From the IMG/VR virus record IMGVR_UViG_3300011871_000052: 64,000 nucleotides of DNA; one strand, written 5' to 3'. Below the pieces are notes generated by a model. It made no database searches, had not been told where the DNA came from, and worked only from the letters and a program-made list of their open reading frames with translations. Each line of letters begins with the position of its first letter. The first letter of the stretch is position 1. The DNA is from an uncultured virus (IMG/VR IMGVR_UViG_3300011871_000052). Taxonomy: Duplodnaviria > Heunggongvirae > Uroviricota > Caudoviricetes. The position numbers and the translations under genes are program-made. Shown here piece after piece: positions 1-64,000 of the stretch.

Positions 1-3
1 ATT

Positions 4-816
4 ATGAAGTATTTGAATTGTCCTGTAAGTATTGAAGAAGGTACAACTTTAAGAAATTTAATTTTATCCTTAGAGCCTTGGGCTGATATGTTAAGTCGTT
101 ATCTTGATGTTGATTTTAAGAGTTATGTAAAAGAAATAAAAAAAGAAACATTTCATGAAAAGTTAAAAAATGCATGGATTGGTATTGGTAAAAATATAAG
201 ATTTTCAATAGATTTCAAAAAAGAAAAAGATAATTTTGATTTTATAAATGGAGATATTAGAGATTATTTTAATAGAGAGATAAAATATACTGATGAAATA
301 GAAGACAATTTTAGTATAGAACAAGATTTATATGCTACTTATTATATAAAAGGGGAAGAAGAACATTATGGATTGAGTATAGAAAGAGTAAAAGATCTTC
401 CTGTAATTATAAATAAAAAAATAAACATAATAGATTTTACATCAAAAGATAAGCCAGAAGAAATGAGAGCATTAAATAGGAATGCGCACTCACTTAAAAA
501 TATAGATGGATTATCTTTTATTCCAGCTATTGAAGCATACTCTAATATGACTCTTACAGAAGTTTTAAAAGCTATATTTGATAACGGATTTTCTGCCTAT
601 TCTCCAGAAGTGTTTGAATATCATAAAGAGTTAATAACTCAGTCTTTAAATGGAGAAGTTAGAGATTCAGAAGATAATTGGTATGAAGAGCAGCTTGAAA
701 AGATATCTAAAATAAAAGAAAGAGTATATCCAAAAGAAAGTAGGCATGTAAACGTTGAGAATTTAAAAGAAGCTATTGTTCCTGAAGATAGAATCTATAA
801 CAAAATAATAAAGTAA
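4..816 (+). CDS. hypothetical protein (may extend 5' of the window)
   Basis: 270-aa ORF, no recognised motif. Confidence 0.7.
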   Translation: MKYLNCPVSIEEGTTLRNLILSLEPWADMLSRYLDVDFKSYVKEIKKETFHEKLKNAWIGIGKNIRFSIDFKKEKDNFDFINGDIRDYFNREIKYTDEIEDNFSIEQDLYATYYIKGEEEHYGLSIERVKDLPVIINKKINIIDFTSKDKPEEMRALNRNAHSLKNIDGLSFIPAIEAYSNMTLTEVLKAIFDNGFSAYSPEVFEYHKELITQSLNGEVRDSEDNWYEEQLEKISKIKERVYPKESRHVNVENLKEAIVPEDRIYNKIIK

Positions 817-838
817 TATTCAAATATTTAGATAAATA

Positions 839-874
839 AATTCAATAAGCGCAAACGGGATGCGCTTATTGAAT
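839..874. terminator. hairpin between convergent genes, probable terminator
   Basis: ATTCAATAAGCGCA-aacggga-TGCGCTTATTGAAT. Confidence 0.6.
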
Positions 875-875
875 A

Positions 876-1247
876 TCATGATGAAAAAGAAATATTAATA
901 TCAATACCATCATGACTGTTTTTTGTAGCTAAAATATTATAATTAATAAGTTTATTTTTATAATTAAAATATCCGTTTTCTCTACCAATAACGCTTTCAT
1001 TCGTTGTAGTATTATCAATATCAATATTTAAAAGAGTGGTTCCAAGGTTTTTGGCTATAAGATTAATTTCATCTGTAGAATAATTTTCAATCTCTTGATG
1101 ATAAACGCGAAGCTTACTACCTGTATGTGGTCGATATTCAATGAGTATGATTTTTTGAGGTGGAATAGCGGGCATAAGAATAGAATTTTCTGGATATAAC
1201 TTAGTATTATAAAGAGAAATGAAGAAATCTAGTATATTGTTATTCAT
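876..1247 (-). CDS. hypothetical protein
   Basis: 123-aa ORF with AAGGA RBS. Confidence 0.65.
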   Translation of the reverse strand: MNNNILDFFISLYNTKLYPENSILMPAIPPQKIILIEYRPHTGSKLRVYHQEIENYSTDEINLIAKNLGTTLLNIDIDNTTTNESVIGRENGYFNYKNKLINYNILATKNSHDGIDINISFSS

Positions 1248-1382
1248 GATTTTTCCTTAATTAATGTTTCAATAATATTATCATAAGAAAGAAAAATATC
1301 AAAAAATATAAATATTGGCTTGATTATCATTTTTTGTTGTGTAATAATAGTTTAAATAACATTTATAGGATAAGAGGTTTAC

Positions 1383-1517
1383 ATGAATTTCAACTTAACA
1401 GCTACTGCTAAAAACTTGAACGCTACTGCTAACGCAGTCAGCGTTGTTGCTGTTATGGGGATGGGACGCCGTGTGGTGGGTATGGGCGTATCTAAAATTC
1501 ATGGGAGCCGAATGTAA
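1383..1517 (+). CDS. leader peptide, 44 aa, MNFNLTATAKNLNATANAVSVVAVMGMGRRVVGMGVSKIHGSRM
   Basis: AGAGG RBS, sigma70-like promoter at about 1320-1348; 18 of codons 18-36 encode Ala/Val/Met/Gly/Arg; followed by attenuator hairpins. Confidence 0.85.
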   Translation: MNFNLTATAKNLNATANAVSVVAVMGMGRRVVGMGVSKIHGSRM

Positions 1518-1574
1518 AAGTAAAACTTAACATTCACAAAAACCGAAAGGCTCCTGAAAAGGAGCCTTTTTTAT
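1503..1574 (+). promoter_or_regulatory. transcription attenuator (antiterminator/terminator) upstream of the tRNA array
   Basis: terminator AAAGGCTCC-tgaaaa-GGAGCCTTT+T-run (1546-1574); competing GGAGCC at 1504-1509 inside the leader ORF can pair with GGCTCC; inner helix GAATGT/ACATTC. Confidence 0.8.
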
Positions 1575-1889
1575 TGGAAGAAACAAAATAAATCTAAAAC
1601 ATGACATGTTTTGGAATGATTGCTATTATATTAATATAAGTCATTGATTTAAAAGAAAATATTTTAAAAAAGTTATAAAAAAAGCTTGATTTTAAGAAAA
1701 AGATATCATAATNNNNNNNNNNNNNNNNNNNNNNNNNNNNNNNNNNNNNNNNNNNNNNNNNNNNNNNNNNNNNNNNNNNNNNNNNNNNNNNNNNNNNNNN
1801 NNNNNNNNNNNNNNNNNNNNNNNNNNNNNNNNNNNNNNNNNNNNNNNNNNNNNGCAAGATTCACTTCCTACAAAGTGGGTAGGAACAAT

Positions 1890-1965
1890 GGGGATGTAGC
1901 TCAATTGGGAGAGCATCTGCCTTGCAAGCAGAAGGTTGTGGGTTCGAAACCCATCATCTCCACCA
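1890..1965 (+). tRNA. tRNA-Ala(TGC)
   Basis: cloverleaf, G3:U70, encoded CCA. Confidence 0.97.
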
Positions 1966-2042
1966 GCACCTATAGCTCAATTGGATAGAGCGCTTGGCTA
2001 CGAACTAAGAGGTTGGGGGTTCAAATCCCTCTAGGTGTACCA
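1966..2042 (+). tRNA. tRNA-Arg(ACG)
   Basis: cloverleaf, loop CT-ACG-AA, CCA; no spacer after tRNA-Ala. Confidence 0.95.
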
Positions 2043-2049
2043 AAAATAT

Positions 2050-2125
2050 AGTCCATTAGCTCAATCGGGAGAGCGCTTCCTTTACACGGAAGAGGTAGTT
2101 GGTTCGAAACCGACATGGACTACCA
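2050..2125 (+). tRNA. tRNA-Val(TAC)
   Basis: cloverleaf, CTTCC-TT-TAC-AC-GGAAG, CCA. Confidence 0.95.
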
Positions 2126-2130
2126 AGTAT

Positions 2131-2206
2131 GCGAGAATAACTCAGTTGGTAGAGTGCTGTCCTTCCAAGTCAGATGTCGCGGGTTCGAGTCCCGTTTCTC
2201 GCTCCA
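2131..2206 (+). tRNA. tRNA-Gly(TCC)
   Basis: cloverleaf, U73-CCA, U-U mismatch in anticodon stem. Confidence 0.95.
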
Positions 2207-2215
2207 ATATAAAAT

Positions 2216-2294
2216 GCGCCGGAAGTTAAAGTGGAATGGTAACGCTACGCTACGAACGTAGAGCCTGCGAGTTCGAATCTCGCTCGGTGCTCCA
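2216..2294 (+). tRNA. atypical tRNA-Arg(ACG)
   Basis: CTACG-CT-ACG-AA-CGTAG, T-arm GCGAG-TTCGAAT-CTCGC, CCA; A8, 11-nt D-loop, G3:U70, U73. Confidence 0.8.
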
Positions 2295-2297
2295 AAT

Positions 2298-2404
2298 GTC
2301 AGAATAGGCCCAATGGGAAAGGCCGCCGCCCTCAAAGCGGGAATAGCGCTAATCGGATTGATCACCGATGTTCGACGAAGGTTCGAGTCCTTCTTCTGGC
2401 TCCA
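2298..2404 (+). tRNA. atypical tRNA-like RNA, apparent anticodon TCA, very long variable region
   Basis: acceptor GTCAGAA/TTCTGGC+T+CCA, D-stem GGCC/GGCC, 4-bp stem CCGC-CCTCAAA-GCGG, about 36-nt variable region, T-arm GAAGG-TTCGAGT-CCTTC. Confidence 0.7.
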
Positions 2405-2412
2405 TAATAAAT

Positions 2413-2488
2413 GCGAGTGTAACTCAGTTGGTAGAGTGCCGTCCTTCCAAGTCGGATGTCGCGGGTTCAAGTCCCGTCTCTCGCTCCA
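2413..2488 (+). tRNA. tRNA-Gly(TCC)
   Basis: cloverleaf, paralog of 2131-2206, CCA. Confidence 0.93.
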
Positions 2489-2561
2489 GTAAAAATAGTT
2501 TAAGTTATAGAATACTCTGACAACAGAGAGATGTTAGTGAAAAGCTAACTTTTTACACAAG

Positions 2562-2636
2562 GCAGATATAGTTTAATAGGTAGAATAAAACCTTGCCAAG
2601 GTTTAGGAACGAGTTCGAGCCTCGTTATCTGCTCCA
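2562..2636 (+). tRNA. tRNA-Gly(GCC)
   Basis: AAACC-TT-GCC-AA-GGTTT, U73-CCA. Confidence 0.93.
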
Positions 2637-2710
2637 CATAGTTTAAAAGCTTGATGTTTTCATAAAATACAATAAGATATTATTACGCAAATAATAATAG
2701 GAAAAACATT

Positions 2711-3178
2711 ATGAGAATAGAAAAAGATACATATTTACAAAATTTGAGAGTAGGTGATCTCAGACCAATTCAAGTTCCAGAATTGGCATTACTTCATACT
2801 CCTACGGAATATCAAGATTTTCCTGATGAGTTTTTTATGAGGGTAAAAGATGGAAGGATTCCTTTTGGTCAAGAACATGGATATTTATTTTTATCTAAAT
2901 TAGGTACAATATGTTTATTTGATAAAATTTTTGAAGTATTAAAAGAACAATATTTCGACAGTATAGAAGAAATAAAATCAACTTTATCAGAGGAATGTTG
3001 TCCTAATATAAGAAAATCTTATGAAGAATGGTTAGAAAAACTTGGAAAAGAACCAGAAAGAGAAGTTTATTTGAATAAAATATTAGATCAAATTGATAAA
3101 ATAGAGAAAAAAAGTATTAAGTTTTTTATAAAAAATCAGGATAAGTATTTGAATAAAATTTATAAGAAACGAGATTAA
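2711..3178 (+). CDS. hypothetical protein inside tRNA array
   Basis: 155-aa ORF with RBS and own promoter-like sequence. Confidence 0.75.
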   Translation: MRIEKDTYLQNLRVGDLRPIQVPELALLHTPTEYQDFPDEFFMRVKDGRIPFGQEHGYLFLSKLGTICLFDKIFEVLKEQYFDSIEEIKSTLSEECCPNIRKSYEEWLEKLGKEPEREVYLNKILDQIDKIEKKSIKFFIKNQDKYLNKIYKKRD

Positions 3179-3183
3179 GACGT

Positions 3184-3258
3184 GCGTGATTCGTATAGGG
3201 GCTAATATGTCAGGCTTCCACCCTGAAGACGAGGGTTCGATTCCCTCATCCCGCACCA
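3184..3258 (+). tRNA. tRNA-Gly(TCC), divergent, A73
   Basis: TCAGG-CT-TCC-AC-CCTGA, one acceptor mismatch, CCA. Confidence 0.85.
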
Positions 3259-3260
3259 AT

Positions 3261-3336
3261 GGTTTGTTAACTCAGTTGGTAGAGTGCTTCCCTTACAAGG
3301 AAGTGGTCATAGGTTCGAGTCCTATACAAACCACCA
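3261..3336 (+). tRNA. tRNA-Val(TAC)
   Basis: cloverleaf, CCA. Confidence 0.95.
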
Positions 3337-3410
3337 GCAGGTATATTTTAATGGTAGAATCAAACATTGCCAATGTTTAGATGCGGGTTCGATTCCCGCT
3401 ACCTGCTCCA
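3337..3410 (+). tRNA. tRNA-Gly(GCC)
   Basis: AAACA-TT-GCC-AA-TGTTT, U73-CCA. Confidence 0.93.
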
Positions 3411-3416
3411 ACGTAT

Positions 3417-3493
3417 GCGCCTATAGCTCAATTGGATAGAGTATTTGGCTACGAACCAAAGGGTTGGGGGTTCAAGTCCCTCTAGGTGCGCCA
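3417..3493 (+). tRNA. tRNA-Arg(ACG)
   Basis: cloverleaf, CCA, G3:U70 in acceptor. Confidence 0.95.
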
Positions 3494-3576
3494 TATCACA
3501 TAGATAGTATTTAAATTTGATCTTTCTTTTTTATTATGAGATGACTATTTTTTAATCATAATAAAAGGGGTGTGTT

Positions 3577-3795
3577 ATGGCAAATTTAGCAGATGTATTA
3601 GTGGTAGATTTTAATAATATATTTACAATATTTAAAGTAGGAATAGGATTTGCTTTCTTTTATTTTATATTTAATAGTATTTTCGACAAAGCATTAACTA
3701 ATAACAGAAACAATAAAAAAATAAGATCGGTTAATAAAAATAAAATAAACAATGAAAAAATAAAGCCAAATATAAAAGTTAGTTTAAAGAAATAA
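3577..3795 (+). CDS. small membrane protein inside tRNA array
   Basis: one hydrophobic segment, basic tail, RBS. Confidence 0.65.
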   Translation: MANLADVLVVDFNNIFTIFKVGIGFAFFYFIFNSIFDKALTNNRNNKKIRSVNKNKINNEKIKPNIKVSLKK

Positions 3796-3806
3796 TTTTA
3801 AATAGT

Positions 3807-3883
3807 GGTGAGATAGCTCAACAGGTTAGAGCACTGCACTCATAATGCAGAGGTTGAGGGTTCGACTCCCTCTCTCACTACCA
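3807..3883 (+). tRNA. tRNA with CAT anticodon, probably elongator Met (Ile2 not excluded)
   Basis: CTGCA-CT-CAT-AA-TGCAG, paired 1:72, no initiator GGG/CCC stem. Confidence 0.9.
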
Positions 3884-3957
3884 GCGAGTATAGTTCAGCG
3901 GTAGAATAAGACCTTGCCAAGGTTTAGACACGGGTTCGATCCCCGTTACTCGCTCCA
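3884..3957 (+). tRNA. tRNA-Gly(GCC)
   Basis: cloverleaf, U73-CCA. Confidence 0.95.
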
Positions 3958-3961
3958 AAAT

Positions 3962-4067
3962 GTCAGGTAGGCCGTTTGGTAACGGCGAGGCTATCGAAGC
4001 CTGAAAACTACGTTTTAATTTCATATTAAAATTAAATACATTGATAGTTCAATTCTATCACCTGACA
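3962..4067 (+). tRNA. atypical tRNA-like RNA, apparent anticodon TCG, very long variable region, no encoded CCA
   Basis: acceptor GTCAGGT/ACCTGAC, D-stem GCCG/CGGC, 4-bp stem AGGC-TATCGAA-GCCT, about 40-nt AU-rich variable region, T-arm GATAG-TTCAATT-CTATC. Confidence 0.65.
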
Positions 4068-4074
4068 CTTTAAT

Positions 4075-4151
4075 AGACAATTAGCTCAGTTGGTTAGAGC
4101 GTTGCCTTGACATGGCAAAGGTCATCAGTTCAAATCTGATATTGTCTACCA
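4075..4151 (+). tRNA. tRNA-Val(GAC)
   Basis: TTGCC-TT-GAC-AT-GGCAA, CCA. Confidence 0.95.
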
Positions 4152-4278
4152 CTTATATTTTTTAAATAATAACTCTCTATAATCTTAAATTAATAATATA
4201 GGTCACATTTTCTTGTTAAAATATTTTAAATATGATAGTTTTTAAATAATTAAATATTGTATCAAAGGAAATAAATAA

Positions 4279-4713
4279 ATGAATAAGTTAATCTTGAGTG
4301 CATGCGCCATATTATTAAGTGGATGTGTTTATGAACAAAGGCCAGCCCCTATTAATGATGTATCAATAATAGAGGAAAAACCTGTTCAGGTTCAACAACC
4401 AACATCTATGAGCTATCCTTTACCCTCTGCTCCACAAATAAATAATGTGGTTATAAATGAACCCCAACCTATACCAGATCCTGTTCCTGTTACAGAAGTT
4501 CCAAACGAAGAAATAGTAATAGATAGTAAGCCTATATCAGCAGAAACAACTCTTCCAGTAGAACAAGCAACTGTTGTAAATCCATCAGGAGAAAGTTTAA
4601 ATGATGTTGTAGATAGTATTATAGATGCTCCAGCTACTTCAACAAATAATCAAGCTCCAATGGGAACATTTAATAATCCAGTAAGGTTCGATCAATCTAA
4701 AGTATATAAATAA
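4279..4713 (+). CDS. proline-rich lipoprotein
   Basis: lipobox LSGC. Confidence 0.75.
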   Translation: MNKLILSACAILLSGCVYEQRPAPINDVSIIEEKPVQVQQPTSMSYPLPSAPQINNVVINEPQPIPDPVPVTEVPNEEIVIDSKPISAETTLPVEQATVVNPSGESLNDVVDSIIDAPATSTNNQAPMGTFNNPVRFDQSKVYK

Positions 4714-4777
4714 AATAAAAAAGAATAATTATAGAGCAGGTAATAATTATTCTTTTTAGTTTATGTTGATTAACGAA

Positions 4778-6232
4778 CTACCAATCTAAGCAAAGAGCTG
4801 TTTCACTACTATTTTTAACAGTTATCCTCCATTGATCAGCAGCATACTGCTCTACGCCTCTCCATGTATCGTTTTGGTCATTCTCATTACCGTATATTGA
4901 AACACAGACATCATGTTGACCAATATAAGAATAGTTATAAGAGTTATTATAGTTTGTATAAGTATAAAAAGTTTTATTCGGTTTTCCGCCACCAGATCTC
5001 CATACCCCATTAGTACATGATAATAATTGTCCTTCTGGACTTCTTCCTTGTAAACCATTAGGCGCACAACCAGTATTAATATATGCCACTCCATTGATTT
5101 GTAAATATTCATTAGTTGTCATACGACCTCCAGATACAACAGCCGCTGCACCATATACTTGACCATTAGCATCAATATTACCATTGGAATGAACATAACC
5201 TCCATAGAATCCTGCTGTAGTCTGAACATTTTTTCCACCAAAAGCATTTATAGTTGCAGTATCGCCCATGTTCCATCCACCACCATATTTCTGGAAATAG
5301 ATACCTCCATCACCTAATGTTCTGAACCAGTTTTGTGTATACGTTTCACCACGAGAAGTGACAGTAGTTCCCGAAACTGTATTATTAGAGTTTAAGTTTC
5401 CGTTAACTTGCCCATTTCCAGCAACATTAAGATCTGAACCTAATGTAGTAACACCTCCTACATTTAATGTTGTTCCAACAGTAGCAGCAGTATTTGCTTT
5501 TAATATTCCAGTAGTTGTTGTTCCTGATGCTGTTATATCCTGAGTGTTATAAATACTTTGACCACCCATGTTCAGGTTTCCAGTCATAGGAAGTGTTCCA
5601 TCACGTCTTAAGTAAACAGAATACATCGCACTATTATAACCAACCCTATATCCAAGCATACCTGCTTTAGCTATAGCAGGATAACCAGAAGATAAATAAT
5701 TCCAATTGTTTCCATAACCACTAAGTTGCGTTGCGGATTTCGTCATACCACTGTCTATACCAGCCGACTGCATAGCCTTACCCAACAAATCATAACGGAT
5801 ATTTCCACCCTCGATCCATGATGAGTTAGTAACAATAATACCATCTATAATATAATTGGGGCTGGTGCCAGAACGTTTTAATTGGATAGAATAATCAGAG
5901 CCAAAACTATTTCTAGCAACATAAGTTGATGGAAGAAGACCTTCATTAATTAATGTTTGGTAACTAATGCTACATACTGAATTAGAAGTAGTACAAGTTC
6001 TTGGTCCCGGATCGGTTCCAGTTCCTGTTGAATTAGATAAAGTTGATAGCTTATCATAACGAATATTAATATACCCATTAACCGCTTCACCTAATTGTTT
6101 TATTTGTTGACCTGCTGCCGATGCTTTTACTTCTTCCTGATCATGCAACATATCCTGAAATTTTAAAAAAGCTAAAGTTGTACCTACTCCTAGAACAAGA
6201 ATTAGCTCCAATAAACTGAATCCGTTTTTCAT
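4778..6232 (-). CDS. pilV: type IVb pilus tip adhesin, PilV (shufflon N-terminal constant region) family
   Basis: prepilin motif GFSLLE, YLRRDGTLPMTGNL, LLSCTNGVW junction then a short variable C-terminus. Confidence 0.85.
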   Translation of the reverse strand: MKNGFSLLELILVLGVGTTLAFLKFQDMLHDQEEVKASAAGQQIKQLGEAVNGYINIRYDKLSTLSNSTGTGTDPGPRTCTTSNSVCSISYQTLINEGLLPSTYVARNSFGSDYSIQLKRSGTSPNYIIDGIIVTNSSWIEGGNIRYDLLGKAMQSAGIDSGMTKSATQLSGYGNNWNYLSSGYPAIAKAGMLGYRVGYNSAMYSVYLRRDGTLPMTGNLNMGGQSIYNTQDITASGTTTTGILKANTAATVGTTLNVGGVTTLGSDLNVAGNGQVNGNLNSNNTVSGTTVTSRGETYTQNWFRTLGDGGIYFQKYGGGWNMGDTATINAFGGKNVQTTAGFYGGYVHSNGNIDANGQVYGAAAVVSGGRMTTNEYLQINGVAYINTGCAPNGLQGRSPEGQLLSCTNGVWRSGGGKPNKTFYTYTNYNNSYNYSYIGQHDVCVSIYGNENDQNDTWRGVEQYAADQWRITVKNSSETALCLDW

Positions 6233-6446
6233 AAATACCTTTTTTACCATATATTAAACTTTAGCCCGCATTAAATTTACTTTAAGTACAAATAAAACAA
6301 TATTAAAAATATAATTTAACGTCAATAGTGTTGTATAGTTATAAATGTTTTAAGTGTAATTAATTGTTTTTACTTAAAAATATTGCACTATTTTTACTAA
6401 GTGTTACGATTCATAGGTAAAAATAAATAAAATAAGAGGATATATA

Positions 6447-6794
6447 ATGGAAATAAAATGGAGTTCTGATTTTATAAATGAAAAAATTAAAGCAATAATT
6501 AATAATAAAAGTAATAAAAAAATAGTAAATAAATCGACCAGTATAGAAAAAGTAATAGCTCTAGTTAATTTAGAATTAAAAGAAAGGTTAGAACATTTAA
6601 AATATGAAGACAGAGAAACATTGAATTTTTTAGAAGATAATGGAATAACCATAATTATAGAGTTGGATTACCCATTAACTACTAAAAATGAACAATATCT
6701 AAAACAAAATTATGAAGATAAAGGTTATTTCTTCCAATATTGTCCTAATGAACATAAAGAGAAATATTTTATCTGTATAGGTTCAAAAAAATAA
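6447..6794 (+). CDS. hypothetical protein
   Basis: 115-aa ORF, GAGGA RBS. Confidence 0.7.
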   Translation: MEIKWSSDFINEKIKAIINNKSNKKIVNKSTSIEKVIALVNLELKERLEHLKYEDRETLNFLEDNGITIIIELDYPLTTKNEQYLKQNYEDKGYFFQYCPNEHKEKYFICIGSKK

Positions 6795-6926
6795 AAAATT
6801 GGTTAGTTTTATTATAAAAAAGCACGTTTTACCATACCAATTATAGATTTCATACTTGCCATAAAATAATATAGCGGTATAAATGACTTAAGGTAAATTA
6901 TTTTATGGACAATGGGATTAAAGTAA

Positions 6927-8729
6927 ATGAAATTAAAGAAGGGGTTTAGCTTACTTGAATTAACATTAGTGCTTGGTATAGGCGTTGCTGTAGCATTTAT
7001 AAAATTTCAAGATATGAAAAATGAACAGGAAAATATAAATGCTGATATAGCAGGGCAAGAGATACAAAGAATAGGAAATGCAGTTAATAATTACATTTCG
7101 CTAAGATATGATAAACTATCAACCTTATCTAATGCCGCTGGAAATGGAACCGATCCGGGGCCAAGAACTTGTTCGGGTAGTATTTGTACTATAACATATC
7201 AAACATTAATAAATGAAGGAATATTACCATCTGGATATGTTCCTAAAAATTCATTTTCATCTACAGATTATACTATCCAACTTAAACGTTCTGGCACCAG
7301 CCCCAATTATGTTATAGATGGCGTGGTTTTAACTAATGCAGCTTGGGTCGAAGGTGGCAGAGTACGTTATGATTTGTTGGGTAAAGCTATGCAATCAGCA
7401 GGAATTGATAGCGCCACTACTAAAACAACATCTCAAATGAATGGTTTTGGAGGAACATGGACATTACAACAAAGTGATTTTTCCGCTATAAATAAACAAG
7501 GACTGTTAGGTTTTAGAGTAGGATATAATGCATCTTTATACTCTGCGTATTTACGCCGTGATGGAACTCTCCCCATGACCGGAAATCTGGACATGGGCGC
7601 TAATGATATATCAAATGCTAAAAACGTAACAGCTTCTGGAACAGGAACATTTGGAGGGGAGGGATATTTTGGCAGTAATGTTAATTCTGGTGGAAATATA
7701 ACAGCAGCAGCTCAGGTTATAGCTCATAATGGTTATGGTGATAAAATAACATTAGGTGGAGATGCCGCTGGAGGAGACTATGAAATAAGATTAGATAATG
7801 GAGCAAGGGGTTTAAGTATATATTCTCCAAATGCTGCAGATTATACTACAGTCTTAAGCGTTTATAAAAACACACAAATACAGCAAAGGCTTGCCACAAA
7901 TGGTTTAAACCCAAATGAAATGCCTCCGGGATTCAGTGCGGGTGGTGTGAGAACAGTTGATGTTGTAGCAACAGGTTCATTTTATTCGATTTTAGCAGGA
8001 ACAACGATTTCAGAAGGAAAATTTGGTTTCTATGCTAGACAAGATGGTAATGTTAAAGCTTCTGGAAATATGACAGTAGATGGTAGAATAAAAACAGGTG
8101 AATATTTAGAAATAGGAAGCGTTGTAACTGCTGGATCCTCGTGTTCTCCAGCAGGATTATTAGGTAGAGATAGTACGGGTCAAGTTTTAAGTTGTAAAGG
8201 TGGAATATGGAGTCCAGAAATGCCTGTAGGCATACCTCAACCTTGGCCTTCTGCAACAATACCAGCAGGATGGTTAGAATGTAATGGTCAAGCCTTTAAT
8301 AAATCGCAGTATCCATTACTTGCTAAAGCATATCCATCTGGTGTTCTTCCAGATTTGAGAGGGCAGTTCATAAGAGGTTTGGATAATGGTAGAGGTAAAG
8401 ACTCAGGAAGAACATTACTCAGTGAGCAAAGAGCTTCTGTAGTAACAGGAACGGATGATAACTGGGCTTCTTCTGATGTTGGAGCGCTGCATGGCCCAAG
8501 TTCAGCATATTCAAGAGACACCATAAATGTTTATGATTATACAACAGGAAGTAATGGTCAAGATCCTAAATATTATCTTGGTTTCGGTGGTTCAACCACA
8601 GGTCCTTCATTGGGAAGTAGTGAATCAGGTAATGGCGGTATACCCTTAGTCAATAATGGTTCTAATGGTTTTTATGGTGGGGCAAGACCAACTAACACCG
8701 CTTTTATGTATATTGTAAGAGCATTATAA
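6927..8729 (+). CDS. pilV: PilV-family adhesin fused to phage tail-collar/tail-fibre tip domain
   Basis: GFSLLE prepilin N-terminus; after VLSCKGGIW comes PVGIPQPWP...GWLECNGQAF...YPLLA...LPDLRGQFIRGLDNGRG. Confidence 0.85.
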   Translation: MKLKKGFSLLELTLVLGIGVAVAFIKFQDMKNEQENINADIAGQEIQRIGNAVNNYISLRYDKLSTLSNAAGNGTDPGPRTCSGSICTITYQTLINEGILPSGYVPKNSFSSTDYTIQLKRSGTSPNYVIDGVVLTNAAWVEGGRVRYDLLGKAMQSAGIDSATTKTTSQMNGFGGTWTLQQSDFSAINKQGLLGFRVGYNASLYSAYLRRDGTLPMTGNLDMGANDISNAKNVTASGTGTFGGEGYFGSNVNSGGNITAAAQVIAHNGYGDKITLGGDAAGGDYEIRLDNGARGLSIYSPNAADYTTVLSVYKNTQIQQRLATNGLNPNEMPPGFSAGGVRTVDVVATGSFYSILAGTTISEGKFGFYARQDGNVKASGNMTVDGRIKTGEYLEIGSVVTAGSSCSPAGLLGRDSTGQVLSCKGGIWSPEMPVGIPQPWPSATIPAGWLECNGQAFNKSQYPLLAKAYPSGVLPDLRGQFIRGLDNGRGKDSGRTLLSEQRASVVTGTDDNWASSDVGALHGPSSAYSRDTINVYDYTTGSNGQDPKYYLGFGGSTTGPSLGSSESGNGGIPLVNNGSNGFYGGARPTNTAFMYIVRAL

Positions 8730-8730
8730 T

Positions 8731-8754
8731 AAAAGGAGGCTGTGCCTCCTTTTT
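8731..8754. terminator. bidirectional intrinsic terminator
   Basis: AAAAGGAGGC-tgt-GCCTCCTTTT. Confidence 0.85.
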
Positions 8755-8759
8755 AAATA

Positions 8760-9500
8760 TTAAATACTAACAATTTTTAAAGGATCGAATTGCTTGTTTT
8801 CTCCATGATACCCACGAGGATTACAAACAATTCTAACAGTGTCACCTAACATATAATCCATAGAATCATGAGTATGTCCATGAATAGCTAAAACTAAGTT
8901 ATCACTATATAGCAATAAGTTAGATAGATTTGATGCCATCCCCGCATTGAATGGAGAGTTAATAAATCTATCAGAGATACTACTTAAAGTAGGAAGATGA
9001 TGTGTAATAAGCACCTTCTTTGTATAATTTTTAGCTAATTCATTTTCAATGAAATAAAGGCTCTTTTCAAACTCTCTTTGATAGTCAGCAATGGATATTA
9101 AATCTGTTTTCTGTTCATTAAAAATCTTTTTAAAGTCACAAAAAGCATTCTTGATCGCAATCTGATTAATCGGATCAGCATTAATATTACTCCATAAAGT
9201 AGAGCCAATAAAATGAACTCCATTAATCTCTATAGTTTCATTATCAAGAATGTAAAGGTTAGGAATGTTTAAAGCTTTCCATGCCTCAACAGTTTCTTTG
9301 ATAGAATAACCTAGAGGTTCATGGTTTCCCATAATCATGATAGTAGTAATCTGAGAAGCGCACTCACGAACAAAATCAGACTGAAAAGTATAAGAACTAA
9401 TGTCTCCTGCTAAAATTAAGATGTCAGCATTTTCCGCTTTTTCGAACTTAAAGCTGTTATCATGCTCTAAATGTAAATCACTCATAATTTGAATATTCAT
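8760..9500 (-). CDS. calcineurin-like metallophosphoesterase
   Basis: SDLH, AGD, GNHE, THH, HGHTH motifs. Confidence 0.9.
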   Translation of the reverse strand: MNIQIMSDLHLEHDNSFKFEKAENADILILAGDISSYTFQSDFVRECASQITTIMIMGNHEPLGYSIKETVEAWKALNIPNLYILDNETIEINGVHFIGSTLWSNINADPINQIAIKNAFCDFKKIFNEQKTDLISIADYQREFEKSLYFIENELAKNYTKKVLITHHLPTLSSISDRFINSPFNAGMASNLSNLLLYSDNLVLAIHGHTHDSMDYMLGDTVRIVCNPRGYHGENKQFDPLKIVSI

Positions 9501-9617
9501 ATTTTAAATCTCTTTTTTAACAGATAGTCAGTATAGCAAAAAGTCTTATTAAATTCAAACCTTGTGTTTCAGTAGATAAAAATGATATTATAGTAAAAAA
9601 TCATCTGGAGGAAAAAC

Positions 9618-9896
9618 ATGGGCGAGTATAAACAAATAGAAACACTTGAAGATTATGATAAGATTGATGATGAACAATGTGTAAAAGGCTATATGTCAGG
9701 ACTTAGTGGAGAAGAGTTACCTTCTCCTCATCTCTACACAAGAAGTTTTTATCATGGATATCTTAATGGTTTAGTTGATAGTGGAAGAAGAAAAATAGAT
9801 AGTAAACAGTTGGAACTTGTATATCAGTTACGTTCAAGTGGCAAATTAAAAGAGTTAGGATTGGTTCTTCAATCATTCATTTCTGTTCAGCATTAG
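9618..9896 (+). CDS. hypothetical protein
   Basis: ORF with GGAGG RBS. Confidence 0.7.
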   Translation: MGEYKQIETLEDYDKIDDEQCVKGYMSGLSGEELPSPHLYTRSFYHGYLNGLVDSGRRKIDSKQLELVYQLRSSGKLKELGLVLQSFISVQH

Positions 9897-9915
9897 TCGA
9901 TCACAGGAGAGTTTA

Positions 9916-10155
9916 ATGAATATAAAAGAAATGATTGAAAATGGATTAGAGATAGTTGTAGATATGAATCCAACAATAGAACAAAATGTAGCGATAAAGT
10001 TTATTTTTGGAAAAATAATGAGTGGAGAAAAAAGAGAGATTTTCGAAGTACCTATAAATTATATTGATAGTATATCTCTTTTACTAAAAGAAAATAATAT
10101 AAAATACAAAATAGAAAATAATAATGAATATGTAAGTAACATTATAAAATTATAG
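9916..10155 (+). CDS. hypothetical protein
   Basis: ORF with AGGAG RBS. Confidence 0.65.
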   Translation: MNIKEMIENGLEIVVDMNPTIEQNVAIKFIFGKIMSGEKREIFEVPINYIDSISLLLKENNIKYKIENNNEYVSNIIKL

Positions 10156-10225
10156 CTTTTATTAGATTAAAAAGCTGTTATAATTTAAAGATATGGAATT
10201 TTTTAATTATAAGGTTTTTAACTAA

Positions 10226-10822
10226 ATGGAAAAGAGTAATTTAAAGTTTGAAGAAGTAAAAAGAGAAAGAACATATGATGGTTTTTTAAAAATAGACAAA
10301 ATTTATTTTAAACAAGAAGATGTTTTTGGAGTATGGACAGAAGAGTTTACCAGAGAAGTTGTATATAGAAGAAATGCTGTTGCAGTATTAATAAGAGATC
10401 CTAAAACAGACACTCTCTTATTTACAAAACAGTTAAGAGCAGGAGCTTATATTCAAGCTGAACCTTGGATATATGAAATGGTAGCAGGATTAATAGACGA
10501 AGATGAAGATAAAATAACGGCCCTTAAAAGAGAAGTAAAAGAAGAAGCTGGTATAGAGAAAATAAGTAATATAAAAGAGATATCGCAATATTATCCATCG
10601 TGCGGAGGATGTTCAGAGAAAGTATTTTTATATTATGCTGAAGCAGATTTAAGTGAGGTTCCTGAATATGGTGGTTGTCCAGAAGAGCATGAAGTTATTG
10701 AAACTCTTGTTATAAGCGTAGATGAAGCTTTTAAATGGCTTGAGCAAGGAAAGTTAGGTACAGCTAATGGACATACAGCATTGTATTGGTTAATGAAAGA
10801 AAGATTACTTAAAAGAATATAA
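10226..10822 (+). CDS. Nudix hydrolase, ADP-ribose pyrophosphatase (NudF-like)
   Basis: Nudix box GLIDEDEDKITALKREVKEEAG, Q-x-R, YPSCGG. Confidence 0.88.
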   Translation: MEKSNLKFEEVKRERTYDGFLKIDKIYFKQEDVFGVWTEEFTREVVYRRNAVAVLIRDPKTDTLLFTKQLRAGAYIQAEPWIYEMVAGLIDEDEDKITALKREVKEEAGIEKISNIKEISQYYPSCGGCSEKVFLYYAEADLSEVPEYGGCPEEHEVIETLVISVDEAFKWLEQGKLGTANGHTALYWLMKERLLKRI

Positions 10823-10937
10823 AAAATAAAAGAGGCTGCGAGCCTCTTTTTTATTTAAAATGCAAATAAAACTTGCTTTATCTTACTTATTGTATTATTA
10901 TCAATAACTATAGAAGATAATAAAAAGGTAGATAAAA

Positions 10938-11519
10938 ATGACTAAACAGCTTGGTTTTAAAGAAGTAGCAAAAGAACGTGCGTATGCTGGTTTTATTAAA
11001 GTAGATAAGTTAACTCTTACTCAAGAGCTTCCTGATGGTAGCTGGACTAAACCGTTTACGCGAGAGTTGATTAATCGTGGTCATGCAGCCGCTGTTCTGA
11101 TTAAAGATCCGGCAACAGAAACATTTTTATTTACTAAGCAATTTCGTCCGGGTAGCTATGCTAATGGTCAGCCGTGGATGTATGAAGTTGTAGCTGGCAT
11201 GTTAGATGGTGATGAAGATCCGGTTGAAACAATCAAACGTGAAAGTATGGAAGAGGCTGGCGTTACAGAGCTTAGTAATATTGAGTTTATTTCTGAATAT
11301 TATCCTTCTTGCGGTGCTTGTAGTGAAAAAGTCAGTCTTTATTATGCGGAAGCGGATTTAAGTAATCTTCCGCGATATGCTGGTTGTTCTAATGAAGATG
11401 AGCTGATTGAGATTTATACTTGTTCAGTAGATGAAGCATTTAAGATGTTGAAAGAAGGCAAGTTAAATGCTGGAACTAATAATATTGCTCTTTATTGGTA
11501 TATGGCTAATAAAAAATAA
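10938..11519 (+). CDS. Nudix hydrolase, NudF-like, tandem paralog
   Basis: Nudix box GMLDGDEDPVETIKRESMEEAG. Confidence 0.88.
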   Translation: MTKQLGFKEVAKERAYAGFIKVDKLTLTQELPDGSWTKPFTRELINRGHAAAVLIKDPATETFLFTKQFRPGSYANGQPWMYEVVAGMLDGDEDPVETIKRESMEEAGVTELSNIEFISEYYPSCGACSEKVSLYYAEADLSNLPRYAGCSNEDELIEIYTCSVDEAFKMLKEGKLNAGTNNIALYWYMANKK

Positions 11520-11663
11520 ATATAAAAAAAATATGAAGCAACCTCCGGGTTGCTTTTTTTTTTGGAAAAAACTGGAAAAATATTTGTTGTAAGTGACACT
11601 TTATTTTGTTACACTTATTTTAAACCAAGAATAAACAAATAAGTAATAAGGAGCCGTATTTTA

Positions 11664-12578
11664 ATGATTAATATTTATACCCATTGTGATTCCTTTCATG
11701 CTGATGAGTTAATGGCAATTGCCTTGTTAGCAAGATTTCATTTTGATGTTTCTGTGGAAGACCTCAACGTTATTCGAACCCGCGATGAAAATATCCTTTC
11801 TGTAGCCAAAAATAGTAATGATTTTGTTATTGATGTTGGTAGAGAATACAATTCTGAAAAATTAAACTTTGATCATCATCAATCAGATCCTAACTTAGTA
11901 TGGGAAAATGGTGGGCCATTATCTTCTTGTGGTCTTATTTTTAGATGGCTAAAAAAAGAAGGAAAACTAAAATCTATTTCAGATTATACGATCTCAAAAT
12001 TAGCAGATTTTGCTTACACTGTTGATCAGCATGATAATGGTAAACAAATTTGGGAAGATAATAAGTTTTTCAGAGCATATAATCATTCTGATGATAGAGT
12101 TATTGAAAATAAACAGTTTAGAAAAGCTTTAAGAGCAGCAGAAGATTATGTGGATAATCTTATCTTTAAAGCTGAGCTAGAAAAAGAAAACAATGAAAAA
12201 ATTGAAAAAGCTATCAAAGAAAGTATTGATAATAATCATGAAGATTTTTTAATTGTATATGATTCATTACCGGGCGGTAGAGATATTGCTGTAGAGAAAT
12301 CGAAAGCAAAATTATATATTGCTGGTTATAAAGATGAAGAAAAAGGATTAATGGAATGGTCAGTAAAATCTATTCCTTCTGATATAAACGATCCCTTTAG
12401 TTCGCGTCAAAGAATGCCTAAAGCATGGTGTGGAGTTGAAGGACAAGCACTGAAAGATATATCCGGTTTTAATCTCCGTTTTTGTCATAAAGGTGGTTTT
12501 ATTTGTGTGTTAGAAGGTTCAGAACAGGAAGTAAAAGAGTTAGCAAAAACCATTATTAATATTGAAAAAGCGGAGTAA
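11664..12578 (+). CDS. MYG1-family (DHH-like) exonuclease
   Basis: TH..SFHADE, RTRD, DVG, FDHHQ, SSCGL, FCHKGGF. Confidence 0.88.
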   Translation: MINIYTHCDSFHADELMAIALLARFHFDVSVEDLNVIRTRDENILSVAKNSNDFVIDVGREYNSEKLNFDHHQSDPNLVWENGGPLSSCGLIFRWLKKEGKLKSISDYTISKLADFAYTVDQHDNGKQIWEDNKFFRAYNHSDDRVIENKQFRKALRAAEDYVDNLIFKAELEKENNEKIEKAIKESIDNNHEDFLIVYDSLPGGRDIAVEKSKAKLYIAGYKDEEKGLMEWSVKSIPSDINDPFSSRQRMPKAWCGVEGQALKDISGFNLRFCHKGGFICVLEGSEQEVKELAKTIINIEKAE

Positions 12579-12582
12579 GAAT

Positions 12583-12885
12583 ATGAGCAATACTAAGATA
12601 AGAAGTTATACAAAAGTAGAATCCAATCCAGAAGAACTAAATTTTTTGTGCTGGTTTCACCAAAATAGATTTGAAAAAGCATTAAGTAAAAATGATAAAT
12701 TTCTAATAATGAAGCAATTTAAACAGGATGTTCATAATTTTCTAAAAGGTGTAGGTAAAAGTAAGTTAAATGAAATGGCATTTAAGCAAGAGTGGGATTT
12801 AATTTTCGAAGAATCATGGCAACAAGGTATGAAAACAAATATAACAGAAGTTGGTTTTATTCTTCATTCAAAACTATCTAAATAG
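12583..12885 (+). CDS. hypothetical protein
   Basis: ATG after GGAG RBS, coupled to the MYG1 gene. Confidence 0.65.
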   Translation: MSNTKIRSYTKVESNPEELNFLCWFHQNRFEKALSKNDKFLIMKQFKQDVHNFLKGVGKSKLNEMAFKQEWDLIFEESWQQGMKTNITEVGFILHSKLSK

Positions 12886-13010
12886 AATAATCAAACTAAA
12901 GAATACCTAAAGCCTGAAATAGAAAACTTCAGGCTTTTTTGTTTTAGTACTATACGGAAAATATTTTACCAAGTATAATAGTAAAATATCATGTTAAAAA
13001 GGATAAATAA

Positions 13011-14219
13011 ATGACTGTAAAAATTAAAGTGCCAGAAACGGATTTTCCATACATTGAAAATCTCTCTCAAATGAAATCGATTTTAGAAGCTAAACCAGAG
13101 TTAAGATTGATAGATAGTGGTCTTGGAACATTATCTGTAGCTTACAATATTTCAGATAGGAACACTTTTAAAGATCCGTTAGCTTGTGAAGCAAGAGGTA
13201 TCACATTTGATAAAGAAACTGGAAATATTATAGGTAGGCCGCTACATAAATTCTTTAACCTTGGAGAAAGAGAGGATACGTTAAAAAATAATGTAAACTT
13301 TTCTGATATTTTTTCTATTTGGGATAAAATAGATGGAACAATGATTTCTCTACATAGAGTTAATGGTAATCTTGCTGTAAAAACCAAGAAAAGTTTTTTG
13401 AGTAATGAAGCTAAAAGAGCAACTCAGTTCTTATCAAAACCAGAAAACCAGAATATTTTAAAGTTCTGTAATGAGTTAGTAGATGAGTTTACGCCAGTAT
13501 TTGAGTTTACAGATCCAGAAAACACAATAGTTATTAGTCATAAAAAAATGGATGTTGTTTTACTTCATGTAAGACATATAAAAACAGGAAGTTATATTCC
13601 TTACAACGATCCTGATCTAACAGCATTAGTAGAAAAATATAATGTAAAAAGATTATCGCCATTAAATCTTAAGCAAACAGAAAAAGGCACTCTTGATATA
13701 GATTCTGTTTTGGAAGATTTAAAAGTTATTGAAGGCATTGAAGGATATGTAATGCAATTTAATGATGGAAGAATGATTAAGATAAAAAGTGATTGGTATA
13801 ATGCTCAACACAGAGCAGAAGCAGGATTAAGAGAAAGAGATGTTGTTAAGATGTTCTTGGATGGTACTCTTGACGATGTTAAGGGGGCTTTAAAAACAGA
13901 CGGCTATGATATTACTAAGCTTGAATCTATAGAAAGTAATGTTCTAGCAGAGCTAAATAAAATGGAAACATATATAACAGAAAAAGTTGAATTATTAAAA
14001 GGGCTGGATATGAAATCTGCGGCTCTTAAGATAAATAATGAGATGCCTAATAATCCATTAAATGGTTTTGTATTAATATCATTAAGAGGTAAAGAACCAG
14101 ATCTAATGACTTATTTTGAAAGAAATAAACTTCAAGATTATAGCTTAGCCTATCTGGAGCTGCCCAAATTAGAAAATGAAAAAGAAGCATCGGTAGTAAG
14201 AAGTAGAAAAATGAAATAA
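13011..14219 (+). CDS. T4 Rnl1 (RnlA)-family RNA ligase
   Basis: EARGI.F, HKFFNLGE, motif I KIDGT, FEF, EGYV, KIKSDWY. Confidence 0.9.
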   Translation: MTVKIKVPETDFPYIENLSQMKSILEAKPELRLIDSGLGTLSVAYNISDRNTFKDPLACEARGITFDKETGNIIGRPLHKFFNLGEREDTLKNNVNFSDIFSIWDKIDGTMISLHRVNGNLAVKTKKSFLSNEAKRATQFLSKPENQNILKFCNELVDEFTPVFEFTDPENTIVISHKKMDVVLLHVRHIKTGSYIPYNDPDLTALVEKYNVKRLSPLNLKQTEKGTLDIDSVLEDLKVIEGIEGYVMQFNDGRMIKIKSDWYNAQHRAEAGLRERDVVKMFLDGTLDDVKGALKTDGYDITKLESIESNVLAELNKMETYITEKVELLKGLDMKSAALKINNEMPNNPLNGFVLISLRGKEPDLMTYFERNKLQDYSLAYLELPKLENEKEASVVRSRKMK

Positions 14220-14313
14220 AATGTTAAGCTGATACGTAAAAATATCAGCTTTTATTTGAATCAGAATTTAATTGTGATATATTTAAACTACATGCGTATT
14301 TAAGGAGTTTATT

Positions 14314-14607
14314 ATGGATTTAAATGTATATTATCACGATAAGAAAATAGCTGAAATAAATGCTCAGTTTTTAAGTTATTTAGAAATAGATGAAGGAAAA
14401 TTGGAAAGTTTAAAAAATCTTATAAAAGATGAGTATGAACTAATGGTTAAAAGGGATAAGAGTTTAAGGCAGTCTGGTTTTGTGCCTGCTGAAATAATTA
14501 CTTCACTTCATAAAACAAAAGATGCTTTATTACAGTTCTGGAGAATGAGAAAAGAAAAGGGTTTATGTAGCTTAAAGGTATATGAGTATAAAATAGAAGA
14601 TTTTTAA
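14314..14607 (+). CDS. hypothetical protein
   Basis: ORF with AGGAG RBS and terminator. Confidence 0.7.
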   Translation: MDLNVYYHDKKIAEINAQFLSYLEIDEGKLESLKNLIKDEYELMVKRDKSLRQSGFVPAEIITSLHKTKDALLQFWRMRKEKGLCSLKVYEYKIEDF

Positions 14608-14641
14608 CAAATAAAGGAGATGTCGGGTCTCCTTTATTATT

Positions 14642-15034
14642 TTAACTGAAAGTTATTTTACCATTTTGACTTTCATTAAGTAATTTAATCAATGGAATAA
14701 AGAGTATTTCATCATCATAACCATCTTGAAAATCATCATGTTTTTTATTATGCTCAACTATAAGAGAATAATGCTCCTTAAACTCTGATATTAAAATATC
14801 TATTTGTTCTTTGTTCCATTCTCCATCAGAATCACTATGTTCAATGAAGTATTTAAAAGAATAAGAGTCATCAGAATACGCAGAAAGAAAGTGATAAAGA
14901 TAATTATTATTACTTACTGTTTCTAATTTTTCATTTTGTATATAAGCAAGAATTAAATATCTCATTCGATTAAAAGCACTATAAGACATATGTATATTTA
15001 TTGTGCTTTTATTTGATTTTAAACAAAGTCCCAT
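14642..15034 (-). CDS. hypothetical phage-type protein
   Basis: SYSAFNRMR and HSDSDGEW motifs typical of a phage hypothetical family. Confidence 0.7.
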   Translation of the reverse strand: MGLCLKSNKSTINIHMSYSAFNRMRYLILAYIQNEKLETVSNNNYLYHFLSAYSDDSYSFKYFIEHSDSDGEWNKEQIDILISEFKEHYSLIVEHNKKHDDFQDGYDDEILFIPLIKLLNESQNGKITFS

Positions 15035-15141
15035 ATTTTATCCTCTTTTTATTATTTATCAATGCTATCATTTTAGCCATCAAAAATCAAAAAAAGGTAG
15101 ATATTAAGTTAATAATATAATACAATATAGCAACTATAAAA

Positions 15142-15744
15142 TTGGAGAAAATAATGATATCTAAACTTAAGTTGGATTATAAATTAAAGCATTTAGATTT
15201 TACTAACACAAAAGATGCTGAATACATGAACCCTGATGAAGATCTAATGGTTTATGATGTTTTTAGTGTAGATATTAAAGTTAATGACAAAGAATTTATT
15301 CCAAGAAATGTGTGTGTAATTAGTTTAGACATTTCTCAAAGAGTATCCGAAGAACAATCTTTATATATTTATAATTGTTCTTGTGGTATTCCGGGATGTG
15401 CTGGTATTTGGTCTCCGATTAAAGTATCCAAAACAATAGATCATATTTTCTGGAAGATGAATAAAGATCATTACGATAAACTGTTATCAAATGAGAGTAA
15501 AAGTTTATTGCAAGAAAAAGATAAAGAATATATTTTAACATTTGAAAGAAAGCAGTATGAAGATGAAGTTATTAATTTAGTAAAAACAATGAAAAATGTA
15601 AGAGAAGAAAATAATCTCCCTATTGTTTTTGAAAATGAAGGGTTTTCTTATATTGAAGATGATATTAAGAATTATGATAACTTTGTAAAAAATGCTTTAG
15701 AAAATGATGATTTCTTAATTGATGATGAGGAATACGAAAATTAA
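15142..15744 (+). CDS. hypothetical protein with CxCGxxGC motif
   Basis: NCSCGIPGCAG; true start may be the next ATG. Confidence 0.7.
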   Translation: MEKIMISKLKLDYKLKHLDFTNTKDAEYMNPDEDLMVYDVFSVDIKVNDKEFIPRNVCVISLDISQRVSEEQSLYIYNCSCGIPGCAGIWSPIKVSKTIDHIFWKMNKDHYDKLLSNESKSLLQEKDKEYILTFERKQYEDEVINLVKTMKNVREENNLPIVFENEGFSYIEDDIKNYDNFVKNALENDDFLIDDEEYEN

Positions 15745-15764
15745 AAAGCCCATAAGGGCTTTTT

Positions 15765-16601
15765 TTAAACGTCTCTACCATTATTCCAATGAAGTTTTTT
15801 ACTAAGTATACTATAAAAGTTCCAATCATCAGGAACTAAGATTTTGGAATCTTTTTCCATTAATTTAATGCTTATTTTCTCACCTGCTGGAATAGTAGAA
15901 GTTAAAATACCATCTGAAAATATTTCAATATCAGTAGTAAAAGTTACATGTAATGTAGATTTTTCATTAAAAATAAGAGGTCTATTACCAAGAACATTAG
16001 GTGCGATCATTAGCATTTGAATAGCTCTAATAGAAGGATCTACAATAGCTCCTCCAGCATTCATATTATAAGCTGTTGAACCAGAAGGAGTGGATAATAA
16101 TAAGGTATTAGCTTTATATAATCCTGTTTTACTAACAATCCCATCTATTTCAGAATCAACAGTAAAGCCAATAACTTGATTTGGATGATGAGCTGTAAAA
16201 GCATATTCATTCACTGCCCCAAAGCGTTTACCATCAAATTCATATTCAAGAATACAGCGTCTTTCTACACGAGGTTTACTATCAAGTTCTAAAAACTTAA
16301 AAATAGAATCATCATTAAGATCACTGATTTCATAAGGGGTTAGAAACCCAACATTCCCCGCATTAATACCAATAACAAGAGAGTCTTTATTGATATATTT
16401 ATGCATAGAATGAAGCATGGTGCCGTCCCCTCCAATAGAAAATACATAATCAACATGATCATCGTTTTCAGATGCTAAAGAAATACCTTTTTTATCCATA
16501 ATAAAGGTAATCTTATCTTTAATACAATTTATGATGTTTTGTTTTTCAATAGTTTCATTATCATAATTAATCTTTAAGTTAATGACATAGTTCTTATTCA
16601 T
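15765..16601 (-). CDS. nadK: NAD(+) kinase
   Basis: GGDGT, GINAGNVGFL, NE, STPSGSTAY...AGG. Confidence 0.9.
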   Translation of the reverse strand: MNKNYVINLKINYDNETIEKQNIINCIKDKITFIMDKKGISLASENDDHVDYVFSIGGDGTMLHSMHKYINKDSLVIGINAGNVGFLTPYEISDLNDDSIFKFLELDSKPRVERRCILEYEFDGKRFGAVNEYAFTAHHPNQVIGFTVDSEIDGIVSKTGLYKANTLLLSTPSGSTAYNMNAGGAIVDPSIRAIQMLMIAPNVLGNRPLIFNEKSTLHVTFTTDIEIFSDGILTSTIPAGEKISIKLMEKDSKILVPDDWNFYSILSKKLHWNNGRDV

Positions 16602-16661
16602 ATTATTATCCTTTTAAACCATACTTATTGTATTATATACACTAACTTAAATAAAAAGCAA

Positions 16662-17738
16662 TTATTCTGCTAAAATTAGCACTTCTTGTGTGTTCTTTTC
16701 TGAAAGAACATATTGATAATCAATCTGATGTATAGAAACTTTTTTACCATGATATTTTAACTTATCTGTTAGATCGTTAATAGATGGAATGCCGTCAGAA
16801 CGATATGATACGGCAATTTTACTATCATTAAACTTAGAGAAAAGGTCATCAAAAGCAGAACCAATTTTCTTTTTATCTTCCCAAGAAGAAGGTAGTTTGG
16901 AAAAACCTTTATTTTTTAAATTATGATCTATTAGCCCTAACCAATTATCATAATCAGAAAGTCCTTCTAAGAAGTGATAGAAGTCTCTATAAAGTGTTAA
17001 TGTTCCAGTAGAAGGAATATAAGGAGAATCAATATAAACTAAATCTGGAGCTTCTGGTAAAGCAAGAGAAAGTATATCTTGATTGTAGGATGTATTATCT
17101 TTTTCGTTTGAAAAAATAGCTGCATTAGCTTCTGCTACGAACTTAATAAAGTGAGCAGAAAAAGGTTTATCCCAAGTGGCTTTATTGCCAAAAGAACGTT
17201 CAACAATAGCTGTTCTTACATAAAGGTTTTTTCTATGGAATAAATTATATGGTCTTTTTGAAAGGCATGATTGGAATAAAGCCCACATTAATATAGCTTT
17301 TTTATAAGGGTTTTCTACACGATGAATATTTTGAGTAACGATATCAAGCCAAATATTTTCGTCAGAAAGATAATAAATATCCTCAAAATGATTTGATATA
17401 ATATCTTTATAAGGGTAACCAGAATGTTTAGTTAAAACAAAAAGAATATCTTCTTTTGAAATAGTATGGTGATTATTTTCTACAAGAGCTTTAGCTGTTA
17501 TATAATTGGACAACAATAAATCATTAGAGAAAACTTGCTTACCTGATTTTTTTAGTGTGTATGAAACAGAGCTTGTTCCTGAAAAAGCATCTAATACAGT
17601 ATCATATTCAACTCTAGATAAAACGCTATCTATCCATTCCTTTAGTTTATATTTACTTCCCTGATATCTTGTTTTTGGAAATTGAGGTTTGACTTTTTTA
17701 TCAAGCAAATCAAGGTGGCGTTCATCGAATAAATTCAT
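16662..17738 (-). CDS. DNA adenine methyltransferase (Dam/FokI-like class) with DSPY catalytic variant
   Basis: RYQGSK, DAFSGTSSVS, YIDSPY. Confidence 0.8.
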   Translation of the reverse strand: MNLFDERHLDLLDKKVKPQFPKTRYQGSKYKLKEWIDSVLSRVEYDTVLDAFSGTSSVSYTLKKSGKQVFSNDLLLSNYITAKALVENNHHTISKEDILFVLTKHSGYPYKDIISNHFEDIYYLSDENIWLDIVTQNIHRVENPYKKAILMWALFQSCLSKRPYNLFHRKNLYVRTAIVERSFGNKATWDKPFSAHFIKFVAEANAAIFSNEKDNTSYNQDILSLALPEAPDLVYIDSPYIPSTGTLTLYRDFYHFLEGLSDYDNWLGLIDHNLKNKGFSKLPSSWEDKKKIGSAFDDLFSKFNDSKIAVSYRSDGIPSINDLTDKLKYHGKKVSIHQIDYQYVLSEKNTQEVLILAE

Positions 17739-17856
17739 TATTATCTCTCTTTTAATTATTAATAAGTATTTATATAATTTAAAACAAAAAAAAGCAATTT
17801 AAAAGGCTTTAGAGAAAAATAAGCGATTTTAAATTGCTAAAAAGAGAGTTGATTAA

Positions 17857-18045
17857 TTATTTTAAATAGATATGTTTATGAAATTTTAGGGATAGGGATA
17901 CAAGAATTTTTTTAACAACAAGAACAGTCACAAGAGAAGCAACTAGTATAGATGTAAGTTTTAAATCTATGAAGATTAACAAAACAGACAGAACAATAGC
18001 CATTAACAAAATGACATCAAAAGACTTTGAGATGAACCTTAACAT
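17857..18045 (-). CDS. small membrane protein
   Basis: two hydrophobic segments, AGGTGG RBS-like sequence; start uncertain. Confidence 0.5.
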   Translation of the reverse strand: MLRFISKSFDVILLMAIVLSVLLIFIDLKLTSILVASLVTVLVVKKILVSLSLKFHKHIYLK

Positions 18046-18165
18046 TTAACCACCTATTTTGATTATTGAGATACTATAAGTGTAATGTATATCTCAAAAA
18101 AAAGAAAATAGGAATAGTCCTGAAAAAATAAAAAAAGGTTATACGGAATAACCTTTTTGTAAATA

Positions 18166-18402
18166 TTATTTATGGTTGATGATATCATTAATGGGGTCAG
18201 TAAACTTTTTAGCTGTTTCTGGATCAAGACCTTCATTAGCTTTTGAATGTTTATATTTTTTATACCCCCAATAAACAAGGAATATAGGAGCAGCAACAAT
18301 AGCTACACGTGAACCAATAGTAATAGCAAGATCTATCAAGATAAAAGCGGCAATAGCAAGGATAACGAGTTTATATAGTTTTATTTTCTTCAGCATAAGC
18401 AT
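18166..18402 (-). CDS. small membrane protein
   Basis: two hydrophobic segments. Confidence 0.6.
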   Translation of the reverse strand: MLMLKKIKLYKLVILAIAAFILIDLAITIGSRVAIVAAPIFLVYWGYKKYKHSKANEGLDPETAKKFTDPINDIINHK

Positions 18403-18479
18403 TTCTCTTTTAAATTATGATTTATAGTGATAATATCTTTTTTATAATATAAAAGCAAAAAAATAAAAAGGAAATATCT

Positions 18480-18749
18480 ATGAAAAAATTTATTAAACTT
18501 TTACAAAAGGAGCGATATATTCATTGGGAAGTCTCTCCTTACGAACATGTTTTATTGTTTAAAAATGATAACCGATTCTTATTATCACATAGTAATAATG
18601 ATAATTTAGTTTCTGTTGTTTTTGACATAAATGAAGATGAAGTAGAGGTGAGGGAAGTTGATGGAGTAGAAATAGAAGCATTTGATTTTTATAAATTTTA
18701 TACTAACATGCAAGATTTAACAAGAAATATAGATGGAATATTAATATAA
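18480..18749 (+). CDS. hypothetical protein
   Basis: ORF with RBS. Confidence 0.65.
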   Translation: MKKFIKLLQKERYIHWEVSPYEHVLLFKNDNRFLLSHSNNDNLVSVVFDINEDEVEVREVDGVEIEAFDFYKFYTNMQDLTRNIDGILI

Positions 18750-18763
18750 AAAGAGAGGTTGGG

Positions 18764-20197
18764 ATGAATAATAGTAATCCAATATACATAAAGGCTGTTA
18801 AAAATAACATATTATCAATAGCTGTTAACTATATGGTTCCTCCTTTATATATATCGAATATAGACACTGACAAAATAAAAGCAGTATGGTCGAGATATGA
18901 ATTATTATTAAAAATGTTATTAGAATGTTCAACTATAGAATCCATCATTAATGAAGTAAAAGAATATGATGATTTTTTGGAAAAAAATATAGGCTCACAT
19001 TTATGGATAAATTATTTTGATTCCAATAGGGTTAAAGAATTAATCGTGGCTGTTAAAGAGTTTGTAGAAAATGAAGAGCAAAAACAAAGCTATTTAACAA
19101 GAATTAAAAATAATGTGTTGGGAACGCTTTATAAACCATTTGTGAAAAATCCTGTATTAAATCAAAGTGTGATTCCTGATTATGGTTATTTTAATGAGGC
19201 TTATAATTTCTGTCAAAAATATGGTTTAAATGGTTTATCATTCAGCCTACATGAGCCATATAATGAAAACTATTTCAAGGATTTATCACTTTTATTTGAA
19301 AAGTTTAAAGCTTATACTGGATATGAAAAAGAACAGCTTGGATTAAATAATAGTATTAATATAAGATTAAATAATACAAGAGATTTTAATATTAGTAATA
19401 ATGAAGATTCAAAAGAATATCAATCTCTTGGTTATTTTGTAGCCGATAGAAGTAATAGTCACATAACAGGTGATTTAACACTTATGATTCAATCTCTTAA
19501 TGATAATGAGCAAATATTAGAGGTTCTAATTCATGAACATACTCATGCTATGGATTTCTATATAGGGAAGCAAATACCAGACGTTGAGAACAACTTATTT
19601 AGTTCGTTAGATGAAAAAATAATATCTAAGTATCCGAAAATAAAAAATGAATACCGTAAATTGCTATTTAATGCATATAACTTTGATAACAGAGAAATCC
19701 CAACAGAGGAAGATAGCATGTTTATTTATTCAAAGGTTATAGAAAACTTAATATCAAGAATGTTCTCTCCTTTTTATAGTATTACATCTTATGAATTTAT
19801 GGAGCTAAAGCATAACAGTCTTTATTTGTTTAAAGATATATCTGATAGAATATTAGGTGTTGTAGACGATAAAAATAGTTATAATAATTTAAAAGTTTTA
19901 TTTAATCAGCCAACAGCTTTTATAGATGATATTGTACTTAAACATTTATCAGAGATAAAGGTAATCATGTTTAGTTCTGATATGAAATTAAAATGTTTTT
20001 ATTCATCCCCGACAAATCATGCTGAAAGAGGTTTTGATTCCTCTCCAAACCATTATGGTTATTTTTTATCTTTAGAAGAACGTTTAGCAAATGCAGTAGC
20101 TTTAGGTATTTTAAATAATAATCCAAAAATAAAAGAAAGTTTAAAAAAAATATGGAATGAAGTTAATAATATTGTAGAAAATAAAGATTGTAACTAA
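18764..20197 (+). CDS. protein with HExxH zincin-like motif
   Basis: VLIHEHTHAMD and downstream EERLANA. Confidence 0.55.
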   Translation: MNNSNPIYIKAVKNNILSIAVNYMVPPLYISNIDTDKIKAVWSRYELLLKMLLECSTIESIINEVKEYDDFLEKNIGSHLWINYFDSNRVKELIVAVKEFVENEEQKQSYLTRIKNNVLGTLYKPFVKNPVLNQSVIPDYGYFNEAYNFCQKYGLNGLSFSLHEPYNENYFKDLSLLFEKFKAYTGYEKEQLGLNNSINIRLNNTRDFNISNNEDSKEYQSLGYFVADRSNSHITGDLTLMIQSLNDNEQILEVLIHEHTHAMDFYIGKQIPDVENNLFSSLDEKIISKYPKIKNEYRKLLFNAYNFDNREIPTEEDSMFIYSKVIENLISRMFSPFYSITSYEFMELKHNSLYLFKDISDRILGVVDDKNSYNNLKVLFNQPTAFIDDIVLKHLSEIKVIMFSSDMKLKCFYSSPTNHAERGFDSSPNHYGYFLSLEERLANAVALGILNNNPKIKESLKKIWNEVNNIVENKDCN

Positions 20198-20249
20198 AAG
20201 CATTTTTTGTTATAGTTAACTTTTATGAAATTCTAAAGCTGGAGTAAAA

Positions 20250-21059
20250 ATGGAGCAAAAATATATTGATTTAGCAAATGAGTATGGTATTGATTTACGC
20301 CCTTCAAGAGAAGAAGGTTTAGGTGAAGTTGAAATCCATTCAGGTAAAATTAGAGTATCAGATTGGTCTGCTCCTATTGAAGCTTCTGATGTTTTAAATA
20401 TTGAAGTAAAAAATGGAAAATGGGAAGGAAAATCTTTTGTAGGTTTTAGTGATTGGAGATTTTATGATGTTTGTAATAACTATTTACAGCTAAAAGAACA
20501 TAAAGATAAAATTGACAAAAAATACAGTGATTCCTTTAAACAATTAGATCTTTTAGAAGCATCAGAAAGTAAAGATTTTATTCATTATAAGTTATCTATA
20601 GCTCAACGAGATGAGTTAAGAGAATTAAAAAGAGATTTAGGTTTTTCTCGTGATCCGCAATATGAAATTGAGAAATCACTTTTTTGCTCTATGAATAGTA
20701 TCGTTATTGTTCATGAGGACTATAAAGACCACGAGGCGTTTAACCTTGAGAGTTTAGAAAACTTATCATATGAAAAGTTAGGAAATGTAGAAACAAATGG
20801 TAGTGCTATAGGTCTTTTTGATTATGATTATTTTGTAGAACAAAAAGAAAACACTGAAAGTCTATCTGAACTTTATTACATTGCTTCAACAAGAGATCAT
20901 GAACTTCTTGAAACTCTTGGTCTTAAAAGAAAATACGCTGCCTCAAAAATAGAAAATTCAGGATTTGTAAGTAATACAGGTTTTGGTGGTGGAACATTTG
21001 AGGTGTATGTAGCAAGAAATGAAAAAGGTGAAATCATACTTATTCATATTAAATTATAA
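20250..21059 (+). CDS. hypothetical protein (DUF4241-like C-terminus)
   Basis: SGKIRVSD and TGFGGGTFEVY...GEII pattern. Confidence 0.5.
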   Translation: MEQKYIDLANEYGIDLRPSREEGLGEVEIHSGKIRVSDWSAPIEASDVLNIEVKNGKWEGKSFVGFSDWRFYDVCNNYLQLKEHKDKIDKKYSDSFKQLDLLEASESKDFIHYKLSIAQRDELRELKRDLGFSRDPQYEIEKSLFCSMNSIVIVHEDYKDHEAFNLESLENLSYEKLGNVETNGSAIGLFDYDYFVEQKENTESLSELYYIASTRDHELLETLGLKRKYAASKIENSGFVSNTGFGGGTFEVYVARNEKGEIILIHIKL

Positions 21060-21090
21060 TTAAAACTAAAACTAAAATAAAAAAGAGGCA

Positions 21091-21600
21091 TCAGCCTCTT
21101 TTTTGTTCTTTTTCTAAAAGTTTTCTTTTAAACTCTGCTCCCCATCTATAACCTGTAAGTTTTTTATCTTTATTAACTACTCGATGACATGGAATAAGGA
21201 TTGCTATTTTATTATTAGCACAAGCATTAGCAACAGCTCTATGTGATTGCGTATGACCTAAATATTGAGCAACTTCAGAATATGTTTCGGTTTTACCTGC
21301 CGGGATTGTTTTTAGATGTTCCCATACTTTTAACTGAAACTGCGTTCCTGTTAGGTGTAAAGGGACATAGTTAGGACCATAAGGATTTTTAATAACATCC
21401 AAAGCAGCAGTATCTATATTATTAGGCACTTCCTTTTCAGTAAATATCTCATCTGAAAAGCCTTTATATAATTCTTTTAGCATATCGGTTTTATTATCAC
21501 CTAATATTAAAGCACAAACTTTATTATTCTTTTGTGCGATGAGAGCACTACCTATGTCAGTATCACAAAAAATATAATTTATCATAGAATTTTTCTCCAA
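21091..21600 (-). CDS. ogt: methylated-DNA--protein-cysteine methyltransferase
   Basis: GTQFQLKVW, IPAG...TY, RAVANAC, IPCHRV. Confidence 0.92.
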   Translation of the reverse strand: MEKNSMINYIFCDTDIGSALIAQKNNKVCALILGDNKTDMLKELYKGFSDEIFTEKEVPNNIDTAALDVIKNPYGPNYVPLHLTGTQFQLKVWEHLKTIPAGKTETYSEVAQYLGHTQSHRAVANACANNKIAILIPCHRVVNKDKKLTGYRWGAEFKRKLLEKEQKRG

Positions 21601-21746
21601 ATATTAAGATATTTCTAAAATAACACGCTTTCTTAAGTTAAACAAAATTAAGTTCAATTTATTTGCTAACTGATTTTTTCAAAAGACTTTTAAAATAAAT
21701 AATGTATGATATATTCTATTCACTATAATGATCTTGAGGATATAAA

Positions 21747-22304
21747 ATGAAAAGAAATAATAAAAAAGGGTATTCCCTATTAGAGGTTTTAATAGTTATT
21801 GGAATTATTACCAGTATTATTGTTTCAGTATTTTATTTTTATCCCAAGCTAAAAAACTCTAATACAGTAAATATTGAAGTATCAAACCTAAATACAATAT
21901 TGAGTGGCATTTATGGAATATATAATGGAAATAACTACGATGGAATTAGTAATAAGATCCTTATTGAAGCAAAGATAATACCAAATACAATGGTATCAAA
22001 CACACTTTATAAAATAACAAATTCATGGAAAGGTGAAGTAATAATATCCGCTTACAAAGTGAAAAATAGACATTCTATGTTAAGTATGAAATATACAAAT
22101 ATACCTCAAGATCAATGTGCTTTGTTTGTAAGTTCTGTAGAGAAAAATTTCGGAGCAATAAAAACAGATGTATCCTACCTACAAAATAACAACCAGAAAA
22201 CATCATTTATAAAGAATTCATATAAGAATATGGATTTAAATATAGATAATGTAGCAAAAGGTTGTTCTGAAAAGTATAACAATATTACATTTTATACTAA
22301 ATAA
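21747..22304 (+). CDS. type IVb major pilin, PilS-like
   Basis: KGYSLLEVLIV prepilin site, NSWKGEV, NIPQDQC and C-terminal Cys. Confidence 0.8.
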   Translation: MKRNNKKGYSLLEVLIVIGIITSIIVSVFYFYPKLKNSNTVNIEVSNLNTILSGIYGIYNGNNYDGISNKILIEAKIIPNTMVSNTLYKITNSWKGEVIISAYKVKNRHSMLSMKYTNIPQDQCALFVSSVEKNFGAIKTDVSYLQNNNQKTSFIKNSYKNMDLNIDNVAKGCSEKYNNITFYTK

Positions 22305-22580
22305 TATATATTTCACATATTATTCACAATGGTATATTTTACTATATTAATAGTTTTTTATGTTATCAAAAATATAAGAAAGGTAATAAGCCAATATTAT
22401 ATAGTTTTATATTCGAAAAATATAAAATTGTATAAAATATATGAAGATATTAATCAGTTGAAAAAATAGGCAAAAGTGGTAAACATATTCTCAGTAATAT
22501 TAAGCATGATATTTAATAATAAAAAATATAGCATTATTTGTAAAGAAAATAGTTTATGAAGAAACTATTATTAGACTAAT

Positions 22581-22600
22581 AATGTGATGAGTATCACATT
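22581..22600. promoter_or_regulatory. CRP-type binding site
   Basis: aaTGTGAtgagtaTCACAtt, perfect TGTGA-N6-TCACA. Confidence 0.65.
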
Positions 22601-22623
22601 AATTATAATTTAAGGAGAATAAC

Positions 22624-22857
22624 ATGAAAAAAATAATTTTAGGTTTATCATTTGGAATAATGTCTGTTTTAGGTATGTCATCAATAGCTTATGCTGATGA
22701 TTCGTATTCTACTCAAAATACTACTGCAGAAAGCACAACTGTTTCAACTGATCAAGTGCAGAAAACAGAGTCTCCAAATGCTCCTGATGCATATTATGAA
22801 TATGGTTTTGGAGAGGTAAAAGCTGATGGACAATGGGTAAATGATAACCATAATTAA
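22624..22857 (+). CDS. small exported protein
   Basis: signal peptide ending AYA, AGGAG RBS, terminator. Confidence 0.75.
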   Translation: MKKIILGLSFGIMSVLGMSSIAYADDSYSTQNTTAESTTVSTDQVQKTESPNAPDAYYEYGFGEVKADGQWVNDNHN

Positions 22858-22987
22858 GTTAGTTAAAACACATAAAAAGAGCCTTTGAAGGCTCTTTTTT
22901 ATTTAAGAAAAAGCTTGTGCATAAAAAAGGAAAAGCGTATAATAGTCTGTATTAAATGACTTAACTATAAAAAATCTAGGATATAAA

Positions 22988-23962
22988 ATGAAAATTGTAG
23001 AACTGATGAAACAATCCGTAGCTAAATATGACCATAATACGAATGGTGATTGGGTAATCGCTTATTCTGGTGGTGTAGATTCTCGCGTAATGCTGGATGT
23101 TTTATCTTCTATTAAACCAGATGGTAAGAAAATCAAACTTCTTCATGTCAATCATGGCCTGAATGTTTTGGCTGAAGCTTGGGAGCATCAAGCTATTGAA
23201 ACAGCTAAAATCTATGGTGCTGAGATTAAAGTGGCTCATCTCAATATGAAAGATACTTCTGGTATTGAAGAAAAAGCCAGAGAACTTCGTTATGAATTTA
23301 TTAATGCTAACACCAAAGAAGGTGATATTCTTTTCATGGGGCATCATAAGAATGATAATGCTGAAACTATTTTATTCCGTCTTTTCCGTGGAACAGGTAT
23401 TAAAGGTTTAATGGGGATTCCAGAATCACGCATGATGGGTAATGCTTTATTGGTTCGCCCTATGTTAAATGTTCTCCGTCAAGATATTAAATCATACGCT
23501 TTAGAAAAAGGCTTACAGTGGGTAGAAGATGATTCCAATAGTGATTCAAAATACAGCCGTAACTTCATTCGTAATGAAGTACTTCCATTAGTAGGTAGCC
23601 GTTGGAAAGCCGTTATTTCTAATATTACTGCTTTAACAGAAAAAGCTCAAGAAGCTGAATCACTTCTTAATGAAATTGCTAAAGAGGATCTGGAAGCAAT
23701 TAAATTTGTAGATAAAGCTGGAGTAAGTCATAATGATATCCTTGATATGGACAAACTTAAATCTCTTTCAACTTCTCGTATGAAAAACGTTTTACATCGT
23801 TATGTTGAGAGTATTGATGAAGAAAACAAAGGAACTAAAAACTTTAATAACCTACTAAATGTTGTGTTGAGTGAAAATAAAAATTGTTCTAAACTAAGAA
23901 AAGTTCAATTTAAAAATGGTCAGCTACTGACAAATGGTAGAAAAATTTGGATTGAAAAATGA
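22988..23962 (+). CDS. tilS: tRNA(Ile)-lysidine synthetase, short form
   Basis: SGGVDS PP-loop, HVNHGL, ARELRY, GHHKNDNAET, RPML, DDSN...RNFIR. Confidence 0.92.
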   Translation: MKIVELMKQSVAKYDHNTNGDWVIAYSGGVDSRVMLDVLSSIKPDGKKIKLLHVNHGLNVLAEAWEHQAIETAKIYGAEIKVAHLNMKDTSGIEEKARELRYEFINANTKEGDILFMGHHKNDNAETILFRLFRGTGIKGLMGIPESRMMGNALLVRPMLNVLRQDIKSYALEKGLQWVEDDSNSDSKYSRNFIRNEVLPLVGSRWKAVISNITALTEKAQEAESLLNEIAKEDLEAIKFVDKAGVSHNDILDMDKLKSLSTSRMKNVLHRYVESIDEENKGTKNFNNLLNVVLSENKNCSKLRKVQFKNGQLLTNGRKIWIEK

Positions 23963-24450
23963 ATAAAAAATATGCTTTAACATTACCAATAAATGGAGTA
24001 GTTGAGTTTAAATTAACTGACAGGGGCTTACAGTATTTAAGCTCTTGGCAAGATAACAATCATAAAAAAGTATTGTTTAATAATTTTTTATGTGATGGCA
24101 AAACTTATAAATTGCCTTTCTCTGATTTATTAGCTGTATTTGGTCCAGCATTGTTTGTTGGAGCGTTTAATGTCATTGAGTCTAATGCTGTTATATTTGA
24201 TAATATAACATTTAACTTAAATGATAGAATTACGTTCAAATTAAACGAAAATGGTGAAGAATATTTAGATAATTATCTAAAAGAAGAGCAGAATAACTAT
24301 CATTTAAAAGATAAAAGAATGATCAAGAAAGATGATAATGGTCTGATGTTTATGACTCTACATGATTTTGCTCATACATTTTCAAACAAATTAATACTTA
24401 ATGAAGATATTGTTGAGGAAAATAGTTTGTTGAAAATAGAATATCAATAA
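23959..24450 (+). CDS. hypothetical protein with internal domain duplication
   Basis: ATGA overlap with tilS; two copies of N...FKL...G..YL pattern. Confidence 0.7.
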   Translation: MNKKYALTLPINGVVEFKLTDRGLQYLSSWQDNNHKKVLFNNFLCDGKTYKLPFSDLLAVFGPALFVGAFNVIESNAVIFDNITFNLNDRITFKLNENGEEYLDNYLKEEQNNYHLKDKRMIKKDDNGLMFMTLHDFAHTFSNKLILNEDIVEENSLLKIEYQ

Positions 24451-24513
24451 TAAAAAAATGGTTGTTTATCCAAATAATTTGATATTTAGAATAAAATGAG
24501 CTATATTATTTTC

Positions 24514-24828
24514 ATACTTCAAAGCCCTTTTCTGTGAATAGGGGAAGTATAAATAATAACATATTGATGGTGTAAAGGCAGCACACTTACAGTGTAAGAG
24601 GAAAAGAAATAAGCCAACTTTTAAGTATGTAAATGCACCTAGTGTGCAAAAAAGGATATATTAAAAAGTCATAATATATTTTTTGGATTTATAGTGTAAT
24701 AGGTGGCACGTCCTCCAATGGGAGTGAAAGATAGGGTTCAATTCCCTGTGATCATAAAAATAGTTTGGCTGTGCCAAATAATGATAAATATATCCAACTA
24801 AAAAAGGTCACCCAAGGTGGCCTTTTTT
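24514..24828 (+). ncRNA. candidate structured ncRNA with two degenerate tRNA-like folds
   Basis: promoter TTGATA-17-TATATT (24479-24507), several hairpins, two D-arm-like GTGT/GCAC stems, T-arm AGGG-TTCAATT-CCCT, terminator 24800-24828, no annotated ORF. Confidence 0.6.
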
Positions 24829-24873
24829 GCTTTCATGGTATATATCTGTATAATAATAAAAATGGAGGGCAAA

Positions 24874-25281
24874 ATGAATATAAAAAAGCAATATGACGAG
24901 CTGTGTCAGCATTTAAAAGAGTCTAATGTAGATATTGACCTTATCTTGATGAAATATTGGTTTTGTTGGAGTTGCCCTAAAAAAGATCTGCTCCCAAGAA
25001 GCCGTAAGATGGCATACCAATTGTCATGGATGTTAAAATCTCCTTTAATAAATGAAGGATGGTATTTTGAATTAAATAATGTCAGTAATGCTAATGAAGA
25101 ATCTTATGATGAAATAAGCATTATCAATGAAAAAAATGAAAATATTTATGTATTAAGTTATAGATATGATTTTGAAGAAAGTCAAAAGATCGATTTATGG
25201 TCAATAGAAAACAATTATAGTAAACCTTTAGTCAGTAATAATATAAAAAATATCAAGAAATTTCTTAAAATAGAGTTGTAA
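24874..25281 (+). CDS. hypothetical protein
   Basis: ATG after GGAGG RBS. Confidence 0.7.
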   Translation: MNIKKQYDELCQHLKESNVDIDLILMKYWFCWSCPKKDLLPRSRKMAYQLSWMLKSPLINEGWYFELNNVSNANEESYDEISIINEKNENIYVLSYRYDFEESQKIDLWSIENNYSKPLVSNNIKNIKKFLKIEL

Positions 25282-25339
25282 TTAATCCCCTAATCATCAT
25301 ATAATGGTTAAACACAGTTTAACTTAGGGGTAGGTATAA

Positions 25340-25471
25340 ATGTTTAATTCAATTAGTCATCGTTTTATGGCAGCAGCTCCACATAAACAACGTCAAATTG
25401 TTTTTGGTGCTTGCGCTCTGTTTTGGATAAGTATCGCAGCAGTAGTCTTTTCAGTTTACATATCTAAATAA
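25340..25471 (+). CDS. 43-aa single-pass membrane protein (weak YmiA-like ALFW motif)
   Basis: MFNSISHRFMAAAPHKQRQIVFGACALFWISIAAVVFSVYISK; RBS and terminator; below ORF-track cutoff. Confidence 0.7.
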   Translation: MFNSISHRFMAAAPHKQRQIVFGACALFWISIAAVVFSVYISK

Positions 25472-25589
25472 TAAAAGGAGCTTAGGCTCCTTTTTTCTTT
25501 CTATTTTAAAATAATACTTGTGCATTATCTACGTTTTTGATATAGTTACCTCATGCCTCAGTGAGGAATAATAAAAGAGTGAAAGGAAA

Positions 25590-26321
25590 ATGAAAGTATT
25601 AACGCATAAAGAAAAAATTGAACTGAATAAAAAAGGTGTTCTGTGGCATGGTACTACTGTAGAGAACGCAAAAAAAGTATTTAATCAAGGTTCTTTTAAA
25701 GCTTTTACAAGCCAACGTTTTTGGGATAATGGTATTTTCTTGCGTGAAGACCATCCAGATTATGAAAAATCCCATTTTAAATATGGCTGGTGCATGAGTC
25801 GTGATATTAACGTATCTAAAACTTTTGGTGAAGTTCTTTTTGCTTTTGAAAAAANNNNNNNNNNNNNNNNNNNNNNNNNNNNNNNNNNNNNNNNNNNNNN
25901 NNNNNGTTTTAAAGTTAAGCCATATGCTTGGAATTTCTGTTTAGTGAAAGAAAATGCTCATGCCAAGCAAGAGCGTGAAGAGTTTATTATGAGTGGTGGC
26001 TTCTTAGAATCCCTCCATGCTCATGAAGAAAAACAGTATCGTCTTGAAAAAGAAATGGATGAGTTAAATAATCTGCTATACAGTGGAAAACTGTCTATTG
26101 AAGAAGAAGAAGAGCTTCAAGAGAAAGTTAATGATCTCTATGATGAATGGGAAAAATGTAATTTTCATGAGAAACGTAAACAAGCTCATGGTAAAGAATT
26201 GCCTCTTGAAATGGCTACAGGCTTCTTCCTAAGAGTAAAAGATTATAACTCAATGGGTGCTTATCGTGATTTCTTAGATGAAATTGTTAAGCATGAAAAA
26301 TTCTTAGGTTTCATTGATTAA
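25590..26321 (+). CDS. hypothetical protein, possible ADP-ribosyltransferase-like fold (spans N gap)
   Basis: LWHGT...CMSRD...EREE. Confidence 0.45.
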   Translation: MKVLTHKEKIELNKKGVLWHGTTVENAKKVFNQGSFKAFTSQRFWDNGIFLREDHPDYEKSHFKYGWCMSRDINVSKTFGEVLFAFEKXXXXXXXXXXXXXXXXXXFKVKPYAWNFCLVKENAHAKQEREEFIMSGGFLESLHAHEEKQYRLEKEMDELNNLLYSGKLSIEEEEELQEKVNDLYDEWEKCNFHEKRKQAHGKELPLEMATGFFLRVKDYNSMGAYRDFLDEIVKHEKFLGFID

Positions 26322-26859
26322 GGTAAATATTATGTTTGGACAAGGTAAAATTACATACCAGAAAGTATTAGGTTATTACTTCTTGATTTTGTTTGTTTCT
26401 ATTATTGCTTGGTTAACTCTATACGAACGTTTAAATGATTTCCTAAGAAGTGATTTTGTAAACTCTGTAGTATTTATCTTAGCTGTTATTGGATTGTGTT
26501 ATGTAGCAACAATATCGAAACTGAAAGATATTTTGCTAGTTAAAATGTTTGATACGGTAAAATATGATAATATTTATCAGCAAGCTAATATGAGAAAAAA
26601 TGGTCAGGCTCAATTAATTGGAGAAGAGTGTTATACAAATAAATACGGACCTCTAAATCATCTCGTTGATATGGTAAGAGCTTGTGGTTGGACAATGATA
26701 TTAGTATACCCATTATTCATATGCTTAAAGCACATTCAAAATAATATTCTTATTGATGTTGTAAATTTATTTGTTTTTGCTTTATCATTATTAACGGCAT
26801 TAATTAGTACATATTTCATTTATGCTAATCTAAAAGTATTGTATAAGTTTAATAAGTAA
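26314..26859 (+). CDS. four-TM membrane protein
   Basis: hydrophobic segments. Confidence 0.7.
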   Translation: MIKVNIMFGQGKITYQKVLGYYFLILFVSIIAWLTLYERLNDFLRSDFVNSVVFILAVIGLCYVATISKLKDILLVKMFDTVKYDNIYQQANMRKNGQAQLIGEECYTNKYGPLNHLVDMVRACGWTMILVYPLFICLKHIQNNILIDVVNLFVFALSLLTALISTYFIYANLKVLYKFNK

Positions 26860-26965
26860 AAAAGAAGGAAGCCTTGCTTCCTTTTTTTTATTTTTATGTT
26901 GTAATTTGATTAATAGTTGTCTATTATTTATTTTAAAGTAATCAAAAATATAAGGCGGTTATTTT

Positions 26966-28003
26966 ATGAGCGAAAAAAGGCATGTAGATTTTATAAGAAA
27001 AGTGTTGTTGGATAATTCTCATGGTTTTTGGTATGTTAATCCCCTGTTTATCAATGGTGATTGGATATTAGAACAAGAAGTCAATCTGAGAAGAGGGAAT
27101 TCTTTTTGTTCAGAAGAAGATATAGATAAGTCATTACCGCAATATTTCTTCATAAAAGATGAAGGGAATAAAAGTTATTTAACCATAATGAATGAAAATG
27201 GGTTGCCGGAACAAATAAGTATAGATTACGGAAACATTTATTTGTATAAATATAATAGTCCTTATATTTCCATCCTAAAAGATAGCGAAAAAAGCTTTAA
27301 CGAATCTCACATAAATAGTATTTATATAGTTGAGTATAATCATAAACTCTATATACCCTATTACTACAGAATAGATGATGTATTTGAAAAAGTTTATAAA
27401 AATAAAAAAACAAAATATAAAAGCGAAGATTATATAGATGATCTAAATTATATATTATCTTATAATTATGAATCATCAGACGAAGTAGATGATGACGCAC
27501 AAGATCTATTTTTATTGATAGACAAACTTTGTATGACAGGATTTAATGAGCTATCAATATATATTGAAGAACATTTTGATAACTATCATGATGCCATAAT
27601 GTATTGTTATAAAAAAGAAGACTTGCCGTGGGTAGATAGAAAAAGATTATATGCGATATTAAATGAGTTAGAAGAAGATTATTATAAAGAAATAATGAAT
27701 GATTCTAATATTATTTTAGATGAATATGGTGATGATGAATACGACGATTATGATTTTGATGAAGAATATGTAGATATGCCGTTTTGGTATGAAATAAGTA
27801 GATACAATAATGGAAACATGATTATAACTGTAAGATGTGTCGAAGATAAAAGGCAAAGGGAAACAATAAAGATAAAAGTAAAAGATGAGTATAAAGATAG
27901 GCATGATATAATAGAAAGTGCTTTTAACCATATTTGTTTATCTCTTGTTTTCATAAATCAATGCTGGTTCGAACAAGAATNNNNNNNNNNACGATGGATA
28001 TGA
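26966..28003 (+). CDS. acidic hypothetical protein (3' end in N gap)
   Basis: 345-aa ORF. Confidence 0.7.
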   Translation: MSEKRHVDFIRKVLLDNSHGFWYVNPLFINGDWILEQEVNLRRGNSFCSEEDIDKSLPQYFFIKDEGNKSYLTIMNENGLPEQISIDYGNIYLYKYNSPYISILKDSEKSFNESHINSIYIVEYNHKLYIPYYYRIDDVFEKVYKNKKTKYKSEDYIDDLNYILSYNYESSDEVDDDAQDLFLLIDKLCMTGFNELSIYIEEHFDNYHDAIMYCYKKEDLPWVDRKRLYAILNELEEDYYKEIMNDSNIILDEYGDDEYDDYDFDEEYVDMPFWYEISRYNNGNMIITVRCVEDKRQRETIKIKVKDEYKDRHDIIESAFNHICLSLVFINQCWFEQEXXXXRWI

Positions 28004-28071
28004 TATTTAAAGATTGAAATTAATATTACTCATCGTATATAATGTTTAAAAATAATACTGAAGGAAAAAAG

Positions 28072-28620
28072 ATGGGAAAGAAAAACTATTTTTATGATGA
28101 AGAAGAATTGACAAAAAGTGATAAAAAGTGGCTATGCTTTATGGTATATGCTGCTGTTTTAGTACTATCTGGATTTATGTATCATAAAGTAGAGATATTA
28201 CTAACAAGTTTTGTTTTCATTACTTTTAGTTGGATTATGTTAATCTTTGGATTTTCAATGTTCTTTTTAAAAGGAAGAGTAAGAGAGTTTTTTCATAAAA
28301 ATATGTATTCTGTAAGAGAATATAGTGTTATTTATAATACATATTTTGCTAGTTTAACAGATAAAGAAAAAACAAAAGATAAAGGAATAGAAAAACCATT
28401 AAGAGATCTTCTGTTTTCACTAAAACTCTATCCTGTTTTAATTGCTATAACATTTTTATTAGAATTATGTATGAATAGATTAGGGTATAATTGGTTAGTA
28501 GCTCCCGGCGCAGTATTATTTTATACTTTACAGGTTTACTTTACTTACCAGATAATAAAAGACTTATTTGTACACTGGAATGCTTATAGAGTATTTAAGA
28601 ACGGCGAGCTTGAGTTATAA
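28072..28620 (+). CDS. four-TM membrane protein, similar layout to 26314-26859
   Basis: hydrophobic segments, KxMY/F...EY..IY pattern in both. Confidence 0.7.
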   Translation: MGKKNYFYDEEELTKSDKKWLCFMVYAAVLVLSGFMYHKVEILLTSFVFITFSWIMLIFGFSMFFLKGRVREFFHKNMYSVREYSVIYNTYFASLTDKEKTKDKGIEKPLRDLLFSLKLYPVLIAITFLLELCMNRLGYNWLVAPGAVLFYTLQVYFTYQIIKDLFVHWNAYRVFKNGELEL

Positions 28621-28649
28621 TATAAAAGCCCTCTTCTGAGGGCTTTTTT

Positions 28650-28925
28650 TTATTCGTCATTACCATCATTAGTACTAATAACATTATCGGCACAATATTG
28701 CATACCTGATTCAGGTTTTTTATTTGGATCGTTGGGATTTCTGTATTGGCATTTATCATATTGAACAGCTTTACCATTCTTAATAATAACCCCTTTTTTA
28801 AACTTAGGTTTACCATCAGAAAAATCAATACCATTCTTCTCTGTAAGTTGAACAGTATTAATAGCAAAAGAAGATGCAGTAAATAACATTAGCACACTGG
28901 CTATAATAATATTAGAACATTTCAT
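28650..28925 (-). CDS. small exported protein
   Basis: signal peptide ending SFA, GAGGAGG RBS, Cys pair. Confidence 0.7.
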   Translation of the reverse strand: MKCSNIIIASVLMLFTASSFAINTVQLTEKNGIDFSDGKPKFKKGVIIKNGKAVQYDKCQYRNPNDPNKKPESGMQYCADNVISTNDGNDE

Positions 28926-29040
28926 ATAATACCTCCTCATTTTAGATTTGGTATAATATACAATTTTTTAGCAAAATAATCAATAAATGTTGAATATCAT
29001 AAATGAAAGCTTTAAACTACATTACTAAAAGGAGAAATAG

Positions 29041-29382
29041 ATGCGTTCAATACAAGAAATTTCTGATGATATAGATAGCGCTTTCGAATTAGTTATGGAA
29101 GTGCTTATGGATGAGAATAAAGATAATTATATAGAGCGTTTTGAGAGCGCTACAAAGGCACAAGAGCAATTTGAGGAAGAGTTAAAGGATTCCGTTATAT
29201 CATGCTATAAAGGTCATGAAAAGTTCTCTAAGGAAGTTTTAGACGAAATATATGATGTAACATATTCTAACACCAAAGAATATGTTCGCTCTAGATTACT
29301 GTTACCAGAAGATTTTAATAAGAATATGGTTGTTATTGAGAAAGCTTATCTTGATGGATTTAATGCCAGTAAAAATAAATAA
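29041..29382 (+). CDS. hypothetical protein
   Basis: ORF with AGGAG RBS. Confidence 0.7.
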   Translation: MRSIQEISDDIDSAFELVMEVLMDENKDNYIERFESATKAQEQFEEELKDSVISCYKGHEKFSKEVLDEIYDVTYSNTKEYVRSRLLLPEDFNKNMVVIEKAYLDGFNASKNK

Positions 29383-29541
29383 AAGAAGAGATTCTTTTAT
29401 AACGAAAAATCAAAATAAAGCTATATAATCCCATTATAACTTTATCATAAACAAAAATAAAAAGATATCTTTTTTTTAAGCAAGGTATAAAAAATGAACT
29501 TTATTTGCCGATATATGTCTATAGTTAATATAGGAGGGGAT

Positions 29542-30051
29542 ATGAATACAAATGAAGAAAAAGATATTGAAAATGTATTAAAGCATGTATTTGAAAATAT
29601 AAATAGTGATGAAAAAAGTAAGGCTAAAAATTATTTATCAAATGAAGATAATGCATTATTATTTGATAAAATTTTTAAAGATGGGGATTTCAATATAGAA
29701 CATTATAACTTACACCTGATATCCAATCAAAAAAGGTTAAATAATGGTTTATTAAAAGAAAAAGGAATAAGAACTCATCAAGCTATTTTTTTGGCTAATA
29801 ATTTTTCTTTTGTTAAATCACATCTGGAAAATATGATCGTTGAAAAAGATGGAAGTAGTGGATGTGCTGATAAATCAAGAAGATTAATAAAGATGTATTT
29901 TAATTATTTTGAATATGGAATGCCATTAATAGAAGATATATTACCAGAGAATACGCTAAACAATGAAGAACAAGCTATTGAGTTTTTCAATGCTATTTAT
30001 AGTTTATATTATGGTCAACCGAAAAAATACATTGAGTTTTTAACAAAATAA
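29542..30051 (+). CDS. hypothetical protein
   Basis: ATG after AGGAGG. Confidence 0.7.
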   Translation: MNTNEEKDIENVLKHVFENINSDEKSKAKNYLSNEDNALLFDKIFKDGDFNIEHYNLHLISNQKRLNNGLLKEKGIRTHQAIFLANNFSFVKSHLENMIVEKDGSSGCADKSRRLIKMYFNYFEYGMPLIEDILPENTLNNEEQAIEFFNAIYSLYYGQPKKYIEFLTK

Positions 30052-30080
30052 CAAAAAGGACTCCGAAGAGTCCTTATTTT

Positions 30081-30851
30081 TTATTCATCATCTAACACAA
30101 TATCTTTTATANNNNNNNNNNCTTTTATACTACTTAAATCAGCAATTGCTTTATCAATCACTTCTTGTTTAACATTTTTATATGATTCTTCAACATTGTA
30201 TTTACCAACAATGAAGTTAGCAAAACGCTCTAAGTTCATTGTGAAGTCAGCAAGATCATCTTTTGTCCATGAATCAATAACAGCAAATGGAACAGTTCCA
30301 ATCAGAGCTACACCATTATATTCTGTTGAGCCATAATCTCTTTTCTTAGCGGCATAACGACCTTTAGCTTCTGGATTCTGATTAAAGCCACGATAAAACT
30401 CTACAACCTGTTCATCAAGGTTGATAACATAGGCCCACTCACAAAAAAGAGAGTCATTCATAAAGTTACAGCTATCCAACATATAAGGAATAGCATTTTC
30501 TCGATCAATAACCGTATCGACTTTACCTGCCGTATGATAAATAACAGGAATTGCTGGAATTTCAGTGATAGATGAATATTCAGACTTTAAATTATTATAA
30601 ATACCAAGATTATCAAGACGTTCAACAACAGATAAAAATTCTTCTTTAGAAAAGGTATGATTATCTTCTTTACTAATCAATTTAACATTCTCAACACAAG
30701 CGCGGAGGTGCGCAATATCTTTAGTTAATGTAAAAGACGTAAGAGCCTCAAGAACTTCATATCCAAGACCATTTGGATAACCATCACTATGGTTATAAGA
30801 AATATAGTCTTGTTTTTTATGTCTAAAACCATAAGCGGCACGAGTACCCAT
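30081..30851 (-). CDS. conserved phage-type hypothetical protein
   Basis: MGTRA...YNHSDGYP...LG and EWAYVINLD motifs. Confidence 0.75.
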   Translation of the reverse strand: MGTRAAYGFRHKKQDYISYNHSDGYPNGLGYEVLEALTSFTLTKDIAHLRACVENVKLISKEDNHTFSKEEFLSVVERLDNLGIYNNLKSEYSSITEIPAIPVIYHTAGKVDTVIDRENAIPYMLDSCNFMNDSLFCEWAYVINLDEQVVEFYRGFNQNPEAKGRYAAKKRDYGSTEYNGVALIGTVPFAVIDSWTKDDLADFTMNLERFANFIVGKYNVEESYKNVKQEVIDKAIADLSSIKXXXXIKDIVLDDE

Positions 30852-30946
30852 ATCATAATCCTCATTAGTTATTTTGATTATTATAACAATAATGGAAATG
30901 TTATACTAGAAAAATAGAGCCTAGCGGCTCTTTTGATTTAAAAATA

Positions 30947-31183
30947 TTAGATTGCAGGAGCAGAAATAGCTTCACGTTGAGTAATAACTTCGTTAATATC
31001 AATACAGCGATCTTGGTGAAAACGACGAACGCTTTCATCTTTTAATCTAAGAACGATAAAAGCTCCTTCATATACAAGATCTCCAATAACATCATTTACA
31101 ATTTCTGTTTTGCTAACATATACACCTTGTTCATTTGGTAAAGAATAGACTATCGTAAACTGCTTTGTAGTAATTTTAGACAT
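30947..31183 (-). CDS. hypothetical protein
   Basis: ORF with GAGG RBS and terminator. Confidence 0.7.
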   Translation of the reverse strand: MSKITTKQFTIVYSLPNEQGVYVSKTEIVNDVIGDLVYEGAFIVLRLKDESVRRFHQDRCIDINEVITQREAISAPAI

Positions 31184-31445
31184 TTTTAACCCTCTTATAT
31201 TTATTGTTTTGTTGTGTTTTGATGTAGTAATAATAGCAGATTTTCATTTGAGGATCAAAGATTACTTTAGTATATATATCTTTATAAAACAAGAGCTTAA
31301 ATAGAATAGTTCTTTTATTTTTAAGGATCATGGAGTTACAATTCATGATATTTTGGAATAAAAATTTTATTTTATATTTAAAAATAGAATAAAAAAATAA
31401 GTGTTTTTTAGATATGTATATTAGTATGGTAGTTGAAAGATGCAT

Positions 31446-31630
31446 AAAAAAAGGGCTGGATTCACCAGCCTTTTTTTCACATTATGACCGCAGCTTCTTG
31501 TTAGCATAAAGGTTCCAAGACATATATCGTTCCCAATATAACAATCATTTATTCAGATTCCCGATAATCTGGTGGCCCAAGAATCTTTTAGCAATAATCG
31601 GGTAACATAAAGACCAAGCTCTTGCCACTA
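31446..31630 (-). ncRNA. 6S (SsrS)-like RNA candidate
   Basis: promoter TTGACA-17-TATACT (31665-31637), about 185-nt transcript without RBS-led ORF, 5'/3' complementarity, GCAAG..CCGA..CTTGGAACC..AGCTGCGG blocks resembling 6S RNA, strong terminator. Confidence 0.55.
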
Positions 31631-31682
31631 TAGGAAAGTATAAAATATTGTTTTTATTATGTCAATTTTATTTTTAGAATTT

Positions 31683-32714
31683 TTAAAACTGAATTCCTAA
31701 TCCTAAAGATTTTTTCACTTTATTGACAGTATCAGAAGCAATATTTTTAGCAGAAAATGTTCCCTCTTTTATTATTTGTTTAATTTGGTCTTCTTCAATT
31801 AAAGCACGTCTTTTCTGTATGGGATCAAAAAATTCTAAAAGAACATCAGAAAGTATTTTTTTTACGGTGCTATCACCAAGGCCACCTCTCTGATAATGTT
31901 TTTTAAGGTCCAAAACTAAGTTTTTATCATGATGAAAAGCATCCAAATATGAAAATACAGTGTTGCCTTCTATTTTTCCGGGGTCTGATATGCGAAGATG
32001 GTTAGGATCAGTGTACATTTTTTTAACTGTTTTAATAATTTCATCATTAGTAGCATTAAGATTTAAAGTATTCCCTAAACTTTTTCCCATTTTACTATTT
32101 CCATCTATACCGGGAAGTCTTGCTGATGAACTAAGCATAGGCGAACATGTTTTAAGGATATTTTGGCCTACGTTTCTATTAAAAGAAGCAGCTATTTCAT
32201 TAGCTTGTTCGATCATAGGAAGCTGATCTTCACCTACAGGAACTATATCTGCATTAAATGCTAAAATATCTGCGGCCTGACTAATAGGATAAATCAAAAA
32301 ACCAGTTGGAATATTACGGGGTATATATTCCATTTCTGTCTTTTCAGTAGTAAATCGTTGGAATATTTCATGTCTAATAGTAGGATTTCTCTCTAAACGA
32401 GAAACAGTAACAAAGTTTGTGAAATAGAAGGTTAGTTCAAATAACTCTGGAATAGCAGATTGAAGAAAAATTGTTGTTTTACTTGGATCTATGCCAACAG
32501 AAAGATAATCCTCAACAACTTGAAAAATAGCTTTTTGAACCTTTTCTTTATTATCAATGTTATCTGTATATGCTTGAGCATCAGCAATCATAATAAAAGA
32601 TTGATGACTATCTTGTATAGCAACTCTGTTTAAAAGACTTCCTACTAGGTGTCCAATATGTAAAGGTCCAGTAGGGCGATCACCAGTTAAACTGATAGGG
32701 AGATGTTTATTCAT
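31683..32714 (-). CDS. trpS: tryptophan--tRNA ligase (TrpRS II-like)
   Basis: GDRPTG.LHIGH, YPISQAADI, VPVGEDQ, KMGKS, MYTDP. Confidence 0.95.
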   Translation of the reverse strand: MNKHLPISLTGDRPTGPLHIGHLVGSLLNRVAIQDSHQSFIMIADAQAYTDNIDNKEKVQKAIFQVVEDYLSVGIDPSKTTIFLQSAIPELFELTFYFTNFVTVSRLERNPTIRHEIFQRFTTEKTEMEYIPRNIPTGFLIYPISQAADILAFNADIVPVGEDQLPMIEQANEIAASFNRNVGQNILKTCSPMLSSSARLPGIDGNSKMGKSLGNTLNLNATNDEIIKTVKKMYTDPNHLRISDPGKIEGNTVFSYLDAFHHDKNLVLDLKKHYQRGGLGDSTVKKILSDVLLEFFDPIQKRRALIEEDQIKQIIKEGTFSAKNIASDTVNKVKKSLGLGIQF

Positions 32715-32719
32715 TTTTT

Positions 32720-32791
32720 TATCCTTTTGGTTAATTTAAAATTTGATATTAGTTTTAACCAAAGGATGCAGGGGCAATAGACTTTGGTTAT
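32720..32791 (-). promoter_or_regulatory. translational attenuator of trpS (SD-sequestering hairpin plus anti-sequestrator)
   Basis: on the minus strand ATCCTTTGGTTAA pairs with TTAACCAAAAGGAT (contains the SD); upstream TAACCAAAG competes for CTTTGGTTA. Confidence 0.8.
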
Positions 32792-32866
32792 TTAGCAGAT
32801 ATAAGTGTGCCAACGCCAACGGAATTCCGTTAACGACATATCTATATTTTTTGCTAAATAATCCAT
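32792..32866 (-). CDS. Trp leader peptide MDYLAKNIDMSLTEFRWRWHTYIC
   Basis: AAGGA RBS, TGG-CGT-TGG, directly upstream of trpS; below ORF-track cutoff. Confidence 0.85.
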   Translation of the reverse strand: MDYLAKNIDMSLTEFRWRWHTYIC

Positions 32867-32999
32867 GATGTATCCTTTTTCGATTTGATTTAACAATAAT
32901 ATATGTTTAATCAGTTAAAATCAAGTTGTTTTAGTTTTGATTTAAAAATAAAAATATGGTTTAATTTAATGAAATATAATATTAAATAAGGATAAAATA

Positions 33000-33377
33000 A
33001 TGTCTTATATGTGTTCAGCAATAGCAATAAGAGCAATACAAGAAAAAAGCATATCAGAACTATATGAAATATCTAAAAGTGTTTTTGGTGAAGAAGCTGA
33101 TGATGTTTCAAAGAAATATAAGAGTGAAGAGATCTCATATTTTAAATATGAAGGTAAACACCCTATAGCAGTATATGAAATAAAAGGAAAGATATGTTTA
33201 GACTATATTCTCAATGAAAATACTGATGTAGATTATATTAATGAATCAATAGAGTTAAAAAAAGTTAATAAGATAAAAAGCTGGTTAAAAAAATCTGGAT
33301 TTGATGTAAAAAATGTGAGCATAAAGATTATTTATTATCATAATGGTGGATGTGCTGGTTTATGCGAGGTTTTTTAA
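33000..33377 (+). CDS. hypothetical protein
   Basis: ORF with RBS. Confidence 0.7.
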   Translation: MSYMCSAIAIRAIQEKSISELYEISKSVFGEEADDVSKKYKSEEISYFKYEGKHPIAVYEIKGKICLDYILNENTDVDYINESIELKKVNKIKSWLKKSGFDVKNVSIKIIYYHNGGCAGLCEVF

Positions 33378-33446
33378 ACAACTAAATATCTCTTTGTTAT
33401 GAAATTAAAAAGAGGCTCCTATAGGCTTATAGGAGCATTTAATAGA

Positions 33447-34238
33447 TTATAGGAAGCTATCAAGATAATCTTTAAAAGAATGATAGTTATAAGATTGGTG
33501 TCGCAAGTATGCTATAAAAAAATCATAAGAACCAATAGCAGTAACATTCATTTTTTGACAATATAAAGAAGATGAAACAATAGGAATCATTTTATCTTTA
33601 AGAAGCTCGAACTCTTCTTTATCAACGATATCTATATGTAGTTCACCACCCCATCCATCATCACTAAATGAGAATACTGTTTTTTTACCTTTTTTAATAT
33701 TTCCTTTATAAACTTCTGAATCATGACCATAGCCCAAGCTTTTAAAGCCTGAAAGATTGTAATCTTTAATTTCACCCTCAATCAAAGATTCTGCTTTTTC
33801 AATATCCAACTCACATGGAGAGAATAAAGATAAAGACATTGTTTGCTCTTTATTATCTGGATTAATAAATTCAAATACGAATGGAATTTTAGGACTTTTA
33901 ATAGTAAGTCGTGTTCCAATAGGAAGTTCCGTTCCACCAATATCAAAAGGTTGTTTCAGAACTACGGCATCACCTTTTTTATAATCAAAATAAGATGTAA
34001 TAGGGAGACTATTAAAGATAGCTTCTTTTTCTTTTGTTAAAGGAAGAACTTTAAGTTTTGGTGTAGAAATAATACTCACTTGTTTTGGATCTTTTGAACT
34101 AATAAGAAGAATATCATTTTTTTTACCTGTTTTTACGACATACGCAAAATCACTTTGAGAATATGTATTCTTACTATTATGAATATTGATTTGCTGATCA
34201 ATGCTATATACAGTATTTTTTGTAAGAGTGATAGTCAT
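33447..34238 (-). CDS. hypothetical protein
   Basis: 263-aa ORF, DDGWGG motif. Confidence 0.75.
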   Translation of the reverse strand: MTITLTKNTVYSIDQQINIHNSKNTYSQSDFAYVVKTGKKNDILLISSKDPKQVSIISTPKLKVLPLTKEKEAIFNSLPITSYFDYKKGDAVVLKQPFDIGGTELPIGTRLTIKSPKIPFVFEFINPDNKEQTMSLSLFSPCELDIEKAESLIEGEIKDYNLSGFKSLGYGHDSEVYKGNIKKGKKTVFSFSDDGWGGELHIDIVDKEEFELLKDKMIPIVSSSLYCQKMNVTAIGSYDFFIAYLRHQSYNYHSFKDYLDSFL

Positions 34239-34298
34239 ACTTTTTCCTCTAAGAAAAAAGTAGGGTCTAAACCCTACTTTATATTTAATGATTATTTA

Positions 34299-35079
34299 TT
34301 ACTTGAGCAGGTTATCGAATTCATCAGAAGATGATGATTGATTCTGTGCTGCTTTAGATTGTTTGATAAAATCATCAACATTATCTTCACCACCTTTTGT
34401 AATGCCAGCAATTTTAAGTTTAGCAAGTTCTTCTTGATGGCGAGTTTCTTCTGCAAACTTACTATTACCATTAGCATTGGTAAACGAACTAATATCTTCA
34501 ATCAAATCTGCCGCTTTTGAAGTTCCCTGAGCAATAGTGCTACGAGAAACAGCCGAATCATGTTGTTTCTGACGTTCTTCATAAACTTTAGTAAGTTCAG
34601 CTACAGCATTATTAATGGCATCGAGACTAACTTTGTGATCAGCAATTTCTTTCTGTTTTTCATCACGTTTAGCTTCTTCTTTCTTAATCATGTCAATAGC
34701 TTTTACACCACGAACACGATAAGATTCATCATTAGTTTCTTTAAACTTCGCAACATTCATATCACGAATACCTACAAGTTCCGCANNNNNNNNNNNNNNN
34801 NNNNNNNNNNNNNNNNNNNNNNNNNNNNNNNNNNNNNNNNNNNNNNNNNNNNNNNNNNNNNNNNNNNGCAATTTTCTGTTCCAGAGTTTCGAGATCTTTA
34901 TTCATAATATTAAAGGTAGCTTGATAATTCTTTTGCTCAACTTCAACTTCATCAAGCTTTTCTTTAATTTCATTAAGGCTGGCTTTCTCAAGACGTTCAG
35001 CACCAATACCTTTCTCTACGATTTCATTGATAAAAACAGATGCGCCGCCAAAGAGTTTAGAAATAAAGTTTTTAGTCAT
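34299..35079 (-). CDS. coiled-coil protein, PspA/IM30-like (one gene split by N gap)
   Basis: amphipathic N-terminus MTKNFISKLFG, long coiled coil, acidic DEFDNLLK end. Confidence 0.5.
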
Positions 35080-35186
35080 TTAAATGTTCCTATAAAGTAG
35101 TATTGTTTAAGTGTTTGTATTTTACGAACAATCACTGTTAAAAGCAAGCTTTTTTTTAATAATAAGGGAGGAATCTCCCTTATTTA

Positions 35187-36515
35187 TTACAGTTTAAAAT
35201 CATCGTCGCTAGAACTATCTGAATAGGTGCTTGGGCTATCAGACGAGCTACCACCGAGATCAAAATCATCACGGCTACTACTATCATCAAAAATACTTGA
35301 ACTTGATGAAGAACTACTACCAAAAACACTACCTAAATCAAAATCATCACGTTTATTATCATCCTGATAAACAGGAGTTTCACGAACAACTTCACGCTCT
35401 CTTGTTCTATGGCTACTATTAAGAGCCTCATTAACCAAGATTGTTGTTGCTACTGTATTCAATAAATCACTACCATTATTACCGTTATTAATGATTGTAG
35501 TATGACCATTATCACGACTACGTTCACTGCGATACTCATGGCGAGGCTGTTCAACCTTTCGTGGAGCTGGAGCACTTTCATAACGACGAACAGGCTCTAC
35601 AGGTTTACGAACAGGCTCTGATTTAGGCTGTTGAACTGGAGCATCATAGCTTTTAAGTTCAAATTTACGCTCTACAGTTTTTACTTCATCAAGAGTGCGT
35701 TCAATAGCATAACCATCATAATCAGCATTACCTGCTTTAAGTTTACGGGTATGTTGATCAATATCAAGCATCAATGTTTCAATACGTCCAAACAAATATG
35801 TGCCTTTTTTATCACTAACATCCAAAAACTCACGTTTTTCTTTAAGAGATTCATAAGCATCAACCAATTTCGCAATAGTTTCTTTCGTGAACTTCTGAAT
35901 AGCTTTATCTGTGCTACGTTTACTAACAAATGAGTAAGCAAAGAAGCCACCACCTACAATAACAAACAACGCAATCATAAACCCAAGGAAACCGCCACCA
36001 CTACTTTCATTATGATTTGTAGAAGCAACCTGAGTTTGCGCTACAGGTTTTGAAACTGGTTCACTGCGACTAACAGAAACGGATTGAGCAGGAACTACCG
36101 TTGTATTACGAACATAAGTATCGTTTTGCTCTGCGCGTTTACGTTCCAATGAAGATTCTGTAACAACACGCTGACCTGTAGCTTTACTATTCGCCACAAT
36201 CTTACTGTTAGATTGTAGGCGCTTACGCAAACTATCTACAGCATCTTTTCGGAAGTTGGGATCAAGCTTAACAACATTATCAAGGCATTTCAAAGCATCA
36301 TCAGGACGCTGGAGATGATTAAGAACCTGAGCACGGAAATACCAAGCTACTGGATCTTTTCGGTTTTCTTTAAGATCTTGAGAAAGAGATTGTTCAGCAC
36401 GTTGCCAATCTTTAGATTTAATAGCATCCATTGAACGAGCAGAAGGATCAGCAAAAGCCTGAGCTGAAACCAAAAGGGTAAAAGCAAGAATCAGACTACT
36501 AAGAACTTTCTTCAT
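35187..36515 (-). CDS. signal peptide + TPR + TM protein with Ser/Asp-rich tail
   Basis: AQAFA signal, AWYFRAQV...DALKCL...LDP TPR, TM segment, repeated RDDFDLG. Confidence 0.75.
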   Translation of the reverse strand: MKKVLSSLILAFTLLVSAQAFADPSARSMDAIKSKDWQRAEQSLSQDLKENRKDPVAWYFRAQVLNHLQRPDDALKCLDNVVKLDPNFRKDAVDSLRKRLQSNSKIVANSKATGQRVVTESSLERKRAEQNDTYVRNTTVVPAQSVSVSRSEPVSKPVAQTQVASTNHNESSGGGFLGFMIALFVIVGGGFFAYSFVSKRSTDKAIQKFTKETIAKLVDAYESLKEKREFLDVSDKKGTYLFGRIETLMLDIDQHTRKLKAGNADYDGYAIERTLDEVKTVERKFELKSYDAPVQQPKSEPVRKPVEPVRRYESAPAPRKVEQPRHEYRSERSRDNGHTTIINNGNNGSDLLNTVATTILVNEALNSSHRTREREVVRETPVYQDDNKRDDFDLGSVFGSSSSSSSSIFDDSSSRDDFDLGGSSSDSPSTYSDSSSDDDFKL

Positions 36516-36672
36516 TTATTTATTTCCTATGTGATTAACGATATGAGAGCTATTATAAGCCTATGTTTTATTGAATGCTAGCTTTTTTTTCGAGAAAAGG
36601 ATTTTTTTTAAATGTATGAATTAAAACAAAAAAACCGACAGCGGTTGTCGGTTCTGTGATATGGAAAAGTTT

Positions 36673-37062
36673 TTAATCAGGAAGATTTACAAATTTAAGG
36701 ATACCTTTGCGATCATTATAACCATACTGTCCAAAGAAAAACTCTGCTTGCTGTAGCATTTCATCAACATTATAAAACGGGTTTTCTAACCAATAACTGT
36801 CATTATCAACAAGTTCTACAAATTCTCTAATCTTCATTTGAAACATCATTAGAGCTGCTTTATCTTGTGGTTCACATTTAGCTTCTATTTTATTAACAAT
36901 GTTTAATATTTCAATAAATTTATCATGATGAATATTCATATCATCCTGATACTTATCTTGTCTGTCCTGTTTATCCGTTTTTACAATTAAAGCTTTAAAA
37001 GCTGCATTTGCAAAAAAAGCAATAACAAGAAGCATAATAACAGGTAAAATTAAATCATTCAT
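36673..37062 (-). CDS. membrane-anchored hypothetical protein
   Basis: N-terminal TM. Confidence 0.7.
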   Translation of the reverse strand: MNDLILPVIMLLVIAFFANAAFKALIVKTDKQDRQDKYQDDMNIHHDKFIEILNIVNKIEAKCEPQDKAALMMFQMKIREFVELVDNDSYWLENPFYNVDEMLQQAEFFFGQYGYNDRKGILKFVNLPD

Positions 37063-37420
37063 AAGATTCTTCTCCTAAAGATGAACTAAGTAATATAAGT
37101 AGTTCAGTATCAATTTCTTTTAGTTTATTATATGCCATACTCATATCTGTATTTTTAGGAGATTGAAGGACAACAATAAGATTTTCTATTTTTGTTTTAA
37201 GTGATGGAACATCAATAAGAGAAGGAGTATTTTCATATTGATTAACCAAGTTCATTCTTTCCTTGCAGGCATTTAAACAGGAACGTTTTGATTTTTTTAT
37301 TTTATAGGCACGAACATCCCTATTATGGTATTCAATAATATTGTGAGTTTGATACTTTATATATGAATACCAACAAATCACTCCAATAAGAATGATTGCA
37401 AGTATAATATTTATTGTCAT
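37055..37420 (-). CDS. membrane-anchored hypothetical protein
   Basis: N-terminal TM, overlaps next gene. Confidence 0.7.
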   Translation of the reverse strand: MTINIILAIILIGVICWYSYIKYQTHNIIEYHNRDVRAYKIKKSKRSCLNACKERMNLVNQYENTPSLIDVPSLKTKIENLIVVLQSPKNTDMSMAYNKLKEIDTELLILLSSSLGEESYE

Positions 37421-37567
37421 TATATTTCCTTTGTTTTATAGTTTAAGTATACTGAAAATTATATTATATTAAAAAAATAAAAAGGCAAAATTTTAAAAGG
37501 AAAAAAGGTTATCTAAAATGAAAAAACATGTTAATGTATTATATGGTTTTTAATAGAGAGTATAAAT

Positions 37568-38581
37568 ATGAATAAAACATTTAAGAAAATGCTATTAAAT
37601 TATATAAAAGAAACGCCACATACTAGTTATAAAAACTCTAAGGGCTTAGTATTTGTTGAAGATGATGACGAACATATAAATGAAACTATAGATAAAGTAT
37701 CATTAATGAAAAATAAAGAGCATCTAAAAAAATTAGATTCTATTCCGTTTTTTTTCGAAAAATATACTGATTATAGTTTTTCTGAAATACAGGATATTGT
37801 AAGTAGCAATATTGATTTAAAAAATCATGAATATGCTAATTTGGAAGAAAAATATAAAATATTCAAAAAGAATAATATAATTCGAGGATTAGTATGTAAT
37901 GGAGATGATGTTGTATTATATGGACCTCAAACCTCCAGAAGTAATGAAAGCTCAACAAGTTTTGCGTTACAAATAGCTTTAGCGATATCTATAGGCTACC
38001 CTGTTTTTTTATGTCCGACACAGAAAAGCAAAGTATTATACATCAATAATAGTTTAACAAATGAAATATTTTCATATATATTGGAAAAACAGATAAAAGG
38101 AAAAAACAATTTTGATAAATATTCAGAATCATTTGTACCACTAAAATTAGATGCTAACTATAATTTTTTAACCAATAAGGAATCGTTAAAAGATTTTATA
38201 AATAAAGTAAATCCTGATATTATATTTTTTGATAATATGGATGTGATTTATCGCTCTACAAGAGAAAAGGATTTAAAAACCTTCATTAGAAGTATATCTG
38301 GAGAGAGAGCTGTGGTAATGGTGTATAATGAAGAAACACCAGATATAGATACTATAATAGAAAACTCAAAGATTGTTATAGGATTAAAAAAAGATAAAAA
38401 TAGTCTATTATTAAAAAATAAAGAAAGTGCATTTATTACTTGGGGACATGTTTATTTTGATTATAAAAAATTAAGCTTTAATACAAAAGAATTAAATAAA
38501 TCTTTTTACCCTTTAGAAGAAAAAGATGGTGAAGTTATAGCGAATGTGAAAGATTATGGAGTAAACCCTCCTCTACCTTAA
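37568..38581 (+). CDS. degenerate RecA-like/AAA_25 P-loop protein
   Basis: VVLYGP...SFALQIALAISIG, KVLYI, PDIIFFD; no Walker A GKS/T. Confidence 0.5.
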   Translation: MNKTFKKMLLNYIKETPHTSYKNSKGLVFVEDDDEHINETIDKVSLMKNKEHLKKLDSIPFFFEKYTDYSFSEIQDIVSSNIDLKNHEYANLEEKYKIFKKNNIIRGLVCNGDDVVLYGPQTSRSNESSTSFALQIALAISIGYPVFLCPTQKSKVLYINNSLTNEIFSYILEKQIKGKNNFDKYSESFVPLKLDANYNFLTNKESLKDFINKVNPDIIFFDNMDVIYRSTREKDLKTFIRSISGERAVVMVYNEETPDIDTIIENSKIVIGLKKDKNSLLLKNKESAFITWGHVYFDYKKLSFNTKELNKSFYPLEEKDGEVIANVKDYGVNPPLP

Positions 38582-38620
38582 GTTAAAATATCAGCCATAT
38601 GGGGAAATGGCTGATATACT

Positions 38621-39256
38621 TTAAGAGATATTAATGGATTGTGAAAGCAAAGATATTGTGTTTTTTATTTCTATTTCTTTTAATCTTTTCACATTAGCAT
38701 TGTATGTTGTATTTTGGCTATTATAATATTTTTTGATTAAGTGCTCTTTATATATAGGAAGGAACATCATAGAATGATCAAATTGATTATCAAATATAAC
38801 TGCACATGCTTCTTTAAAAGCTAATTCTATTAGAAATCTGTTAATGGAGTATTGAACAAGGTAAGTTTCTTGTATACTTTTGGGTACAGTATTATTACTT
38901 AAAAACCACTGAACTGGATCTTCATTACTAAAACTAATGTTTTTTCCTTGATTTTCACACTCATCTATTTTGATAAATATAATATTACATATTTGTCTAA
39001 CTAAATTAAGAAATGCTTTTTCATAGTAATCCATAATAATATCCATTGAATCACTATGAGGTTCAGTAAACGCTAAATAAAGTTGTTCTTTATCAATCTT
39101 TGATTTCAAATAGTTATCGTTTTCATAAAAAGAAATAGGAAATATTAATGTATGTTGTTCTGCTATCTTTTTTAGATATTCAGTTTGTCTTATAGCTCTG
39201 TTAGAATGAATAGGAATATCAAAATTAATTATATTAAATTTATCTAAATGTTGCAT
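38621..39256 (-). CDS. hypothetical protein
   Basis: ORF with RBS. Confidence 0.65.
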   Translation of the reverse strand: MQHLDKFNIINFDIPIHSNRAIRQTEYLKKIAEQHTLIFPISFYENDNYLKSKIDKEQLYLAFTEPHSDSMDIIMDYYEKAFLNLVRQICNIIFIKIDECENQGKNISFSNEDPVQWFLSNNTVPKSIQETYLVQYSINRFLIELAFKEACAVIFDNQFDHSMMFLPIYKEHLIKKYYNSQNTTYNANVKRLKEIEIKNTISLLSQSINIS

Positions 39257-39346
39257 ATAAATCCTTAAATAGTTTTTTATAATATTAAACATTATAACAT
39301 GATTATATATTAAATAAACCTCTATTTGGGAAATAGAGGTTTTGTG

Positions 39347-39949
39347 CTATTTAGTAATAATCATAAAGGTGCCAACATTATTTTCATAATTATTGTAAAA
39401 AAGTTTCACTTGATTATAAAGATCTTCTTGTATTTTTGAGCTTTTACTAAAAAATTCCTTAGAAAGATTAAGTGCTAGCTCAAGAGCTTCATTTTTAATA
39501 AAAGACATATTATTACTATTATCATAAGGATTATCACTAACATGATTACCTGTTTTTTTATAATAGTAATAAGGCCAAGACATTAAGAAAAAGGTCGTAC
39601 ATGAAATAAAGATGTCTCTAAATTTTTCATTATCTCCTCTCCATATACGAACAGGAAGAGGCCCAATAGCTTTTATTTCATCCATCCATTCGTTTATCAC
39701 AGAAAGAGCAGTACTATAAGCTATTTTTTGTATTGTTTCTGTTTTATATTTTCCATAGCAACCTCGTTTACCATTTTCTGCTATTAACATCTTAGCAAGT
39801 ATAGCAATGTCTTCTGGAAAAGTTTCCCATTGAAAATTAATTGGTTGGTTTACTGATATCAATTTTTGACCAAAGCACTCTCTACAAAGTTCAATTGTAT
39901 CAATTTTTATTTTTTCAGAATTTTTAATCTTTTCTGATTTACCCTGCAT
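39347..39949 (-). CDS. hypothetical protein
   Basis: shares QPI.F.W motif with 40023-40607. Confidence 0.7.
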   Translation of the reverse strand: MQGKSEKIKNSEKIKIDTIELCRECFGQKLISVNQPINFQWETFPEDIAILAKMLIAENGKRGCYGKYKTETIQKIAYSTALSVINEWMDEIKAIGPLPVRIWRGDNEKFRDIFISCTTFFLMSWPYYYYKKTGNHVSDNPYDNSNNMSFIKNEALELALNLSKEFFSKSSKIQEDLYNQVKLFYNNYENNVGTFMIITK

Positions 39950-40022
39950 TTTTGCCCCTTATTAAAAAAGTATTATTTATTATATAGTCTATAAAAAAGT
40001 AAAATTCAAATAGAATTATTGA

Positions 40023-40607
40023 TTAAAGAGAGATAGAATAATATTTATCCAATTTTTTAGTGAGTATTTTTTTATCTATATCATCTATCTGGAAATTAGA
40101 ACAAAGTATATTTAATCGTTCAATAGCCTGCTGTTTAATAAACATTCGATTCTTTTCAAGATAGCGAGATATAGAGGGCGTTTCATTAGATGTGTTATAT
40201 TCAAAAAAGTTCGAAAAATAATCTTCATGATAAAAAGAATTTAAAAGGCTTACAGTCGTATCAAAATAAATACTATTCAATAAATCAACCTCATCAAAGA
40301 TTTGCTTTGTGGGCAAATTACTTAATGAGTGAGAGGATATTATTTTATCGCATTCTTCATTTACAGCACTTTTAATAATAAAAGATATGTTATCTATTTC
40401 TTCTTTAGATTTACTATCAAAACTTTTAATAAAGTGTTTTTGACAAAAATCATTCATTCTTTCATTAAAATCAGTCCATTTAAAACCAATGGGCTGATCG
40501 GATACATTAAGATATTGTGAAAAAAGATATCTTACTATTTGTTTGGTTATATCATTTATTATTTGATGCTCAGTAGAATTTGTAGTTTTATTTATAGCTA
40601 TAATCAT
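40023..40607 (-). CDS. hypothetical protein
   Basis: shares QPI.F.W motif with 39347-39949. Confidence 0.7.
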   Translation of the reverse strand: MIIAINKTTNSTEHQIINDITKQIVRYLFSQYLNVSDQPIGFKWTDFNERMNDFCQKHFIKSFDSKSKEEIDNISFIIKSAVNEECDKIISSHSLSNLPTKQIFDEVDLLNSIYFDTTVSLLNSFYHEDYFSNFFEYNTSNETPSISRYLEKNRMFIKQQAIERLNILCSNFQIDDIDKKILTKKLDKYYSISL

Positions 40608-40681
40608 ATTTTAGACCTTATTTTCCCTAAGTTATATTAAATGATAAACAAGATCTAATGATTAATCAAATAGGAAGAAGA

Positions 40682-41698
40682 TTAATAGTTAGTAATAATA
40701 AGATGTTGTGTATCTCTATTATTTCTATTTTTAAAATTAACATTATAACTTTTATCAAATATTTGTATTTTAAAGTTATCTTTATATAGTTGATAAATAA
40801 AATCAGTATTCTTGATTACCATCATAATATTAGCTTTTGTCTTAAGCAAACTATTTCTTAATCTAATATGATCCATTTTAGTAAAATCAGATTCTATATT
40901 ATATTGGGAAAACTCACTATCATAGGGAGGGTCAAGGAAAATAAAATCATCTTTTTTAAAGAAATCATATTTAACAAAAAAAGATTCAAAATCTAAATTA
41001 TTAAACTCAGTATTATTAAAGAAAGATTTGTCTTTCATTATATCTATTTGTTTAAGTTTATTAGAAAAAGTTTTTGTATTATATGATAGGCCACCATAAG
41101 GAACATTAAAATTACCCTTAGCTGAAAAACGAAACATACCAGAATAACATATTTCTCTCATTATAAACCAATAAGATAAGTGTTCTGCATCAAAAGCTGC
41201 AGACTTATTTTTTAGGTTATATAACTCTCTATACATATAATAAAGAGCAGCACACACTCCTGTTATCTTTATTTGTAATATTTCATTATCTGATAAAATA
41301 CTACCATTTTTAATATTAATTTTTTCTATCGTTTTTTCTTTTGATTTCAATTCTTTAACGAGATATTTATGAAACATAGGTGTATTATTTATTAATAATG
41401 CCTCATCATAAATATGTTCTAAATCAGTAATATTGCGAGCTAATCTTCTTTCTTCCTCTGCTTGTTCTATAATATATTTAAAAATAGAAAAGTTTTTTTG
41501 ATTATTAATAATGGAATAAAAGTTCATTAATTCTTTATGAAAATCATTAACTATATTTGATGTATGCTCTAATGAGAAGTAAACGGCACCACTACCAAGG
41601 AAAGGTTCAATAAATCTATTAATTTTTGAGGGTTTATTCTTATGTATAATTTCAAGCTCAGAACCTTTACTTCCGTGCCATTTTAAAATGTGCTTCAT
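40682..41698 (-). CDS. Dam-family DNA adenine methyltransferase
   Basis: LKWHGSK, EPFLGSGAV, G.FNVPYG, FLDPPY, LIITNY. Confidence 0.88.
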   Translation of the reverse strand: MKHILKWHGSKGSELEIIHKNKPSKINRFIEPFLGSGAVYFSLEHTSNIVNDFHKELMNFYSIINNQKNFSIFKYIIEQAEEERRLARNITDLEHIYDEALLINNTPMFHKYLVKELKSKEKTIEKINIKNGSILSDNEILQIKITGVCAALYYMYRELYNLKNKSAAFDAEHLSYWFIMREICYSGMFRFSAKGNFNVPYGGLSYNTKTFSNKLKQIDIMKDKSFFNNTEFNNLDFESFFVKYDFFKKDDFIFLDPPYDSEFSQYNIESDFTKMDHIRLRNSLLKTKANIMMVIKNTDFIYQLYKDNFKIQIFDKSYNVNFKNRNNRDTQHLIITNY

Positions 41699-41867
41699 GT
41701 TTTTATTATCCTTTTTTAAGTCCCCATTATATAATACCTTATTAGCAAATGCCTTACAATATTTATTTTTAATAAGATAAAAAAACACTGCAAAATGATT
41801 TTTTTCCTTGTGCATCAAGGCGTTAATTGTTATAATAGCTACATTAAAACATAGAGGAGAAACGATA

Positions 41868-42785
41868 ATGAGTCACTATTCTTTAGTTGTATTTGGTTCT
41901 GATGTAAGTGATAAACTTGCCCCTTATTCTGAAAATGATAATGATTATTTTACCGATCAGAATGTAACAGAAGCTGTTTTAGCAGGTATTTCTAACCATC
42001 ATGAAGTTGATATTAAATCTTTAGAGTTTGAAGAACTACTGGAGAAAGTTCTTGAATGGGCTGATTATGTTGTGATGACTGAAAGTGAATTTGAAGAGGA
42101 TGGTCATCCAGAATCATCATATGTTTTGGTGAATGATAAGCAAACAGAGATTGTTGCTATTTACGACTATTTTAATCACGATTCAAAATGGGACTGGTAT
42201 TCTGAAGGTGGTCGCTGGACAAGTTTCTTTAAGGTTAAAAAAGATGTAAGTGAGAATGATTATGAAGTAGATATTAATGGTAATAATAGCAATAGTATTG
42301 TAAAAGGTTATGCTGATTCAATTCGTAAAAAAGATATTGATTTTGAATCTATGCGTGAAGAGTTTGTTGCCGAATATCTGCCTATTTACGATCAGTATCA
42401 AGATCTTACAAAAGGAATGCCAGCGTATAAAAATATTGAAATGATAAAAAAAGAAAATAGTGCTTTATCAAGTAAAGATATTTTTAATATTCATGATGAT
42501 CAAGAAGTTGTCAAAATGATTCATGATCTGGATAGCGAACATCCATTAAAAAGCTATTTGAATAAAAAGTTTATGTTCAGTCTTGAAGAGTTTATGCTCT
42601 CAAGAGATGATTTTAAAAAGTACAAAGGTGTTAGCGCTTATACTCCTAACTCTTATATCGGCTTAGATGGTCTTTTTTATTCTAAAGAAGGGATGAGTGA
42701 AGAAGAGCATAAAAAACAGTTCCAAGAGTATCTGGATAGCGTTCCTGATGATACTTGGATGACTATTGTAGATTGTCATATTTAA
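41868..42785 (+). CDS. conserved phage-type hypothetical protein
   Basis: MSHY...LAPY.E, KWDWY..GGRW, C-terminal VDCHI. Confidence 0.75.
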   Translation: MSHYSLVVFGSDVSDKLAPYSENDNDYFTDQNVTEAVLAGISNHHEVDIKSLEFEELLEKVLEWADYVVMTESEFEEDGHPESSYVLVNDKQTEIVAIYDYFNHDSKWDWYSEGGRWTSFFKVKKDVSENDYEVDINGNNSNSIVKGYADSIRKKDIDFESMREEFVAEYLPIYDQYQDLTKGMPAYKNIEMIKKENSALSSKDIFNIHDDQEVVKMIHDLDSEHPLKSYLNKKFMFSLEEFMLSRDDFKKYKGVSAYTPNSYIGLDGLFYSKEGMSEEEHKKQFQEYLDSVPDDTWMTIVDCHI

Positions 42786-42876
42786 TACTTAAAAGCTCCT
42801 TCGGGGGCTTTTACTCTTTTCGAATTACTGTAAAATGTTATAATATAAAAAATATCATTTAAAAAGGAATAGAAAA

Positions 42877-43560
42877 TTGAAAAGGCAAGATTTTTTGAAG
42901 TTATTTGATCCCATAAATATTAATAAGGAATATAAATATTGTTGCGACGTTCAAATGGATAATAGCTCAACAGATGAAGAAGTCTTTAAAAAGTTTATAA
43001 AAACTTTTCCTGTTAATATAGAAGATGAAAATAAGAGTTTATTTAAAGTATTTCCAGATTGGATGTTTATGGAAGATAATCCAGAGATTGATGGATGGAG
43101 ATATCAAGTAGAAGTCAATTTAAATGAGCTTTATGATAATCTTAATATTGCTGATGAAAAAGACTTAATTACCATTGTTAGATTATGCAATGAGGATAAC
43201 AAAGGAATATATTCAATGGGGTTAGGATATAAATTTTTAGAGGCTGGTATGTCTCCTCATGATGATAAAAATTTAAAGATGATTTTTACATCAATGTCTA
43301 CTAAAACAGCATATACAGAAAAATGGCGTTTTGCTTGCAAAGATACAGAACAGTTAAAACTATGGTTAAATAATGAGAAAATTATTAATGAAATGGAAAA
43401 TAAAGGTTTAAAACTGGCTGAAATAACTTTGCCTAAAGATTTTGTAATCGAAGGAGAAGATCAGGTTATCTACAAGCTTGATAAAGTGCAAGGGATAGAG
43501 TTTAAGTCTCTAACCAGTATTGTGGAAAATAATATAAAAAGAGTAAAAGTTAAAATTTAA
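42877..43560 (+). CDS. hypothetical protein
   Basis: TTG start with AAGGA RBS; basic C-terminal tail. Confidence 0.7.
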   Translation: MKRQDFLKLFDPININKEYKYCCDVQMDNSSTDEEVFKKFIKTFPVNIEDENKSLFKVFPDWMFMEDNPEIDGWRYQVEVNLNELYDNLNIADEKDLITIVRLCNEDNKGIYSMGLGYKFLEAGMSPHDDKNLKMIFTSMSTKTAYTEKWRFACKDTEQLKLWLNNEKIINEMENKGLKLAEITLPKDFVIEGEDQVIYKLDKVQGIEFKSLTSIVENNIKRVKVKI

Positions 43561-43622
43561 TCTACATTCACACTCAAAAAAATGATAGAATAAAGGAAAT
43601 ATTAATCAAATAGGTAAAAAAA

Positions 43623-44534
43623 ATGGTATTCATTAGAAAACAGAATGAACGTCCCAAAACTTTTAAAATGACAGTTCAAGAAAATTTAATTAAGCTCTAT
43701 GAGAATAGAGGTGATGAGCATTTATTAAGTATGGCTTATAATCACAAAGTCATATTAAGAGCTATCATAGATCATAAATTTAATGGAATCATGCATAATG
43801 GTTTTAGAGTTAATAATATGAATCAGAAACTTGTTTATGATTTATTGTCTTGGGGTATGATTGATTACCAAACTAAAAAATACGGTAAGATAATGCAAGG
43901 TCATGCCATAAGAAGAGGGCAAGTTAACAAAGAGATTGATGAGGATACCTGTAGAGAAATCATGGGTATTGAGGAAGAGTTTTTCGTTCCAACAAATTAT
44001 GGTTTGGCTATTTATAATTATTTAAATCTCAATAATAAAAAGAATCAAAGCGGTCATAATAATATTATTTATGATTTTATCAAGTTTAGAGAGTCTATGG
44101 GGTGTTTTGTTTTTGAAGATATGGAAATTAAGACACAATATGGTGTAAGTCGTCCAGACGTGTTTACAGTAGATAAAACACTAAACGAAGATAATATGAA
44201 GCCAACAACATATGAAATAAAACATAGCCGTGCTGATTTCTTATCAGACATGAAAAAACCCGATAAATGGAAATCTTATTTAGAAGTATCAGAAAAACTG
44301 TATTATGTTTGTCCTGAAGGTGTAATCAAAAAAGAAGATTTGCCTAAAGAATGCGGGTTAATATATCAGCTTGCAGACAAATCATTTAAAACTATTAAAA
44401 ATGCCAAGAAAGGTAAAGGTAAAATGACATTAGCTGTTATGATGAAGATGATGTTAAAAATGGAAAGTAATGGAAATATTATTCTTCTAAAACCTTGTTT
44501 CGATAAAAGAAATATTGATGGTATATTTAAATAA
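43623..44534 (+). CDS. MmcB-like PD-(D/E)XK nuclease-fold protein
   Basis: RPDV...YEIKHSRADFLSD..K..KW..Y...LYYVCP...GL. Confidence 0.75.
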   Translation: MVFIRKQNERPKTFKMTVQENLIKLYENRGDEHLLSMAYNHKVILRAIIDHKFNGIMHNGFRVNNMNQKLVYDLLSWGMIDYQTKKYGKIMQGHAIRRGQVNKEIDEDTCREIMGIEEEFFVPTNYGLAIYNYLNLNNKKNQSGHNNIIYDFIKFRESMGCFVFEDMEIKTQYGVSRPDVFTVDKTLNEDNMKPTTYEIKHSRADFLSDMKKPDKWKSYLEVSEKLYYVCPEGVIKKEDLPKECGLIYQLADKSFKTIKNAKKGKGKMTLAVMMKMMLKMESNGNIILLKPCFDKRNIDGIFK

Positions 44535-44561
44535 CAAAAAAGGAGCGGTGCTCCTTTTTTA

Positions 44562-45131
44562 TTAAGCTAAATTTAATATTTTTTCTTTTTTAATATTATT
44601 AATATTTATTTTGTATTTTTCCTCTTGTAAATATTCATATTTTTCATCAAATGCTAAAACTTCTGCATAGGTGGGAAGTTTGTTTTTAGATGAAAAAATA
44701 AGAGTTTCAAACTGTTCTCTAGAATATTTTAACTTCGAAAGATCAAGAATTTTGGTATTAGCAGTTTGTTCAAGAAAATAAGAATAGTAATGTTGCTTAA
44801 ACATTTTTTTTACATCTATATCTTCAATATTCTCAATTTTTTTAGACAATAATTTACGTGTTATTTTATTTAAACAAAAAGCATTTAAAAGTAGTATTGA
44901 TGTTATTCCAATCATAACACTTAATACTCCTGCTCCACTTGAAACATGCTTATCAAACCAATCAGATAAGAAAAGAACGCCAAAAAATTGAGGTATGAAT
45001 AATAAGAAGAAAAATGAGTACTGTAACATCTCATCTTTTTCACTTTTATTTTTGGATAATATTTTAATGAGTTCCTCATTATTTTTTTCTGACATATATA
45101 ATTCAAATTGAATATCTATCATTTCTTTCAT
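44562..45131 (-). CDS. two-TM membrane protein, tandem paralog
   Basis: near-identical C-terminus to 45144-45704. Confidence 0.75.
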   Translation of the reverse strand: MKEMIDIQFELYMSEKNNEELIKILSKNKSEKDEMLQYSFFFLLFIPQFFGVLFLSDWFDKHVSSGAGVLSVMIGITSILLLNAFCLNKITRKLLSKKIENIEDIDVKKMFKQHYYSYFLEQTANTKILDLSKLKYSREQFETLIFSSKNKLPTYAEVLAFDEKYEYLQEEKYKININNIKKEKILNLA

Positions 45132-45143
45132 ATTTATCCCTCT

Positions 45144-45704
45144 TTATTGTGCTAAGTTTAATATTTTTTCTTTTTTAATATTATTAATATCTACTTTATA
45201 TTTTGAATCTTCTATTAATTCATATTTTTCATGAAACGTTATAACTTCAGAATAAGTAGGTATTTTATTTTTAGATGAAAGTATTAGTTCTTTGAACTTT
45301 TCTGTTGAATATTTTAATTTTAAAAGGTCTAAAATTTCATCATCAATGTATGTATCAAGAAATTCATAATAGCAATACATACGAAACAAATCTTTTAAAT
45401 CCTCTTCATCCATATTATCAACTTTATTGCAAAAATATTTATATTCTCTTTGCTTACTAGAATAAACGCTATAGAACATTAATATTGGCATTGTAAAGAG
45501 CAAAAATGCCATAGCAGCATCTTCACTAAAATATGAATGAATCAAAGAAGATACAAAAATAATTATTGACATGTGTATAAGAACAATAAAAATATCACGA
45601 AAAGGATTGTCGTAGCTTTCTTTTGATTTTAATATATCAAAAGCATGACTTTTTGTTTTTTTTGATATATAGACTTCAAATTTTTTGTTTATTAAATCTT
45701 TCAT
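45144..45704 (-). CDS. two-TM membrane protein, tandem paralog
   Basis: LKYS.E.F..LI.SSKNK.PTY.EV...INNIKKEKILNLA. Confidence 0.75.
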   Translation of the reverse strand: MKDLINKKFEVYISKKTKSHAFDILKSKESYDNPFRDIFIVLIHMSIIIFVSSLIHSYFSEDAAMAFLLFTMPILMFYSVYSSKQREYKYFCNKVDNMDEEDLKDLFRMYCYYEFLDTYIDDEILDLLKLKYSTEKFKELILSSKNKIPTYSEVITFHEKYELIEDSKYKVDINNIKKEKILNLAQ

Positions 45705-45721
45705 ATTTACTATTTACCTTA

Positions 45722-46387
45722 TTATTTAATAATTAAATTGTTCATAATTTTATTATTTTCTAAGTTTTTTAATTCATTCATATCAATATTATATTTTTCG
45801 TTTTCAATGCGTTTTAAATAAGAGTGATGCCCTTCAATATCATTTAAAAATCGTTGAACATCATGATATGTAGTCATATAGCTTCGTCCTGATGAGCGAA
45901 ACATCATATAAAGATCATGAGGTAAAAACATTTTAAGAGCTGATTCCGTATTATTATCAATTTTAGAATGAGAGAAATCGGAGCCATAATTTCTATAGCT
46001 TTCATCTATTTTATAGGTTCGTATCTCTTTTTTCCCGAATATTTTTAATACCCCTAAACATATTGTAAGCATAACAAAAAAACTGATCATTGATGATATC
46101 ATTAGAGCTTCAGGGTTTTCTACAAAATCAGATTTTCCCAAAGTATTAGGAATAATTGTAGATAAAATAACATACATTTTATAGCTCATGAATAAAGATA
46201 AAGGTAATAAGGTAAAAAAAGATAAAAATTGAACAGGTTTACTGAGCACTAAAAGCTCATACTGTGATGCTGATATTTTATCCAATCTTTTTTGTTCATC
46301 TATTTTTTTCTGCTCATTAATATATGTTTTTTTGCTTTCTTCAATAACTAAATTGATATTATTCGCTATATTCTCAAATTTATTCAT
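45722..46387 (-). CDS. two-TM membrane protein, tandem paralog
   Basis: ID..TE..LKM.LP..LY.M shared with 46397-47041. Confidence 0.75.
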   Translation of the reverse strand: MNKFENIANNINLVIEESKKTYINEQKKIDEQKRLDKISASQYELLVLSKPVQFLSFFTLLPLSLFMSYKMYVILSTIIPNTLGKSDFVENPEALMISSMISFFVMLTICLGVLKIFGKKEIRTYKIDESYRNYGSDFSHSKIDNNTESALKMFLPHDLYMMFRSSGRSYMTTYHDVQRFLNDIEGHHSYLKRIENEKYNIDMNELKNLENNKIMNNLIIK

Positions 46388-46396
46388 ATTTGTTAC

Positions 46397-47041
46397 CTAA
46401 ATGACTAAAACGTTATCTTTAATATCGGATGATTTAATAAAATCTATACCTATTGATATTCTTTTATCCTCTATATCTTTTGCTTCTTTTTCATATTTCT
46501 CAAGATTTTCTAAGAATTTGGAAACATCCAAATAATTGAGTCCAGAAGGTCGTTTACCATGAAGCATTAAATATAAGTTATAGGGAAGTGTCATTTTTAA
46601 AACAGTTTCTGTTTCCTTATCAATTGTACTAGTCCAAAAGAAATCTTTAAAAAGTTCTTCTGTAATTTCGTCTTTACTGATTATACCATTTTCAATATTA
46701 TTAATTTTCTTTTTCATTAATAGATTAATAAAATATAAAGTGGTTTTATTATAAATAAATAAAGATAAAATAAATGAAAAAAACATAGAAAGAGACAGGG
46801 TAAGAAACCATGTTTCAGATGACATAATAAAGAAAAATTTGGCAATAGAAAAAGAGATACTTGTAAAAAAAATAGTAGAAAATAAAACAGAGGGAATGAA
46901 AGCTAACTTCATTATCTTTTGTTCTTCTTTAGTGTCTCCGAATTCTTCTATATCTGAAATAGTCTTGCTATCAAAATATATTTTTTTATTCTTATCTATA
47001 ATTCCATTGATTTTAAGTTTTATATCTGTAAAGTCTGTCAT
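46397..47041 (-). CDS. two-TM membrane protein, tandem paralog
   Basis: as above; ATG after GAGGA. Confidence 0.75.
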   Translation of the reverse strand: MTDFTDIKLKINGIIDKNKKIYFDSKTISDIEEFGDTKEEQKIMKLAFIPSVLFSTIFFTSISFSIAKFFFIMSSETWFLTLSLSMFFSFILSLFIYNKTTLYFINLLMKKKINNIENGIISKDEITEELFKDFFWTSTIDKETETVLKMTLPYNLYLMLHGKRPSGLNYLDVSKFLENLEKYEKEAKDIEDKRISIGIDFIKSSDIKDNVLVI

Positions 47042-47207
47042 ATGTATTCCTCTTTTAATGGTTAAAATTAAATCATACATCATTAAAATAATCAATTTTA
47101 TCTAACTCTTGAATGTTGAAGAAATACTCATGTATAAACAAAATGTGAACAGGACCAAAGATAATCTATATTTGAATTGTAACATAATAAAAAGCAAAGG
47201 AAATAAT

Positions 47208-48083
47208 ATGAAAAATGTCAAAAGCTTAAAAGATCTAAAGAATGAACTAGGTTTTTATTACGAAGTAAAAACTATTAATAAAGTATCAGAAGGTAAAAAA
47301 GATTTGTTTTCGTTATTACAAAGTACAATTCTATTAAACCATAAAGAAAAATTAGAGTTTCTTTATGATTTACTGACAGGTAAAATAAAAGAAGAAGGTC
47401 TTACAGTAAGAGTGAGCGAATGTTTGGATAAAAATAATGCTGTAATGTATGAATGCAATAATGTAATTTATGATCAAAAAATTAGATCTAAAGATAGAGT
47501 TTTAGGTTCTTTTAAATTTTTGAATGAGGAATCATTAATCACTTTTATTATAGATAGATTGCATCCTATACTACATAATTTTATTGAAGATAGTAAAAAT
47601 TCTCTTAATTATTCATTAATAGGAGCAAAGCTATTTAAAAAAATGATATTAAAAACCAACGAAAATGCCAGAAAGCTTAATTACATAATAGATTTTTTTA
47701 ATGATATGTCTGAAAATAAAATAAGAGATATAGTAAATATAAAAATAGAAAAACTTTCAGAAGATAAGTTAATTCAGATATCAGAAAAACATGATGAGTT
47801 AGTTAAAAGTATATATGAAGGTAAGGAATTTAAATTAATAAGTTTATTTTTTGTTTTTCCAAAAACGGGAGTAGTAGAACAATTTTGGTATATTCATTGT
47901 ATTGAATTTAATAAAGATAATGATTCATTAAAATATGTATTTAGTAAAACAGATGGTATGTATGAAGAATATAAAGTAATAGATAGAGATAATATTTACG
48001 GATTTGAGCAAAAACAAATAAAAATTTATTTGTCAGAGAAAGAAGCGATAAAATCTTCTAATGAAGAACAGTTAAAAATTTAA
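47208..48083 (+). CDS. hypothetical protein
   Basis: ATG after AAGGA. Confidence 0.7.
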   Translation: MKNVKSLKDLKNELGFYYEVKTINKVSEGKKDLFSLLQSTILLNHKEKLEFLYDLLTGKIKEEGLTVRVSECLDKNNAVMYECNNVIYDQKIRSKDRVLGSFKFLNEESLITFIIDRLHPILHNFIEDSKNSLNYSLIGAKLFKKMILKTNENARKLNYIIDFFNDMSENKIRDIVNIKIEKLSEDKLIQISEKHDELVKSIYEGKEFKLISLFFVFPKTGVVEQFWYIHCIEFNKDNDSLKYVFSKTDGMYEEYKVIDRDNIYGFEQKQIKIYLSEKEAIKSSNEEQLKI

Positions 48084-48315
48084 GCGACTAACGCAACAAA
48101 ATGAGGTAATTTAATAAAAAATTTGCAATTTCATATATATTATATTTTTTATTACATTAGGTGCTTGGCCTTAATCGGAACTGCGATTATAACAGGATTT
48201 TTATGCAACTTACGAAGTAAGTTACATTTATATTATTTGTGATCGTTGCGGTTTAAATCAAGAGTATATCTAAAATTAAAAAAGACCGTCCTTGGTCTTT
48301 TTTAATAAATAAATA

Positions 48316-48924
48316 TTATTTCTTTTTATTTTTTATGACATATTGTTTTATTTTTTCATCTTTTATGCCATCTATATAAGCATCTAATATTTTTTGTTGA
48401 GCTTCTTTATCCATAAAGCTAGAGTTATTTCTTATTATCTGATAAGAAGATAATGCGGAATAATAAGGTTTATAATAGTTTTCTATAGATTTCTCTATTT
48501 TTTTAATTACATCTTCATCAGATTCAATATAATTAAGAGTATCAACACTTTTCATATCAAAAGAAAGCCCATTAGATTCTTTATTAAGTCCATCAAAAAC
48601 TCTATAGTTTATTTCGTATAACTCATCATCCTCATAATCTGAAAATTTTTCTATCGCAGATAAAAATGCTTCAACACATTTTCTTCTGACTTCTTTACCT
48701 GAAAGAATGACTTTCTCTCCTTCGGAAAGAGGGGAAAAAGATTTGTTCATTTCGGATATAAGATCTCTATACTTAATATAAAGATGGTCATTTTTATGAG
48801 TTTTTATAGTTTCTCTAAAGTCATTGTAATCAACAACTTTCTCAAATAATGAATGATGTATATTTAGTGGATTTACAGGCCCTACATAATCAATGATTTC
48901 TTGGATTGTTTTTAAATTTTTCAT
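48316..48924 (-). CDS. hypothetical protein
   Basis: 202-aa ORF with RBS. Confidence 0.7.
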   Translation of the reverse strand: MKNLKTIQEIIDYVGPVNPLNIHHSLFEKVVDYNDFRETIKTHKNDHLYIKYRDLISEMNKSFSPLSEGEKVILSGKEVRRKCVEAFLSAIEKFSDYEDDELYEINYRVFDGLNKESNGLSFDMKSVDTLNYIESDEDVIKKIEKSIENYYKPYYSALSSYQIIRNNSSFMDKEAQQKILDAYIDGIKDEKIKQYVIKNKKK

Positions 48925-49039
48925 ATTATCCTCTTTTTTATTTTCTATTATAGTTTTTAGTTCGTTTAATAGTCAAAGAAAAAGTTTACTTAAACTATAA
49001 AAAAGTGATAAAATTCAATAATTGAAATGGAGAGAAAAA

Positions 49040-49846
49040 ATGAAAACAGAAGTTAAAAAGATTAGACTATATTCAGAAATAGCAAAAGATGATGTATTAA
49101 AGCTGAAGTCAGATCACAAAAAAATACTTAAAAAAGCTTTTGAGAATAACCTTATTTCTGGATCTGGAATGAGACATTACTTTTCTCATGATTCGATAGT
49201 CGATCCATATAATATAAAATATATTAATGATCTTATCAATTTCGGAATGCTATCTGTCAGAGATGAGGAAAAGAAATATTACAGTCCTATGTTAGATGAA
49301 AGAGAACGTGTTGTTGTATGTAAATGTCCTTATCTAACAGAATATGGCGTTGAAATATGTCGTATTTTAAACTTAGGGGCAAGGAAAAATCAATCAGGTC
49401 ATAACCGCATTCTTGCTGACTTAATAACAGCAAAAGAAGATGAAGACTTGCTTGTTGTGGGAGATATGGAGATACAAACCAAATATGGTATAAGCCGTCC
49501 AGATGTTCTGACAATGAAGAAAACATTAAATACAAAATATATGTGTCCTACAGCATTTGAAGTAAAACATAGCCGTTCAGATTTCCTTTCAGATATAAAG
49601 AATGAGAATAAAAGGAAGTCTTATTTAGAAATAGCTGATAAATTATATTATGTATGTCCTGAAAACCTAATAAAAAAAGAAGAAATGCCAGAAGGGTGTG
49701 GTTTAATTTATCAAATGAAAAATGGAAAGTTTAAAATTGTTAAAAGTGCTAAAAACCACAAGGTTGAAATAAATGTAAATCTTATGATGAAGTTCTTATT
49801 AAGGTTAAATGATGTGAATAATAGTATTTTAATAAAAGCCTATTAA
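49040..49846 (+). CDS. MmcB-like PD-(D/E)XK protein, paralog of 43623-44534
   Basis: KNQSGHN, DMEI.T.YG.SRPDV, FEVKHSRSDFLSD. Confidence 0.75.
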   Translation: MKTEVKKIRLYSEIAKDDVLKLKSDHKKILKKAFENNLISGSGMRHYFSHDSIVDPYNIKYINDLINFGMLSVRDEEKKYYSPMLDERERVVVCKCPYLTEYGVEICRILNLGARKNQSGHNRILADLITAKEDEDLLVVGDMEIQTKYGISRPDVLTMKKTLNTKYMCPTAFEVKHSRSDFLSDIKNENKRKSYLEIADKLYYVCPENLIKKEEMPEGCGLIYQMKNGKFKIVKSAKNHKVEINVNLMMKFLLRLNDVNNSILIKAY

Positions 49847-49888
49847 AAGTATAAAAAGCCATCCGTTGATGGCTTTTTTATTTATTCT

Positions 49889-50323
49889 TTAAAACTCAAA
49901 AGGTGACCAGATTTTTTTTAGTGTTCTAATATGTGGTTCAAGATATTTAATAAAATCAGGAATATCTTTTTCTCCAAAATTAACAATATAAATAGGTTTG
50001 AAAATACCTTTTCTTTGCTGAATCATAAAAAGATTTAGATAATAATGACCATGTTCTTCAATATCCTCTCTAATATCTTTCATTTCTTCTTCTGAATAAT
50101 GAATATCAGCATCATTTTTGTTATCGTTAGGATCTCGTGATGACAAATCCCATCTGAAACAAAGATTCATATCAACATCAGCATCACTAAACTCTGCCAT
50201 AAAAGAAGGGAAATCAGGAAATTCCATTGCCGGGTCATTAGAGTAATAATTACTTTCACTACAGTAATAAGGATGATTCTGGCTCGCCTGATGAAGTTCT
50301 TTAATAGTAATATTTTTATTCAT
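49889..50323 (-). CDS. hypothetical phage-type protein
   Basis: HPYYCSE.NYY, DMNLCFRWD, QRKG. Confidence 0.7.
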   Translation of the reverse strand: MNKNITIKELHQASQNHPYYCSESNYYSNDPAMEFPDFPSFMAEFSDADVDMNLCFRWDLSSRDPNDNKNDADIHYSEEEMKDIREDIEEHGHYYLNLFMIQQRKGIFKPIYIVNFGEKDIPDFIKYLEPHIRTLKKIWSPFEF

Positions 50324-50378
50324 GTTATTCCTCATTTTTTAAAATAAAGTATCTAAAGTATAGTATTTTTAGCAAAAT

Positions 50379-50702
50379 TTAAACATACATATATAGACCA
50401 TCGTATTCACTGAAGCATACACCAGCTTTAGCAAGACTAATAATTTCTTCTTTGGTAATAGTTTCTGCGATATTATCAATATCAATACTTAAGTAAATCA
50501 CATCATGCTCAGCAGACTGAATAATATCTCCTGTTTTGTTTTCTTGAGAATCCATACGTTCAAAAATTTTATCTAAAAGTAAGAAGGCATGAAGATCTTC
50601 TCGTTTATGAAGTTTTTCAGATTCAGGCATATTCTTAAAATCATCAAGGCTACAATTTTCACTATAATCATTATAAATATCAATCATTTCATCTAAAGTC
50701 AT
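50379..50702 (-). CDS. hypothetical phage-type protein
   Basis: DLHAFLLLD, SAEHDVIYL. Confidence 0.7.
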   Translation of the reverse strand: MTLDEMIDIYNDYSENCSLDDFKNMPESEKLHKREDLHAFLLLDKIFERMDSQENKTGDIIQSAEHDVIYLSIDIDNIAETITKEEIISLAKAGVCFSEYDGLYMYV

Positions 50703-50729
50703 TTATTTATCCTCTTTTATTTAAATAGA

Positions 50730-51572
50730 TTAACCAAAACGTTTAGTGTCAAATTCCATAGGTTCACCATCAAAATCAATATAAAGATGTTCTGGACGTT
50801 TATATTCACCATACGGACTACCAACAGCAGTAATAACATTTTCAAGAAGACTTAAAACTTCTTCTTTAGCTTTAGGAGGTAAATATTGATTCATTGAAAG
50901 AGCTAAATACATATCACGCTCATAGTGAAGATAATTATTTTTAACTGAATAATCTGCACCTCTGGCAATCAGATAGACAACAACAATCCAACTATGCGCA
51001 TGACAGGATAAAAGGAAGGCCGTTTCACCTGATTTTCCTTGAGGTTTATTCAAATCAAAGCCTTTATCCAGTAATGCATCAATAACAGCTTGTGCTTTAG
51101 CCGCTGACAAGTCACCTCGTGGGTCAAAATGCTGAAGACTTCTTAATAACTGACCTAAAGCATCATATTTACCATAAGTGGTATGTTGAAGATTAAGAGC
51201 AGGGTTATCTAAAATCATAAGAGCAGTATCAAAGTTCACATCTGTTTTGTTATCAATAGCAGACATGAAAGCATTATAACCATATGTATTAGTTGTATTA
51301 ACATCAGCCTTAAATTCATTAATAAGGAGTTCACAAACCTCTTTGCGTCCTAAACGGGCAGCAAAAAGAAGAGCTGTTTCTTCTTTATAGTTAGGATCAT
51401 CAAGCTGGCGAGATTCATCACAAAGTTGATAAAGTTCTTTGGTAAAAGCATGAGGTTCTTTTTCTGGATTTTTAAACACAGTATTTACCAATAAAGGCTC
51501 ATTGGTTAAGATGTTCTTAATTTGCTCGATATCATTTTTATAAATAGCAGCAAAGAGGTTAACTAAAGTCAT
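50730..51572 (-). CDS. ankyrin-repeat protein
   Basis: TALLFAARLG..EVCELLI...ADVN; GETAFLL...YLIARGAD. Confidence 0.8.
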   Translation of the reverse strand: MTLVNLFAAIYKNDIEQIKNILTNEPLLVNTVFKNPEKEPHAFTKELYQLCDESRQLDDPNYKEETALLFAARLGRKEVCELLINEFKADVNTTNTYGYNAFMSAIDNKTDVNFDTALMILDNPALNLQHTTYGKYDALGQLLRSLQHFDPRGDLSAAKAQAVIDALLDKGFDLNKPQGKSGETAFLLSCHAHSWIVVVYLIARGADYSVKNNYLHYERDMYLALSMNQYLPPKAKEEVLSLLENVITAVGSPYGEYKRPEHLYIDFDGEPMEFDTKRFG

Positions 51573-51709
51573 AGTTGTATCCTTATCTTTTAAAGTAGCT
51601 TATTCTAACATTAAAACGTGTAATTTACTAGAAATAAAATTGCTATCTGACTTTATTTTTGGTCATAATGCGTTATACTTTTTAAATAAAAATAATATAG
51701 GAGAATTAA

Positions 51710-52495
51710 ATGAAAAATGCTTATCAAAATATATCAGATATGAATACTGCTTTTGGTAATATTAAGGGGCTTGCTTTAGAAGAAACAGCAATAAAAGATG
51801 CTAAAATCATATCCGATAAGGGTGTCAGTCGTCTTGTTGCCCAAGCAAGGAATCTTTATGATGAACTTGATGAACTAAGAGATGATGGTTTTACAGTCTT
51901 AAGAAAAGATCCTAAGAGCACATCTGGACGTAAAGAAATGTTTGATGCTATAGCAGACCTAATTGTATTTTTATATGGAGTGGGTCATTTTGTTGATATT
52001 CCAATTAATAAAAAACATGATTGGTATACAAAACGTTTAGCTGAAGAATTCAAAAATTATAGTTATACTGTTTTTTATGAAAAGATATATGAAGAAATCA
52101 AATCAATGATAGATGAACTTATAGCAGCAATAGAACATAAAGATGTAGAACTTATTGACCTATTCATGCATAGATTAAACTCTAAAATAACAGCTTTATG
52201 TTTATCTGAAGCAAAACCCGGATATGATCTTGATCTGCTTATAGATAGAGTTACAGAAAGCAATATGAGCAAATTATGTCGTAACGATGAAGAGCTTGAA
52301 GCAACCCTTAAGTTCTATAGAGATAAGGGTGTAGAAGTTTACAGCAAAGAGTCGCCACTTGTTCAAGAAAGTGGAAAACCATATCTTGTGGTATATTCAG
52401 CTAAAGAGCAAACTGATGCTGATGGAAAAGTATATAGAGCAGATAAGTTCCTTAAAAACATTAACTGGTTTGAACCTGATATTACTGATTTCTAA
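51710..52495 (+). CDS. MazG-like all-alpha NTP pyrophosphohydrolase
   Basis: DELDEL, DAIADLIVFLYG, V.ESNMSKLC, KFLK. Confidence 0.7.
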   Translation: MKNAYQNISDMNTAFGNIKGLALEETAIKDAKIISDKGVSRLVAQARNLYDELDELRDDGFTVLRKDPKSTSGRKEMFDAIADLIVFLYGVGHFVDIPINKKHDWYTKRLAEEFKNYSYTVFYEKIYEEIKSMIDELIAAIEHKDVELIDLFMHRLNSKITALCLSEAKPGYDLDLLIDRVTESNMSKLCRNDEELEATLKFYRDKGVEVYSKESPLVQESGKPYLVVYSAKEQTDADGKVYRADKFLKNINWFEPDITDF

Positions 52496-52592
52496 TAATA
52501 AAACCTTAAATAGTAAAATAGCCTCTGCGAGGCTATTTTTTTTATTTAAAATATCGGTTATAATTTAAAATATAAGAAATCAGGAGTGAGAA

Positions 52593-53123
52593 ATGGAAAA
52601 GAGATATTTAGTAGAAAGAAAAGAACTTTATGAAAATCCAATATTTGATATGGAAACCGCCGATAGATATGAAGCATTGTGTAGAATAGGAAAAATATTC
52701 TCTAAATTAAATAATGATGAATCTGCTGTATTAAGTGAATTTATAGATGGAGTTCTACAAGAAGATAATACATTAAGATTCTTTAAAATGGATGGGATAA
52801 AAATAATTCACGATGAAATAAAAAAAGAAAAAAATAATGATTTAGTATTCATAGTAACTGAATCACAAAAAGATGAACCAGCAAGTATGAAAAAAATATT
52901 AGTAACAACGGATAGAGAAAAAGCATTTAATACAGCAAAAGAAGCAATGTTAAAAGATGATCCATATCATGAAGAAATGGTAGGTATACAAGTTGTAAAA
53001 AATATTGAAAATCTTGATGGTATAAATATTGCTGTTTCTAATAAGCAAGGTTTAAGTAATTTTGCCTATAAGTATGGTGTAACATTAGATGAGCCTGTTC
53101 AAAGAGCTAAAAATAAAATGTAA
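52593..53123 (+). CDS. hypothetical protein
   Basis: AGGAG RBS, basic C-terminal tail. Confidence 0.7.
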   Translation: MEKRYLVERKELYENPIFDMETADRYEALCRIGKIFSKLNNDESAVLSEFIDGVLQEDNTLRFFKMDGIKIIHDEIKKEKNNDLVFIVTESQKDEPASMKKILVTTDREKAFNTAKEAMLKDDPYHEEMVGIQVVKNIENLDGINIAVSNKQGLSNFAYKYGVTLDEPVQRAKNKM

Positions 53124-53149
53124 AAATAAATAAGCCACTTGTCAGTGGC

Positions 53150-54064
53150 TTATTCTTTAATGGGGAGATCTAAAATATCTTTATCAGATTCAAATAAAAA
53201 CAATACTTCTGATTTTAATAATCCGACTTCAACGGTTTTTTTAACTATCCAAGCATTTATTTCATAATCAATAATAACCGGATATCTAAAATTACATTCA
53301 AAACAATCAGAATCTTTATTGATAAAATAATAAGATTGAGACATTTCTCCACTATCTTTTACATCAAATAAAGCAACAGAATGATATTTAGAAGGATCAT
53401 CTTTAATATTATTAACGACATTATAATAATTAGTTAAATAATATAAATCATCTTCACTTTTAAAAATATTAGCAGGTTGTTTCTTAAAATGTTCTACATA
53501 ATCTTTAGAAGAATGAAAAATGAGATCTGGAACATCCATTAAATATTTTTCACCGACCTTATAATAACGAATATTATCTAAAACAACAGGATCTTCTAAT
53601 GCTTCAATACACTCATTTTTTTCTCTATTATTTTGAAATAAATGTAGCTCACCATTTTTAAAAATAACAAGAGAACCTTTATTCTTACCCAACTGCTCAT
53701 CTGTAAAAATATATTCTTTATTTAAAGTAATATCTTTTAATCCAGATATAGTTTCGTGAGGTTGAAAGCTTTCAATAGCATCTTTATCAAACAAATAAAT
53801 ATTAATAATTTGTTTACCTTCTTTGCTTTTTATTTGCTTATTCATATAAATAATGATGTTTTTCCAATCAGGATACATTAACAAAGCTATTTTCTTTTCA
53901 AAATCAGAAAATAAAGAAATCTGAACATCTTCATTTAAACCATAACTACGATGGTTTTTATCAGGGAAAAGCTCACTGAAAACTTGAGCTTCTCGAATAA
54001 AGTAATGAGAAGGAACTTCCACTGTTTTAAATGGTTTATGCTTTGCTGTATTTGATTTAATCAT
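53150..54064 (-). CDS. hypothetical protein
   Basis: 304-aa ORF. Confidence 0.7.
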   Translation of the reverse strand: MIKSNTAKHKPFKTVEVPSHYFIREAQVFSELFPDKNHRSYGLNEDVQISLFSDFEKKIALLMYPDWKNIIIYMNKQIKSKEGKQIINIYLFDKDAIESFQPHETISGLKDITLNKEYIFTDEQLGKNKGSLVIFKNGELHLFQNNREKNECIEALEDPVVLDNIRYYKVGEKYLMDVPDLIFHSSKDYVEHFKKQPANIFKSEDDLYYLTNYYNVVNNIKDDPSKYHSVALFDVKDSGEMSQSYYFINKDSDCFECNFRYPVIIDYEINAWIVKKTVEVGLLKSEVLFLFESDKDILDLPIKE

Positions 54065-54076
54065 ACAATCCTCTGA

Positions 54077-54757
54077 TTAATTATAGTTTACATGACTCAT
54101 GCTTTCTACATGAGATTTTTCTCTATAATATTCAATTTTTCTTATGTCCGAAATAAGAAGTTCATTATTATCGATAATACTCATATATTCAAACTTTAAC
54201 GTAGCTGAAATATCTAAATTATTAATAGAGTCTCGTAGTTTAGCTTTTTGCGTTTCATTAAGCTTTTGATTAAGCGTTTTCTCTTTAAAAGAATATTGCT
54301 CATCAACATATTTATTAAAGAAATCTTTAGTAGATTTTTCTACAACAAAACGATCTCTATTCCTATCGACAATCCTTCCAAGAAAATGCTGAATAAAAAA
54401 GAACCCAATAAAGGTTAATAAAAATATAGACCAATATGNNNNNNNNNNCATTAAAATAAACGGAGCAATAAGTCTATAGAGGAAAGGCTGAGTATATTGA
54501 AAATAAGGAGAATTCGCCTTTTTATTAGCTAAGTAAATATTTTTTGTTAGCCATAATCCCTTTTTATTTTTGATCAGAGGAGTATTATTGTAAGCAAGAT
54601 ATACTTCATCCCCAATAGAACAAGTTCCTATTTTTTCATTATCAAAAATAATAGTATGTCGTTTACCATTCTCTTCTTGAATAGTATATATTTCTTTTTT
54701 ATCGTTTACTTTATCAATAGAGATAAGTTTTCCACGCAGAGTTTTTCTAAAAATCAT
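54077..54757 (-). CDS. two-TM membrane protein (spans short N gap)
   Basis: N-terminal beta-rich region then two hydrophobic segments. Confidence 0.65.
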   Translation of the reverse strand: MIFRKTLRGKLISIDKVNDKKEIYTIQEENGKRHTIIFDNEKIGTCSIGDEVYLAYNNTPLIKNKKGLWLTKNIYLANKKANSPYFQYTQPFLYRLIAPFILMXXXXYWSIFLLTFIGFFFIQHFLGRIVDRNRDRFVVEKSTKDFFNKYVDEQYSFKEKTLNQKLNETQKAKLRDSINNLDISATLKFEYMSIIDNNELLISDIRKIEYYREKSHVESMSHVNYN

Positions 54758-54852
54758 ATAAGGTGCCTTTTTAACATTAAAAATATAGTAGAAAAGATAT
54801 CATAAATTTAATACTATAGTCAAAAATAGATAGTGGGGGTTACCCACTATAT

Positions 54853-55683
54853 TTAAGGATTGATTTCAATAAAACTTCTTTCAGGATTATCATCGACAGA
54901 AATATGATAGTCCTTCGGATTAGAAAATATTCTGGTTGTTCCCATATGATAATCAAAAGGGTAATGAACATGACCATGAATCCACATCAAAATATTAGGA
55001 TTTTTTATTATAAAATCATCCAGATTAGAAGTATAAAATTGTGTATATTGTGATTTAGGATCATCAACGGGATCTGTAGTAATACTTGTTGGAGCATGGT
55101 GTGAAACAACAACAACAGGCTCTAAAGAGTTATAAACTTCATTCTTTATCCAAGTAAAATCTTCTACATGTTCTTTAACCCAATGATTAGTTCTAAATTT
55201 ACTAAAATAAGGGCCATCATTATATTTTATATACTTAAAATCGCCAGTGGTATCTTCGTAAAAATGATACAGTTTAGGCTCATGATTAAAATCAGTCCAC
55301 AATGTAGCTCCTACAAACTTAACCCCGTCAATTACAATAGATGGAGTGTATCTTGACAGGATATGAAGATTTTTAATATGAGACAACATTTCAACAATTT
55401 TGAGAATGTAGTTTTTTCCCAGCTTATACATGTAAAATTCATGATTACCAAAAACATAAATAACATGCTTAAAACGGTTCGCCAGTTCTTCAAGATATTG
55501 AACATAACGAATATCTTTAAGGTCTTTTAGATAAATCAAATCTCCAGCAATAACCAGAGTTTGCTGTTTTTCATCTTTATAAACAGCCATGTGGAATGGT
55601 TCTTTGAAGAACTTAGCAGGCTCTTTATTTGTTGTTTGATATTCTTGGTGTATATCAGAATATACACGAATGTTGCATGTCAT
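54853..55683 (-). CDS. calcineurin-like metallophosphoesterase
   Basis: SDIH, AGD, GNHE, GATLWT, SHHAP, HGHVH. Confidence 0.9.
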   Translation of the reverse strand: MTCNIRVYSDIHQEYQTTNKEPAKFFKEPFHMAVYKDEKQQTLVIAGDLIYLKDLKDIRYVQYLEELANRFKHVIYVFGNHEFYMYKLGKNYILKIVEMLSHIKNLHILSRYTPSIVIDGVKFVGATLWTDFNHEPKLYHFYEDTTGDFKYIKYNDGPYFSKFRTNHWVKEHVEDFTWIKNEVYNSLEPVVVVSHHAPTSITTDPVDDPKSQYTQFYTSNLDDFIIKNPNILMWIHGHVHYPFDYHMGTTRIFSNPKDYHISVDDNPERSFIEINP

Positions 55684-55814
55684 TGTACATAATCCTTATT
55701 AAAGTTTATAAAAAGATTATATAGAAATATTGAGTCTAAATAAAGAAAAAAGTTGTAACTCTAAGAAAAGTTTGTTATATTAAAGACCTTAACACATAAA
55801 GCCGAGGATATAAT

Positions 55815-55997
55815 ATGAGTAATTTTAAAGTAGTAACTGGGAAAGAAATGGCTTATCGTGTTTGGGATAAGTTGATGGGTGAGTATGATAATAGCATTGT
55901 GGTAAATTCAGAAGGTTCGTTGATTAAACATAATGATGAAATGAATGGTGCTATTGTTGATAATGTTCAGCGATACGAAATTCATAAATTTGAGTAA
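55815..55997 (+). CDS. small hypothetical protein
   Basis: GAGGA RBS, terminator. Confidence 0.65.
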   Translation: MSNFKVVTGKEMAYRVWDKLMGEYDNSIVVNSEGSLIKHNDEMNGAIVDNVQRYEIHKFE

Positions 55998-56026
55998 AAA
56001 AAGAAAAGCACCTCACGGTGCTTTTT

Positions 56027-56245
56027 TTATGCTTTTTCTAAATGAGATCTTTGCTCTTGAGCTTGGTTAGATTTCTTTAACTCTTTTACAACTTCATCTA
56101 ACTTCTCATTTTGTATCTTGAGTTGTTTTAGAATCTCTTTCTGAACATTTTGCTCTTGTGGTGATAATGTTACTGGAGATGCTGCATAAGCAGTTGTTGA
56201 TAAAAGTAAGGTACCTAATATAACGCTAACAATTGTTTTTCTCAT
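56027..56245 (-). CDS. small exported protein
   Basis: signal peptide ending AYA. Confidence 0.7.
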   Translation of the reverse strand: MRKTIVSVILGTLLLSTTAYAASPVTLSPQEQNVQKEILKQLKIQNEKLDEVVKELKKSNQAQEQRSHLEKA

Positions 56246-56321
56246 AATATATTCCTCAAATAATAATCATAAATAGAATAAATATTATACTTAAAGGAAT
56301 ATAAATAATTCAATTAAATAG

Positions 56322-56925
56322 TTATCTGATTATCAAATCCCTACCATGAGTATATTTTGTATGAGGGTAAACAGGTTTAGCATTATACCATTTATTAGTA
56401 TTAAATGAGTTTTTTATCATTTCAAGATAGCTAGTTGCTGCTAAATCTCTTGTCTGATCAATAATTTTTTGTTTCTCAACATCTGAAACTTGATAAACTT
56501 GAGAAACCATTATTTTTCTATCAGCATTTAACATCTGATTAAGGAATACACATTGATAAAATGAAAGGCGTTGTTCAGAAGACTGNNNNNNNNNNNNNNN
56601 NNNNNNNNNNNNNNNNNNNNNNNNNNNNNNNNNNNNNNNNNNNNNNNNNNNNNNNNNNNNNNNNNNNNNNNNNNNNNNNNNNNNNNNNNNNNNNNNNNNN
56701 NNNNNNNNNNNNNNNNNNNNNNNNNNNNNNNNNNNNNNNNNNNNNNNNNTGTTCAGGGAATAAAGCAATATAAGCAGGGACTGCTGTATCACCAAAATGT
56801 TCTCCTGCTTTATTTATTTTTTGTTGAGATTTAACTGGAAGGTCTCCATTATTTGCAGTATTATTTCCTGCACATCCCGTAATTCCTATACTGATCAAAG
56901 CTATTGCGATAATACTTTTATTCAT
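56322..56925 (-). CDS. lipoprotein (probably one gene split by N gap)
   Basis: lipobox ITGC; open frame resumes after the gap. Confidence 0.55.
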
Positions 56926-57023
56926 AATCTTATTCCTTTTATATCGATTCATAAAGGAATATATACCTAATTTTTACGATTTTGGCAAATGAAAAAGGCG
57001 CTTAAGCGCCTTTTTTAAGATTG

Positions 57024-57704
57024 TTACCGATATCTACGGGGTTTTAGAAGGTCTTGTTTATATTTTTCACCGATAGGCCCAAAATAATGAGAAGCATGAT
57101 CGCCGCCAGCACCATCATATCCTTCATTTTCACGATTATATTCACTATTATAGAAGAATACACCGCCCGTACCTCTGGTCCATTCTACTTTAGCAAATAC
57201 CTTTTTAAAGGTTTTACCAAGAATATTAATCCAAGCCTGATCTACTGAATGGTTGTTTTCTTCAACACGCCAATTAAACTCTTTGGTATCAGGAGAAAAA
57301 GTAACGTAAGCTGCTGAATCACTGTATTCATTTTCAGATAATGATACATGCTTAAAAGATTTTTTAGTTGGTTTTACAATAGTCGTTTTTGTTTTACCAT
57401 CAATAGTCTTTGTAGAAACTAAAGATTGAAAAATTTTATCGTAAGTTGTTTCATCTTCGTTTTTAAGTCTTTGCTGCAGAAAATCATGAGCAATACAATA
57501 TGCTGGGTTTCTAGAACCCTTATGAAGATCTTTATTTTTCTTAGTTTTAGCAACATATTCTTTCATAGGTTCATAAAGTGCTACCGCTTTATTAAAACTT
57601 GTATCAAGCCAAGCATTATAAGATTCAGCAAACGCTCGACGAACACGAGAGAATTCTTTTGTAGATAGTTTGATTGTACCGTATTCATATTCATAGCAAG
57701 ACAT
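57024..57704 (-). CDS. hypothetical protein
   Basis: 226-aa ORF, W.V.ENNH and WTRGTGG motifs. Confidence 0.75.
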   Translation of the reverse strand: MSCYEYEYGTIKLSTKEFSRVRRAFAESYNAWLDTSFNKAVALYEPMKEYVAKTKKNKDLHKGSRNPAYCIAHDFLQQRLKNEDETTYDKIFQSLVSTKTIDGKTKTTIVKPTKKSFKHVSLSENEYSDSAAYVTFSPDTKEFNWRVEENNHSVDQAWINILGKTFKKVFAKVEWTRGTGGVFFYNSEYNRENEGYDGAGGDHASHYFGPIGEKYKQDLLKPRRYR

Positions 57705-57837
57705 ATCATTTCTCCAAGAAGGTAATCACATTTGATGAAAAGATTATAACATTTAGCCTTTTCTAACTCTAGCTTTTTTTGTATTTTTATACATAAAAAT
57801 AAATTGACTTATAAAAAGAATAGTTATATTATATGTG

Positions 57838-57964
57838 AGTATAACTTGCTAATCTCCGTAATAGCATAGTAATACAATATAGACTCCTGTTTAGTAGTTG
57901 TTATAGTTATTAGTTATTTAGTTTTTGTGTAAGTTTAAAGCCTCCTTCGGGAGGCTTAGTTTTT
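57838..57964 (+). ncRNA. candidate small RNA
   Basis: promoter TTGACT-17-TATTAT (57804-57832), no ORF on this strand, hairpin AAGCCTCC-TTCG-GGAGGCTT. Confidence 0.45.
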
Positions 57965-58054
57965 GCATAAACAAATACAATAATTTCAAAAAATCTAGAC
58001 ATGATAGTTCCTTATTGCTATAATAAGAATATCAAATGTAAAAGAGGATTTAAC

Positions 58055-59047
58055 ATGAAATATTTAGGTTTCAAAACAGAGCAAGAGTTGCTAATTGTTA
58101 GAGGTCATCCCGGCAGTGGAAAAACAAAATTATCTAATGAATATGAATTAAACGGATATCAATCATTTGAAAATGATGCTTACTTTACAGATAGCAATGG
58201 TATATATAAGTTTGATTTAGCTAACCATCAAAAAGCAAAAGATGTATGTCTACAAAAAACTAAAAAAGCCTTAGATAAAGGGTTTAATGTCGTTGTAAGT
58301 AATACTTTTACTAAACTTTCGGAAATGGAACCTTTTATTAGTTATGCTAAAGAAAAAGGGATTCCTGTAAGAGTGATTGAAATGGAATTGAATTTTGAAA
58401 ATGTTCACTCAGTTCCAGAACAAGTAGTTATAGATAAAAAGAATCAGTTTGAACCATTTGAAGGAGCAATAAGAGTCAATAATCCATGTTATAGAGTTGT
58501 TCCTGATGAAGATGTTGAAATTTTCCAATATCAATCTGATGTATCTTCTTATGATGGTACAGAAGAACTTCCAAAATATCATGTAGCAGATACATTAGGT
58601 AAGTTAAAAAAAGTTTTAAATCACATGAATGAACATATTCTTGATTTTCAAAAAACAGCGATGCATGAAGATAAGTTGCATTTATTAGAATCAGATAAGG
58701 AAGATTACAAAAATTTAAAACAAGTATCTGATCTATTATCTGATGGTTATGTTGATGAAGCTCTAAAGAAAATAAAAAAACTTGATACCTATGTAAAAGA
58801 TGTTATTCCTTCTGATTTGGTTATCCTTTTAGGAGGTAATGTTTTTGATGAAAAACAAAACTCATCTCGTTTCAATGATATGAGTAACAAAGAGATAAAA
58901 GAAAGTTTTACAAATATATTAAAAGCGTATAAAGAAAACCCTGAGAAAGGGAAAGAATTGGATGCTGATTTTACTACTAAGTTTTTTGTCGATGCTGAGA
59001 TGATGCTAAAATTTGAAGACACAAGAAAAAGAAGATTAGGTTATTAA
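58055..59047 (+). CDS. P-loop kinase (AAA_33 / polynucleotide-kinase-like N-terminus) with unknown C-terminal domain
   Basis: IVRGHPGSGKT, END.YF, VVVSNTF, NVHSVP. Confidence 0.8.
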   Translation: MKYLGFKTEQELLIVRGHPGSGKTKLSNEYELNGYQSFENDAYFTDSNGIYKFDLANHQKAKDVCLQKTKKALDKGFNVVVSNTFTKLSEMEPFISYAKEKGIPVRVIEMELNFENVHSVPEQVVIDKKNQFEPFEGAIRVNNPCYRVVPDEDVEIFQYQSDVSSYDGTEELPKYHVADTLGKLKKVLNHMNEHILDFQKTAMHEDKLHLLESDKEDYKNLKQVSDLLSDGYVDEALKKIKKLDTYVKDVIPSDLVILLGGNVFDEKQNSSRFNDMSNKEIKESFTNILKAYKENPEKGKELDADFTTKFFVDAEMMLKFEDTRKRRLGY

Positions 59048-59181
59048 ATATTTTGTAAATAAATCAAAAATATAAAATATGGAGTAATATTTTCTTGATT
59101 TTTTAAATTTAACAATCTATAATGAGTGTGTTGTAAAAGGTTGTCTATATTTTAATTTAATAACTAATAAGAGAGGTTTAT

Positions 59182-59295
59182 ATGTTCGGAGCATTAATAG
59201 TTGGTGGTATCGTAGGTGGTTTGGCTGTAGCATTCTTCCGTGATCATCCTACCGTTGTAAAAGTTCACGAAAAACTTAGATCACTTGTATCTTAA
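59182..59295 (+). CDS. 37-aa membrane peptide MFGALIVGGIVGGLAVAFFRDHPTVVKVHEKLRSLVS
   Basis: TTGATT-17-TATAAT promoter, GAGAGG RBS, terminator 59311-59333; below ORF-track cutoff. Confidence 0.75.
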   Translation: MFGALIVGGIVGGLAVAFFRDHPTVVKVHEKLRSLVS

Positions 59296-59385
59296 TTTTC
59301 GAAAGTTTTAAAAAAGCACCTTCGGGTGCTTTTATTTTGGCAAAAATATAGTATAAACAAAAAAGATTAAAACAAAGGATAAAAA

Positions 59386-59715
59386 ATGAAAAAAGATTTA
59401 GTGTATTTGCCAAAGAATAGTATATGTATTGAAATATCAAAAGAAGATTTGAATAAAGCGGTTGTTTTGCTAAATGGAGAGAATATTTTTGAAGCTCATT
59501 TTATTCATTATCTAAAAGATAGAATAGAAAATAAAATGTATAGATATAAGAGCACAAATGAGCACGAAGATTTTATTAAAGAAATAAAAAGAGAAATACT
59601 AAATCAAGGTAAGACGTTTAACGTAATTTATTCTCAAGAAATTTTATCATTATTATATCCAGAAAAACCAAAAGAAGAAGAAATAGATTTTGCATCTCTT
59701 GGTATGATAATGTAA
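59386..59715 (+). CDS. hypothetical protein
   Basis: ORF with RBS. Confidence 0.7.
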   Translation: MKKDLVYLPKNSICIEISKEDLNKAVVLLNGENIFEAHFIHYLKDRIENKMYRYKSTNEHEDFIKEIKREILNQGKTFNVIYSQEILSLLYPEKPKEEEIDFASLGMIM

Positions 59716-59749
59716 AAAGAAAGGCTTAGTCAACTAAGCCTTTTTTATT

Positions 59750-60442
59750 TTACGGTTTTACCTTGCGTCTTGGATTAGATGCCATAAAAGCAGGTTTACA
59801 TGGCTGCATAGGCTCTCCATTAGGCGTTGCTGTTTGAAGCCAATGTTTACTTTCAGGTTGAACATGTCCAGCACGAACAAACTTAGTAACAAACTTACTA
59901 AAATCTTTATATTCAAAAGCATCAGTAACACGGACAACAAAACCTTCCTCAATACTCTTATCTAGTGACTTAGATAGTTTTTTAAGGACCTCAACATCAA
60001 ACTCACCACGATATAACTCTTTAGGTCTTGGAAGATCTAATGCTTCAGCATAAAAGTTTGTATCATCGACAGATAAGCAAGTATCACCATTCCAAACTGA
60101 AAGAAGATATAGATAACCTTCTAAATATCCGTCAGGATAGTAGATTGAGTGTTTAGCATAAACGTTCTCACAACAAAGCCTATGGCCTTCGGGAATATCA
60201 TGACGGATAACAGAGTGAATACGTTTAGCAACGTCTCTCGTCCAGTTATGGGCGCTATCAAGACTACGTGCATGCATTTGCTCATCAGGATATAGTGTTG
60301 TGTTTTCGCCATCCATTTTCAAAGAAACAGAAACTTCTTTACCCATAAAACCCTCAAGGGATTCAATAAGTTTGTCATCAGATTGCAATGCTTCCGAGAA
60401 ACTTAAATGATATGTTCTTGGGTACTTCTTTTTGATTTCCAT
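59750..60442 (-). CDS. RNA ligase family nucleotidyltransferase (non-Rnl1 type)
   Basis: KYPRTYHL, KMDGENTT, ARS, EN.YAKHSI.Y, EGFVVR, KFVR. Confidence 0.85.
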   Translation of the reverse strand: MEIKKKYPRTYHLSFSEALQSDDKLIESLEGFMGKEVSVSLKMDGENTTLYPDEQMHARSLDSAHNWTRDVAKRIHSVIRHDIPEGHRLCCENVYAKHSIYYPDGYLEGYLYLLSVWNGDTCLSVDDTNFYAEALDLPRPKELYRGEFDVEVLKKLSKSLDKSIEEGFVVRVTDAFEYKDFSKFVTKFVRAGHVQPESKHWLQTATPNGEPMQPCKPAFMASNPRRKVKP

Positions 60443-60592
60443 AATAACCTCAATATTCAATAATGACTATATTTTAACAATAAGTTAGGTTAATCACAAG
60501 AAAAATTTTAATCTAACTTATTTTTGATATTGAGCATCTAATATACTATTATTTATAACAATGTCATTTTAACTATTGGAATAAGAATTTAT

Positions 60593-61162
60593 ATGAAGCT
60601 AATACATCAAAAAATTGTAAAAAAAGAAACATTTTATATAGAATCTGAAAGTGTGGATAAAAATAAAAATCACATAAAAAATCTTGAAGCATCAACAGTT
60701 TTAACACTAGAAGATGGACAGATTTTTAAAACATCAATAGATATTAAAGAAAAAGAGGGGCAAGAAATCGTTTTAATCGCTAATAGTGATAATCAAATAG
60801 AATCATTATTAACATTAGAATTTGAAAATAAATTATTAGAAGATACAAAACCATCTGATATAGAGTTATTTCTTAAATTTTTAATGCTTGTGATATTTTC
60901 ATGTGCAACATTTTTACCTTTAGATAATGATAATCTTTCTATAATGTCTCGTATTGTGCTAATGGGAGGTATGTTTTTAGCGTTAATTTTTTGCTTTAAA
61001 ATGTGGATTGAAGAGTTAGTAGATTTTAAAAAAGAGATAAAAATAAAAAAAGAACTTTTATCTTCAATAATAAGTTTTAAATCTAAACGAAAAAATATAA
61101 AAGCTCCTGATATTTGCAATATTGGCGAATCATTATCTAAAAATATTGTAGATGTTAAATAA
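60593..61162 (+). CDS. two-TM membrane protein, tandem family
   Basis: beta-rich N-terminus plus two TM segments. Confidence 0.7.
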   Translation: MKLIHQKIVKKETFYIESESVDKNKNHIKNLEASTVLTLEDGQIFKTSIDIKEKEGQEIVLIANSDNQIESLLTLEFENKLLEDTKPSDIELFLKFLMLVIFSCATFLPLDNDNLSIMSRIVLMGGMFLALIFCFKMWIEELVDFKKEIKIKKELLSSIISFKSKRKNIKAPDICNIGESLSKNIVDVK

Positions 61163-61171
61163 GAGGTAAAA

Positions 61172-61759
61172 ATGAAAAGACTAGTTAAAGGCGTTATCAA
61201 TAATTTACTTGTTGAATACATAGAATGTATAGAAAATAGTTGTTATGATAGAAAAAAAACAGTAATAAGAAAAAAGACATCTTTTTTTATTAATAATGAA
61301 GAGTTTTTTACTTTAGATGATATTGAGATTATAGACGGGGGAATATATATATTTTATGCTGATAATGAAAATCAAATAGCATTATTTGGCAAAGAACAGA
61401 TAACAGAAGATTTAGAAATAACAAGTAAAAATAAAATAATTCAACAAAAGAAAGGAATAAAAGAGTCATATTTAATGATTTTTTTATCAGTGTTATTGTT
61501 TAGTATAATAGGTAATTTTATATATAATCACGATGAAAGTATTCCAATAGTGTTAATAATTCTAGCTTACATACCTTTAATATTATCATTCTTATTATCT
61601 ATAATAGGTTATTTAGTAATAATAGAAGAGAAAAAGAATTTAAAAGAAACAGAAGATAGTATTAAAAAACAAAAAGAAGAAATACATAATTTTAATAATC
61701 AAACAGCAGATATTATATTACTGAAAGAAAAAGATATTTTAATTAAAAATGAGGTTTAA
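61172..61759 (+). CDS. two-TM membrane protein, tandem family
   Basis: LVKG.I N-terminus. Confidence 0.7.
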   Translation: MKRLVKGVINNLLVEYIECIENSCYDRKKTVIRKKTSFFINNEEFFTLDDIEIIDGGIYIFYADNENQIALFGKEQITEDLEITSKNKIIQQKKGIKESYLMIFLSVLLFSIIGNFIYNHDESIPIVLIILAYIPLILSFLLSIIGYLVIIEEKKNLKETEDSIKKQKEEIHNFNNQTADIILLKEKDILIKNEV

Positions 61760-62303
61760 AATGAAATTAGTAAAAGAAATAATAGATAAAAAAGAAATAT
61801 ACTTAGAAGAGATTGTTGAAAAAGACGATTATGGCAATCTGATAAAAACATTTAAACCTCAAACTAGAATAACATTGAAAAATGGAGAAATATACAATTT
61901 TGATATTGATATTCCACAAATGGAAAATCAAGAAATTGCTTTCGTAAGCAATTATGAGAATAATAAAAATTCTTTATTAACTAACGAGTTTAAGAAAGAT
62001 TTTATAAAAAAATATGAAAAAATGCCAACTATGAAAGAAATTATATTATTTTACGGTTGTCCATTTTTGGTAGTTTCAATTTTAAGTATGATATTCGGTT
62101 TAATACTGCATAATTTTGCCTTATCAGTTACTATTCCATTAGCATCCATAACAGCTAGCATTTTCTTATTATATTTTATAAAAAATGAAGAAAAAAATAT
62201 GGAACAATATAAAGAGGAAATAAAAAAGATATTGTCACTAATAAAAGAAAATAATAACGAAAAAATTACGGTAAAAGAAAAAAGTGAAGTTATAGTAAGT
62301 TAA
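61749..62303 (+). CDS. two-TM membrane protein, tandem family
   Basis: MKLVKE.I.KKE.Y.E, similar to 60593-61162. Confidence 0.7.
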   Translation: MRFKMKLVKEIIDKKEIYLEEIVEKDDYGNLIKTFKPQTRITLKNGEIYNFDIDIPQMENQEIAFVSNYENNKNSLLTNEFKKDFIKKYEKMPTMKEIILFYGCPFLVVSILSMIFGLILHNFALSVTIPLASITASIFLLYFIKNEEKNMEQYKEEIKKILSLIKENNNEKITVKEKSEVIVS

Positions 62304-62382
62304 AATACGATTTGTTTTAAAATAATACATGTGTTATGATGGTTCATTATAAATACTATTTAAAAAATATAAGAGAGGCTTT

Positions 62383-62613
62383 ATGGATATGGATTTAGGT
62401 TTCGAAATAACAACTGATGATATAATAATTGTTGCTACCCAATTTGGTAAGCAGCTTACTCTTGAGCAAGCAAATAGTATATTTGATATATTAGATATTG
62501 ATCATGCTATAGATATTGCCTTAAAAGAAGATACAAAGGTATTACAGAAACAAGCAGCCTATAGAGATCTGAAAGAACAAATGATTGAAACATCTGTTTT
62601 AGATACTTTTTAA
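62383..62613 (+). CDS. hypothetical protein
   Basis: GAGAGG RBS. Confidence 0.65.
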   Translation: MDMDLGFEITTDDIIIVATQFGKQLTLEQANSIFDILDIDHAIDIALKEDTKVLQKQAAYRDLKEQMIETSVLDTF

Positions 62614-62631
62614 TAAGAATAAGAGGTTATT

Positions 62632-63162
62632 ATGGAATTAGTAAAGGGTGTGGTAAAAAAAATAGATTCTGCAATAATTGAAGAAAAAGAAATAGATGAA
62701 TATCTCCAACATTCTAAATCATTATTAAAAACAAGAAATACCATTACAATGGATAATGGCGATACACTCTATGCAGATTGCGATCTTGATTTTAAGGAAG
62801 GTGATTATATAGGTTTTGTTGTCTCTGGTAATGATGAAAGGGAAGTAAAATATTTTATTAATCAAAACAATGCTGAAAAAATAAAAGAAAAGAGAAAATT
62901 TAGTTGGATGGATAAGTTTAATTTATGTGCTCAATTTTTCTTTATATATATGTCTGTAAGTAATATAAGCAAAGATTTAAATTTAGGTATATCTTATTTA
63001 TTGTTATTAATGTCAGTAATCTTGATTGGTTTAAATTGTTATTTATTTTTCCGTAATAGAAAAGAAAGAAAAAACATAGATGATTATTTAAACTCTATAC
63101 CATTTGAAAAAAAAGAAAGTCATATTCACTTAGTTAAAGATTATCAGCATACAAATGTATAA
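62632..63162 (+). CDS. two-TM membrane protein, tandem family
   Basis: MELVKGVV N-terminus. Confidence 0.7.
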   Translation: MELVKGVVKKIDSAIIEEKEIDEYLQHSKSLLKTRNTITMDNGDTLYADCDLDFKEGDYIGFVVSGNDEREVKYFINQNNAEKIKEKRKFSWMDKFNLCAQFFFIYMSVSNISKDLNLGISYLLLLMSVILIGLNCYLFFRNRKERKNIDDYLNSIPFEKKESHIHLVKDYQHTNV

Positions 63163-63667
63163 TACAATAATTAGTGGTAAGATAAAAAATATTGAGACTA
63201 TTTTTTCTGAGAAAGAAAATAGTTCCACTCAAGTATATTCACTAATATCGCTAAACGATAATAAAAATTATAAAATTAAAGGAATAATCAAAGGATTCAG
63301 TAAAGGCGGCAATATATATTTAGTAAAGAGAAATAAGTATGCTAAATTTTATGATGTTATTAATAAAAAAACATTAAAAATAATGAAATTAGAAAGATTT
63401 ATGTTTGGATCTATGGGAATAACCTGTGCGATAGGTCCGATATTAGTATTATATAATCTATTGATATATAAGATGGCATATCTATCATACCTCGTAAATG
63501 TAGGTGTTGATATGCTATTTCCTTTATTAGTTTTAACTTTTATGCCTATATTCTTTTTAGTTAACCTGCCAAGTAATAAAACTATAAGAGAAGCTAAAAA
63601 TATTATAAATAAAGATGAAAGCTATGATATTAAAATAAATAAAGTCTATGATAAGGAAAGAAGATGA
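63155..63667 (+). CDS. two-TM membrane protein, tandem family
   Basis: IISGKIKNIE N-terminus. Confidence 0.7.
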   Translation: MYNTIISGKIKNIETIFSEKENSSTQVYSLISLNDNKNYKIKGIIKGFSKGGNIYLVKRNKYAKFYDVINKKTLKIMKLERFMFGSMGITCAIGPILVLYNLLIYKMAYLSYLVNVGVDMLFPLLVLTFMPIFFLVNLPSNKTIREAKNIINKDESYDIKINKVYDKERR

Positions 63668-64000
63668 GTAATAAAATAATATCTGGACAAATTGAAAATA
63701 TTGAATCCACTATTATAGGAAAGTCTGATCCTGATGATTATAATGTTGATATACAAACTTTCATCTATTTGAAGCATAATAAAAAATATAAAGTAAAAGG
63801 AAAAGTAAAAGACTTAAAAAAAGGAGATATAATATCATTAATAAAAGAAGATGAAGTATTATTTAATTATAATAATAAAGTAGAAAACTATTTAATTATA
63901 ACGCCAAAAACAATAAAAAAGATGAAGAGAAAAAGATTATATTTAATACTAGCTTCATTTTTAACGGGAATCTATCCTATTAGTTATAGTATAACCTATT
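63664..64000 (+). CDS. membrane protein of the same family, partial (runs off the window)
   Basis: ATGA overlap; MSNKIISGQIENIE. Confidence 0.7.
   Translation, partial: MSNKIISGQIENIESTIIGKSDPDDYNVDIQTFIYLKHNKKYKVKGKVKDLKKGDIISLIKEDEVLFNYNNKVENYLIITPKTIKKMKRKRLYLILASFLTGIYPISYSITY

Follow-up and report, generated by a model that had tools for sequence, protein, structure and literature searches.

Upstream of a tRNA gene array, the window (the whole 64,000-nt stretch of viral DNA analysed here) carries a self-contained leader unit at positions 1320–1575, composed of a promoter (P1), a ribosome-binding site, a 44-codon open reading frame (ORF), a hairpin termed C and a strong intrinsic terminator that separates the leader ORF from the tRNA genes. 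The corresponding RNA of ~220 nt is conserved far beyond the surrounding protein genes and has no known family, and its pairing element 2, stop codon and hairpin C are arranged in the geometry of an attenuator. Amino-acid biosynthesis and a single synthetase operon are the textbook cases of control by leader-peptide attenuation. The best single reading of the unit, held tentatively and with somewhat less than even confidence, is that ribosome-sensed attenuation adds transcription from P1 to the tRNA array. Slightly more doubtful is the general proposal that a multivalent leader peptide serves a mobile element as its sensor of decoding capacity, raising transcription of the cognate tRNA genes. 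The element that carries leader and array is probably a large phage.

Organization of the leader unit and tRNA array

The components listed in an earlier note on this DNA, namely the ORF at 1383–1517 with its ribosome-binding site, the codon run and an intrinsic terminator, are all present in the sequence and lie on the plus strand. P1 (1320–1348, plus strand; consensus scan) comprises TTGATT (1320–1325), a 17-nt spacer and, following a TG, AATAAT (1343–1348); both hexamers are unchanged in all five relatives, with two base changes in the spacer. The ribosome-binding site AAGAGG (1372–1377), likewise unchanged in the relatives, lies 5 nt 5′ of the ATG of the leader ORF, which consists of 44 codons plus TAA and has the translation MNFNLTATAKNLNATANAVSVVAVMGMGRRVVGMGVSKIHGSRM. 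Codons 18–36 (1434–1490) form the codon run, within which codons 24–34 (1452–1484) encode an invariant core, VMGMGRRVVGM. Toward the 3′ end of the ORF, folding and comparison with relatives define a switch segment with alternative pairing partners (1496–1509), the 3′ part of which is element 2, GGGAGCC (1503–1509). Hairpin C (1510–1535) has stems of 6 and 4 bp and contains the TAA stop (1515–1517), which starts 6 nt after element 2. The terminator (1545–1575) is built from an 11-bp stem (1545–1555 with 1560–1570), a GAAA tetraloop and a T6 tract (1567–1572), and its hairpin folded alone reaches −17.8 kcal/mol.

Directly 3′ of the terminator lies an inverted repeat, AAAACAT-GAC-ATGTTTT (1596–1612), which is conserved in the relatives; the arms AAAACA/TGTTTT are retained, with an altered centre in the L005, L002 and L004 types. 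A promoter-like site found by consensus scan on the minus strand, from 1653 to 1625, points at the terminator. Contigs from RNA libraries span the leader and pass the terminator, and are silent on transcript starts, ends and levels.

The tRNA array (1890–4151, plus strand) contains 14 ARAGORN calls, tRNA-like pieces and two ORFs (2711–3178 and 3577–3795). The calls comprise one Ala-TGC, three Arg-ACG (one of them aberrant), two Val-TAC, one Val-GAC, three Gly-TCC, three Gly-GCC and one CAT tRNA, and the interval holds no anticodons besides these, just as had been stated; an aberrantly shaped call is located at 2216–2294. Arrays are syntenic in relatives L002, L003, L005 and L006, and that of L004 ends after two tRNA genes. 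L003 and L006, whose aligned flanks are identical in sequence to those of the window, carry additional tRNA genes, Val-TAC and CAT, between a second promoter, P2, and tRNA-Ala.

Codon content of the leader ORF

Codons 18–36 read exactly as previously quoted: 18 of the 19 encode Ala, Val, Met, Gly or Arg (as CGN), and the Val and Gly codon families are each represented in full. Arg is spelled only CGC or CGT in the run, while 57.5% of the Arg codons counted over 53 long ORFs of the window are AGA. Across all six frames of the 64 kb, the next-best 19-codon stretch holds fewer than 14 codons of this set. Given local usage, four different Gly codons would occur by chance with a probability of 0.033, and the third-position GC content of the core is 5/10 versus ~0.17 expected (p = 0.017). 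The second codon position of the run is occupied only by U, G or C, and the third by all four bases. G+U-rich helices by themselves bias a reading frame toward Val and Gly codons.

The leader codons were also scored against the tRNA genes that follow them. In L006, 25 of 43 leader codons specify amino acids served by the tRNA block that follows, compared with a background of 24% (p = 1.5e-6). Identical scoring of 29 tRNA blocks from three named phages gave a top upstream ORF of 1.2e-5, located inside tRNA genes, and a runner-up of 1.4e-2. The core is spelled solely in Val, Met, Gly and Arg codons, the four specificities of every related array. The correspondence between leader and adjacent array, when followed through the relatives, stands for Val, Gly and Arg-CGN, which are matched by array tRNAs at all loci, and fails for Ala: tRNA-Ala is missing from the locus in three of the five relatives, though their leaders retain six Ala codons. 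Met is itself in doubt, because the window contains a TilS homologue (22988–23962; domain score of 168 bits versus a cut-off of 93.6) and the CAT tRNAs may consequently be tRNA-Ile2, which would take Met out of the match. The earlier view that one leader monitors five amino acids is weakened on both counts, and the sensor codons of the proposed mechanism would be those for Val, Gly, Arg and perhaps Met.

Alternative pairing and the proposed mechanism

The closed fold of the leader RNA joins its two ends, with the start region (1382–1389) paired to 1496–1503 and 1376–1379 paired to 1506–1509 (helix 1 of the consensus fold). Element 2 has two alternative partners, 1376–1379 or the 5′ arm of the terminator. 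The latter pairing had been proposed for GGAGCC at 1504–1509, which repeats the letters of the terminator 3′ arm (1561–1566) and is complementary to GGCTCC (1549–1554); the complementarity is present, and the true element extends to the 7 nt of GGGAGCC, including a G-U pair. A complement of at least 6 nt to the terminator 5′ arm arises within 91 nt upstream in 0.8% of 20,000 dinucleotide shuffles, and the same kind of complement accompanies 2 of 51 other terminator-like hairpins in the window. Element 2 can pair with the terminator 5′ arm in all five relatives. L004 carries an A-to-G change both in element 2 (A1506) and in the terminator 3′ arm; because the 5′ arm is unaltered, both pairings persist as G-U. 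The L004 terminator retains a GNRA loop (GGAA) along with its G-U pair. The stems of hairpin C are unchanged among the relatives, all three of its changes falling in the apical loop.

In silico, the antiterminator GGGAGCC:GGCUCCU stacked on hairpin C has a free energy of ~−16 kcal/mol and excludes the terminator. Its predicted probability, P(2:3), is 0.04 in untranslated nascent RNA and ~1 in nascent RNA with the portion 5′ of the ribosome masked or removed, in line with the outcome anticipated for a stalled ribosome. The anticipated masking of element 2 by a ribosome at the stop codon is also borne out by folding, in which P(2:3) drops to 0 once the A site is placed at either codon 40 or the stop codon. 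When a 30-nt footprint is masked alone, the antiterminator is favoured only with the A site at about codons 33–36, and in the full-length RNA at equilibrium the terminator is always formed (P = 0.999).

Under the proposed mechanism, untranslated RNA would keep the start region (1376–1389) paired with the 3′ end of the ORF (1496–1509), so that GGGAGCC is held and the terminator forms; a ribosome reaching the TAA would cover GGGAGCC and hairpin C, and the terminator would likewise form. A ribosome slowed on the Val/Met/Gly/Arg run would leave GGGAGCC free while the terminator 5′ arm GGCUCCU emerges. The two segments would then pair, stacked on hairpin C, the terminator would be blocked, and transcription from P1 would pass P2 and enter the tRNA genes. 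The Val, Gly, Arg and CAT tRNAs would then be transcribed above the level given by P2, a feedback on decoding capacity that would sustain tRNA supply, or rescue it, against uncharging, shortage or cleavage of host tRNAs. Translation of the ORF, stalling of the ribosome and raised read-through are predicted rather than observed steps, and the presumed trigger would be tRNA shortage, uncharged tRNA or cleavage by a host nuclease.

Promoter P2 and transcription of the array

The promoter-like TTGATT at 1686, which the earlier note had entered as a caveat, is indeed present and amounts to more than that: in the relatives it belongs to a conserved sigma-70-type promoter. P2 (1686–1712, plus strand) consists of TTGATT, a 17-nt spacer and TAAT at the start of the N run of the window (TAATAT in relatives). 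Its −10 is retained in all five relatives and its −35 in four of them (TTGCTT in L004), and the spacer differs by 0–5 changes (3–5 in L002, L004 and L005). The first tRNA begins 25–45 nt downstream of the −10. An A/T-rich block 5′ of P2 (1643–1672, plus strand), unvaried in all six copies, resembles an UP element and may act as one. Because the conserved P2 and this invariant block precede the first tRNA, the array does not depend on read-through. An attenuator is expected to have no promoter between its terminator and the regulated genes, and here that interval holds P2 (TTGATT-17-TAATAT). The leader can thus hardly be said to switch on the array, as had been proposed; read-through could merely add to array transcription.

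Conservation and alternative explanations

The leader unit is present in all five metagenome relatives, always ~250–300 nt 5′ of the same tRNA array. The leader has changed at only 1 of 20 four-fold sites, and a pair of neighbouring genes, whose proteins are just 45% and 79% identical, at 18 of 31 (Fisher p = 1e-4). The multi-helix fold (z = −5.4) is maintained by two double compensatory pairs and five changes of the G-U type, covariation statistics that are thin because the DNA derives from only ~3 independent lineages; 99.4% of cells are paired in the consensus fold versus ~40% with slid partners, and each conserved part of the ORF falls within a helix.

Nearly frozen synonymous sites and a maintained fold also agree with another reading, in which the leader is a stand-alone structured small RNA, or a dual-function RNA, that has a promoter of its own and stops at an ordinary gene-end terminator, and in which the array is transcribed from P2 alone. 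The ORF would then be incidental or minor and its Val/Gly/Met/Arg content a by-product of G+U-rich helices. This alternative is a real possibility, judged to be on the unlikely side. Conservation of P2 agrees with it, as does the abundance of terminators: the window has 52 terminator-like hairpins, and since A-tract/T-tract terminators stand 3′ of most of its genes, one behind a small gene is routine here. The peptide, for its part, has no family and is modelled by AlphaFold2 as a single helix (pLDDT 65, pTM 0.25). A small RNA leaves unexplained, however, why the sole such codon run in 64 kb adjoins tRNAs that read those codons, why second positions in the run are limited to three bases when third positions take all four, and why the layout of element 2, stop codon and hairpin C is that of an attenuator. 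A short-word BLAST within the window also gave no complementary target for the leader RNA. Nor does a small RNA account for the retention of the ribosome-binding site, ATG and frame in all five relatives, or for an ORF uninterrupted in each of the 6 DNA copies and each of 28 peptide variants, among which an insertion of 3 codons keeps the frame.

The retained translation signals are shared by the improbable alternative that the ORF is a gene for a small functional peptide, with a 44-residue product whose active part is VMGMGRRVVGM and a terminator that merely ends the gene; synthesis of such a peptide might depend on the array tRNAs and so serve as a timing device. The core is unvaried in the 28 peptide variants amid variable flanks, with a single nucleotide change (CGT to CGC) among the DNA copies, and the family occurs on hundreds of contigs. 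Protein function does not, however, require frozen synonymous sites, and amino-acid constraint is missing from half of the peptide, where 9 of 10 changed codons are non-synonymous (read from the alignment); changes in the N-terminal half are mostly non-synonymous (4/6/3 at codon positions 1/2/3, counted from the alignment). A freely changing N-terminal half within a kept fold is the pattern to be expected if the leader needs its frame and its fold but not its peptide. The peptide has no confident fold, matches no Pfam, PHROG or NCBIfam family, and has no usable look-alike in the protein atlas. An HMM search of 1.84 billion representatives returned, at E below 1e-10, nothing but its own cluster, and three more matches near 5e-4 that cover short stretches within long proteins.

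Type I toxin–antitoxin systems combine a small hydrophobic membrane peptide with an antisense RNA. A small gene of this toxin-like type with an mRNA closed by 5′–3′ pairing would make use of the sequestration of the start region by the ORF 3′ end and of the minus-strand promoter-like site facing the terminator, but is very improbable: two Arg residues (RR) split the hydrophobic part of the peptide and leave no uninterrupted hydrophobic or transmembrane stretch, and this reading offers no connection to the tRNA array.

Relation to known leaders and to phage tRNAs

As an attenuator, the unit most closely parallels the multivalent ilvGMEDA, ilvBN and thr leaders of enterobacterial amino-acid operons, which likewise have a short translated ORF containing a run of regulatory codons of more than one kind (translation and a regulatory role of the codons being predicted here) and an intrinsic terminator with which an upstream segment competes. 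They also share a stop placed for a terminating ribosome to mask that segment, and a start region sequestered in the terminated RNA. Those leaders control biosynthetic enzymes, whereas the downstream genes here are tRNAs; the 5′ partner of segment 2 is formed by regulatory codons in those leaders and by the start region here. Unlike them, the present unit has a conserved promoter between terminator and output and matches no Rfam leader family (Trp, His, Thr, Leu and Phe leaders) at the gathering score; the best Rfam match, Phe_leader, scores 26.3 bits versus a gathering score of 55 (E = 0.48) and covers the terminator only. The pheM leader of pheST provides a precedent for leader-peptide attenuation of a component of the translation apparatus by charged-tRNA supply, with phenylalanyl-tRNA synthetase and one amino acid in place of what here would be tRNAs and three or four amino acids. 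T-box riboswitches are similar in being leader RNAs in which a choice between terminator and antiterminator reports tRNA status, but they bind tRNA directly and need no ribosome, and the Rfam scan gave no T-box match at E up to 1.

A full-text literature search found no account of leader-peptide attenuation preceding tRNA genes. If the attenuator reading is correct, mobile elements can couple their tRNA genes to the decoding of the very codons that these tRNAs read, and the leader would constitute a small natural device that senses decoding speed across several codon families. It would also help to explain the presence of tRNA arrays in phages, be it to supply codons or to rescue the phage from tRNA-targeting defence. 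Should attenuation fail as an explanation, the RNA would remain notable for its conservation and lack of a known family. The rnTrpL/peTrpL system of Sinorhizobium is described as a terminated trp-attenuator leader that is itself stable, functions as a small RNA and encodes a small peptide (PMC6614838, PMC7968998); rnTrpL derives from a trp attenuator, whereas the leader here has no known trans target.

Phage tRNAs are reported to counter tRNA-targeting defence by replacing host tRNAs (PMC11464382, PMC11555353), and the opening lines of both abstracts make no mention of a sensing leader. The present array is comparable in consisting of mobile-element tRNA genes that are candidate replacements for host tRNAs, and the RNA-repair genes nearby in the window, including a T4 RnlA-type ligase, fit a host that attacks tRNAs.

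Leader unit and codon run

The leader unit begins with a promoter, P1 (TTGATT, 17-nt spacer, AATAAT; 1320–1348), followed by AAGAGG (1372–1377), an ORF of 44 codons (1383–1517) and a terminator (1545–1572; −17.8 kcal/mol) whose 11-bp stem is capped by a GAAA tetraloop and trailed by T6. These parts, and the biased codon run within the ORF, had been described in an earlier note, and all are confirmed. In codons 18–36, 18 of 19 encode Ala, Val, Met or Gly or are CGN; elsewhere in the window (64 kb, six frames) every run of 19 codons has fewer than 14. The codon choice is atypical for the window: across its 53 long ORFs, GGG, GGC, GTG and GTC each make up 5–11% of their codon families and AGA makes up 57.5% of Arg codons, and GC3 of the core is 5/10 (p=0.017). 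An origin of the core as a decayed tRNA or repeat was considered and dropped, its similarity to the array and the window being confined to chance words of 11–13 nt. GCTTGAT was likewise dropped as a special promoter signature (15 matches, 9.2 expected).

Match to the tRNA array

ARAGORN and Rfam assign to the downstream array only the anticodons TGC, ACG, TAC, GAC, TCC, GCC and CAT, plus several tRNA-like pieces. Cognate codons for each are present in the run: GGG/GGA for UCC, GGT/GGC for GCC, GTG/GTA for UAC, GTC/GTT for GAC and CGC/CGT for ACG. The match that the earlier note had drawn between codons and anticodons holds for Val, Gly and Arg and, less certainly, for Met. These are the four specificities common to every related array and the only ones used to spell the invariant core VMGMGRRVVGM. 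The match does not extend to Ala: three related metagenome loci (L002, L004 and L005) carry no tRNA-Ala, although their leaders keep six Ala codons. The window tRNA-Ala(TGC) (1890–1965) is homologous in these loci to a 73-nt tRNA (L005 6490–6562, L002 5474–5546, L004 1194–1266) with an anticodon loop 2 nt shorter, called Trp-CCA in L002 and L004 and TCA in L005.

In the related locus L006, 25 of 43 leader codons match the tRNA block (binomial, p=1.5e-6). The same script, run on 29 tRNA blocks of the phages Cronobacter S13, Stenotrophomonas Moby and Aeromonas phiWae14, gave a best upstream ORF at 1.2e-5, which lies inside tRNA genes, and otherwise 1.4e-2; by this crude test on mixed arrays, none of the 29 has a convincing codon-matched upstream ORF. 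The CAT tRNAs, seen in the array only, may decode as tRNA-Ile2 rather than tRNA-Met, because a TilS (tRNA lysidine synthetase) homologue (22988–23962) scores above its curated cut-off and ATA makes up 41% of Ile codons.

Four tRNA-like pieces of the array are unconventional (2216–2294, 2298–2401, 2489–2557 and 3958–4074); one is an Arg-ACG call with its anticodon at position 37. The pieces at 2298–2401 and 3958–4074 are paralogous, starting ATGTCAG..TAGGCC; the former has a long extra arm and a fold no more stable than that of shuffles (z=−0.24), and the latter has an AT-rich insert and a cloverleaf-like fold (z=−5.3). The remaining piece, tRNA-like, AT-rich and 69 nt long, reaches 37 bits in Rfam. 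A spacer of ~113 nt between the CAT tRNA and tRNA-Ala is conserved in relatives (L006 6446–6558); its last 36 nt are visible at window 1854–1889 and contain a 7-bp hairpin (1865–1871 with 1879–1885), with no Rfam family assigned.

Geometry of a possible attenuator

The element GGGAGCC (1503–1509) repeats the terminator 3' arm and complements the 5' arm. Complements of this kind turn up in 0.8% of shuffles and accompany 2 of the 51 other terminator-like hairpins of the window. In the full-length RNA at equilibrium the terminator always forms, as it does in classical attenuators. In the nascent RNA without a ribosome the antiterminator has a probability of 0.04. When the part of the nascent RNA that lies 5' of a ribosome is removed, GGGAGCC:GGCUCCU pairing stacked with hairpin C (1510–1535, spanning the stop codon) becomes the minimum-energy structure, at −16 kcal/mol and with pair probabilities of about 1.0. 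If no more than a 30-nt footprint is kept unpaired, the antiterminator prevails solely for A-site positions near codons 33–36 (0.27–0.99), and it can no longer form once the A site has reached codon 40, up to the stop.

Sequence variants bear on the same parts. In L004 an A-to-G change is found in both GGGAGCC and the 3' arm, with the 5' arm unaltered and the loop changed from GAAA to GGAA; as a single event, this joint change would be unlikely if the two sites were unrelated. The stems of hairpin C are kept and its loop varies. In peptide variant P0008 the TAA stop is CAA, with a second TAA two codons downstream. In variant P0001, known from a single 1.4-kb contig, Met44 is fused to the terminator 3' arm; judged from the protein alone, this tail would fit a 42-nt deletion that takes out hairpin C together with the stop codon and the terminator 5' arm, and P0001 would then be a terminator-less leader.

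Conservation and RNA fold

Between the window and L005, the upstream 123-aa gene is 70.6% identical in nucleotides and 45% in protein, and a 155-aa ORF within the array 81.7% and 79%; leader codons 24–45 are 98.5% identical and hairpin C plus terminator 91.4%. Only 1 of 20 four-fold sites is changed in the leader ORF, versus 18 of 31 in the two neighbouring genes (Fisher p=1e-4), and strong nucleotide-level selection on the leader therefore follows. In its N-terminal half, 10 codons are changed, one of them synonymously, with 4, 6 and 3 changes at positions 1, 2 and 3, as counted by eye in the alignment.

The fold (z=−5.4) is kept despite these N-terminal changes. It pairs the start region (1376–1389) with the ORF 3' end (1496–1509), contains a hairpin made by the codon core itself, continues into hairpin C and ends with the terminator. 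Both partners have changed in two pairs, one going from A-U to G-C and the other from G-C to A-U; five others become G-U or cease to be so, and one pair is lost. In all, pairing holds in 99.4% of cells, versus about 40% with partners slid. Covariation is suggestive of a conserved fold, on an alignment of five rows from which the structure was itself derived.

A second promoter and the competing readings

The earlier note had read the leader as switching the array on, with a promoter-like TTGATT (1686) as a caveat. A conserved promoter at that site speaks against such a switch: P2 (TTGATT, 17 nt, TAATAT) lies 110 nt past the terminator and 25–45 nt before the first tRNA. Its −10 is kept in five of five relatives and its −35 in four of five, and its spacer differs by 0–5 changes (3–5 in L002, L004 and L005). 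With this promoter in front of it, the array does not need P1, and read-through could only add to its transcription. A 30-nt A/T block before P2 (1643–1672) is invariant in all six copies, and between terminator and P2 there is also an inverted repeat (1596–1612), AAAACA..TGTTTT around a variable centre; the repeat may act as an operator and the block as an UP element. Three RNA-library contigs, X17 (256 nt, covering 1309–1564), X18 (271 nt, starting at 1514, running across the terminator and past 1712) and X16 (1859 nt), come from libraries that may contain DNA and carry no information on transcript start, end or level, nor do the stretches that they leave uncovered have meaning.

The simplest way to explain a leader that is unique, ultra-conserved and matched in its codons, and that travels with the array, is a decoding-based functional link, and attenuation is the only decoding-linked mechanism whose predicted parts are visibly in place. 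We therefore tentatively prefer ribosome-sensed attenuation of the tRNA array. A search of full-text literature, judged from listings and the first lines of abstracts, returned no leader-peptide attenuator of tRNA genes.

A possible, somewhat doubtful alternative is that the leader is a stand-alone structured RNA, or a small gene, with the array transcribed from P2. Either would explain the conservation equally well. Nearly every gene or gene pair in the window is closed by a terminator-like hairpin of one style (an A-tract, a GC-rich stem and a T-tract that can be read from either strand), as a stand-alone RNA would be; 52 are counted over both strands, many being a single hairpin counted once per strand. 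Helices rich in G and U would alone favour Val and Gly codons, but codon position 2 in the run is restricted to U, G and C and position 3 takes all four bases. The codon match and the attenuator geometry are left unexplained by either a stand-alone RNA or a small gene.

That the product is a functional peptide is unlikely; its AlphaFold2 model is uninformative, and the protein atlas gave no usable match. A type I toxin-like gene is highly improbable.

Relatives and distribution

The peptide family is narrow (28 distinct variants, 73–100% identity). An HMM search of 1.84 billion representatives returned at E<1e-10 only the leader's own cluster; three further matches near 5e-4 align with brief segments of long proteins. 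A tblastn search with the peptide gave no relative in the phage collection, and neither neighbour protein has one in viral contigs, where back-translated core patterns also had no match. The leader gave one 43-nt blastn match to phages (E=0.01), and searches with 800–4300 in phages and plasmids yielded nothing beyond tRNA-level matches. The sole match in a scan of species genomes, 12 residues in an Acidobacteria bin, was judged chance.

A back-translated pattern recovered five metagenome loci, and in each of them the leader precedes the same tRNA array by 250–300 nt; L004, a 1.3-kb contig, stops after two tRNAs. L003 and L006 are identical to the window letter for letter over the aligned flanks and carry tRNA-Val(TAC) and a CAT tRNA between P2 and tRNA-Ala; in L002, L004 and L005 a CAT tRNA is first. 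With L003 and L006 of the window type, L005 and L002 a second lineage and L004 a third, about three independent lineages are represented by DNA. L005 alone has an insert after the array (9156–10807), where an HNH-type ORF of 432 aa follows a partial match to HEARO RNA (28.4 bits, below gathering); the insert looks like an IscB/OMEGA-type element.

The leader peptide is present on 332 contigs. The stretch 1300–1712 (413 nt) is present at 100% of sampled words in 15 runs and at half or more in 19 runs from 13 studies, from freshwater, marine water, soil, microbial mat and money, with partial holders including insect gut, mouse and plant; this odd, uniform spread might point to contamination, or to a cosmopolitan organism.

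The surrounding element

The window is AT-rich (G+C 24–37% in 2-kb windows, mostly below 30%) and looks like a large phage. However, contigs as long as 1.37 Mb carry the identical leader peptide, and phage, plasmid and viral-contig collections contain no close relative; the element may therefore be a phage or part of a cell. Two tail-fibre-like genes have a Shufflon_N (PilV-type) domain (4778–6250, minus strand; 6927–8729, plus strand), with a type IV pilin-like N-terminus in one of them and a phage tail-collar domain in the other. Also encoded are TrpRS (31683–32714), two Dam-type methylases, NAD kinase and many ORFs without a family. Genes for RNA repair and nucleotide metabolism cluster at 8760–14219 and 54853–60460, and include a T4 RnlA-type RNA ligase (13011–14219), a PNK-like ATPase (58001–59047), a second ligase-like gene (59750–60460), two metallophosphoesterases, MYG1, two NUDIX genes and a MazG-like gene.
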